From Caecitellus pseudoparvulus (lineage: Eukaryota; Protista; Bigyra: Bicosoecida), in assembly GCA_965644315.1 (NCBI GenBank), contig CBFFRQ010000161.1:1-44493 (forward strand): a stretch of DNA of 44,493 nucleotides. The letters are read 5' to 3'. The notes beneath the pieces were generated by a model that searched no databases, was not told the DNA's origin, and saw nothing but the letters and a program-made list of their open reading frames with translations. Numbering within the stretch: position 1 is the first letter of the stretch; each line of letters opens with the position of its first letter. The position numbers were made by a program, and so were the translations under genes. Shown one piece after another: positions 1-44,493 of this stretch.

Positions 1-112
1 ATGTTTCTTGCTGGAACCGTATGTCGGGCGACATACCGACATACCGCACCGGTGCCCGTATGTCGACAAACCTCTTAGAAGTGTCGGTATGGCAGATTTA
101 GCGACATTCTGA
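1..112. repeat. Left TIR and subterminal CGACAT/ATGTCG repeat array of the outer element
   Basis: Hairpin ATGTCG-GG-CGACAT at 21-34; CCGTATGTCG at 17-26 and 56-65; AGCGACATTCT at 100-110, also present at 15012-15022. Confidence 0.85.
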
Positions 113-573
113 CAAACAATTTTCTCGTTTGAGCACCCCCACCCCACCCTGCCGCGCTCCGCACCCGTAGCCCGCCCGGTGTGATTGAAGCAAGCTTTGC
201 ATGGAATGCATTTTGTTGATATTGTATCTGCTTTCTATTATTGGATTTCTGCTCAGGAGGTGGTAAGCGCGCCACGTGCACTTGTGAGAATGAACTGTGA
301 AGAGTGCAGGGCGGTATGAGGTAAAATCAGTAGCATGCATGCGATTTTCTTACTTGTTTCGGTCGTTTTGGTTCTCGTCAGCTCTCGTTGGTCTTCCACC
401 TGGGGAAACTCGCGAGGGGTGAGTGAGGCTAACGGTTGCGTTACAGCTGAAACGTGTGGACACACCTGAGCCAAATTGTGTGGGTACTTGCGAGGTTTCG
501 TCTGTCATCTGCGAAGGGGGCAATCTAAGTCTTGTTAAGGTCTCAAATCCATTTGTTTTGAATTGATGAGTGG

Positions 574-2080
574 TTACTTTCGCCTTCTGCGTGAGCGCAC
601 CCCCTCCCGCTCCTCCGCCTCCTCCTCCCCTTCTCCTTCTCGGGACCTCCTCGTGCCCCCAATGATGGCCTGTGTGCGCCCAGATGATGGCGTGGGCGCA
701 ATGCTTGTAAGTTCGGCCAGGGATCCCTCATCTGAACTCTCTTCTGGTGTTTGATCTATTGGAGACGCGCTGTGCTCCCCACCAGAAGCCAGCTCTTCTC
801 CACGATGCATGTGATTCACCACCCAGGCAAGCCTGGGGGCCGTCCACTGCTCCACGCGGAGCAAGATCCATGCACCTGCAATGATGGGAAGGAGGTCGCG
901 CAGCTGCTCTGTGCGGAGCCTGTGGAAGCCTGGACCCATGTTCACCTCGGTGCAGCTGATGAGGGGGGCTTGAAGGGACGCATGTTTACTCTTCAGTCCA
1001 GAGTTCCACGCTTTAGCACAGGCCAACCAGAGGTTCTTCATGGCTTCTTCCTCTGGAAGCAGGTCCTCATGCGACTCCTTCAGCGCCACAGTTTGGGACT
1101 GGTCCAGGAGGCGAGGGATGTGCACCGTCCAAGGTCCATCCGGGGTCATGTATGTGCTGAAGTTCTTGAAGTTCGCTGCCCAGATTCGCTTGACCTGCGA
1201 AGAAGAGAGTGTGCCCGACTCGCCTTTCCAGCTGACGAAGCACTTGAGTTCACGGGTGATGTACTCCCTCCCACAAACTGGCTTGTACAGCTTGATGTCC
1301 ACGAGCTCCAGGATCAGGGGTGGGTCGGTGCGCGGGCCTGACTCCGACCCAGCTGAGCCTTCAGACAAGTCCTTGCACTCCTTGTCTGCGCATGCCACCA
1401 CCTCCTGGGGGCGGCCCTCGATGGTGTGGTGCTGAGGAAAGAAGCGTTTTGTCCTGTTGGATCGGGTCATGGAGATTCGCACGTGGTTCCTGAGGAGGGA
1501 CTGACTTGCGAGCAAGCCATCCCCTTGACAGCACGCCTCGTCCTGCAGGAGTTCAAGTAAAGTGTCGTCATCCCCCTCGCTTTGCGTCAGAGTCAGACCT
1601 TTCTGGTGCGTCTCGTTCACGTTGATCACCATGTTATCGAGTATGTTTGCGTGACAGGAAAGGAGCCCAGCCTGCGCATGTCTGGTTGCATCGGACATCA
1701 CCCTGAGAAGGCCCTTTTTCCAGGCATCAGCCTTAACCCCTTGATCGCGAGCATTGATGACTGCTTTGCGCAGAGGGCACTGAGCAGCAATCGCGACGTC
1801 CTTGCTTGAGGATGACAGAGTCTTTCGAGAGGAGCTTGCCTTCTGCTCTTTCTCTACGCGTTCAAGTCTCTCTAACATCACCAGCAGCATCTCCAAACGA
1901 GTGGACTCGCTCAGTTCAATCCCTGTGCAAGGGAAGGAAGATATATGCGCGCCAGCTCAGCTTATCAGCTCAGCCTTGGGAGTGGGTGGCAGTTGTGGTT
2001 GCCTCAGCCGGCAAATGCAGCGCCTACCCTCTTCTGGAGCAGGAAACTCCAACTTCTTGCACAGAATTTTCGTGATGCGC
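574..2080 (-). CDS. Accessory protein of the outer transposon, unknown function, spliced; 5' exons unresolved (possibly up to ATG 2419)
   Basis: 440-aa ORF extended by a phase-compatible GT-AG intron at 2027-1923 (...PAPEE-G-IELSESTRLEM...). Ends in an acidic tract plus basic RSRRRRK (NLS-like). Divergent from the transposase. Confidence 0.65.
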
Positions 2081-2520
2081 CTGTTGTGTGCGGTGGATGC
2101 TGTGGAGTGGGGTGGGGGCAAGCATGGTTGCAAGACCAAGGGTGCGGCTTTTGAATGGGATTCAGCAAGACACACATGATGACTCCATGGCTGAGCAGTT
2201 GCTTCTCAGGGCTTTTGCGCGAGCAAGAAATGCACTGGCACTTGTCTCAAGAGTTAAAGCGTGCAGTGTAGTGAAAGTGTCACGTTCTGTCTGTGGTGCG
2301 CCGTGTTGGTTTTGAAGGGTCAACGATTTCCGCAACTCGGGCTTGCCTTCGATTGACTGGGCGTCTGGCGGACAAAACCTATTGAATTCCGAGCCGCTTG
2401 CTGCTACAACTATTCTCATAAAACCTCTGCAGCTTTTCCGTCCGTCGTTCCTCTACTCAGTGCTACTTTATCTCGTATTGCGGGTTCGACAACGCACTTC
2501 GCGGCCCTTCCGAACTGACT

Positions 2521-5500
2521 ATGGCTCATTCGCCCCTTCACGCCGAGAAGCCCCACAAGTGCGCAACTTGTAAGCGTCTTTTCAAGCGAGTATCAGACCG
2601 CAATCAGCACCTCAGGCGTAGCAGGGCGTGTCGGGCAGAGGCGGCGCGTCAACAGAGGGCATGGCTCCAACCATGCCCACTGGCTCAAGAAGAACGGGAT
2701 GATGGGGGTACCTGGGGGGGGGCTGACGACACTGAGAGCCTGTCTTTCACTGATACAGTTCTCGACCAGACACAGTTCTTTCCTGATCTGGTGTCGCAGA
2801 CAGGGGCGGGGGCCGCGTCAAGTCGGAGCCTTCCTTGCAGTGAAGGAAGTGGCTCCGACACCTCGTGGGAAGAGTTGGAAGGGGAGGAGGTAAGTGAAAG
2901 CGACGAAGGTGAGCCGGCCTTGTTCACAGGCAGGAACCTACATGCGGAGGGGGAGGCGCAAGACGTTTCAGTTGGTCGACAGCAGGCCCAGGGCGTGACT
3001 GTGTTTGACGGCGTTGGACCCCCACCCCTCTCGACAACGCGCCCGAGGGTCGCTTCCAACCTGAACATGAACGCGGTAAGATGCATCCGGGAGGTTGCTG
3101 AGGCCAGGGCCCGCTTCTCTCGGGAGGATGCGGAGAAGTTCGACTTTCTTGTGAGGGTGTATCGCACCGGGCTGTCGGCTGCGAGTGCATTTGCCATCGC
3201 TCGTGACCAGTGGGCAAAAGATGTTCACAGATTCGGCAGGGAAGGAGACCCGAGATGTAGCATGTCTAGGCCTATCAAACCACTAGACCTCTTGGCCGAT
3301 TTCCGACACAGGGCAGCATCAGATCCAGGAGTGCTGCCCTTGTGCGCTCACAAGGTTCCAATGCCCATAGGCCTTCTCACAGGCGACAGAAGTCTGGGGC
3401 ATCTAACCCTGTATGGCACAAGTATCGTCGACGCAGCGATTAATATGCTTGCCCGACTGGACCCCCTGCGGCTGCTGCCCAACATAGGGTCTGGAGAATG
3501 GGCGGATCCCGTCCTAACCCCAGGGGTTGACGTTGAAATGGGGGCAACACTCGCAGGTGAGGTCTCCGCCGCTTGGACACAGTCTGATGCCATATGCCAA
3601 GCTGCCTTTGACACTCAGTGCAGGCAACGATCCAGTGCTGGTCGTTGCAAGCCTCCACCCCCACCTCTATCGACGCCCATGCTCCGAAAGCCGGCGGTGC
3701 AGGGTGGGAGGCTGCAAGGCCTTGTCATGGCTGGCGTGCAGGCTTCTTCCCCCTCCACACTCTCCGAATTCCAAGGGGGGGAATGCGCGCGGCAGAGCTT
3801 GGCACTTACCCTCCCACACGGTGCCCTCCCCTTAGTCCTCAGTCTTTTCCTAGACGGGGCCAGCGCCGGACGGCATGGGGCACACGAGCTGACACCTCTC
3901 AGTGTTCGGTGCCTTCAGTTGCCGACCAAAGAGGCGAGGGGAGTCGCATCAGCTAGTCTGCTTGCCATGCTCCCTTCATACCAAGCCATGACTGTGGCGT
4001 CGAAGGCTGTCGAGAGAGGGGGGGCATCAGCAGCTCTCGTTAGACATCGGGCATTTCAGAACACCTTGGAAGCCATTGTCTTCAAGCCCTTGGCAAACAT
4101 CTGGGCTTCCGGGGGTTTGGCCGTCCCTGTTCCCCACGAAGCCATACAGAGTCTCCGGTCGATTGGGGTTAAGGTGACTGTGGTCCACCACGCAGGAACG
4201 AGCGTACCATATGCCCGAGTCTTGCCCGTCATCGGACTCCTAAGTTTGGACATGAAGGAAGCCTGGAGGGTCTTCAACCTGTTATCATTGTCCCAGGTGG
4301 CCTGTAGATGCAAACCGAAACAGGAAGGGACACCAACGGACTTGGGAGTGTCTGCATCTGTCCAATTACGCACGCAGTGCCGGCTACGTGGAGGCCAAGA
4401 GCACCTCCTTGCACTGCGAGGGTCACAAGGGCAAGAGCCCGGACAGGACGTCGACCAGGTTCTGGGTGGGCGGAAGTTCCCAAGTGACGTGTGTGCGGCC
4501 GAGCGATACGCGTGGATGTTCGCCGGGGAAAACCCGTACGTCGCGCGCCCTCCTGACCGCTTGCACGTCTTTGCGGCAACTATTGCGGGCGATCAAGTCT
4601 GGAAGCACTTGCAGGCAGCGATGAGGGCACGCCCAGCACGGTCTGCTCGGCCATTGAGAGAACGACAGGACATTCTGCACCAACGTCTTCGAAGCACGTG
4701 GTCCCAGGAGGTCGACGGGACGAAGCTTACCGGAGCGCTCCAGTCCACCATCCATAGACTTCTTTCCAGCGCAATGTTGAGCATGGAACAGAGACTTGGA
4801 ATTCTCCCTCACCTGGCCTGGGTCATTGGGAATGACGACTCAATTATTCCCAGCGTTGAAGTGCGACAGCTCTTTCAGTTGCTTCTTGGCACAATCGAGG
4901 TCGTGTGCCACTTCCTGTACGTGCGGCCTGTGTCTGCACCAGGTGACCCATGTCGCATCTCTCAGTGGCTAGCGAGACTGAACACTGTGTACAGTTTGCT
5001 GGCCGCACACGTCGCTCGCCGATCCCTGAAGCGAATGAGGCCCGGGTTCAGCAGACCAGGGGCGCATGCTGGCCTTCCGATGACAACGAATGCTACCCCA
5101 CCCGACCCCCAGAGCGTGGACTATCCTAAGGCACACGAGAGTCTACACTTTGGAAGTGCATTGTGGTGGTTTGGGTCCCTTGAAGCAACAGATACTGATG
5201 TCGGCGAATCATTCCACACCGTGGTCAAGGGGGCATGGCGAAGCCTCAACACAGGGAAGTCCAATCTACTCCAGCGGATCGCCGAGCGAGTACTCTTCAT
5301 AACCTGGCACAGCAGTTTTGACCTCCTGCCGACGCCATTCGAACGACGCGCTTCTGAATGGCACACAAGGTGCCTCTCTTGGCGCGCAGCGTGTGTCCTA
5401 AACCCTGATGGAGTTGCATACTCAACCCTGGCAACCCCCGTGCGATCTCGACGATTGACGTCGAGCGAAGGAAACCTCTTATCCCGCATACCTGACGGTG

Positions 5501-5598
5501 CCATCCAACCATTTAGTGCATGGACTGGCAAACATGTCTTCTTTTCCCAGTCTTTAGGCTTGTCTGTGAGGCTTCCAGCTGGGACACTTGTTGGGCCC
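2521..5598 (+). pseudogene. Plavaka-like transposase 1, N-terminal 1026 codons, interrupted by the nested element (reads through to a stop at 5715 inside the insert)
   Basis: C2H2 finger (CATCKRLF...HLRRSRAC), acidic linker, then LFLDG, SLDMKE, PPDRLH and YPKAH...FGSLEATDTDVGESFH motifs recalled as typical of Plavaka/CMC DDE transposases. Confidence 0.85.
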
Positions 5599-6176
5599 CA
5601 GTCAAGAGATTTTCTGTCCCCCCCGTACACCCCTCCAACACCACTTCGTTCCCGTGTGCGGGGGGGGTGGGCACACCTTCCCGGGCGCGTCAGAAGTTGG
5701 AAAAAGTCAAAATGACACTATTTCATGTGTACATTGTGTCAAACTCGTTTCACGCTGCGGGAGCCGCGGCGGGCCGCGCAATGGGAAGGGGTGGATTGGC
5801 GTGGTGGCGACGGAGGGCAGGGTCGGGGGCCGAGGGAGGCAGACTGATCAAATTTTCTGGTCATTCTGGCGAAAGTCACAGAGGGGGCTAAGTTTCATGC
5901 TTAGATTCAGATTATTGCACTCACGCGTGATGGTTCGCCTTGCATAGCGCAGGAGAACGCCGCAAAGTGGGCCATTTTGGGCGCCAATTTCCGCCTCCAC
6001 AGCCGGGCGGCAAACTGCCTGCGCCAACTCCCTTGCACCGCAGCGCTGGCGCGTATGAAGGCGATTTACCGCCTTTGCATTGCATTTTAAGCGCCATGCA
6101 CGATTCATTTGTCCGATGCAGCCCCCCCCCTTGACGGGCTGTCTTGGGCTGCCTTGGGCTGAGTGGCGAAGCCGTC

Positions 6177-9100
6177 TCACGTGTCCTCGCTGGCGCTGCG
6201 CTGCTTGCCGACGGGGCCCTGCAGCGCCCAGTGGAAGCGGTAAGAAGCTTCCCCTGGCTTGCCCTTCGCGATCCAAGGCGCTTCGTGCACAACGGCCGGG
6301 CCAGCTACCACACCCCCGTCACGAGCACCCACGGTTGCGCCTCGTCCTCCGGCGAGTGGTTTACCCGTGCCCACCCCTGCACCTCAGAAGGGCCCAGTTT
6401 CAGGTGACGACACAAGAGGAGGGTCTCATCGGGCAGGTAACTGCGTGCATCGTCCCTCAGCGGCGCCAGGGCCACGGCTACGTCCACCAGTGTCCGCTCC
6501 ATGAACCGCTTGCCGTCCCAGTGGATGATGCACATGACGTCGGCTGGCCCCGGCAATGGCAGCCAGTTGGTGTTGCCAGAGGGGTACCGCAGCCTCACGC
6601 CTGTGCAGAGCGTGAGGGGGGGGCGGTGTCCCGCTTCCTGTCCATCCACGACGTCGTCAGGCTTTAGTTGCACCCTGTACAACCTGCCCGAATGCCCCAC
6701 CCGCCGCTCCCTCAACCACGCCAGGGCGCTCGCCCCTGCGACGAAGGACTGCGGGAAGGTCAGTGGCTCATCAGCGCTCCTGAATCGCGTCACGATCGGC
6801 CGCATGGCCGTGCCCACCAAGTTCAGTGGCACCTCAGCGCCTGGGTCAGCAGCAGCCCCGGCACAGTCGCCGGCGACCAGGGAGCGAGAATGCAATAGGT
6901 TGTACCAGGTCTCGGGGGAGGGAGTGTAGCCTGGCGGTTGACAGTACGGCGCGCAGCTCATGGCCTGCACGAGGCACACTCTCTCCGCCAGCTTGTAGAG
7001 GACACCCTGCTTCCCGCGGTGCACTGTACGTAGCACACGGTTGATTCGAGTGTGCATGGTCTCGCCGTGGTCGGTATCCACCGCCTCCAGGCTACCGTAC
7101 CAATGCATGTCCAGCGCCAGCTGCAGCGCAATGTGCAGCTTGGGGTACGTGAGGGGTAGAGCCTTCCGGCCAAGGGAGCGCAGCTCGTTGCTGACGAGCT
7201 GGAACACGGTGGCCACACGGGCCATCCACTGGGCCAGACGGCACGCGTCACCCCGCCCAGCCACTGCCCTGCCGTACGTGAAGCGCAGGACCACGCCCAC
7301 GGCCCCATGCAGTGCGTTCAGCAGTTGGCGGACCTTGGGCGGCCCCACGACGGCGTCGTCCGTGCCCATCATCAGCGTCTGCCACCGAGTGAGCCCCAGC
7401 TTGTCCTCTGCTGTGACGGCGTTGCCGGCCGACAGCTTGACCGCCGTCTCCCGCCCCGCGCCGACAACCTGTACGCCGTCGATGCGGCGCGGACGCGGCT
7501 GCTGCATGCGGTGCATGAAGGTCGCTTGGCGATCGTCCTGCGCCCCGAGGCCAGGCGCGAGCATCCCCTGCTCCAAAGCACCCCATGTCCGGTCCCCCAC
7601 CACCCCGCTCCCCAGCACATGCAGCCTGTCTGCAGGGCAGGCCTCGTAGCCATTGCCCCCCACAAACAGCGTCGCATGGCGCTCAATGTCGCAGATATCC
7701 TCGACGTCCTTCCACCTGATCGTGGCAAGGTCGGCCTCCGCCCGCGCCTTCACGACCGGATCGGCAGACGCCACGTCACGCAGCGCGTCGGCGTGGAAGG
7801 ACGCCGAGCGCCGCGTGCAAGTCCCCAGCGCTGCCACGGTCTCGGCCATGTCGAGGGGCACGGCGTCGGCCAGCTCTTGCTGGCCTTTGCTGCGCCACGC
7901 CAGCGCGCACGAGCACCGTGGAGGCCTGCCGTGAACCGCATTGAGTAGCATCCATCTCTCAGCCGTGTCGGCGCAGATGGCGCCGATGAGCGGCCACACA
8001 CGGGCAACGAACGAAGGCCCATCGACCCCCGCCCCCGGCTCAAGGACATCGACGCCAAGGTCCCGCAGAGCGCCGACTTGGTCGGCTGCTACCGGGATCC
8101 ACAGGCCACCCTGAGCGTGGATCTCAGCAAGAGGCTCCAGCAGCACAGCGCGGAGCTGGGCCTGGTGTGCCTTGTACTTGGCGCGCTTCGCCTCCTCCGC
8201 GGTCCCTTTGAAGTCCATGTCTTTCAGCGGCATGAAGGCAAGGACTGCCGCTGACCCCAGGCTTCGGGCCTCTCGGGCACTAACTTGCATGGGCCGGACG
8301 CTCAGGGGCGTGATGCCCGTCTTCGGTTGGCGGAAAGGGTGGGCCTCGTCCATGAAGACGTTGATGACAAACGGCAGGGCGCGGTGTTGCAGAGCTGTCT
8401 GTGACGCCGCATGAGCACACGGGCTTTCAGCGAAGCACGACACGGTGCCGTCTTGGGGTTCCTGGGCGCCTGCCATCGTGTGTGCCTGAAAGCGGCCATG
8501 CTTCGTGAACGGAGCGGCCAAGGCGGGGGTTTCGTCGTCGCTCAACCCAGGCCGGTGCCTTTGGAATGCTGCACGCGCAACCGCGTCGCAGTCTGCGAAG
8601 GCGGCCTCGAGCTTGCTCGCCAGCGCAGTCCCCATGGGCGTGTCAATTCCCGACGTGTGCATGGGGTCTGGGACGCCCCTTGTGGCCCGACGGGCGGGCA
8701 AGCACTCAACAGGTATCCGAGCCAGCGAGTGGACAAGCCAATCCTTCAGCTTCACGCCGTGGATGGGCCAGGTGGCACGTGGCACTCCACGCCGGTCGCA
8801 CACGCCGGCGGGCATCTTGGCGTGCACCACCCCCGGCATGCAGATGCCAGGCAACCCCTTGAGTGTCTCGACCAAGCGCTTCATCTTCCTCTGGGGCTGC
8901 ATCGGCTTCCGTGCTCGAACCTTCGCCTGACAAGTGCTGCAGCTGGCTGTGTCTGCCATGCACTTCGACCAGAGATCGTGCTGCACTTTGAACACCGAGG
9001 CGGCACTCGCATCGGTGGTCAGTATCGCCTCCAGCTCAGAGTTCCTCTTCCTCAGTGTCTCCAGCTCTTCCGAGAGCAAGCCCACGCGTGCCCGCAGCAC

Positions 9101-9550
9101 CTCAGTGGCTGAGTGAGTGTCGGCTGGTAGAGCAGCCGGCTCGCCTGCCTCTCCCGCTGCCTCTCCCGCCTGAGCGTCTCCCCCGCTGGCCGCAAGCCCA
9201 GCAGGCAGGGTCTCCGTGGCGTCGGCCCCGAACTCGTCCGCCCCATCACTCTCGCTTTCCTCGGTCTCATAGTACTCGCTGTCTGCGTCCTCCTGGACAG
9301 GTGCTTGCGCAGCCCCAGCGTCCCCACGCGGGTGCTTCCGATGTGAAGCAAGTGTATGCTCGTAGACATCCTCCCAGATGCCGGGCGCAGGGCTGCCCCC
9401 GTCCTCAGAGTGCTTCGCAAACTTGGCCTCAAATTCGCGCCTACGCTTTCTCCTTCTGGCGTGGGTCACCTGTTGGCACTGCCTCTGAAAGTGACGGGTC
9501 AAGCCTGATTGGGTTGAGAACGTCCGCTTGCACACAGTGCACGTGAACAT
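6177..9550 (-). CDS. Plavaka-like transposase 2 with a single-base frameshift near 6313-6322
   Basis: ATG 9550 (MFTCTVCKRTF...HFQRQC, C2H2-type finger). VFMDE, CADTAE, PADRLH and YPKLH...YGSLEAVDTDHGETMH are collinear with transposase 1. The last about 45 aa (VVAGPAVV...SYRFHWALQGPVGKQR) lie in a second frame and align with the transposase 1 C-terminus. Confidence 0.85.
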
Positions 9551-9959
9551 CGTGGGTGTGGGATGCTGCTTGGCAGGGCCTGGTCCGGAGGGAGAGCTCG
9601 AGTTGCGTTTCAGTATCTGAAACGTGCCTAGGGGGCACACCAATCCGGACTTCACAACGCAACCAACACCACCGCGGCGGCAAGAAGCACACCTGCGCTA
9701 GTGGTTGATGTGCATTCGATCCCTAGCGTTTGTGAAAAGTCCCCCTGTAAGCCTGGAACGCGAGGGATACAAGGAAGCTTGCTGCGTTTTCCCTTGAGAG
9801 GGGGGTGCAGGGGGGTGCAAGGGGGGAGGGGGGGTGCCTCACGCTGCTCTGTAAGCCAGCAAGGCGCAAAGGCACATTCCAGTCCCCCCCCCTCTGTTAG
9901 TCACTTGCTCTTCTCGGCCACCTTCAGCTCTCAAGCACCCGTCTCCCCACCCAGACACC

Positions 9960-12033
9960 ATGGCTCAGCAACGCAGCGAAGTCAGCACGAGCTCAGTGCC
10001 TCAAGCCACCGCCGCCGAGCATGACTCTGCAAAGCGAGCGTTCCAGGGCGTGCATGCGCATCTTCAAAGGATTGCCTTTGAAAAGGGCAAGCCCTTGCCC
10101 ATCCCGGAGCGCAAGGTTTGGTTGGCGGGCGCCAGCAACGCAAATGGTGTGCTGCGCTGTGAAACGCTTCCCCACCACGCGCGCACAAAAGCACCAGTGC
10201 TTACCGCCCAGTCCTTGCCCGCGCCGCAGAAGAGTTCCTTCGCGCAGAAGTGCTGGGCCAGCTTGCTAAGCCGCCGCATGAATTGGACATGCCCGGTGGT
10301 GGTGGTGCGTGACATACCAACGCGAGACTAGGATGGCGTTCCCACCAGCCTTTGCCCGTGTCGAGGCGTGCGGCTTCAACGCAACACCGCCTGAGTTTAC
10401 ACGCGATCTGTGCCCCCTTTCCGCAGCAGACCACTCCAGTGGAGAGGCCAGGAGCTTCCTTGCCGCGGCCGTCCTGCCCCGCGTTCCCAACGCGGCAGCC
10501 CTCGAGGCTCCAAGCCTGACCGACAGGGTGATAGCGGCACAGGCGAGCTTGGCGTTGGATCGGGCGCTGATCTACCAACTGTACGTGTTGTACCTGTACA
10601 GTGTGAAGGAGAGGGCCCAGATGCAAGCTCAGATCAGGGAGCTGCAGGGCGCACTTGACAAGAACGGCAAGTCCAGTCGGAATTCTCCGAGTGTCCAGTA
10701 CAGCCGTCTGTCCATGTCCAATCACATGGACGCCATCGGCAGGCAGAGGCTCCCTGGACAGGGTTCGTGGACGTTTGCACAATTAAAGGCAGGGTCGGGG
10801 TGGGGGGTGCCGCCGACTACTCTCACACTCATGTGCACCAACGCAGCCCTCCGGGTACCGGAAGGGCCACTTGGCTCCCCTGACGATGTCTACGAAACGC
10901 TGATAGCGGACGCCGACCTTGAAACGCCGGAGCTAGACTTCCCTCTGGCCTTCATGCACGGCATGCCCAACGCACTGGAACAGGCGCTGTCAATCCAGCT
11001 GGCAGATGGCGCTGATCCCTGGGACGACGCCAAAGACCTGATGCGACAGGCAGACCCCGGGCAGGTGCGCGAGGCGTGCAAGAAGCTGCGCGATGCAGTG
11101 TCGCGGCTCTTCCAACCCAGCGCACTGTCCAAGGACGAAGCCTTTATGGAGGCGGTGTCTGTGCTCTGCCCCGCCAGGGAGGCGGAGGTCCTGGTCTGCA
11201 CGCGACACAGAAAGCAGCCGGCCCACGACGCATTCCTTGACATCAGCTCGCGCTTGGACGGCACGGGGCAAGCTGCCCAGGATGCTCTGCGCTACCTGAC
11301 TTGGGCGGATCGAGGGCGCAACGTGCTCTCGATGGAGGAAGTGCGCCGCAGGCAAACTGCGCGCTTTGCTGCGGTGCGCGACTTTGCCACACCGGACGCC
11401 CCGTTTGACTGCGCCACGCTCGTGGCAGTCTCCTTGGAGCAGGAGTTGCGCAGGGGGCTCGCCAAGGACGCGGGTGTGTCCGTGAGGCGCCAGGACGTCG
11501 TCACAGCGGCGGCACTGGGGGCGCTGTATGAAGCTGCGGTGCATCTGGTGGACACGGTGCGCAACCAAGCGTACAGCTTTGTACGCAGCACACCGCCGTT
11601 CCCTCACACGTGCGAGTGGCACAAGCTCTCCGCCGCCCAGCTGTACACTATCGGCGCCGTGCTCGGGCCATTGTGGACCTTCTTGCGCGGGGAGGAGGCC
11701 AGCGCCTCCACATGGGGCTTCGTCACCCGGGCCTTCCGCGCTACACTTGTGAGGGATGCCCGTGAGCGTTCGAAGCTGGCCCAAGCATGTGCCAAGGAAG
11801 CGCTTGCGCAGCACCCCGTGGTCAGCACTGACGGCAGTGCCGAGCTGGGCCCCTGCCCGGGCCAGGGATCGGATTCAGGCTCGGGTTCAGGTTCCGAGTC
11901 TGAGCATGAGCCTGGTGCCGAAGCTTCCGGTGTGCTCGGAGACGGCGGGGCGGTGCTGGGATGCGGAAGGTCCCGCGGCACAAAGCGCCCGCGCGGCGAC
12001 GCAACGCCCCCGAGAAACATGTCGTTGGAATGA
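9960..12033 (+). CDS. Accessory protein of the inner transposon, predicted 622 aa, unknown function
   Basis: Exons 9960-10146, 10230-10304 and 10427-12033 join in frame through two phase-1 GT-AG introns (1869 nt). Coiled-coil-like segment; C-terminal GS/acidic tract followed by TKRPR (NLS-like). Divergent from transposase 2. Confidence 0.72.
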
Positions 12034-13111
12034 TGATAAGTACCCTCGGTACAGGGCATCCATATCGTGTGCGTATGCCTGCTCTGAGGCTGGTGACACC
12101 GCAACACCACCCATATCCCCACCGCACGCCCGTCAGCGCAATGCAAGCTCTTCCGGCGTGCCAGCGTTCGCTTGCGTGCAACACCCCCAGCTTGGCGCTG
12201 AGGAACAGCTGCACCCCTGTGGCCCATGCAACCACCACACCACTGGAAGCGCACCCCGCCTGGCCCTTTGCCCGTGTGACAAGGAAGCAGCGGACCAGCA
12301 TCAGAAGAACCCACCCCCCCCCCCCCCTCCCCCCGTCCGCATAGGGACACTTTCTAATCCCAGCGCAAATCTGAACGGTGCAAGTCAAGTCCCCATGGTA
12401 GCGTACGTTTGCACATGGCCTTAGCCTCGGCCTGCCTGTCGCTGCACGAGTACACAGAAGTGAGCGGCGCACAGCTTGCGTGCCGGGCGTTTCGCCTGCA
12501 ACGGCATGGGACATGTCACCTCCTCCGCTCCCGCCTGTCGCCCTCTCCTGCGCAGTGAGCCGGATAGTGTCGTGAAGAGCTGTACACCTCATGGCCTGCA
12601 GACGCCATCGCAGGCTGCAGGTTCGTGCAGGGGCCTAGCACGCGGGTTCAGCATTGGCGTTGCAAAGCCGAGTCACACACAGACCCCTCTGCGTGCAGGC
12701 GCCCCCCCACCCGAGCTCCCCCTGCCAGAGCATGCCCTTTCGAGAAACTTGACCTTGTTGCATCGCGGACTGTGCTCCATGGATGGCTTCAGCGGTGCGT
12801 TGGGACAGGGGTAGCACCCGCCTATGCGCGGCGTTTGCGCGAAACGCCGTGTCATGTTCCAAGGCACCCCCGCACACTCGTGCCAGCCCCAGCGCCGCAG
12901 AAAAGACACCATTGATATGATGTTTGTCGGTACCTATTGAAAGCGCGGCAGTTTCTTGTGAGGGTGGGTGGGACTGCATGCGCCGGGCGCTGGTGCTGCC
13001 TGCCTCCAACGCCACCCCTCTGCGCAGGCGAACTCCCTCACCCGCGACGCACACACACCACCCCTCTGGCCATTCGCAGGGCCCACTTGGATGATCCAAG
13101 TATCTCCCTGA

Positions 13112-13652
13112 ATGCCGCATACTGTACTGGGATGGCCTGAGCGGTGCGTGGCCGTCATGCGCTCGTCCCCATGCCTGGCGTTGCAGCCGGTGCCTGGCAC
13201 TCCCACACCATCACCCGAGCCACTGCCGCCCCTTCACAGGAATGGAAGACCCGGCAACCTGATCATGAGGGGCAAGTCCCACCACGGTGCCAGCCAAAAT
13301 GGGGTGAGTGCGAGGGGCTGCTGCGCTGGTGCCTTGTGCAGGGAGCGGCTACGTCGTGACTGCTGGTGTCAAGGTACAGAGCCACGCGAGCCTCCTCCCC
13401 CCACCTGCGCAGGCCTTCCGGTACGCGATGCTGCAGAATAACTGGTGTACCACCCTGAATGACTTGGAGAGGCTCCCCACAGTGCTTGGCGGACTGAGAG
13501 GTGCGCGGCGGCAGAGGCGGGCGGCGGCAAAGGCGCGTGGCCTGAGGCGTGAGTGCTCCGAGGCGGGTGCCGTGGACGCAGGGCATGCATTGCAGTGCGC
13601 GACACCGCCTGGTGACAGTTTGATGGCCAGCGCGAGCTGCAAGGTGCCGTAG
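13112..13652 (+). CDS. Possible third small spliced gene (111 aa) or gene relic in the inner element
   Basis: Exons 13112-13143, 13240-13303 and 13413-13652 join in frame via strong GTGCGT..CACAG and GTGAGT..GCAG introns. An upstream intron-like segment (about 12964-13079) and an in-frame stop just before the ATG suggest it may be a relic. Confidence 0.35.
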
Positions 13653-13694
13653 ACCCCCCCCCCTGCCTGCAATGCACAGCCTGCTACCAGTTCG

Positions 13695-13849
13695 CCTGGG
13701 TACCCCCAAAGTGGGTGTTTGCACCACCCCCCCCCCAAAGTGGGTGTCTGGCCCACCCCCACAAAAAGGAGTTTGCCCCACCCCCCTATACCCCTTCGAG
13801 GGCAACCCCCCAAAGGCATGTCGCCCCCCCCCCGAAAATCTCACGACGG
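13695..13849. repeat. Right subterminal repeats and TIR of the inner element
   Basis: CCCCAAAGTGGGTGT occurs twice (about 13704 and 13733), with multiple C-runs, ending GAAAATCTCACGACGG. The left end (5615-5680) is similarly C/G-run rich. Confidence 0.75.
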
Positions 13850-13851
13850 CC

Positions 13852-14340
13852 GAGCCCCTCCTGCGAGACAGAACACTGCAGATCTTCACCAAAGTGAGGT
13901 TGCGTTTCCCATCAGGAAACACCAACATGATCTCCCTTCCAGCCTACCTCGACACCGTCGTGGAAACACCTTTCGAGGGACAGGACCGGCGAGCTTTGAG
14001 CCCAATATTGGCAGTCCTGTGCTTCGCCCCTGCACCGCCTACAGTGGCCACAGCCTCCGGAACACCAACACCGGATGCTGACAACGGCGAAGTGTACATA
14101 CTGTATACGGACCTGAGACCGACAGTCACAGATGTTTCTGGGTGGGTACGAGTCGCGAAACCGGATGCAGGCAGCCGCGTGGCGCTCATGAACTGCACAA
14201 GCATTCGTGGGGAGTCGGTGGTTGCATTGCGGCCGTCCTTACTTCAAGAAGAGGATGCCACATATTTGCACCACTGGCTTCAAGCCGGACTGGCGGGCAA
14301 GCAGCGCCAAACATCCCAGTCCAGGCGATGGAGACGATAA
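13852..14340 (+). pseudogene. Displaced C-terminal 162 aa of transposase 1
   Basis: VRLRFPSGNTN...VSGWVRV...YLHHWLQAGLAGKQR aligns with transposase 2 VRLRYPSGNTN...VQGWARV...YRFHWALQGPVGKQR. Confidence 0.9.
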
Positions 14341-15011
14341 GCCGGGCCACCTCGAAGTCTCAAGGCGGCGGACCAGTGTCCAACCCACGAACAATACCTT
14401 ACAGGTGGGGGTAGAACTTGTCGCAATGGTGTACAGAGTTGTAGGATGCAGTTGAAACAGCGCCATGGGTCACTTCCTGACAGGGTCACCCCACTCGAGA
14501 CCACCTCGAGACACTCAGAGCAGACCAGACTCGAGCCTCTGCGGGGGCACCATGAAGCGGGAGAGGCGAACACGGCTCATACTGCCCGAAAGAGCCTGGC
14601 ACCATCCAGGAGGTCATGAGAGTCCATGTGGAGCTTGCTCGCATGCCCTCCGTTGCGCGCAGCTCAAACCCTGTACATGGGCTGGCGCAACAGAGCGTGA
14701 GGGTCGCTTGGGCTGGTGATCCAGCGAACTTTGCAACTTCATATCTGGGCAACCACTGATATTCAGAGAAATCCACGCATATCAGGGAAATCACACGACA
14801 CTACTCTTCCGATTGGGACCTTAAAATTAGAAAATTATTTTTTTGGGCTGTGATCGCCTTCTTGCCAGGGCCCTTCCCAGAGGCCCAAATAGAAAACCTC
14901 ACGTGACAAAAAAATAGTCCAACACAGCTAATTACATGGAATACACCAACCCGAATACACTCTTAGTTTTTTCTGCAGGATATTCTGTGCTGAGATATCG
15001 TGAAGAGAAAA

Positions 15012-15083
15012 AGCGACATTCTACCGACATACGGTGTGTGTCGGTGTGTCGCCCGACATGCACCCCCCAAAGAAACATGACGG
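15012..15083. repeat. Right TIR and subterminal repeats of the outer element
   Basis: CGACAT/GTGTCG array that is the reverse complement of bases 1-44; terminal GACGG. Confidence 0.85.
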
Positions 15084-16860
15084 AAAGAGCCGGGAGGGGC
15101 TCGCATGGGGTGAAGCCATGGGACTGAATGATTCGCCTCAGCTGAAAGCACTCCGTGTGCTGGAGTGGGCTGCTGCAGAAGCCCGTGCAGGCACGTTTGC
15201 GCGCACACGGTGGCTTGCCCTGCTGGACGAGGGCATGCTGGTGCACATTCCCCGCCTGCAGCAGCAGCTGCGGTCACTGGCAGACGTGGAGAACAGCACA
15301 TTCATCGGGCACCGCGAGCCAGAGGGGCACTGCTCAGGGCAGCTGCCTGTCCTCGTGAGCATCAGCAGCCTGAAGGCAGTGTACTTGCCTGCCGTGCCGC
15401 CGCCCAGCCGAGGACTGGGCAGGGCCTGGGCAGAGCACCTGCAGGACTTGCTGTGGAGTCACACAGGCCACGAGGACGGGCGACGTCAGTGCAATGACGG
15501 CCTGGCGCCCAGCAGCGTGCAGGCGCTGGAGCGTGCGTTTCAGAGGCCCAGTGGTGAGGAAGGGGCGGCGCTCGCGGCAGATGCCCTGCTGGAAGTGACC
15601 AGTCCACTGCTGTCTGCATCTGCGGTGGGGCACCTCTCCAAGGTGGATGCGATGCGGCTGGCATCGCGCTGGTCGTTGTTCAGTGCCATTCAGAGTGTGG
15701 CTCCTCATGTGCTGCAGGGGGTGCAGCCGGAGTGGCTGACACCGTTGAAGGCGCCCGTGCAGCAGGCAGATGGGGAGGTGTGGCTGTCTGCCGTGGATGG
15801 GAACAACCTGCTACAAGAGCCAGTACCTGTCACTACGAAAGGCTTGCCAACAAGCGCATTCCTCGCCGGCGTGCGCAGCCATTTGAAGAAGCTATATCCC
15901 AACCTTTCGCTGAAGTCGGTCACCCTGCTCTGGTGTCGAGACTGCATCACAGCCACCGTCCTCGCATCGCTGCCCGCCCCCTACAGCAGTGTGCTGCAGC
16001 TCCAGCTGCCCTTGCCGTGGAGGCCAGACTTCATCGCCCTGCAGACAGCTCCATCATCGTCCGTCAGCTTCCACATTGCAGTGCCCTTCGCATGCAAGTA
16101 CGACACCTTGCGCAGCATGCTGTCCAGCACGGGTGCCGCCCTGGCCTCAGCGGGGGTGGTGGCCACTGTGCACGTTGGGTGGTCTGCGTGTCCGGGCCAG
16201 GAGCCAGGTGCCGAGTCAAGGCACCAGGTGGAGCTGCAGCGAGACTTCTCCACGCGGTTCATGCAGGTGCGGTTTGTGCCAGTGGCGACCCCCATGGCGC
16301 GGTCTGTGAACTGCAACGCAGCAGCTGCTGGTGCCGCTGCAGGTGCTGTGTTGGCAGTCATCGATGTGGACATGGAGGTGACAGCTGGGTTCTTCCTGCG
16401 GGCTCTGGCGCTGACACAGGAGGGGGCAACGGCCTACTTCCCAGTGGTGTGGTCGACATACAGCGCAGACGCAGTGTCAGCAGTCGAAGAATGGTTCGGA
16501 AAAGAGTTGCCCCCGTTCTCGCTGTACAGGGGAAGCTGGCGCAGCTACGGCTTCGGCATGTTCACCATGTACAAGTCCGACTTTGACCGGGTGGGGGGCT
16601 TGGACCCCGCATTCCAAGGCTGGGGCGGGGAGGACTACGCCTTCTACAAGAGTGTCAAGAAGGCCGGCATCGTCGTGCTCCGGTCAGAGGACAGAGGCAT
16701 GGTGCACCGGTGGCACCCCAAGAGCTGCGAGGGCGTGGCGCCTCAGCGGTATGCGAGCTGCATCGCATCGTGGGCGGGGCAGGAAGGGTCTCCGCTGGGC
16801 GTGCTGTTGAAGCATGCGGAGCACAAGCTGAAGCCTGAGGGTAGTGTTGGTGTGCATTGA
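15084..16860 (+). pseudogene. Transposon-interrupted copy 1 of the chondroitin-synthase/CHGN-like glycosyltransferase (3' part)
   Basis: Near-identical to 17684-19460 but lacks the first about 127 codons, including the signal anchor, which the transposon has displaced. Confidence 0.85.
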
Positions 16861-17303
16861 GGAGGGGGCGGGTGAGCTGGAGGGTGCCAGGCGTGTGGCT
16901 GTGCATCGCAGCGATACCCATGCATGCGAGCTGCTGCACATGGTCTGTTCCGGGTCTTGTGAGCAACAATCTGTTGATGGAGCTGGTGGGCGTAGTGCGT
17001 GCTGTCGATGTACCGACAAGATAGGTAGGACAACGGCACTCCACATCCACTGCAGCGCAGGTACTCTGATAGGTTTTTTCTCGCTGCTCACGTGGCCCGG
17101 AGGTTTGCCCGCATGGCCCGAGCGCTTCTCTACCCACACCACCAAGTGGCGGCTCGCCCCCCCCCGTCCCACAAGCACAGGCCTCAGGTGAAAACCCATA
17201 TGTGTACTACAATTCTCAGAGCCACGGTTATGGGCATGTTGGAGGCCAAGCCTTGCCTTCGTCCCTGGCGGGGATTCTGTGGCGGGCAAGTGAAACCTGA
17301 GCC

Positions 17304-19460
17304 ATGGGAGTATCCTGTAAGACTGCGAGCATTGCCGGCTGCTGGGCCGCGTGCCTTGCATGCAGCCTCCTCATGTTGTTTAGCAGCTATGTCCGTCTGT
17401 CTGTGCTGCCTTTGCCTTCGACGGACAGCACACGATCGCTGAGGGTGCAATTGAATGACTCGAGCGGAAATTGGATTCTCTGGCACAAAACAAGCAAGGA
17501 AACAGCCAGTCGGCAACAAGTGCGCATTGATCCTGGCCAGCAGCTTGTCACGCCTCTCTGGGCCGTGTCCGATGCTCGTGCAGCAGACCATGTCGGCAGC
17601 CAAGCCTTCAATGCCCTGCGGTCAGAGCTGCCCACATTCGTGCTGTGCCCAAAGGGCGTCGTGCAGAGCCTGGCACCGGCGACAAAGAGCCGGGAGGGGC
17701 TCGCATGGGGTGAAGCCATGGGACTGAATGATTCGCCTCAGCTGAAAGCACTCCGCGTGCTGGAGTGGGCTGCTGCAGAAGCCCGTGCAGGCACGTTTGC
17801 GCGCACACGGTGGCTTGCCCTGCTGGACGAGGGCATGCTGGTGCACATCCCCCGCCTGCAGCAGCAGCTGCGGTCACTGGCAGACGTGGAGAACAGCACA
17901 TTCATCGGGCACCGCGAGCCAGAGGGGCACTGCTCAGGGCAGCTGCCTGTCCTCGTGAGCATCAGCAGCCTGAAGGCAGTGTACCTGCCTGCCGTGCCGC
18001 CGCCCAGCCGAGGACTGGGCAGGGCCTGGGCAGAGCACCTGCAGGACTTGCTGTGGAGTCACACAGGCCACGAGGACGGGCGGCGTCAGTGCAATGACGG
18101 CCTGGCGCCCAGCAGCGTGCAGGCGCTGGAGCGTGCGTTTCAGAGGCCCAGTGGTGAGGAAGGGGCGGCGCTCGCGGCCGATGCCCTGCTGGAAGTGACC
18201 AGTCCACTGCTGTCTGCATCTGCGGTAGGGCACCTCTCCAAGGTGGATGCGATGCGGCTGGCGTCGCGCTGGTCGTTGTTCAGTGCCATTCAGAGTGTGG
18301 CTCCTCATGTGCTGCAGGGGGTGCAGCCGGAGTGGCTGACACCGTTGAAGGCGCCCGTGCAGCAGGCAGATGGGGAGATGTGGCTGTCTGCCGTGGACGG
18401 GAACAACCTGCTACAAGAGCCGTCATTCATCTCAACAAAAGGCCTGCCATCCAATGCGTTCCTCGCCGGCGTGCACAATCACCTGCGCAGCCGCTACCCA
18501 AAGCTCTCCCTGAAGTCGGTCACCCTGCTCTGGTGTCGAGACTGCATCACAGCCACCGTCCTCGCATCGCTGCCCGCCCCCTACAGCAGTGTGCTGCAGC
18601 TCCAGCTGCCCTTGCCGTGGAGGCCAGACTTCATCGCCCTGCAGACAGCTCCATCATCGTCCGTCAGCTTCCACATTGCAGTGCCCTTCGCATGCAAGTA
18701 CGACACCTTGCGCAGCATGCTGTCCAGCACGGGTGCCGCCCTGGCCTCAGCGGGGGTGGTGGCCACTGTGCACGTTGGGTGGTCTGCGTGTCCGGGCCAG
18801 GAGCCAGGTGCCGAGTCAAGGCACCAGGTGGAGCTGCAGCGAGACTTCTCCACGCGGTTCATGCAGGTGCGGTTTGTGCCAGTGGCGACCCCCATGGCGC
18901 GGTCTGTGAACTGCAACGCAGCAGCTGCTGGTGCCGCTGCAGGTGCTGTGTTGGCAGTCATCGATGTGGACATGGAGGTGACAGCTGGGTTCTTCCTGCG
19001 GGCTCTGGCGCTGACACAGGAGGGGGCAACGGCCTACTTCCCAGTGGTGTGGTCGACATACAGCGCAGACGCAGTGTCAGCAGTCGAAGAATGGTTCGGA
19101 AAAGAGTTGCCCCCGTTCTCGCTGTACAGGGGAAGCTGGCGCAGCTACGGCTTCGGCATGTTCACCATGTACAAGTCCGACTTTGACCGGGTGGGGGGCT
19201 TGGACCCCGCATTCCAAGGCTGGGGCGGGGAGGACTACGCCTTCTACAAGAGTGTCAAGAAGGCCGGCATCGTCGTGCTCCGGTCAGAGGACAGAGGCAT
19301 GGTGCACCGGTGGCACCCCAAGAGCTGCGAGGGCGTGGCGCCTCAGCGGTATGCGAGCTGCATCGCATCGTGGGCGGGGCAGGAAGGGTCTCCGCTGGGC
19401 GTGCTGTTGAAGCATGCGGAGCACAAGCTGAAGCCTGAGGGTAGTGTTGGTGTGCATTGA
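17304..19460 (+). CDS. Type II membrane glycosyltransferase, chondroitin GalNAc-transferase/synthase-like (CHGN, GT7 C-terminal domain), 718 aa
   Basis: N-terminal hydrophobic anchor; IDVDM (DxD), AYFPVVWSTY, WRSYGFGM, YKSDFDRVGG, FQGWGGED, HRWHPKSC. Confidence 0.85.
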   Translation: MGVSCKTASIAGCWAACLACSLLMLFSSYVRLSVLPLPSTDSTRSLRVQLNDSSGNWILWHKTSKETASRQQVRIDPGQQLVTPLWAVSDARAADHVGSQAFNALRSELPTFVLCPKGVVQSLAPATKSREGLAWGEAMGLNDSPQLKALRVLEWAAAEARAGTFARTRWLALLDEGMLVHIPRLQQQLRSLADVENSTFIGHREPEGHCSGQLPVLVSISSLKAVYLPAVPPPSRGLGRAWAEHLQDLLWSHTGHEDGRRQCNDGLAPSSVQALERAFQRPSGEEGAALAADALLEVTSPLLSASAVGHLSKVDAMRLASRWSLFSAIQSVAPHVLQGVQPEWLTPLKAPVQQADGEMWLSAVDGNNLLQEPSFISTKGLPSNAFLAGVHNHLRSRYPKLSLKSVTLLWCRDCITATVLASLPAPYSSVLQLQLPLPWRPDFIALQTAPSSSVSFHIAVPFACKYDTLRSMLSSTGAALASAGVVATVHVGWSACPGQEPGAESRHQVELQRDFSTRFMQVRFVPVATPMARSVNCNAAAAGAAAGAVLAVIDVDMEVTAGFFLRALALTQEGATAYFPVVWSTYSADAVSAVEEWFGKELPPFSLYRGSWRSYGFGMFTMYKSDFDRVGGLDPAFQGWGGEDYAFYKSVKKAGIVVLRSEDRGMVHRWHPKSCEGVAPQRYASCIASWAGQEGSPLGVLLKHAEHKLKPEGSVGVH

Positions 19461-19864
19461 GGAGGGGGCGGGTGAGCTGGAGGGTGCCAGGCGTGTGGCT
19501 GTGCATCGCAGCGATACCCATGCATGCGAGCTGCTGCACGTGGGCTTGGTGGCAGTATCATGGGCTCTGGAATCGTTACAACAGGACTGTTCCTTGCCGA
19601 GGGTCTCAGGAGCATCAAGCAGTCATGTACCAAACAGGAGTGAAGGTTTACCATCCTTATGCCGAACAGGTGTGCAGTGGGGGTGGGGATTGACCTCTTT
19701 GCGTACACAAGATTCAAAGCGACTGGGTCCTGCGCTTGTTCTCTCACGCATCCTGCCGGACTATGCATGAGAAGTTCTGCAATACACCTTGCTCTTGCCA
19801 GTGGTGTGCTGGGGCGGCCATCTTCAGTAATCCAATGCTCTTGCCTGACATGCATTGCTGCACC

Positions 19865-22366
19865 TCAAACACCTTGCCCGTCCCGCACTCGCGTCTGTGC
19901 CCAAAGTCCAGTCGATCGTCCAAGCTTCAAGGGGTGCACGAACACGTGCTTATTGGGTTTGAAGGAAGACATGACTGCCACAGGGTCCTGGCGCGCCCTG
20001 CCCCAGACCTCAAGGGAGTTTTGTCCAGTTGGCAGGTCGCTGCCCCGACACAGCGCCACGATTGGCACTGAGATCTCCAAGCTGACTTTGTGGGCGAGGA
20101 GATCAACAAACAATTGCACTGCCTCCGGGTCCAGGGGCGACGGCCAGAAGTGTGAGTCGCAGGCGCCTTTGGGGATGGCACCCTTCCGGGCGTGACACCT
20201 GTGCAAGGCTGCACGCACAGCGGGACTTGCCGCTGCGGCAGAGTTCAGAGCCGCCACTCCACTGGGATACGATGCCCAGCTCCAGGCCTTCCCTGCTTCA
20301 GTGACAGTCGTGACGTTCGTTTGAGGATCAAACGCGAAGTTTGACCAGCCTCCTTCATGACAAAAGAGCACGCCAGGCTTGTTCGCCAGCCGCTTCTGCA
20401 TCAACTGCACATTCACGGCAGAGTCATCGTGCAAGAACAAGAAACCTCGTGAGGGGGTCGCCTCATGAGTCATCGCATGTAGCAGTGTTGAGTACGACTG
20501 GTGGCCGCCGTCCACCTCGCCTGCAGTTCGCCACCCATCAGGCCACTTTACAGATCCAAGGGCACTCGGTACAGCCGCAGGCCGAATGCCCACTTCACAC
20601 ACCACACGGACCCCAGTCCCTCGAGGCAGGCCAGGGACTGTGCACTCCTGTGCACCTGGAGCGTAGAACACGACATCTGAGAACATGCCGTCCCACACCG
20701 AGAGCCAAGCCGGGATGACGTGCAAGTGCCCAAAGTTAATGTGCACCACAGCGGTCACCCCTTCGAGCAGGGGCTTTTCCCTTGCGACGCGTCCAATCGT
20801 ACTCGTAGGTGGGAATAGCGCAGGGGCTGGCCCGGTGATGCCTTGCACTGCTTGCACCCACTCCCCTGCCCACAGCACATCACGCTCTTCCAAGACGCCC
20901 CGCTCGTACAGAAAGACATAAAGGTCCAGGGCGGCGTTGGCCACGTTGCTCGGTGCTCTGGGCTTCCACTCCTGCAGTAAGCGCCCCAGCACACCAGCCT
21001 GTGCATACAGAGGCTGTTCAGCGTCCAGGTCGGCAAGGTAGTTGTGGGGGTTGCGGTGGTGCACCACTGCGCCAGACGTCACCGCCACCGCCAGCCCTGC
21101 AACCTCTGCGATGCGGTTGGCAATGAGGGCCCGCCAAATGTCCGCCACACGACCATGGACTGTCATGGGTAGCATGGCGAACAGCACCACATCGCGGCTG
21201 AGCAAAGTGGCCTGGGCGTTGTGGGAGACTGTTGTTCCGGGGCCCAGAACGCCCAGGACGCCTAACTTGTGCTCGAAGTCCACAGGCGCGGGGCCAGTCA
21301 AGCGCTGCACCGCGTCAAGATCTGGGTTCCCTTGTGCCAGGCTGCTGAGGATGCCAAGACAGGAGCACTTGGCTCCCACAGGAATGCAGCCCGCCGACTC
21401 GGCGCCCTGACGGAAACAAGGTTCCGGAACTGTCACGCGGGGCAAGAATGTGCCTGCATCCTGGACTTGCTCCAGGGGCGTACCACGGGGCCAGATGAAC
21501 GAAGTTGCGCCCATCAATGGCAGGTGGTTCACCCAGGGTGTGGTAGCCTCTCCTCCAGGTGAAAGCTGCACGGCTTTGCCCGCCCAGGAGCGCAGATCTG
21601 TCGAATTTAGTAGCCCATGACTGCCATCCAGAAGCACGTTGTCGTCATCAAAGTCCCAGATGAAGCAGGCGCCCGCCTGCAAAGCTGCCAAGTACCCGTA
21701 GTTCTTGCGCCCAAAGTGGTTCCACGGTGGCTCAAAGCGCCCAAACACGTTTTCACTCTGGTGCTGCACAGTGAGGTAGTGCACGTTTGACGGGACACCA
21801 GTCCAAGATACTGGGCCCTTCCTATCCGCCACCACGAATATGTCCACATCAGGGCGAGCGGCAGCCAGGCTTGCCACCGCCTCCGTGGCTTCCTTCGCAA
21901 TGGTTGTGACCACCGCAGCGAAAGGGCGAGAAGTCGAACACTTCGGTCGCGAAGGCACTCCTTGATCCGATTTTCTTGCCCAGTCAAGCAAGGCAGAAGC
22001 AGTGCTCGAAATCTCTCGGAAGGGCTTGCCACTGAAAGTGGCGCCGGAAGTAGCGGTGCCAGCCAGGGCATGGTTTACGTGGACACTACCTCCAGCACCC
22101 TTGAAAAAGTGGCTGGCAGACGAGGATCCAGCAAAACTTTGGTCTGATAGGGTTGTACCAGCGATGCCGAGCACAACCAGCAGGCAGAGCATGGCTGCCA
22201 CAAAGGCTGACTTCCAACTTGGCGTTTCGCATCGCCAGGTGTGAACGCAGCGTTGAGTTCCTCGCTGCGTGATGGACGTGGCAGCAGAGACATGAGGGGA
22301 ACGAGCTGATGCCGGTTTGCCTAAAAGACTCTCTTCTTCGTCTTCGATGTGCTCTCCTCTCTCCAT
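19865..22366 (-). CDS. STELLO-like (DUF288) glycosyltransferase, type II membrane protein
   Basis: TM anchor; VVTTI, VVADRKGP, PWNHFGRKNYGYL, IWDFDDDN, WPRG, NPDLDA, TVHGRVADIWR, RNPHNYLADLDAE. First ATG at 22366. Confidence 0.88.
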   Translation of the reverse strand: MERGEHIEDEEESLLGKPASARSPHVSAATSITQRGTQRCVHTWRCETPSWKSAFVAAMLCLLVVLGIAGTTLSDQSFAGSSSASHFFKGAGGSVHVNHALAGTATSGATFSGKPFREISSTASALLDWARKSDQGVPSRPKCSTSRPFAAVVTTIAKEATEAVASLAAARPDVDIFVVADRKGPVSWTGVPSNVHYLTVQHQSENVFGRFEPPWNHFGRKNYGYLAALQAGACFIWDFDDDNVLLDGSHGLLNSTDLRSWAGKAVQLSPGGEATTPWVNHLPLMGATSFIWPRGTPLEQVQDAGTFLPRVTVPEPCFRQGAESAGCIPVGAKCSCLGILSSLAQGNPDLDAVQRLTGPAPVDFEHKLGVLGVLGPGTTVSHNAQATLLSRDVVLFAMLPMTVHGRVADIWRALIANRIAEVAGLAVAVTSGAVVHHRNPHNYLADLDAEQPLYAQAGVLGRLLQEWKPRAPSNVANAALDLYVFLYERGVLEERDVLWAGEWVQAVQGITGPAPALFPPTSTIGRVAREKPLLEGVTAVVHINFGHLHVIPAWLSVWDGMFSDVVFYAPGAQECTVPGLPRGTGVRVVCEVGIRPAAVPSALGSVKWPDGWRTAGEVDGGHQSYSTLLHAMTHEATPSRGFLFLHDDSAVNVQLMQKRLANKPGVLFCHEGGWSNFAFDPQTNVTTVTEAGKAWSWASYPSGVAALNSAAAASPAVRAALHRCHARKGAIPKGACDSHFWPSPLDPEAVQLFVDLLAHKVSLEISVPIVALCRGSDLPTGQNSLEVWGRARQDPVAVMSSFKPNKHVFVHPLKLGRSTGLWAQTRVRDGQGV

Positions 22367-22666
22367 CTCGTTTGCAGTGCGCGCTTTTGGAAAGGCAGCA
22401 GCGTCTGCTGAACTTATTGGCGGCAATCCCGATGGTGTAGCTCTCCGGCCTCCTCAACCGCCAATCCTCGCAGAAACCAAGCCCGCACGGCCTGATAGCT
22501 TGCAGCTGCAAGGTCAACAAGGCTGATATGCCGATGTGTTTTGTGCCCCTCAGCCTCGTGCAAGTGGCTAGCATCGCTCTGGCACAATAGATGGACACTC
22601 ACAAAAATCAGGCGACGCTGGTCGAGTCCCGCTGCGGCGCTTGCTTGAGCCCTACACCCTCACGCC

Positions 22667-24545
22667 ATGGCAAGCACCAAGGCAGCTATGGCTGGCAGCG
22701 ACCCGGCTGTGGCTCCCACCTTGACTCCAATTACAGTGCCTGGCGGTGATGATGACACGCCGTCGGCGTCACCCACTGCTCGAGTTGAAGTGGGGGGCCG
22801 GGTGAAGCAAGCCTACAGCGCCATTCAGTCCTGTACAGGTGGTGTGGGTGGCGATGGCTCGCAAGGCCCCATCTATGGCGAGATGACCATCGGCAGCATG
22901 CAGCGAGTGCTGGATTGCTTCGTGGCGGACGCAGGCTTTGGGCCAGAGTCTGTGTTCATGGACGTGGGCTCAGGGCTGGGAAAGCCAAACATCCACGCAG
23001 CATGCATGCCGAGTGGGTGCCGTTTCAGCATCGGTGTGGAGTGCGAGCCGACGCGGTACAACTTGTCCATGGTGCGCCTGCTTGCTGCGGAAATCGGCTT
23101 GCAGTGGGCGCTTGCTGCACCAGCCCTGCGCCTCCGCCGCTTGCAGGTGAATTTGCAGCGATTGGTGGAGCAGGATACCATGATTCGGGAGCGGTGCAAC
23201 CTGTTCTTCATCCTGGCCAACATTCTGCGCATGCGCAGCTTGACGCCTGTGACACACCTCTTCTCGTTCGACGTGGGCATGCCTCACCGCATCCTGCGCC
23301 ACCTGGCGCGCCTCTTCCACGCCTCACCAACCTGTCAGTACATCATGGTATTTCGGTGCGTGCTGTGGAGCTGCCTGCCACAATCGCCCGCCCAGCAACC
23401 CTTCCGCCTCCACTACTTCTCACAGGCAGCCGGCTGCGATGGCCTCCTTCGGATTCCGAGTGCGCCTGGTCCGCTCCATCTCCGTGTCCATGTCTGGGTC
23501 TGGGGAGCGCCACACGGGCATGGTGTACGAGCGGGTGGACACCCCTCCGCCCCTGCCGCCTGGACTCCTCACGTCTGCCCCATGCCTGCCCACGGCGGCC
23601 TGCACGGCTGCCAGCACCCGTGCTCTGTACGGCAAGCGAGCCACACGGCGAAGCGAGGCGGCCTTGCAGGCTGCCACGACCACGTCCGGGTCAGTGGCAG
23701 GGTCGGGGCAGTCGTGCTCAGGCTCACTTGCACCCAGTGACTCCGCGACCCCCCTCCCTGCGTCGGCCATGGACCCCGCCATGGAGGCGGCACTGGCGGT
23801 GCTGTGGCATGGCAGTGTGGATCAGGTGCTGGTGGCTGCGCTGGATGCGGTGGGCAAGTGGACTAGTGAGCGGAGCACCACGCCCCCCTCGGCCCTGGCG
23901 GCTGAAGGGGGCGTGGAGGTCGCCCCGGCCCCCCTCACGGCCACCCACCCAGCATTCACGGCACGCCCAAGCAGCAGCCCTGCCCCTGGCAAACCTTCCG
24001 ACTGTGGTGCCATGCCTGGGCGAGCCAGTGGTGAGGTGTCCACAGGCTTGGCTCCGTTTGCCACGGCAGCTGCAGTTGACGCCACGAAAGTGGCTGCTGC
24101 CTCACAAGCAGCATCTATTGTCAACCCAAGCCAGGAAAGAAAACACCCCTCTGCCTGTGCCGCAGTGGTGCCCTCAGCACCCGCCCAGGCCCCCAGTCCT
24201 GTGTCCGGTGGCCTGGGCCCTGGCAGCAAGGTCCGGGCGAGGTGGCAGGGGCCTGAGAAGGGCTATCGGGGTAAGTGGTACGTGGGGCATGTGCAGAGTG
24301 TGAATGCGGATGGGACATACCGAGTGCAGTATGTCTCCGATGGCTCTGTGAACCTGCACGTGCCGCCTGATGCCATCCAACCCCACCCAGGGCCAGGCAG
24401 GGCGAAGCGCCAGGTGAAGCGCCGCTCAGCACCGCCTGCCAAGAAACCCCGCCCGGCGTGCCAGGAAGACTTGGACGCCGCATTGGCCCGTGCCCTGCAG
24501 CGGGCTTCCTTTGGGACGCGCTCCACGCGCAGTGCGGCGCAGTGA
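22667..24545 (+). CDS. DOT1-family histone H3K79 methyltransferase-like protein with C-terminal Tudor-like domain
   Basis: YGEMT, FMDVGSGLGKP and SIGVE motifs. Introns 23072-23146 and 23356-23425 join ORFs 22667 and 23439 in frame. GSKVRARW...WYVGHVQSVNADGTYRVQY is Tudor-like. Confidence 0.82.
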
Positions 24546-24588
24546 AGCTGGTTGAGGTACATTGCACTCTCGCGGAGAGGGGGCCGCG

Positions 24589-26891
24589 CTACAACCCGGC
24601 GCCCGTGCCGACGTCTGCCTTGTGCTCGCTGTGGGCACCCTCCGCGGCCGCTGCAGCCTCCCCCTCGCCTTCTTCCTCCTCCGTCATGCCCGCCTTGGGC
24701 ACGTACCCGCCCGCGATCATGTCCACGGCACCCATGGGCGGCATGGTCCACATGAAGATGGCGCCCTCCTCGCCCACACTGACGATGCAGGTCTGGTCGG
24801 GGGAGATGCGCAGACGGGCCACTGCGCCGCTGTGCCCTGCCCCTGTGTGCGTGTGGATGCCCTCGTCGTACACCCACACCTTGACCAGCTTGTCCCGGCC
24901 GCCAGTGGCCACCACCACGCCATCCGGCTCAATGTCCGCAGTGGTGATTTCTGCCGTGCTGCCGTCGATGACGCGGATGGCGGAGCAGTCCGACGCGTCC
25001 CAGTACGACAGCTTGCGGTCAGAGCCCACCGTCAGCAGCTGGCTCTCGTCGGGGTGGTACAGCACGCTGCGGAACATAGTGCTGGCGAAGAGCGCGTTGG
25101 CGCGCACGCCCCGCACCAGGTTCCACACAATGCATGAGCCGTCCTCGGCGCTCGTCACGGCCTCTGTGTCGTCCCGCGTCAGGGCGATGTGCGTCACGGC
25201 CTTCTTGTGCTCCTTGAAGCTCACCTCCATCACCTGCGTGCGCCCGGACACGTTCCACACCCGCACTCGCCCATCCCGCCCACCAGACACGATGCGTGCG
25301 CCGTTGGACGTCAGCGCCAGCGCCGTCACGGCGTCCGCGTGGGCGTCGGGGATGACGTACTGCAGCTTGCCGCTCTCCGGCGCAAAGGCCCGGATCTTGC
25401 CGTCGTCCCACCCCGACACGATGCTCTTGCCGTCGCGCGCCAGGGCGAGGCAGAGGCAGGTCAGGTTGGGCACCTGGATGCGCAGCAGCTCCATGCGCGT
25501 CTCGGCGTTCCACAGCCGGATGTCGCGCTTGGAAGCAGTGAGGAACAGCGCGCTGGACTCGGCGGGGAAGACGACGTCAGTGATGGGGTCAGCGTGGGCT
25601 GTGCCGCGCAGCTCGGGCGTCTCGAACGCCTCCACGTCCACCAGGTACCTGTTGCCGTCGTTGGTGCCTGCCAGGAACTGGCTGCGGTCGGGGCTCAGGG
25701 TGATGGAGGTAACGCCGCCCAGCAGCTGCACCGCCTTGGACACGGACAGCTTGGCGGTGGAGAGGCGGACGAGGGAGCCGTCGCCGTTGCCCGCCACGAC
25801 AAAGTCATGGGGGGACCCCGCGCCGCCCGGCACGAACGCCACGGACAGGACGCCCAGGGAGAAGCGGTGGGTGGAGGCGCGCACGAAGCGGCCGTTGAGC
25901 ACGTCGATCTCCAGGATGTCCCCCGAGCGGGTGCCGCACCAGGCCGTGCAGTCGTCGTCTGAGAGGGCCAGGCAGTTGATGCTGCGCTTGATGACGCCGA
26001 CGGCGACGTCGGTGGGGTACAACCGGCGCCGCGTGAGGTCCAGGTCCCACCGCCGGATGTGGTAGTGCCCTGATGTCAGCAGTTGGTCGGAGGAGTTGTT
26101 GAAGAAGGTGACCGTGGCAGCGGCATGCGTGGCAGCAGGGGAGCCACACACGGGGCTGCCGCTGGCTGTGTCCCAAATCACCAAGTTGTTGTCGTCCGCT
26201 CCGCCCAGCGACGCCAGCAGCGCGCCGTCGTGGGAGAAGGCCAAGTCCTGAATGCGCCCTTTGTGCAGGGACAGCTCGTGCAGCAGCTCGCCTTCGGTCA
26301 CGCTGGTGTTTCCATTGGCGATGGCCGCTGCGACGTCCCAAAGCATGATGGAGGCCTGCGCGGGGCGTGGGCGGCGGGTGCAGCTGCGTGGGTGTTGCCG
26401 GCCAGCGAGCTGTCATCGCGCAATGGGGAGCGCACATGCGGCGGCAAACCGGGCCACACGCCCGCGTACAGGCACTCTGAGGCACTGCAAAGACTAAGGA
26501 AGTGTGCGAACACTGCGTCTCTGACTCACTTTGTACCCCATGCTGGTTTCTTGCCCACTAGCCAGCAAGGTGCCATCGGGAGACAGTGCCAAGGTGGACA
26601 CAGAGTCGGTGTGGCCTTGCAGGAAAGCCTGCGTGTTCTTGACGGTGTCCTTGATGACAACTGTGGATCCCAGTGGAAAGATCACATGGACTCCATCTGG
26701 GTGCGCGACCAGGCCGTTTGGCACCCTTCCTGCGCAGAGACAGGGCAACGGCAGGCAAGTGCGGAATTCGGCTCAGGACAGCAGCTCGCCCCGTGCTGCT
26801 TCGCCGCACCATTGAAGCCAATGACAGCCTCCAGGGTAAGGGGTTCTGGTTGGACTTCAGCTGCAGCTGCAGCTGCGCTTTCTGAGGCCAT
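24589..26891 (-). CDS. CFAP52: Cilia- and flagella-associated protein 52 (WD40 repeat)
   Basis: LEAVIGFNG-RVPNGLVAHPDG..IFPLGSTVV..FLQGH..LASGQETSMGYK-ASIMLWD, LTVGSDRKLSYWD, ELLRIQVPNLTC. Introns 26809-26730 and 26529-26356. Confidence 0.93.
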
Positions 26892-27817
26892 GTTGCTTCG
26901 TCTGCCGCGGCACGGGGCCTTCGTGAAATCGACCCGCTCACACCAGCACGAGAAGCAGTGGCACCAGCAGGAGCTGCACAAAAGTCAGAGCACTGCAGCG
27001 TCAACGATGAAAATTCACGCCGAGTGTTGTATTTTTGCTGGTTTTGAGTACAGCAGACCTCTGTACCTGTCGGCCTGAGCGCTACACCTGGCAACACGCG
27101 GGTGGACTGCAGGGTTGGACGAAGAAGGCTGCAGCACGCCAAATTGAGAAGGAAGCCAACGATGCACAGCAATCCCGGCGATGCGCGCTTGATGCCCAAG
27201 TGTTCGGGGACTGTTCCCTGGGCTCCTTTGCGCTGGCAAGCCGGTATGCCCTCGCTGTGACCTTTGCGCGGCTTGCGTTGCGTTCAAAATCCGCGCCCTG
27301 CCGACGCCAGTGGCTGACCCACCGGCGCGTCCATCATGCTCGACGAGTAGCACCCAAGGTGGTCGCACGAGGTATCTTTGCCTCTCCAGGCCCTTGCACT
27401 GGGTCTATGCTGCGCCTTCCGCGCCAGCTCCACACGCCTCCATCCAAGGTTCCTTCAAGGGGTGTTGCCACCCCCCTCCGAGGAAAGCTCTCCAGGCGCA
27501 CGCCGGCAGTGTTCACACTCCCAACATACCTCGCACCCTGTGAGTCGCTCGCTGCTGTCCAGCTTCTGCCGCCGCGCACAAGCCTCCAGGCTCCTTCACT
27601 GAGTTTGCTTCGCTGCCAGAGGCTGCCGGTAGGTCCGTGCGTGCACACGTGTAGCACGCAGGCCTGCAGCGCGCGCGCGCGCCCTGCCCAGCCGCTTTTC
27701 GGGGTGCACTTTTCTGCGCCCGCGTTTTCAGGTAGATCCTGGCCCTTCTTTACAACCTGGCAAAGCAGGCAGCGGCATCACGCTGCCTTCATCGTACACC
27801 ACACTTGCTTTCATACA

Positions 27818-30800
27818 ATGCGAGCTGCTGAGGCCGCCCTGATCCTGGCCCTGGCGTGTGTGGCCACCACTCAAGCGGTACGAAACGCAATGGCTGAATT
27901 GGCCCCGGACATGCCCTGCCAAGTGCATGCTCTAGGTACTTCCTTTCCCCCTGCTGGGGATGTGCACCTCCTCGCACGCGCAAAAACTAGCCCTGCGTTC
28001 GCTTGACCCTCCCGCGCTCGCGCCGCCCTTGCACAGCGCCCCGGCCCAGAGAATTACGCGTCGTATGCATTGCAGTTCGCGACCGCTCCTGACGTCGACA
28101 TGCCTGCGGCCTTGTTTGCCCGCCGCGGGCACTTGCGCCGGAACAAGTGCAAGGATGTTGACGTCCTCACACCCGCCGTGCTGTTGGAGGCCCACGGCTA
28201 CACGATCCCCACTGGCGCCAAGGACATCAATGGCGGGACATACATCCCCACCCTCCCTGTGCCAGGGCCCATTGCACTGCCTGTTCCCACCACTTCTGTG
28301 GACTGCTCCATGACAGTCACAGGTCTCAACACCGCGGCGACGAACGGGCAGAACGGATACTTGGTGTCCACTCCCTACTCGGGCATGAGCACCTGGACGA
28401 CAGACATGTCCTCTCTGTGCAGGCACCAGTGCACGGTGGACTACCTCGAGGGAGTCCGAACCAGCCTGGTGGCGAACAGGGGGTCGAACGGCGCTGGCTT
28501 GGACCAGGACGAAGCCTGTTCCTTGATGGTACACGCCGAAGCAGCAGGGTTCATCTCGGCTGCCTGCGGGGAGCACGAGGCAGTGTGCCCTGTTCACGTC
28601 TCCCAAGGACTTGAGGCTGCCGCTGGGCAGTCCCTGCCCCTGCTGGAGTGCATCGTGCCCATTGTCCGCATGGCGCTGGATGGCTACCGCACTGCCATGA
28701 CAGCCGACGAACGTAGCAACATCTGCACCGCAGGATGCGCATTGCACCCAGACATTGAAGGAAAGCTACACAAGATTCCTGAGTCCTTCCGAGGTCTCCC
28801 AGCTTGCTTCCGTGAGGTGGAGTTCCTGCGCAGCATCGTCATGGACTGCCGCGCCACAGCGGCGACCTGCACGGGCCTGTACAGCACGGGCAATACGTTG
28901 GTTAACTTTCTGCAGGACTTCCTCATGCACCCCGATGACTTGGCGCACACTCCCACAGCGCAGTCTCAGGCCAGCGCCATTCAGCAGTTCAACGGAGGCG
29001 CTGCGTGCACGCCGACTTGCATCCAAGCCACACAAACTGATTTGCGGGCATTCCAAGCAGGTGGCGACCCATCTGCCCCCCTTGTCACCCAGACGATTGA
29101 CTTTCTCTGCTCGAAGACCATTTCCGGCACCGCCCAGTGTAAAGATCTTCCGGGGTACTTTTTGGAGGCGTTCGGCGTGATGATGACTTCTGTGTCCCTG
29201 GGGGATGCCTCTGGAAGCACAGGTGGAGGAGGCCGGCCTGCCCCGGTCACAGACTGCCACAATGCGCTGGACATCACAAACGTGTTTGTGTACTTGCTGC
29301 ATCAGGTTGCAGCGGCGGCACAGGCAAGCGGCACTTCCAGCCAGCAGCAGTGCACGCAGGATGCGCTCTTCTTCCACAACCGCACCAACGCCGAGTTCGG
29401 GGACCGCGGGCAGACGAGAGGTCCCCTCTTTTGCAGCGATGGGTGCTACACGGACGTTTTCCCACTCTTCGAAGCTGAGATCGATGCAGATGCTGGGATT
29501 GTGGGGGGATGCCGAGACCAAGTCATGCTGCGTTGGGAACGCCTCGTGCAGCGCGTCTGCATTCTGTACACCAACCGCCGCCGTGCCCTGAGCACCGCGC
29601 CCCATCCATGGATTGGCACAACTGCAAACTCCATGTTCGTGACCAATGCTGTCTTGTCTGATAGCGCGATCTGCACTCACTGCGCCATCAAGCAGGCCGC
29701 CTTCGCATCTGCCATGCTCGAGCAGCTCCCCCTCCGAGCGCTGCGCCAGCGCTTGGGGTACGCTAGCCACGCACGTGCTTTCGTGGGAATGTTAAACTCG
29801 ACTGCTCAGTCGCTAGCGGTGTGGGAGGAGTCGGTGTCCCTCGTCGAAGCTGCGAACATGGCTGGCCGAGTTCGCGCACTCGTGGGTGACGCCTGTGCCG
29901 CCAAGCCGGCTGGGGGTTCCTGTGTCGCGCCAGTCACCGCGAACAGTCGCACTGAGGCAGTGTTAAACGTTGACACCGCCACAGCATTGGCTGCTGTGCC
30001 TTCAGTCCCCACCCATGATTGGCTGACGAAGCAGTCAGCAGATACACAAGCTGCTCTGCCTTCCCTGGCCATCGCACTCGCGTGCAGCACGGTGCTGACA
30101 GCTGCAGCGGGCGAGGCCTCCCTACCAAGCACTTGCCCAGCAGCGTGCAGCCAAGCACTCGCACAGTACACTGCCACAGACTGCTGCAGCATGGCACAGG
30201 TCCGGGTAGAGCTGCACGCGGCCCTGTCTGTGGCCAAGACTGCGGCGGCCTTGCCCAACCTGCAGTCCACCCTGCTCGCTGCCCTGTCAGCGCCATTTGT
30301 AAACGAGCCTTCAAACGCCACTCTTCATGCCGTTGCTTCCGCGCTGGGATCTCTCAGCGTCGCAGCAGCTGTGGATGCTCTGGATAACGGGGGCTGCTTC
30401 CCGGCACATGCATCCGCGCAGCCCATCTCTACCGTGTGCCTTGGGAACGGGAAGAAGGTCACCATGAAGCTGCAAATCACAAACCTACACGAAACATACA
30501 TGAGCAATCTTCCCGACTCGGTCAACGCAATCGTCGCCGGGTTCTTCACTGACCTTCACGCCATTACCGGACTCCCCAGCAGTGCATTTGAGAGGACCAC
30601 GACCCCCGCCCCACCCAGTGTTTCCTTCGACTACACTGTCCAAGGCAGCAGTAACAGTGCCACAGACTCAGCGGTGCACACCATTCAGCGAGCGCTGGCC
30701 ATCGCTGACACCCCCGCATTTTCCCAAGCGCACAGTGCGTTTGCGGTCATGAAGGCCATGTTTGATGGGTGGGGTGTGTCCCCTTTCGCAGATCCAGGGC

Positions 30801-32071
30801 AAGGGTACACACTCCTAGACAAGACAATTCTCATTGCACCATCCCCAGCTGTAACTCCACAACCAACAAGCACTCCATCTGCCACAGCCACAGCAAGTGC
30901 CACCCCAATCGGAGGTGGCCAGGGCGGCAGCCAAGGGGGCGGCCAGGGTGGTGGCCAGGGCGGAGGACAGCATGCAGGTGCAAGTGCCACGCCGTCTACC
31001 TCAGCCTCAGTCTCATCCACAGCCACAGCAAGCGCCTCTGCAAGCACCTCTCCTAGCGCCACAGCCTCAGCCTCAGCCACAGCCAGCGCCACGCCTATCG
31101 GTGGCGGCCAAGGTGGCGGCCAGGGTGGTGGTGAAGGTGGCGGACAGTCTGGCGGACAGACTGGCGGCCAGGGTGGTGGTCAAGATGGTGGCCAGCAAGC
31201 AATGGTCAGTGCAACCCCGTCCAACTCAGCCAGCACTACTGCCACACCCAGCGCCACTGCCACACCGTCTGCCTCAGCCAGCACCTCAGCCAGCGCCACA
31301 GCTAGCACCACGCCCAGCGCCTCAGCCACAGCCAGTGCCTCAGCCACTTCTCCCATGGGTGGCGGCCAGAGTGGCGGTCAGAGTGGTGGCCAGGGTGGTG
31401 GCCAGGGTGGCGGGCAGGGTGGCGGGCAGCAGGCCGCTGCGAGTGCCACACCATCTGCGTCAGCCAGCTCCTCAGCCAGCGCCACAGCTAGCACCACGCC
31501 CAGCGCCTCAGCCACAGCCAGTGCCTCAGCTACTTCTCCCATGGGTGGCGGCCAGAGTGGCGGTCAGAGTGGCGGTCAGAGTGGTGGCCAGGGTGGTGGC
31601 CAGGGTGGCGGGCAGCAGGCCGCTGCGAGTGCCACACCATCTGCGTCAGCCAGCTCCTCAGCCAGCGCCACACGCCCGAAGCTGGCAGCGAGTCCTACGC
31701 GAACACCTATCCCTGTCCTCCCTCTGCCCTCTGTTGCTGCGCTCACAAACACAAGCAGCCTGGCAAATGCGACCGATACAGGCGGGCGGGGTCCGGAGGA
31801 GGAGCTGTTGTCTGGAGGTGGGGCAAACAGCGCGGTGGAGGTGTCTGAAGCAGAGCGAAACAACTCGGCCGCTGCAGGGGGTGCGCTAGTAGGGTTCATC
31901 ATCCTGGCTGTCGCATGCGTGGCGGCGTTTAAGTACTACCGGCAGCGCAAGGCTGGGCACGGCGACTCAGCGGGGTCTTACGCGCCGAGCGAAGCGCCTG
32001 CCACAGTCACCCAAGTCGGAAGCGGAGATGAAATCAACATGGACGCCAACCCTATGCGAGAAACAGTGTGA
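27818..32071 (+). CDS. Large type I membrane protein: signal peptide, Cys-rich ectodomain, Ser/Thr/Ala and GGGQ repeat stalk, TM helix, short tail
   Basis: Signal exon MRAAEAALILALACVATTQA (27818-27877); intron to 28036 or 28075, both in frame; TM GGALVGFIILAVACVAAF followed by KYYRQRK. Confidence 0.82.
30860..31672 (+). repeat. Coding tandem repeats: four modules of S/A/T tract plus (GGGQ)n; the last ones have a 186-bp period
   Basis: CTCAGCCAGCGCCACA recurs at 31285, 31471 and 31657; GGTGGCCAG units. Confidence 0.9.
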
Positions 32072-32131
32072 TGGGGTGTGTTGCATTTCCGTGCCACACC
32101 TCTTGTGCAATGCATGTGAAGTGCACCGCTC

Positions 32132-33251
32132 TCAGGCCAGCTCTGGCCAGGTGGTGGTGGAACCACCACCGCCGCCAGTGGAGTCCCACGTGATCTTGAT
32201 GGTGCTCTCATCCACGACTTGCGCGCGGCAGTCGCAGTGGTCATCAACGAAGGCAGTGGTCCACTTGGGGGACACCTTCTCCCCGTCGAACTTCATGGTG
32301 ATGTCGAAGAACGTCACCTCGTTGTTGGGAGGGTACTGGTCGCACGCCCACTGGCTCTTCTCCATCACCTGCGCCAAGGAAGAGTGCATGCGGCGTGACA
32401 AGGGCCAATGTGCGCGAGGCAGGAGTGTGGGCCGCATGGCATGCGGGCACGCACGATGAAGGCGTGGTCAAAGGTCTTGGGCTTGCCATCGGGTCCGTTC
32501 TGGATCTTGATGTCAAAGGTGACGCTTTGGGTGGTGTTCAAGTCGGAGTGGTACACGTGGTACGTGTTGGTGCTCTCGTCCAGGGTGACGGATCCGTACA
32601 GCACGTCGCCGGCGCTGACGCTGATGGCCTTGGAGTTCTGGTTGTAGGTGGGGCTCCACTGGAAGTACTCTGCGCGCACCGGGCAAAGGGGGTGCCACAC
32701 TTCCACCTGGTAGGTGGCGCATGCACGGAATGCACACACCGTTGTACGCCTGCCACTCGTAGCCTGCGGTGGGTTGGAAGAGAGGGGGCGCGATGAAGAC
32801 TGGGCGGGTGGGCGGAGGGGCTGTGTGTGCACGGACCTGTCCAGGGGTTGACAGGCTGGATGAGGTTCAGGTTGTCGGCAGACTCAATGCCAAACCAGGG
32901 GCTGAAAAAGGCGCCGCCACGGACAGGGTCGTCGGGCACCACCCATGAGGCCTCCATGAAAGTGAGCTTCCTGCGGGTGTGCGAGGTGGGGTGGGGCTGC
33001 AGGAGGGTGGGGGGTTGCTACGACACGGTGCTGCACGCACCCGCCCTTGTTGGGGGCGTACCCTGTGGCGTATGCCATCCAGCCTGCCAGTTGAGGGGGT
33101 GGACGAGGTGTGTTGCGGTGGCAGGGGGCTATGATGGGCGTCTGAGCAGGAGCGCGTGCAGGTGCAGTGCACTTGGGCACGCACCTTGGGCAGGGTCTTG
33201 CGCAGAGGCCATGGCCGCTGTGGCCGCCAGTACAGCAAGGACAGTCAACAT
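32132..33251 (-). CDS. Secreted protein, glutamic peptidase G1 (eqolisin)-like; multi-exon
   Basis: Signal peptide MLTVLAVLAATAAMASA. Spliced product contains WFGIESADNLNLIQP, YEWQAYNEYFQW, VSAGDVLYGSV and FIVMEK, resembling G1 motifs. Small exons at 33083-33041 and 32763-32740. Confidence 0.6.
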
Positions 33252-33680
33252 GGTGTAAACTGAGAGTGGGGTGAGGAGGATGGGGTTGAAGGGAGCGTTT
33301 GTGCTGAGCGCGGAGTGAGGGAGCCTGCCCCGCGTGCACGCCTGCCACGCCAGGGCCTGCTGGGGACTCACAGCTGGTATGCGCAGGGAAGATGCAGCCC
33401 CGAAGAAAGAGGGCTCCAACGTTCAAGTGGGTGTGTAAGGGTGTGTTTAGGATGGTTTTGTCCGTGCCCGAGTGTCGCGCGGCGAGTTCGGGTTGAGGCC
33501 TTGGCGTGCTCCATTTCACTGTGATGGTCAGAAACCCAGCCTCCGAAAACTACCTGCTGCATCAAGCCAACTGCCCAGTGTCCCCATGCTAGGACCTGTG
33601 CTGTGACCCAAAGGCATCTGCTGGGCCGCGTAGGCTTGGGACTACTCAGCCTTTGCAAAGGACGACGGTGACTTGCCACG

Positions 33681-35063
33681 ATGCAGTGCGCGACAAAAAA
33701 CGCAAGCAAGCTGCAGCGATGCCAAGACAAGCCATGGCAAGATATCCCCACTGCTGAGGGAGCAGGGTTTAACTTGAGGCTGGTGCTGCAAGACGCTCTC
33801 TCCAGCAAGTCGCCTACACGCAGGCTGCGGAACTTGCGTCAAGCCATCTTGAACGCGCCACCAGAAGGCAAGCGTACGCGGCAGCCCTTGGGAGCGACCG
33901 GCGCCGAATCAACCACAGCTAACAGCAAGAAGGGTAAAACATCATCATTTTCCACACCGCAAGATTCAGGTGGCGCTTTGGGTGCGGGAGTCTCGGGTGC
34001 ACAAGAACTGCAAGCACAAGTAGCCACTGGCCTGGCCAAGCTCAGATCGCGCGTGGTTTCGAGAGGACCAGTCAAAGCTCAACCCGGGCACGCCTTCGAA
34101 GACGCACCTGCCCAGCAAGTGGTGGATTCTTTTGACTTTCCCGAACCACCTCCCTGTCCTTCTCATCCGGGTGCGGGGGCCGCAGAGCTACAGGGCGAAG
34201 CGAGACCAGCCTCAGCCGTACAAGCCACACGTGCAGCAAAGCACAGCCTCACACCCCCCTCTGCGGCTGACGTCATGCTGTGTCCTCAGTCCTTTTGGCG
34301 TTCCAAGCAGGGAGGGGCACTGCCTGTCCTGCATGCGGTCGCTCTTGCGGTGCTCGCGTGTGCCGCGCTGGAGCTGGGCATGTCACTCGCTCCCCGCTCG
34401 GCAGGAAGCCTCCCCTTCGCCGTGCCGCTGTTCAGCTTGTCGGTACCACAGGTCATGGCAAAGCAAGCCGTCCATGCTGCCCGTGCCCCGCCGGCGGTCC
34501 CAGTGCTGCAAGTCACTCAGCCAGGCTCGCTGGGTGTGCGTGTGCACGGACCGTTTCTTGACGGCACTGCCCAAGTTTTCCTGGACACGACACAGAGCCC
34601 CGCCCTGCACCCCACGCACACTCAACTTTGCCTAGTCGTGCAAGGGCTGCAAGGCTCGCCTCATGGCCGTGCAGCATATGCCTCGTCCTGCTCCTCACCG
34701 CAGGCTGCGCAGGCGCTGGTGCAGCAGCAACGCGGCATGCCAGGTGCCTGGCAGAGGCGCCACAGTACTTTTTCAGAGTACTTCGCCGCCGCACCCACCG
34801 AGCAACTGTGGCGCGACACAGTGCAGGTGGACTCGGAGTCAGGGTCGTCACTGGGGATGCAGCTGCACTGGCACATGCAAGGGCTGGCGCCAGGGCGGTA
34901 CGCCATCAAAGTCTTTGGCGTGTCCCTGCGTGGTCAAAAGGTGGTGGGAAGCACCCACATCAGCGTGCCTGGTCAGGGCCACGCAGCAGGCTTGGGCATC
35001 CAGCGTGCCTTGCAGACCACGCCGCTCTTCGATGACGGGCAGTGGGACCACTCTGAATTGTGA
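33681..35063 (+). CDS. Hypothetical protein, 460 aa, one central hydrophobic segment
   Basis: Long ATG-initiated ORF filling the gap up to the convergent TTLL gene; VLHAVALAVLACAALELGM is TM-like. Confidence 0.6.
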   Translation: MQCATKNASKLQRCQDKPWQDIPTAEGAGFNLRLVLQDALSSKSPTRRLRNLRQAILNAPPEGKRTRQPLGATGAESTTANSKKGKTSSFSTPQDSGGALGAGVSGAQELQAQVATGLAKLRSRVVSRGPVKAQPGHAFEDAPAQQVVDSFDFPEPPPCPSHPGAGAAELQGEARPASAVQATRAAKHSLTPPSAADVMLCPQSFWRSKQGGALPVLHAVALAVLACAALELGMSLAPRSAGSLPFAVPLFSLSVPQVMAKQAVHAARAPPAVPVLQVTQPGSLGVRVHGPFLDGTAQVFLDTTQSPALHPTHTQLCLVVQGLQGSPHGRAAYASSCSSPQAAQALVQQQRGMPGAWQRRHSTFSEYFAAAPTEQLWRDTVQVDSESGSSLGMQLHWHMQGLAPGRYAIKVFGVSLRGQKVVGSTHISVPGQGHAAGLGIQRALQTTPLFDDGQWDHSEL

Positions 35064-35072
35064 GTGTGGGTG

Positions 35073-38000
35073 TCAGACACCCAGAAAGTACCGCCGGTTG
35101 CTGCGGTTGAACGCTTCGCTGTTGGCTTCTGCCCGCCCCCATGGCCCCAGGAGCAGCGCGGGCAGGCCCAGTGCCGCCACCCCCGTGTGGGCGTTGTGGC
35201 CGCCAAAGCCACTTGAGTCATGAGCGTGCGTGGTGCTTGAGCTGGCGTCGCCAAACGCCGCAACTGACACGCGCCCCCCCATGAGCCGGTCGAAGGCGGC
35301 TTTCGCGGCAGCAGCGCCTGTGGCAGGCTCAGACGGCTCAGGTGCGTCTCGTGGAGAGGGCAGGGATACAAGGCCAGCCTGCGTTCGGCGGTTCCGCGCC
35401 CGCTGTGCCCGGCGCCACTTGTAGTCGGCTGCTATTCGAGTGCGGCGTTCCACCTCCTCCAACGACGCTGTCCCAATGGCAGCGAGGGCATCTGCCCACG
35501 CGTCGCCACTGACAGCCACAGGCAGGTGGCGGGAGGTGCCGGAGATGACCACGACACTGCGCCCTGCTGGGGTGCCGGCGGGTGATCCGCCATCTGTGTG
35601 TTCAGTGGCCGCTGCGGCAGCCAGCTGACTGGCCTGTCGCCGCTCGGAGGGCGGAATGCCCCCCCTCCATGCGGCACCTGGGGGCGCTGTCGACGAGCTG
35701 GGACGGCTGCCCTGCATCTCTTCGCCCTCGCCCACGGCGCCGTCCTCCGCTGCCGCGCTTGGCGAGGGGGGGCGTGACTGGGCTGTCAACAGCTGGCGCA
35801 GGACCCGTTCAAATTCCGCGAGGCGCATGAGGTACGCGCCGTACAGCGCGTTCAACGGCCGGCCCTCCTCAAAGAACTGCCTGTACGTGATGCCGTTGAC
35901 ACGTGCCGTGGGGAACACCCGCGTGTACCCGCCCCGCCGACTGCCTTCGCTGTCCAGCCAGCACAGCAGGCGCCAGTGCTCGTCGGAGAGATCCTGAATG
36001 AGGGCTCGCCGCACCCGTTCGGGCACTTTGTGCGGCTCACTGGCCAGCTGCACGCGTTCCAAGAACACCTGCACAGCCCCATACTCTCCAGCTGCCACTG
36101 CGGTACCGAAGTCCTCAGCAGTCGTGGCGTCCAGGCCGTCAACTGACGCAGGCAGGATGCGGGGGGGGGAGCTGGATGCCGCTTCCTGCAGGGCATGAGC
36201 AGCGGTGCCAGGGAGGGGCAGCGGCGTGGGGAAGGCGGCAGATGGAGCTGGTGGGTGTGCAATGGTGCTGGGCAGGCAGGCTGCGTATTTCGCCGTGAAG
36301 GAGGCAAAGGCGGGTGGGTGTGCTTCCCGCAGCACCGCCCACACCCGGGCCCCGTGAGAGGCCCAAGCGAGCGTGGGCAGCGTGACCTCCAGGGGGAAGT
36401 GCTCCGCGTAAAACGCTCGCAGCCAGCGCATGTGTTCCGCTGTGGAGGGCGGCGGCCCGGGCGCGTCACTTGCAGTGGGTGCGGTGCTGGGCGCCGCCCG
36501 GACTCCCCCGTTCAAGGCAGCGGCCAGGGCCAGCGCCTCCTGGGCATCTCCCCCCACCTCCTCCTCCTCCTCAGGCTCCACCTCCTCCTCCTCCTCTGCG
36601 GGATCCACAGCAGGCCTCTCATGCCCAGACAGGCCATGGCCGGCTGCAGGGGGCCTGTCCCCCCCCCTCCCACGGCGTGTACTGGCAGACCGGGCCAGGG
36701 CGCGTGCGCGCTCGTGGTCACGCAGGAGGCGCCTGCGGGAGTGGGCGGGGCGAGGGGGGGCGTCCACCCCCCCTCCGGCATACGCCGCCAGCGCCGCTGG
36801 CTGCGAGGGGGCTGTGCGTCCCCCTGACCCCCCCTGCGCCCTGCCGCCCACTCCAGACAGAGTCAACTTCGGCACGCCCCGCTGCGCTGTGGGGGAGGAG
36901 GAGGAGGGGGCCGCGGGGAAGATGCAGGGGGGTGTGGGGGGGGCTTCCACGGGCTTGCTGGGGGGGGGCTGGGTTGCTCGGCGTCCGCGTCGTTTGCTGC
37001 GGCCGCGGGTGAAAGGGGGTGTAGGGGGGGTGGCTGTGGGCATGCCCACCAGGTTCAGCGTGTCCGCCAGCACCTGGCTCTTGACTCGCAGGTCCAGGTC
37101 TGAGTCAGTGGCCAGGGAGGGCGAGAAGTTCACCTCCAGCAGCCACGGGTTCAGCTCTGCGTCCATCATGACGTCGAAGCCGAAGAGCTGGAAGCAGTTC
37201 GTGGCTGGGCAGGGCACGAACATGTTCACGGCAGCGGTGACGTTGCCTTCGATGGACAGGAGCGTTTTCACGATGAGCTCCTCCACACGACCCCACATCG
37301 CGTCCACGTCCACGCCGTCCCGCAGCAGCCGCGCTAGCAGCGCAGACAGCGTCCACTTGTGCCCCGCGCCCTCTGCGCCGTCCCCTGCCTGGTACTTGGA
37401 CGAGGCTTTGTTCAGTGAGTAGTTTGTCAGGTGCACGAACTTGTTCTGGTACTGGGCGGGGTCGGGCGTGTACCGCTCCGTCGCGAAACGCGCCAGGCCT
37501 TCCTTGTGAATGTACACCTTGAGCGGGCAGAATGACGTCACTGCCGCGTACACGCGCAGGTCGTACTTGAAACCGTCCACGAGGGCCGGCTCGTCGATGT
37601 AACGGCTCACGATGCAGTTGTCTTCGACGCCTCCCTGCAGCCCCTCTGCGGCAGCCGCCGCCACCGCCCTGGCCACCCCCTCCCCCAGAAGGGGTGTTGA
37701 AGCCGTGCCAGGGCTGCCAGGGGGCATGCCAGGAGCAGAGGGCAGTGCCTGGTGCGCTGGGGTGCGTTTCATGCCGCGGCGGTTGGCAGCCGTGAAGAAC
37801 TCGGGCCCGCCCATGGTGGCAGTGGACACGCGGTAGCCGCTGTTGCTGGCGCGCGCCGTGTTCACGACCTCAGATAGCGACCCCGTGCCCGACTGGGCGG
37901 GGTCCTCCCCAGCACTGCGCGCTGCCGCCGCGGCAGCCTGGGCTGCGGCCAGGGCCAGGGGGGATACGGCCGGGCGACGGGCGTCGAGGGGGGGGGTCGG

Positions 38001-38915
38001 GGCTGTGCTGGAGGGGGTATCGGGGGGGGTCGTCGGTCCCGGCGCTAGGTCTCTCTGCGTGTACCCCTCTGGGCAGCGCGCGATGTAGATGCCTTTGCCT
38101 TTGCTGGAGGCAGCGGGCTTCACGATCCAGGCAGTGTCGGGGTCCCGTGCACAGGCGGCGTTGAAGGCTGCCGCGTCAGCCGGCAGCACGTACGTGGCTG
38201 GGAGGAAGGCGAAGTGGCGGTCGCCGTGCAGTTCCTGCATGCGCATGATGTTGCGGGCCAGTGTGTCTTTGCGGGTGACTTCGTAGGTGCGGGGGAACTG
38301 GTTCACCACCTGCCCCGGGCGCAGGGCTTGAAAGGCGTAGGACTTCAAAAACGACGACACCCACATGGCGTGCCAGTCCATGGCTCCGGAGGTGGGTGCC
38401 GCCTCCCCACCAAATGTGGAGGCCCCGTTGCCGCTGGGCTTGAAGCCGTGAGCCGTGAACATGCAGTGCATGAGAGGGGCAGACACGTTGGCCATGCGGT
38501 ACGCCATGCGGGCAGCAGGGGGCGGCAGGGGCACCCCCAGGACTTCCTCCAGGGACACCTTGGCCGGCGCCGCCTCGCCCCCTCGCACCAGCGCCCGGTG
38601 TGCCGACGCGATGGCTGAGCGAGCCACTCGGAACTCTGTGATGGCCTCCATTTCCGGACGGGTGATGGAGGAGAAGAGTGTCACGTTCACCTTCCCCTTT
38701 GTGGGCACGGCTGCTGGCACAGTGGCAGGCAGCACTCCTGGCGCCACTCGTGCCAGCAGCGGTAAACCTTGCACTGCAGCCACGTAACGCCGCTTGGCCG
38801 TGTTGAAACGCCCCCACAAACTCGCAGAGCGCTCGGCCGCTGCGGCAGCAGCCGCCGCTTCTCGGTCGGCTTCGCTTTCTCCAGCTTCATGTCCAGTGCG
38901 TGGGCTTGTGCTCAT
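35073..38915 (-). CDS. Tubulin polyglutamylase, TTLL4/TTLL5-like
   Basis: VNQFPRTYEVTRKD, WIVKPAASSKGKGI, KYDLRVYAAVTSF, EGLARFATE, HLTNYSLNK, FQLFGFDVMMD, PWLLEVNFSPSL. Confidence 0.92.
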   Translation of the reverse strand: MSTSPRTGHEAGESEADREAAAAAAAAERSASLWGRFNTAKRRYVAAVQGLPLLARVAPGVLPATVPAAVPTKGKVNVTLFSSITRPEMEAITEFRVARSAIASAHRALVRGGEAAPAKVSLEEVLGVPLPPPAARMAYRMANVSAPLMHCMFTAHGFKPSGNGASTFGGEAAPTSGAMDWHAMWVSSFLKSYAFQALRPGQVVNQFPRTYEVTRKDTLARNIMRMQELHGDRHFAFLPATYVLPADAAAFNAACARDPDTAWIVKPAASSKGKGIYIARCPEGYTQRDLAPGPTTPPDTPSSTAPTPPLDARRPAVSPLALAAAQAAAAAARSAGEDPAQSGTGSLSEVVNTARASNSGYRVSTATMGGPEFFTAANRRGMKRTPAHQALPSAPGMPPGSPGTASTPLLGEGVARAVAAAAAEGLQGGVEDNCIVSRYIDEPALVDGFKYDLRVYAAVTSFCPLKVYIHKEGLARFATERYTPDPAQYQNKFVHLTNYSLNKASSKYQAGDGAEGAGHKWTLSALLARLLRDGVDVDAMWGRVEELIVKTLLSIEGNVTAAVNMFVPCPATNCFQLFGFDVMMDAELNPWLLEVNFSPSLATDSDLDLRVKSQVLADTLNLVGMPTATPPTPPFTRGRSKRRGRRATQPPPSKPVEAPPTPPCIFPAAPSSSSPTAQRGVPKLTLSGVGGRAQGGSGGRTAPSQPAALAAYAGGGVDAPPRPAHSRRRLLRDHERARALARSASTRRGRGGDRPPAAGHGLSGHERPAVDPAEEEEEVEPEEEEEVGGDAQEALALAAALNGGVRAAPSTAPTASDAPGPPPSTAEHMRWLRAFYAEHFPLEVTLPTLAWASHGARVWAVLREAHPPAFASFTAKYAACLPSTIAHPPAPSAAFPTPLPLPGTAAHALQEAASSSPPRILPASVDGLDATTAEDFGTAVAAGEYGAVQVFLERVQLASEPHKVPERVRRALIQDLSDEHWRLLCWLDSEGSRRGGYTRVFPTARVNGITYRQFFEEGRPLNALYGAYLMRLAEFERVLRQLLTAQSRPPSPSAAAEDGAVGEGEEMQGSRPSSSTAPPGAAWRGGIPPSERRQASQLAAAAATEHTDGGSPAGTPAGRSVVVISGTSRHLPVAVSGDAWADALAAIGTASLEEVERRTRIAADYKWRRAQRARNRRTQAGLVSLPSPRDAPEPSEPATGAAAAKAAFDRLMGGRVSVAAFGDASSSTTHAHDSSGFGGHNAHTGVAALGLPALLLGPWGRAEANSEAFNRSNRRYFLGV

Positions 38916-39367
38916 GGTCCCAGGCAGCCGTGCAAGGTCACTCTCGCCACTTCAAGATGGCGTGGTGAAGTGCAGCTGCAGTGCACTTTCTGCTTCATGT
39001 GCAAGGGGGGTGCGCCTGTGCCTGCCCCACGTGGAGAGCTGCCGGGAGAGGCGCAGGAAAGTAGGGTGGAATATTATTTTGTGCCACTGGCAAAAGCTGT
39101 GGTGCTTCACTTGCGCCCTGCCCCCGTCGGCTGTTGGTGGGCGGCTGCTTTAGGCAGCTTCGTCGGATGCAGGAGGCAGCGGCAGCAAAAAGTCACAGAC
39201 CAGAGGCAATTGCAGGCTTGCAATCACCCCCCAAAGCCCCACAGGCTCTGCAAAGACTGCTCGCCTTTTCAGACCGCACACTCTGCCTGTTCTGAGGAGC
39301 CGGCTGCGTCTGCCCCAGCGCAGCCAGCTTGCTGGCCGAGCCTGCGTATTGTGCCGACCAGCAGGTC

Positions 39368-40092
39368 ATGGCGGCAGCTTCAGGCGCTGCTTCGGGGGCC
39401 GACAGTGCGCGTGCCGATCTGGACAATGCCTCCCTCTTGCAGAAGTATGCCCACGAGCAGCAGCGCTGCATGGGCATGGCTGAGCGCGTGCTTGAAAAGT
39501 GTGCGTGGGAGCAAATTCCGCAGGGGCCCCAGCCTGGCACCGTCCCCGCCTGGCGCCCGCACGTGACTGAGCTGCAAGCACCTGCAGCGAGCGCCCGCCC
39601 TTCACAGCGCCTGCCATCAACTTCTTGCTGAAGGATATGGATTCCCGGGGGTGTGGCCTGCCCCAAGCCTTCGTACGGTGCGCGCCCATGCCCAGCGTGC
39701 CCTCCCTCGGCACCTTCGTACCAGCGGAGAACCGGGTGGTGCTGAACAGCCTGCACACGAACAACTTCAAGACGGTCCAGCGCACGCTCATGCATGAGTT
39801 GGTGCACGCCTTCGACCACTGCCGCGTGGACATGGACTACACCTCCTGCCGCCACCTCGCCTGCACGGAAATTCGAGCAGCGAACCTGAGCGGGGACTGC
39901 AGGTGGGACGCGGAGTGGGGGCGGGGCATTTTCGGCCTGCGGGGGCAGCAGCGTGCCTGTGTCAAGCGCCGCGCCAAGCTCAGCATCGAGCTCACGGGGG
40001 CCTGTGCGGGGGAGGACGTGGACTTCGTCATCGGGTCCGTGTTCAAGCGCTGCTACAAAGACGCCGCTCCTTTCCCCGCCCTGCCCAAGTAA
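39368..40092 (+). CDS. ATP23: Mitochondrial inner membrane metalloprotease ATP23 (peptidase M76)
   Basis: TLMHELVHAFDHCR, HLACTEIRAANLSGDC, CVKRRAKLS. Intron 39501-39607 joins the N-terminal exon in frame. Confidence 0.92.
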
Positions 40093-40176
40093 TGCAGCGA
40101 ATGTCATGGCGTGTGCTTCCCTCGGGTGCTGTGCCTTTTCCCAGACCCTCCCCCCTCTGCCGCGGCCGCTGCGTGC

Positions 40177-41655
40177 TCAGAAGGACGGCGAAGTGGGCAT
40201 GTCCCGCAGACGCAGCTGCTCGGGCTTGCCGCTTGACAGCATGGCAGTGCCGTACGCGACAAACCTGTGGCACAGCGACAGCGAACACGGCGTGCACGCT
40301 GCGCACAGCAGCCCGCACCAAGCATTTGCTACGCACTTGTCCCGCACACTCTGCACTTTCTTGTTCAGGCGGCGTCGCTCCGCCTTCAGCTCCACGTCGC
40401 TAGTGACGACCGAATCAAAGAACACCATCTGCACATGCGTTAGCAACGCATCCAGTGCGCTCTCGCAGGCGTTCACTGCGCTGTGCAAGTCCGTCCGAGT
40501 GGCCTCCATCGCTGAGGGGGGGGGGGGTGTTTCGGTGAGAGGGGGCAGGCCACTGCACCGTCGGCAACGCAGCACGCACAGACAGCCAAGGCAATGCACT
40601 TCTGCAGCATGCTGTCCAAGAACATGAACAGTCTGTCCAGGCCAGTGTCGCCCACGTACAGCGACGCCAGGGGGTTCACCAGTCTCGCAGCGCTGTGGTG
40701 GCGGGTGATGGGGGGTGATGCGGAGGTGATGTGGAGGTGATGCCGCGCATGGCCACGCACTTGCTGCCCCGTCGCTGCGGGCGGGGCATGGCGGAGATGA
40801 GCAGCCGCACGGCCTCCGTGGCGTGGCTCTGGGCGGCAGCGGGCAGATCGGACAGCGGCAGGGATGTGAAGGAGGCCTCCGCGAAGGGGGGTGGGTGCCA
40901 GTCCATGGTGGCGAAGGCGTGCCCCCGGACACCCGTGGAGTGACCCCCCGCCGGCGTGGAGGCGGTGACCATGGTGGAGACTTGGGGTGTGCGGGGGGGG
41001 GAGGCGAAGGCGCCGGTGTCCCCCCCCTCAGACCCCGCCGCGGCAGGTGCGGAGCCTTGGGTGGCAGGTTGCTGTTCCGATTTGGGGGCGGGTGCGGGTG
41101 CGGGTGCTAGGGGTGTGGGTGTGAGGGGGGGTGCTGGGGCGGGTGCTGGCTGTGCCTGGGTCGCAGGGGGGTCTCTGCGTTTCGGAGTCCCCGTTGACAC
41201 GTTGACCCGCACGAACACACGGAAGGCGTCCGTCATGGTGTGTGCGTTGACGTTGAAGAAGACAGAGCCACAGGAGGGCGACAGGTACTGCGGGGGCAGG
41301 GGGCGGGTTGCCGGGGAGTGCTCTCGCCGCCAAGGTGAAGGGTGCGCCAGCGCCAGGCGCCGCAACGCACCCCGACATGCTCGAAGGGCACTGAGGCGTG
41401 GTGGCTGGACACTGGCACTGCCTTGGCCAGAACTGCAAGCGATAGGGCGGGCTGCGAGGCGGGCCACTTGAAGCCTTCCCGCAGCGCAACACAGGCGTTC
41501 ACTGGCGCAGTCATGCGAAGCTGGCGGTTAGGCAGGCGCATTTCCCACATGCTAGCGCCTTCGGAAGAAACGCGGGACCCGCGAATCACCGACGCTAGGT
41601 TCTGGTACGTAAAGGCAAAAGGGCAGTCTGCTTTGTCCGGGCATGCCTCCGCCAT
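40177..41655 (-). CDS. Hypothetical multi-exon protein
   Basis: Successive protein-like segments in ORFs 41233-41667, 40676-41467, 40473-40760 and 40177-40932, separated by GT..CAG intron-like C-rich stretches. Exact exon boundaries not resolved. Confidence 0.55.
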
Positions 41656-42146
41656 GGTGGCCCACAACCCCGCGGCAGCCCTGCACGTGGAGTTTCACCA
41701 ATGCGAAACGCACACCCCACTCAACAGAGGCTGCCAGACGCTGCCCGGGAGCAGTTGAGCATGCGACGGCCAGTGAAGTTTTTGCACCTGGTGGTCTGCA
41801 TTTTGCGTAGCGCCGAAGATGGCGAATGATTGGAAGTCAAAAGCCAATGAGCAAAGATATCCTAGACCGTGTGCCCAAAGCCGCACCCCCAGCCGCCCCA
41901 CGGTCGTGTACCTCACAACACTATCCTCAAAATTAAAGACCTGGCGTATGATCTCACCCGCAACGGCGACTCAAGCGCTTGAACATTCTAGTTCCTGAGC
42001 AAGTCACACTGCCGCTGCGCACATCTGCGGCAGCGAGTGGTTGAGGGTCGCTGTGAGGTCGTGCGTGCTTTCAATTTCCGCAGCCGCCCCTCGGCGCGCC
42101 GCGCGCTCAAACCAGGAGGAGCCACACACTGCAAGTGCACGCTACC

Positions 42147-43580
42147 ATGGCAGCACCCACCATTATTCGTGCCAGTGACTTGCAAGCCATGACGCGCCGC
42201 GCGCTGACTGGCGCGGGCGCCACGGTCGTGCGCGGTGGTGCGAGCACGAGCTTTGAGAGCACCCGGGCAGCAGACCGCAAGGCGCGGTCAACGCAGCGCG
42301 CGGCCAAGTGGGGCAACACCCTGGCTGGTCTGCGCAAGGCGAAGCAGCAGGCGCGCGTGGACCGCCTGGCCGCGCTGGAGGCAGAGGCCCAGCGGCGCGA
42401 TGCGCAGGAGGAGCGCATCCGAAACGCCGAAAAGGTCAAGGTGCTGCGAGAGGCACGCATGAAGCTGCTGCAACAGACGGCCCAGCGCAAGGTCGTGGCA
42501 GCGCAGGACTACACGACGGACATGCTGCAGGTGCGGGAGCGGCAGCTGGCGCTGAAGAAACGCCGCGCGGAGTTGGAGGCGGCAGCGGAGCGAGCCCAGC
42601 ACGAGAGCATGATGCAGAGCATTCGGGCAGCAGAGGAGGCAGAAGCAGAGGCCAAGGCCGCTGCGGCGGCGAAACGGGCCAGCATTGCTGCTGACTTGCA
42701 GGTGCAGGTGCAGCAAGCGCAGTCTGCGCGGCTGGCAGAGCTGGACGCAGTGGCGGCGGAAGGTGCCAAGCTCCGTGCGGAAGCTGAACAGCAGGCGGCG
42801 CAAGCAGAGGCAGCGGAGCGGCAGCGCATCGCCGAGGGGCGCAAGCGAAACGCAGAACAACAGGCAGCAAACGCAGCCTTGGCGTCTGCGCGGGTGGCTG
42901 CGAAGCAGGCCGAGGCGGAGGAACTCGCGAAGTTGGATGCAGTGGCCAAGGAAGCGGAGCGGCAGGAGAAACGCCGCGCTGACTTCCGCGAGATGAAACG
43001 CCGCGAGGCAGCGCAGCGCGCGGAGCACATTGGGAAAGTTGTCGCTGAGCAGTTCACGGCACAAATGTCAGACGAAGCTGCCCGATTGGAAGCCCAGCAA
43101 GCCGCAGCGGCGGCGCGCACCGCTGCTGTGGAGGAAGCCAAAGCGGAGCAGAAGTCTGCGCTGGACGCTGCAACGCACGCGTCACGCCAAAGCCAACTGC
43201 GACGGCGCGCCGAGGCCAAGGAGCGCGAGCGCCGTGAACGGGCAGAACAAGCTGCTGCATGGCAGGCGAAGATTGACGCGCTGCAGGCCGCAGACGCGAA
43301 GGTCGCGACGGATGCCCGGCGTGAGGCACGCAAGGTGGCAGCCTACCAGGGCGCTCAAACGCTGGCCAAACAGGCGGCGTTTGCACACGAAGGCGGCAAG
43401 TACCGTGCGGCAGAGGCGAAGGCAGCGACGACGAATTTGGCAGGGGACGCCGATGTGGAGGAGGCCAAGGAAGGCGTGCTGGCCAAGCGGCAGGGCGCGC
43501 GTGTCAGCCGCGTAGCTGCGCAGCGGGCTTTTGCGCGCACCAACCGGGACCCCCTCATCGCAGCAGATGCGTACATGTGA
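42147..43580 (+). CDS. CFAP210: Trichohyalin-plectin-homology coiled-coil flagellar protein, CFAP210/CCDC173-like
   Basis: RAAKWGNTLAGLRKAK motif followed by a long E/A/R/K/Q coiled coil; ACCATGG start at 42147. Confidence 0.7.
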   Translation: MAAPTIIRASDLQAMTRRALTGAGATVVRGGASTSFESTRAADRKARSTQRAAKWGNTLAGLRKAKQQARVDRLAALEAEAQRRDAQEERIRNAEKVKVLREARMKLLQQTAQRKVVAAQDYTTDMLQVRERQLALKKRRAELEAAAERAQHESMMQSIRAAEEAEAEAKAAAAAKRASIAADLQVQVQQAQSARLAELDAVAAEGAKLRAEAEQQAAQAEAAERQRIAEGRKRNAEQQAANAALASARVAAKQAEAEELAKLDAVAKEAERQEKRRADFREMKRREAAQRAEHIGKVVAEQFTAQMSDEAARLEAQQAAAAARTAAVEEAKAEQKSALDAATHASRQSQLRRRAEAKERERRERAEQAAAWQAKIDALQAADAKVATDARREARKVAAYQGAQTLAKQAAFAHEGGKYRAAEAKAATTNLAGDADVEEAKEGVLAKRQGARVSRVAAQRAFARTNRDPLIAADAYM

Positions 43581-43634
43581 GGGTGTGCGCCCTGCCAGCA
43601 CTGGCGCAATGCATTGTTTTGCCGAAATTGTAGC

Positions 43635-44493
43635 CTATACAATGTCTGGCAGCTCCTCATCGTCGTCACTGTCTTCCGCGGCGGAGTCAGCGTCGCCGGC
43701 GGCCTGGGCAGGCGACGGCGCAGTTGCACCCGCCGCCTGCTGCGTTGCCAACGCCTCACCTGGCTCATAGTCCTCGCCTTCCTCAGCCTCCGTGTCAGGT
43801 GCCACGTCTGTTGCGGCGCTGTGCACGGGTGTGGGGCCCAGGCCAGTGCCGGCATCTTGGGCCGTGGCGGGGGCTGCTGTGGGCGCTGCGGCGGCAGCTG
43901 CTTCCAACGCAAGGCGTCGCTGCGACTTGGAAGTCTCCAACACGGCCTGTGGCGACGCACCCTGCACTTGGGCAGCGACTAGGATGCTCTGTGCGGCGCG
44001 CTTCAGCGCACCCCACGCGCCCACCGCACCGTGAGCAGTGGGCAGCGCGTGCGGCAAGAAACGCGCATTGGCGTGTGCTGCACCCACCAGGCGCAGCGCC
44101 AACGCAGCAGTGGGGTGAGTCAACGGCAGTGACATGGCTGGGCCCCACACTGCGACAGCCCGGTCCAACACAAGCGACACAGCCTGCAGCGGCTGCTGGG
44201 GTGCTGTGTGTGCGCCAGGGAAGGGCAGCGGAGTCACAGGCAGCAGCAACGCAGCAGCTGGCGTGCCACTGTACCCTGCCGCAGCCACTGCTGCCACGGC
44301 AGTGGTGGGCGGCGCCAAGTCGTCCAGTGCGATGTAGTCCTGGCCAAAGTCACTCACAGTGCGGGAGGTGGGTTGCCGGGCTGCCTCTAGCGTGGCGGCA
44401 GAGGACGGCTGACCCCCCCCTCGGCCCCGCTTGACCCCCCTGCCAGACTTGTGGGGAGCGGCGTAGCCAGGCGGGGGACAGGTGGCGGGAGTC
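43635..44493 (-). CDS. 3' part of a hypothetical protein with an acidic tail; 5' end probably beyond the window
   Basis: 240-aa ORF without an ATG start, ending DSDDDEELPDIV; convergent with CFAP210. Confidence 0.55.
   Translation of the reverse strand, partial: TPATCPPPGYAAPHKSGRGVKRGRGGGQPSSAATLEAARQPTSRTVSDFGQDYIALDDLAPPTTAVAAVAAAGYSGTPAAALLLPVTPLPFPGAHTAPQQPLQAVSLVLDRAVAVWGPAMSLPLTHPTAALALRLVGAAHANARFLPHALPTAHGAVGAWGALKRAAQSILVAAQVQGASPQAVLETSKSQRRLALEAAAAAAPTAAPATAQDAGTGLGPTPVHSAATDVAPDTEAEEGEDYEPGEALATQQAAGATAPSPAQAAGDADSAAEDSDDDEELPDIV

Follow-up and report, generated by a model that had tools for sequence, protein, structure and literature searches.

What kind of transposable elements make up the nest at the start of contig C161, where exactly do they begin and end, and what do they disrupt? 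The contig belongs to an assembly of 30.6 Mb in 215 contigs, and the window analysed here is its first 44,493 nucleotides, at the 5' end of which an initial annotation had described one Plavaka-like transposon inside a related one, itself inside a host glycosyltransferase gene. The nest is real and well delimited, nesting as such being ordinary.

The inner element runs from 5599 to 13849 (8251 bp, no strand assigned; ~8.25 kb had been proposed), with termini CAGTC...GACGG placed by comparison with other copies, and the dinucleotide CC flanks it on each side, at 5597..5598 and 13850..13851 (both +). The left CC is read from the empty site in C68, C147 and public sequencing runs, the right one from the excision join and the flanks of other copies. 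Excising the element together with one CC joins 2521-5598 to 13852-14340 and yields a frame of 1188 aa, the other three joins tried at this insertion giving shorter frames, and the same frame is uninterrupted in the copies of the outer element on C147 and C68. These two carry the empty site, identical in C68 and with one substitution in C147, and it is also present in contigs from three public runs. Five further copies of the inner element, full or nearly full and 98.7-99.9% identical, are found in its own genome together with older relatives at 70-94% identity, and homology ends at the same boundary base in every copy. The two-base flanks match in the window (CC/CC), in two copies on C18 (AA/AA and TG/TG) and on C40 (CA/CA), and are unmatched on C43 (TT/CA) and C170 (TG/CA), one of this last pair being an older copy and the other internally deleted; misassembly or recombination between copies would account for the mismatches. 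A duplication of 3 bp was rejected; the four inner copies with matched flanks show no 3-bp match. The C18 copies lie only 470 bp apart and have different duplications, suggesting local hopping.

Within the inner element, the 1.7 kb between ORF2 and the terminus (12034-13700) holds no convincing ORF and is retained in all full copies, and short GC-rich repeats follow at 13703-13785. The C40 copy is split by an AT-rich insert of ~18 kb (G000:C40:153362-171507; L006, L034) with ends of 24-26% GC. This insert carries a lipase-like ORF, has a terminal inverted repeat of 416 bp and a duplication of 5 bp, and resembles an endogenous virophage or Polinton-like virus.

The left part of the outer element occupies 1..5598 (+) and matches the uninterrupted copy at G000:C147:1-6829 at 96-97%. 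Judged from this copy (6829 bp, 96.4% identical) the whole element measures ~6835 bp, in keeping with the ~6.8 kb first suggested; the copy on C68 is partial. Its right terminal repeat (15010..15083, -), defined by the end of homology and a shared tip, ends in CCGTC on the minus strand, and this tip is identical on C147, C68 and metagenome contigs L051, L056 and L060. At the left, the terminal and subterminal repeat (1..110, +), recognised by its inverted match to 15036-15059 and carrying six copies of the motif TGTCG/CGACA, lacks its tip, the contig beginning ~5 bases inside it. The tip is absent from all three genome copies, two of which begin a few bases inside at a contig start and one of which is truncated, so the outer 2-bp duplication is not directly readable. 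We infer it from a complete sister element of 7027 bp on a metagenome contig (CCGTC...GACGG, flanked by TG/TG, transposase 56% identical), and predict the outer duplication to be AA. The initial annotation had a 2-bp duplication read directly and junctions fixed by internal empty-site references; the former stands for the inner element, and the latter for both inner junctions and the outer right one, leaving the outer left end out of each. The three termini visible in the window do all read C(A/C)GTC, as it had described.

The same ends recur through the family. Those on C111, C133, C169, C50, C31 and C19 and on metagenome contigs read C(A/C)GTC(A/G), with one family C end from a metagenome lacking the GT; ends start with CA or CC, and CA is found at some ends only. 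Tabulation of the copies collected from the genome, as had been proposed, gives constant boundaries and a 2-bp duplication in five of the seven two-ended copies, the sister element included (chance probability 4.5e-5), and in no copy does homology run past the boundary base. TG or CA stands at 11/22 junctions against 17% expected (P 4e-4, in a tally made post hoc). At least four transposase families are present in the genome, inner, outer, family C and a fourth, clades having been counted on a quick tree of own-family members. Family C (~8 kb) is found on C190, C30 and C141, with a relative on C149. The fourth, ~25% identical to the inner enzyme and 31% to P0007, occupies nine places (C44, C15 twice, C19, C49, C60, C63, C69 and C102) and includes several open frames of 1000-1130 aa with identical scores, which are therefore probably also young. 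Some family copies are 99.8-99.9% identical. A family C element of ~8.0 kb at L050:2487-10495 has a left flank matching C18:495644-496630, where this genome has no adjacent element, and is likely a strain-specific insertion. Near-identical copies and strain-specific sites argue, as far as sequence goes, for recent activity, and as the ends of the families are alike over about five bases only, each family probably moves itself.

At its right end the outer element abuts host coding sequence. Its terminus is at 15083, and 15084 opens the 3' part of an interrupted glycosyltransferase gene (CHGN / Glyco_transf_7C, 15084..16860, +; Pfam PF05679, E 3e-33), precisely where homology begins to an intact tandem paralog of 718 aa, also CHGN-type (17304..19460, +), which places the insertion point after base 17683, at about codon 127; sequence from 15084 onward is 97.6% identical to 17684-19546. 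The proposed insertion in a host gene is thus anchored at 15083/15084, the 5' part of the gene and the left junction being absent from contig C161. Since the outer left flank is unseen and the contig starts inside a repeat, the element could instead neighbour a partial gene copy that a terminal rearrangement produced, or the junction could stem from misassembly. We consider this unlikely, however, as the very next base past the outer terminus opens the homology to the paralog, a candidate for the 5' part of the gene on C76 ends 5 bases before the insertion point, and contigs of two public runs (organism A) begin exactly at 15084, as expected if the junction and an intact form coexist. In two other runs a contig passes unbroken from the 5' part of the gene into 15084. 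The run contigs fit an outer insertion carried by some strains only, but absence is beyond what contigs can prove, and those that cross may be the intact paralog. In the insertion order that we favour, the outer element would first have landed in one member of a tandem array of glycosyltransferase genes; the inner element would then have inserted at codon 1026 of the outer transposase, disabling it. Because this second insertion cut off the C-terminal domain, the outer copy in the window is probably dead; the C147 copy looks intact.

The window ORF at 15034-16860 was rejected as the start of the interrupted gene, as it begins inside the outer terminal repeat. Against its paralog the gene shows 33 differences in an 88-bp patch (15822-15909) and 11 elsewhere over 1863 bp, the patch possibly reflecting gene conversion from another paralog; further glycosyltransferase paralogs are located on C76, C210, C13 and C18. 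The remaining window contains host genes for a STELLO-like glycosyltransferase (19865-22426, -), a DOT1-like protein (22667-23740, +), an Agenet-domain ORF (23439-24545, +), CFAP52 (24589-26346, -; best named match Cafeteria roenbergensis, 57%), a TTL family member (35073-38915, -) and a protein with a trichohyalin-plectin domain (42135-43580, +). A 1333-aa ORF at 28070-32071, which has no Pfam match, includes Gly/Gln/Ser/Ala-rich coding tandem repeats of 12-nt and 186-nt units at 30871-31672. Protein P0132 (CAE7731898.1), filed under Symbiodinium sp. KB8, shares a 90% cluster with the window CFAP52, which suggests that DNA of this flagellate, or of a close relative, is included in the Symbiodinium sp. 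KB8 assembly.

Both elements encode a large transposase. Codons 1-1026 of the outer enzyme lie at 2521..5598 (+; as read in the window the ORF is 2521-5715, +) and include a C2H2 finger, D445, D577, H872-x3-H876 and E896, and its last 162 codons, the C-terminal domain, lie at 13852..14340 (+), in frame after excision of the inner element with one CC. The inner enzyme (6305..9655, -) has a C2H2 finger, D436, D563, H841-x3-Q845, E865 and a BAH-like C-terminal domain. It measures 1159 aa in other copies and 1116 aa in the window, where a C run near 6313 has one base less than its counterparts in four other copies and the frame closes 43 codons too soon; a consensus error is the probable cause. 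The two enzymes are collinear and align over 760 aa at 32% identity (E 4e-93), bearing out their description as divergent relatives. Of the codons that differ between the outer enzyme and its C147 counterpart, 59 are synonymous and 32 non-synonymous. The acidic triad, the DxxH motif and YPKxH are kept by all full-length members, and the N-terminal C2H2 finger by most. H-x3-H precedes the catalytic E in four of five sampled lineages (outer, family C, P0004 and P0007), the inner enzyme having H-x3-Q. The C(2)C position after the second D is C-x-C in most members and a single C in P0007, with C-x2-C slightly downstream in family C only; two other conserved cysteines could, to judge from the alignment, stand in for it.

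The fold points in the same direction. In an AlphaFold model of the core (pLDDT 63, pTM 0.68) the first D lies at a strand end, the second follows strand four, and the E sits on a helix beyond a large insertion, a placement as in RNase H-fold transposases. The first 28 Foldseek matches are all RAG1, RAGL or Transib, none reaching E 0.001, and among solved folds VIA-align gives RAG1 at Z 11.2 (424 residues, rmsd 5.0), RAGL at 10.6 and Transib at 8.0. Over the final 190 residues the match is to BAH domains (ORC1 at Z 8.1, DNMT1, TNRC18). Models of Plavaka and EnSpm can be aligned across this stretch as well and probably have the BAH-like tail too. Among predicted structures in the Atlas the top full-length match is a fungal Plavaka+DUF6830 protein (TM 0.63 over 682 residues), followed by EnSpm Transposase_21 clusters (TM 0.54-0.58), and language-model neighbours resemble this ranking. 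The DDE/Plavaka similarity that the initial annotation required is borne out by the DDE residues and by Plavaka as best full-length predicted fold. The Pfam profile check that it proposed turned out otherwise, PF18759 scoring 16-18 bits on the inner core (E 1.6e-3) and 25.2 bits on P0007 (E 1.1e-5) under a cut-off of 26.3, with no match on the outer transposase. Plavaka is nonetheless the sole transposase Pfam family that the inner and P0007 proteins match; with E allowed to rise to 1-10, Transposase_21, DUF4216/4218 and TnpA-type families were still not matched, and PF18759 run across the genome gave no hit, control genomes being likewise blank. A search of 1.84 billion proteins returned seven matches, six marine-metagenome relatives and one repeat-like chance match, with no known fungal or algal Plavaka among them. 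The element itself occurs in marine metagenomes and, with Cafeteria as the best named match of CFAP52, the host is likely a bicosoecid-like stramenopile. Word-indexed protein searches found nothing beyond the element itself, scans of JGI metagenomes and viral contigs found no relatives, and a PDB sequence search matched zinc fingers only.

A second ORF lies head-to-head with the transposase in the inner, outer, family C and sister elements. In the outer element its main exon (574..1922, -, ~440 aa) is an open frame with homologues beside the transposase in other families, and small upstream exons at ~2028-2099 and ~2176-2188 (-) were placed by eye from splice signals; inner ORF2 spans 9960..12033 (+), with a main exon at ~10330-12033 and a probable 5' exon from 9960. 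Searches used the main exons. Outer and sister ORF2 are 32% identical, and a profile built without the inner ORF2 retrieves it at E 8.5e-5 (best of 1000 shuffles, 0.22), from which we take inner and outer ORF2 to be distantly related. There is no significant Pfam or Atlas match for ORF2, and its predicted structure has a pLDDT of 40. Constraint on ORF2 is weak in the one comparison drawn, with 14 synonymous and 28 non-synonymous codon differences. Since the outer ORF2 has an H-x-L-R-like motif, a tyrosine recombinase was considered but gained no support: conservation of the Arg does not extend to other families, ORF2 has no Pfam match and the genome has no PF00589 match. By analogy with EnSpm, where TnpA sets a precedent for an accessory role (PMC13547354), and given the subterminal motifs, ORF2 may be a TnpA-like end-binding or regulatory partner, a guess to which we give an even chance.

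To which lineage do such elements belong? They belong to the CACTA/Mirage/Chapaev/Transib (CMCT) group, membership of Plavaka being unproven. Markers of the CMCT clade are C(2)C, H(3-4)H, ends that are mostly 5'-CA..TG-3' and duplications of 2-5 bp (Kojima 2025, PMC12730594); here a DDE triad is present in a RAG1/Transib-type RNase H fold, and the 2-bp duplication is within that range. Against Plavaka itself the duplication fits, and the Pfam cut-off and the termini fail, PlavakaA having TGT..ACA ends with a 2-bp duplication and PlavakaB CATCA..TGATG ends with 2-3 bp (PMC12730594). The term 'Plavaka-like' is hence justified by the only transposase Pfam match and the best full-length predicted fold, but not by scores of 18 and 25 bits (below 26.3), by a Transposase_21 fold nearly as close or by the termini. 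The accompanying view of Plavaka as mainly a fungal protein family is outdated: whole elements, complete with termini and duplications of 2-3 bp, have been published (PMC12730594, PMC8290104), and Plavaka is known outside fungi in red algae (10.1101/2025.02.11.637652), in Spirogyra/green algae and other green plants (PMC13519894) and in Amoebidium (PMC11244446). The suggestion that no such elements had been described fails for complete Plavaka elements with 2-bp duplications and survives for C(A/C)GTC-ended CMCT elements, of which, as of Plavaka in a stramenopile, we found no report in literature of incomplete coverage with Repbase outside it.

An ordinary, fast-evolving Plavaka, forming a subgroup beside PlavakaA and B, would have the same mechanism, which makes this a filing question only, and we see it as evenly poised between right and wrong. 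The sole transposase Pfam match and the top structure match both point there, the 2-bp duplication and 7-8 kb size resemble PlavakaA, the ends share a GTC core with its TGTC, and Plavaka is now broad across eukaryotes; common to PlavakaA/PlavakaB and the elements here are also a CMCT-type DDE, a length of ~7-9 kb and short imperfect terminal repeats. Yet the scores stay below cut-off, the genome-wide PF18759 search is empty (with controls also blank), none of the fungal or algal Plavaka appears among the matches from 1.84 billion proteins, and the termini are neither 5'-TGT nor 5'-CATCA. A degenerate C(2)C, a probable stramenopile host and a conserved accessory gene, by Pfam unrelated to TET/JBP, further set the elements apart. 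The giant Plavaka of the red alga Bostrychia (10.1101/2025.02.11.637652) are likewise non-fungal, with accessory genes and defined ends, but are 17-19 kb long, carry three accessory genes (methylase/SET, ParB/2OG) and are mostly degenerate, whereas the present elements of 7-8 kb have one accessory gene and near-identical copies. A divergent EnSpm/CACTA lineage, with TnpD and a TnpA-like ORF2 and no relation to Plavaka, is improbable in our estimate: two genes, subterminal motifs, local hopping and Transposase_21 clusters at TM 0.54-0.58 recall it, EnSpm occurs in stramenopiles (the brown alga Ectocarpus), and some families resembling Plavaka proteins are classed as EnSpm (Kojima 2025, PMC12730594), but the ends are neither CACTA nor CAC, the duplication is 2 bp instead of the plant-type 3 bp, the genes are head-to-head, and neither PF02992 (Transposase_21), DUF4216/4218 nor a TnpA-type family is matched. 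It is conceivable, if rather doubtful, that the elements form a separate CMCT lineage beside Plavaka, ESTA and Lanisha, one that would combine its C(A/C)GTC ends with a remodelled zinc site and a preference for TG/CA targets, would depend on an accessory protein from a new family, and would still be transposing in a culturable marine flagellate. Transib/RAG1/ProtoRAG supply the closest solved fold (Z 8-11) but are only ~10% identical, and the BAH-like tail is a feature of the elements here. Transib has a 5-bp duplication and CAC(A/T) ends.

The explanation that best accounts for the whole, and which we regard as very probably correct, is that these are CMCT-type two-gene elements moving by DDE cut-and-paste with a 2-bp duplication, the outer having inserted before the inner. 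As the initial annotation had proposed for a flagellated protist, the DDE fold, ORF2 and duplications in 5/7 copies describe a two-gene cut-and-paste family of this group. Each element is bounded by short imperfect terminal repeats that open with C(A/C)GTC and carries two genes head-to-head, one for a transposase of ~1150-1190 aa and the accessory gene. The transposase would bind its own family's ends through the C2H2 finger and the subterminal motifs, the RAG1/Transib-type DDE core would cut, and insertion with a 2-nt target stagger would leave the 2-bp duplication, often at TG/CA; the BAH-like tail may, as a guess, read chromatin or bind DNA. Cut-and-paste with a 2-nt stagger would follow from the fold, the ends and the duplications. 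Counting against this explanation are the unmatched flanks in two copies, the unseen outer left junction, the degenerate C(2)C, the inner Q in place of the second His, and an ORF2 with weak constraint and a structure model of pLDDT 40.

Complete Plavaka elements with 2-bp duplications were already known; the novelty here lies in ends that read C(A/C)GTC, in an accessory gene shared between families and in the probable bicosoecid host. Plavaka-like CMCT elements are thereby extended to a probable bicosoecid, for which we found no such report in the literature, and the ends and duplication of the family are defined from several copies. The accessory gene is kept across families whose transposases are only ~31% identical. 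We found no transposition assay for Plavaka in the literature, and the intact, near-identical copies are a practical candidate for such an assay or for structure determination, Plavaka/EnSpm being part of the source group of RAG1. The BAH-like tail, finally, suggests a testable link between these transposases and chromatin.

Follow-up and report, generated by a model that had tools for sequence, protein, structure and literature searches.

A divergent Plavaka-like transposon very probably inserted recently into the transposase gene of a related element

The window, a stretch of 44,493 nucleotides (contig C161), carries one two-gene transposon within the transposase gene of another. We consider it very probable that this represents a recent nested insertion with a CC target-site duplication (TSD), and that both transposases are very divergent Plavaka-like proteins of the CACTA/Mirage/Chapaev/Transib (CMCT; RAG1-type) DDE branch. 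Directly observed are the nesting, the termini of the elements, the TSD, the uninterrupted site and the paralogues with an intact gene. In the history that we propose, a cut-and-paste transposon (window 1-15083), whose two genes encode an accessory protein and, without introns, a DDE transposase of 1188 aa, would have been entered by a related but distinct 8251-bp two-gene transposon, in the opposite orientation, at codon 1026/1027 of the transposase. The insertion would have duplicated the 2-bp target CC and split the DDE core from the conserved C-terminal domain; this outer copy should therefore be unable to make a full-length transposase, a loss of function that we infer from the interrupted reading frame, and that capacity would be retained by two further copies of the outer element elsewhere in this genome. 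The features of the window are as follows.

1-15083, forward strand: outer transposon, ~6.83 kb without the insert, left terminus ~5 bp before window base 1
1-44, forward strand: outer left terminal inverted repeat (TIR), truncated by the contig start
574-1896, reverse strand: outer accessory ORF, 440 aa, head-to-head with the transposase
2521-5598, forward strand: outer transposase 5′ piece, codons 1-1026, N-terminal zinc finger and DDE core
5597-5598, no strand: left TSD copy, CC (window and empty-site comparison)
5599-13849, reverse strand: inner transposon, 8251 bp, ends CAGTCAAGAGATTTTC...GAAAATCTCACGACGG, transposase opposite to the outer one
6305-9655, reverse strand: inner transposase ("transposase 2"), with 1116 aa in the present sequence
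10309-12033, forward strand: inner second ORF, 574 aa
13850-13851, no strand: right TSD copy, CC (window and empty-site comparison)
13852-14340, forward strand: outer transposase 3′ piece, codons 1027-1188 and stop, conserved C-terminal domain with a VRLRFPSGNTN motif
15036-15083, forward strand: outer right TIR (end comparison)

A sequence-only reading of this DNA had claimed that removal of the inner element and one CC restores an uninterrupted 1188-aa transposase, and this proved right. Excision of 5599-13851, the inner element plus one CC, brings 2521-5598 and 13852-14340 into one frame of 1026 + 162 = 1188 codons. In its present state the 5′ piece ends with GTLVGP and its ORF continues for 38 codons into the inner element to a stop at 5715, while the 3′ piece, 162 codons and a stop, begins EPLLRDRTLQIFTKVRLRFPSGNTN and is read in the same frame as the ORF 13672-14340. 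Intact outer copies are found on C147 (97% identical) and C68 (95.5%), each with an open ORF of the same 1188 codons that aligns without gaps to both window pieces. For the protein comparisons, the two window pieces were taken separately and the intact paralogue L038:2520-6083 was used alongside them. The empty junction, which the earlier reading had suggested searching for in reads or assembly, reads CTTGTTGGGCCCGAGCCCCTCC in C68, exactly as predicted, and in C147 it differs from the prediction by a single synonymous C>T; the uninterrupted copies thus have the expected junction length, and this substitution is the sole change in its sequence. Contigs crossing the site were also obtained from a marine metagenome (X5) and from another strain, organism B (X9), where position 5598 runs straight into GAGCCCCTCCC... 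with no interruption. Likewise, the metagenomic relatives P0001 and P0002 (~50% identical) show no gap across the junction. An alignment of 760 residues (32% identity, E 2e-93) links the head of the outer transposase to the inner one, and it is colinear with that of the tail, which matches the C-terminus of transposase 2 as had been claimed (residues 1014-1098, E 5e-9). The idea that C147 is an allelic empty haplotype of C161 was rejected, the right flanks of the two diverging exactly at the element terminus.

The ends of the inner element are fixed by its other copies. At least five of these, among them the 99-100% identical copies on C40, C18 (two), C43 and C12, begin CAGTCAAGAG and finish ...CTCACGACGG at exactly the same bases; contigs of the marine metagenome X5 with foreign flanks stop at 5599. 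The termini are CAGTC.../...GACGG, with 13/16 terminal bases complementary. CC is present on both sides of the insert in the window, and GGGCC[C/T]GAGCC occurs once in each empty paralogue (C68, C147). The four youngest complete inner copies are flanked by CC, CA, AA and TG, exactly 2 bp and in no case 3 bp, which bears out the 2-bp TSD put forward earlier; for two older inner copies (C43, C170) matching 2-bp flanks were not found. Compared with five sibling copies, the inner transposase of the window is short of one base near 6313, in the tail of the gene, which may mean either that the window's inner copy is defective or that a homopolymer was misassembled.

The outer element ends on the right with ...AAGAAACATGACGG at 15083, beyond which the flanks differ among all three copies, and the window begins with ATGTTTCTT..., which corresponds to the outer right end in reverse complement with the first 5 bases missing. 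C147:1-6829 is colinear with the outer element of the window. The inverted repeat is ~45 bp long, its arms 21-44 and 15036-15059 being 92% complementary, and the outer termini can be written [CCGTC]ATG.../...CATGACGG. Each of the two elements is a TIR transposon with two genes, and its ends follow the pattern C[A/C]GTC...GACGG. Comparison with C68 had suggested an outer boundary at 1458/14706, which was rejected: the C68 copy is 5′-truncated, lacking 1-1457 as well as 14707-15057, and retains the true right terminus. The outer accessory ORF matches an ORF in the same place and orientation in the metagenomic relative L054 (32% identity, E 3e-55); a Pfam search with it gave no match. Between the inner second ORF and the outer accessory ORF the best local match had an E value of 0.005 over 38 aa, and clear homology of the two found no support.

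Sequence divergence shows a recent insertion. Between the inner copy and its siblings, identity amounts to 99.6-99.95%, with 0-4 mismatches per 1.9 kb over the ~1.9 kb compared at each end, and the outer copies differ mutually by 3-5%. With the inner copy only 0.05-0.4% from its siblings and the outer copies 3-5% apart, the insertion would post-date the split of the outer copies; the inner family appears young and is probably still active, which argues in turn for a recent event. The sequence-only reading had deduced recency from the fact that both halves are still open. Its conclusion holds, and is better shown by the sibling identity and by the uninterrupted site in other samples, but openness by itself is a weak clock: as 3.5% of single substitutions in the outer ORF would create a stop, the open halves only bound the age at ~2.4% neutral divergence. 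One might thus suppose an old insertion whose halves remain open merely since stops are rare in 60% G+C DNA. We regard this as highly improbable in view of the near identity of the inner copy with its siblings, of the site found uninterrupted elsewhere, and of the changes specific to the window in the outer ORF (27 synonymous versus 16 nonsynonymous), which still look selected. Neither these changes nor the dN/dS among the outer copies (0.17-0.23) gave any sign of relaxed constraint on the interrupted ORF.

The same divergence values speak against the alternative that the inner element was once present in the copies on C147 and C68 and was cut out precisely, so that these would not represent the pre-insertion state. 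Cut-and-paste elements do excise, and the order of events is not fixed by parsimony from three copies alone; yet the insertion would post-date the split of the outer copies, two independent excisions without footprint would also be required, and the ~50%-identical relatives have neither insert nor gap. Excision therefore seems to us hardly conceivable, and we give equally little credence to an assembly chimera in which two repeat families were wrongly joined. The contig is indeed small and mostly made of repeats, C161 and C147 both break within the outer left TIR, and among the reads and contigs listed for the source organism's runs, where contigs are short and broken at repeats, none bridged the filled junction. 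Because of this character of the source-run contigs, support for the nested join comes from the assembly together with the precision of the TSD and termini. However, both joins fall exactly at inner termini common to at least five other copies, and a misjoin would not explain why 2 bp that occur once in the empty paralogues are found on both sides of the insert.

The exact family placement of the transposases we infer from several signals. The Pfam Plavaka profile (PF18759) scored 16.0 bits (E 0.007) with the inner transposase and 22.7 bits (E 6.7e-5, profile positions 80-317/325) with the relative P0006, both below the gathering cut-off of 26.3, and the outer transposase gave no match to it. 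In a protein atlas the top clusters were all Plavaka (score 0.97). Using a model of the core with a mean pLDDT of 55, Foldseek placed RAG1 at ranks 1-27 (E 0.014-0.25, probability up to 0.82), and VIA-align gave Z scores of 8.4-8.7 for RAG1, at an rmsd of ~15 Å, 6.9 for BbRAGL and 6.5 for HzTransib. RAG1 thus came first in two independent structure searches with this poor model, BbRAGL and HzTransib being within the top 7. Model residue 18 pairs with RAG1 587 in the VIA alignment; counting on by offset from where the alignment begins, model D31, the putative first catalytic Asp, would presumably fall at about RAG1 D600. Residues D445, D577, C595, H682, H872 and E896 are invariant in 6 aligned sequences, their putative catalytic roles being assigned by position only, and H872-x3-H876 is found in 5/6. 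The cysteines C595-x-C597 have a spacing of 1, not 2, and C597 is missing in P0006. Counted from the second D, the Cys pair follows after ~18 residues, and the His pair precedes the E by 20-24. The spacing of the 2C+3H set relative to these two acidic residues is one that we take to be RAG1-like. Relatives are scarce: five were found among 1.84 billion protein cluster representatives, a word-index protein search returned two relatives for the outer core and P0006 alone for itself, with no bridge to annotated Plavaka proteins, and a sequence-profile search of the PDB gave nothing meaningful.

Taken together, the sub-threshold Pfam scores, the atlas clusters, the modelled match to RAG1 and the 2C+3H motifs suggest very divergent, Plavaka-like transposases of the CACTA/RAG1-type DDE group. 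Each Plavaka signal is sub-threshold or indirect, and the termini and cysteine spacing are unlike those of published Plavaka, as might be expected if the transposases belonged to another superfamily (e.g. Kyakuja-Dileera-Zisupton, KDZ) outside Plavaka/CMCT. Such an assignment is nevertheless unlikely, the best structural matches of the model being RAG1, BbRAGL and Transib and the spacing of the 2C+3H set to the second D and to E resembling that of RAG1 under the numbering that we assume. None of the KDZ Pfam families was matched by these proteins, and the TSD of 2 bp contrasts with the 8 bp published for Zisupton and Dileera (PMC12730594). Plavaka itself has been placed in the CMCT clade (Kojima 2025, PMC12730594), with TSDs of 2 bp in PlavakaA and 2-3 bp in PlavakaB.

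Retaining the Plavaka-like assignment, we incline slightly towards a broader reading in which these elements would represent an undescribed, currently active Plavaka-like (RAG1-type DDE) lineage of a marine stramenopile-like picoeukaryote, distinguished by the terminal motif C[A/C]GTC...GACGG, a C-x-C zinc-binding variant, a conserved C-terminal domain peculiar to the lineage and accessory proteins that are likewise conserved. Nesting of this kind is commonplace. The window nonetheless offers a natural before/after pair for one family that settles where exactly the inner element ends, that its TSD is 2 bp and that it arrived recently, as genome-wide annotation of the family and an argument for its mobility require. 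It would also widen the known range of Plavaka-like RAG1-type transposases by a lineage of marine protists for which hardly any relatives are recorded, and could interest those tracing the CACTA/Transib/RAG1 radiation or seeking native transposon tools for marine picoeukaryotes.

Among known systems the elements most resemble Plavaka, with which they share a long transposase of ~1100-1200 aa, a 2-bp TSD (2-3 bp published, PMC12730594) TIRs, and one or more accessory genes adjoining the transposase, and whose clusters are the nearest neighbours of these transposases in the protein atlas. They differ in their termini, C[A/C]GTC...GACGG as opposed to TGT..ACA (lineage A) or CATCA..TGATG (lineage B), in having C-x-C rather than C-x2-C cysteines, and in accessory proteins without known domain, none of the TET/JBP or PAG-like type having been detected. 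Their host differs too, being a marine stramenopile-like protist instead of a fungus or a red alga; giant Plavaka elements have been described from red algae (bioRxiv 10.1101/2025.02.11.637652). With EnSpm/CACTA they have in common a short TSD (2-3 bp), termini starting with CA, frequent nesting and a putative DDE core with C..C and H..H motifs, whereas a CACTA/CACTG terminus and a detectable EnSpm Pfam match are absent and the second gene is unrelated to TnpA. The RAG1/Transib/ProtoRAG (BbRAGL) group provides the best structural matches of the core model, although the sequences are only 9-12% identical and the model is of poor quality. Transib elements generate a 5-bp TSD, in contrast to the 2 bp seen here, and a RAG2-like partner is absent from the elements. 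As in the nested transposable elements of maize and of fungi, a younger element breaks the ORF of an older one and the logic of TSD, TIR and paralogous empty site applies; there is no difference in principle from nested elements generally, and the window presents a clean textbook case.

The outer element carries an 1188-aa transposase ORF that is interrupted by the inner element, and both this observation and its interpretation, obtained from the sequence alone, are correct. The ORF 2521-5715 reads ...PAGTLVGP to base 5598, then runs through 38 codons of foreign sequence to a stop, and the reading resumes in frame from 13852, within the ORF 13672-14340, with EPLLRDRTLQIFTKVRLRFPSGNTN... and stops at 14340. 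With the span between the halves taken out (5599-13851, 8253 bp), 3078 + 489 bases give 1026 + 162 codons, so that coordinates, frame and codon sum all agree with the claim that removing the inner element and one CC restores the protein. The two pieces were compared separately with the inner transposase, an intact paralogue standing in for the joined protein. The tail piece aligns, as the sequence-only reading had proposed, at residues 1014-1098 (E 5e-9); the head piece matches residues 185-896 (E 2e-93), and the two matches are colinear. The genes of the two elements are as follows.

2521-5598 and 13852-14340, plus strand: outer transposase, two pieces
574-1896, minus strand: outer accessory ORF, 440 aa, head-to-head with the transposase
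6305-9655, minus strand: inner transposase
Position equivalent to that of the outer accessory ORF: inner second ORF, 574 aa

An empty junction in the assembly had been named beforehand as the test. Searching the 30.6 Mb (215 contigs) with 599 bp from the left and 599 bp from the right of the insert revealed two further outer copies, on contigs C147 (96-97% identical) and C68 (95-96%), in both of which the flanks abut with the predicted length, and the claim withstood the test. The C68 junction, CTTGTTGGGCCCGAGCCCCTCC, is identical to the predicted empty site, and that of C147, GGGCCTGAGCC, carries a synonymous change. Each has a 1188-codon open frame from the same ATG, the C147 and C68 proteins aligning without gaps to the two window pieces (97% and 95% amino-acid identity, respectively). 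Two metagenome relatives (P0001 and P0002, ~50% identical) continue across the insertion site with spacing unchanged (LPAGTVIGD-KTAQ... and LPAGTHIGG-QPLP...). Among public-run contigs over 3600-7600, which inform on presence and not on absence, a marine metagenome (X5) and a different organism (X9) contribute one each that reaches 5598 and goes on into GAGCCCCTCCC..., as expected of an uninterrupted copy; further X5 contigs contain the left end of the inner element with foreign flanks ending at 5599. The contigs listed from the source organism's own runs are short and none bridges the filled junction, so the evidence for this junction is the assembly itself together with the precision of the target site duplication (TSD) and termini.

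The first and last 400 bp of the inner element each occur at many genomic sites. Copies 99-100% identical on C40, C18 (two), C43 and C12 start with CAGTCAAGAGATTTTC and end with GAAAATCTCACGACGG at identical bases, which defines the inner element as 5599-13849 (8251 bp); its termini are inverted-complementary at 13/16 bases.

Flanks of inner copies (left / right) and presence of a matching 2-bp TSD
Window: CC / CC, yes
C40: CA / CA, yes
C18a: AA / AA, yes
C18b: TG / TG, yes
C43 (older): TT / CA, no
C170 (older): TG / CA, no

The proposed 2-bp TSD is well supported, since the match ends at 2 bp in all four matching pairs, four matches out of four would occur by chance with a probability of ~1.5e-5, and CC is present once in the empty paralogues. 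The anatomy is of the cut-and-paste type, with TIRs, TSD, an empty site and multiple near-identical copies. The inner family's transposase would have cut the two strands with a 2-bp stagger at GGGC|CC|GAGC within the outer ORF, and the insertion would take the conserved C-terminal domain off the product of this outer copy.

Some inner copies show peculiarities of their own. The flanks of the C43 copy (L011, L030) share CATGCT(T/G) with a 6/7 match; an aberrant duplication of 7 bp might explain this, as might recombination among copies. On C40 (146219-172612; L008, L029) the ends lie 26 kb apart and similarity ceases 1105 bp from the left end; this copy probably carries an additional nested insertion. 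The two near-identical C18 copies (167095-184069) have the same orientation with 470 bp between them. Near 6313 (6305-6320) the window copy lacks one C found in all five siblings (C18a, C18b, C43, C12, C40), which means a frameshift in this copy or a homopolymer error in the assembly. With the C restored, the inner transposase would extend into a tail ...YRFHWALQGPVGKQR..., matching the YLHHWLQAGLAGKQR end of the outer transposase.

That the insertion is recent had been argued from both halves being open. As stop-creating changes make up only 3.5% of substitutions, the open halves limit its age only to ~2.4% neutral divergence. The stronger argument is the 99.6-99.95% identity (0-4 mismatches over ~1.9 kb per end) to the C18, C12 and C40 copies. 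The three outer copies show dS of 0.07-0.11 and dN/dS of 0.17-0.23; private changes of the interrupted copy (27 synonymous, 16 nonsynonymous) indicate relaxation no greater than in the intact ones.

The right end of the outer element, ...AGAAACATGACGG, is common to all three copies and the flanks beyond differ; each copy is an insertion of its own and none is an allele of another. The window start, ATGTTTCTTGC..., is the reverse complement of this right end less its first five bases, and the arms 21-44 / 15036-15059 are 92% complementary, which places the element at window (-4)..15083. Boundaries at 1458 and 14706, suggested by the C68 comparison, were rejected: C68 keeps the right terminus, continuing past 14706 with ...CCCCCCAGAAACATGACGG, equal to window 15058-15083, and so has internal and 5′ deletions. 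That copy (C68:355921-360941; L037, L041) has lost 351 bp close to the right end as well as the left 1.46 kb, which held the TIR and the larger part of the accessory gene; its 1188-codon transposase ORF is nonetheless intact and under purifying selection. The window contig (C161) and C147 both begin 5-7 bases inside the left TIR, the assembler having evidently broken them at the repeat boundary. Contig C76 breaks off (L059) within the N-terminal portion of a glycosyltransferase gene, and the rest of that gene starts at 15084, past the right terminus, with ~12 bp missing between C76 and C161. The outer element thus probably lies within a single member of a tandem array of CHGN-type glycosyltransferase genes (15034-16860, 17304-19460); the window stretches concerned are 15084 onward and 17284-17700. 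Sub-terminal repeats resembling ATGTCGG(N)CGACA are present in the TIR regions of the outer element (21-70 and 15000-15060), and a similar near-palindrome in a metagenome relative (L054, 6880-6938) past its transposase gene (2837-6232); these may be transposase-binding sites. L054 also has a 453-aa ORF in the same place as the outer accessory ORF and 32% identical to it (E 3e-55). No Pfam domain was found in the 440-aa protein, and its comparison with the 574-aa inner ORF gave no clear similarity.

A transposon nested in a transposon is ordinary. What lends the case some modest interest is its Plavaka-like lineage in a marine protist, which is well delimited, apparently active and very sparsely sampled: when 1.84 billion cluster representatives were searched exhaustively with a profile, only five true relatives emerged. 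Pfam Plavaka scores are sub-threshold (16.0 bits for the inner transposase, 22.7 for the relative P0006, cut-off 26.3); an N-terminal C2H2 finger was also found. In a protein atlas the outer transposase adjoins Plavaka-bearing clusters (score 0.97, 212-214/256 features) with a recognition value under the usual level, a proximity that we treat as a lead. The core model (pLDDT 55 overall, 10-residue blocks averaging 70-90 at roughly residues 11-30 and 71-160 and lower between) has a predicted RNase-H-like strand/helix order, D445 ending strand 1 and D577 following a long strand. RAG1 was top in two independent structure searches (Foldseek ranks 1-27; VIA-align Z 8.4-8.7) with poor geometry (rmsd ~15 A), BbRAGL and HzTransib being likewise among the top 7. 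The RAG1 alignment begins at model residue 18 (RAG1 587); counted from there, D445, which is residue 31 of the model, would coincide with RAG1 D600.

From the Pfam, atlas and structure results together with the conserved residues and TSD, we class both elements as Plavaka-like and within the CMCT group (CACTA/EnSpm, Mirage, Chapaev, Transib, Plavaka, RAG1), membership in Plavaka proper being unproven. D445, D577, C595, H682, H872 and E896 are invariant across six aligned family members, and C597 and H876 are present in most. By position these residues would correspond to the 2C+3H set that has been described in the CMCT clade (PMC12730594), although the cysteines here are arranged as C-x-C. 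The TSD is 2 bp in PlavakaA and 2-3 bp in PlavakaB, against 8 bp in Zisupton and Dileera (PMC12730594). The termini of the present elements fit neither Plavaka lineage.
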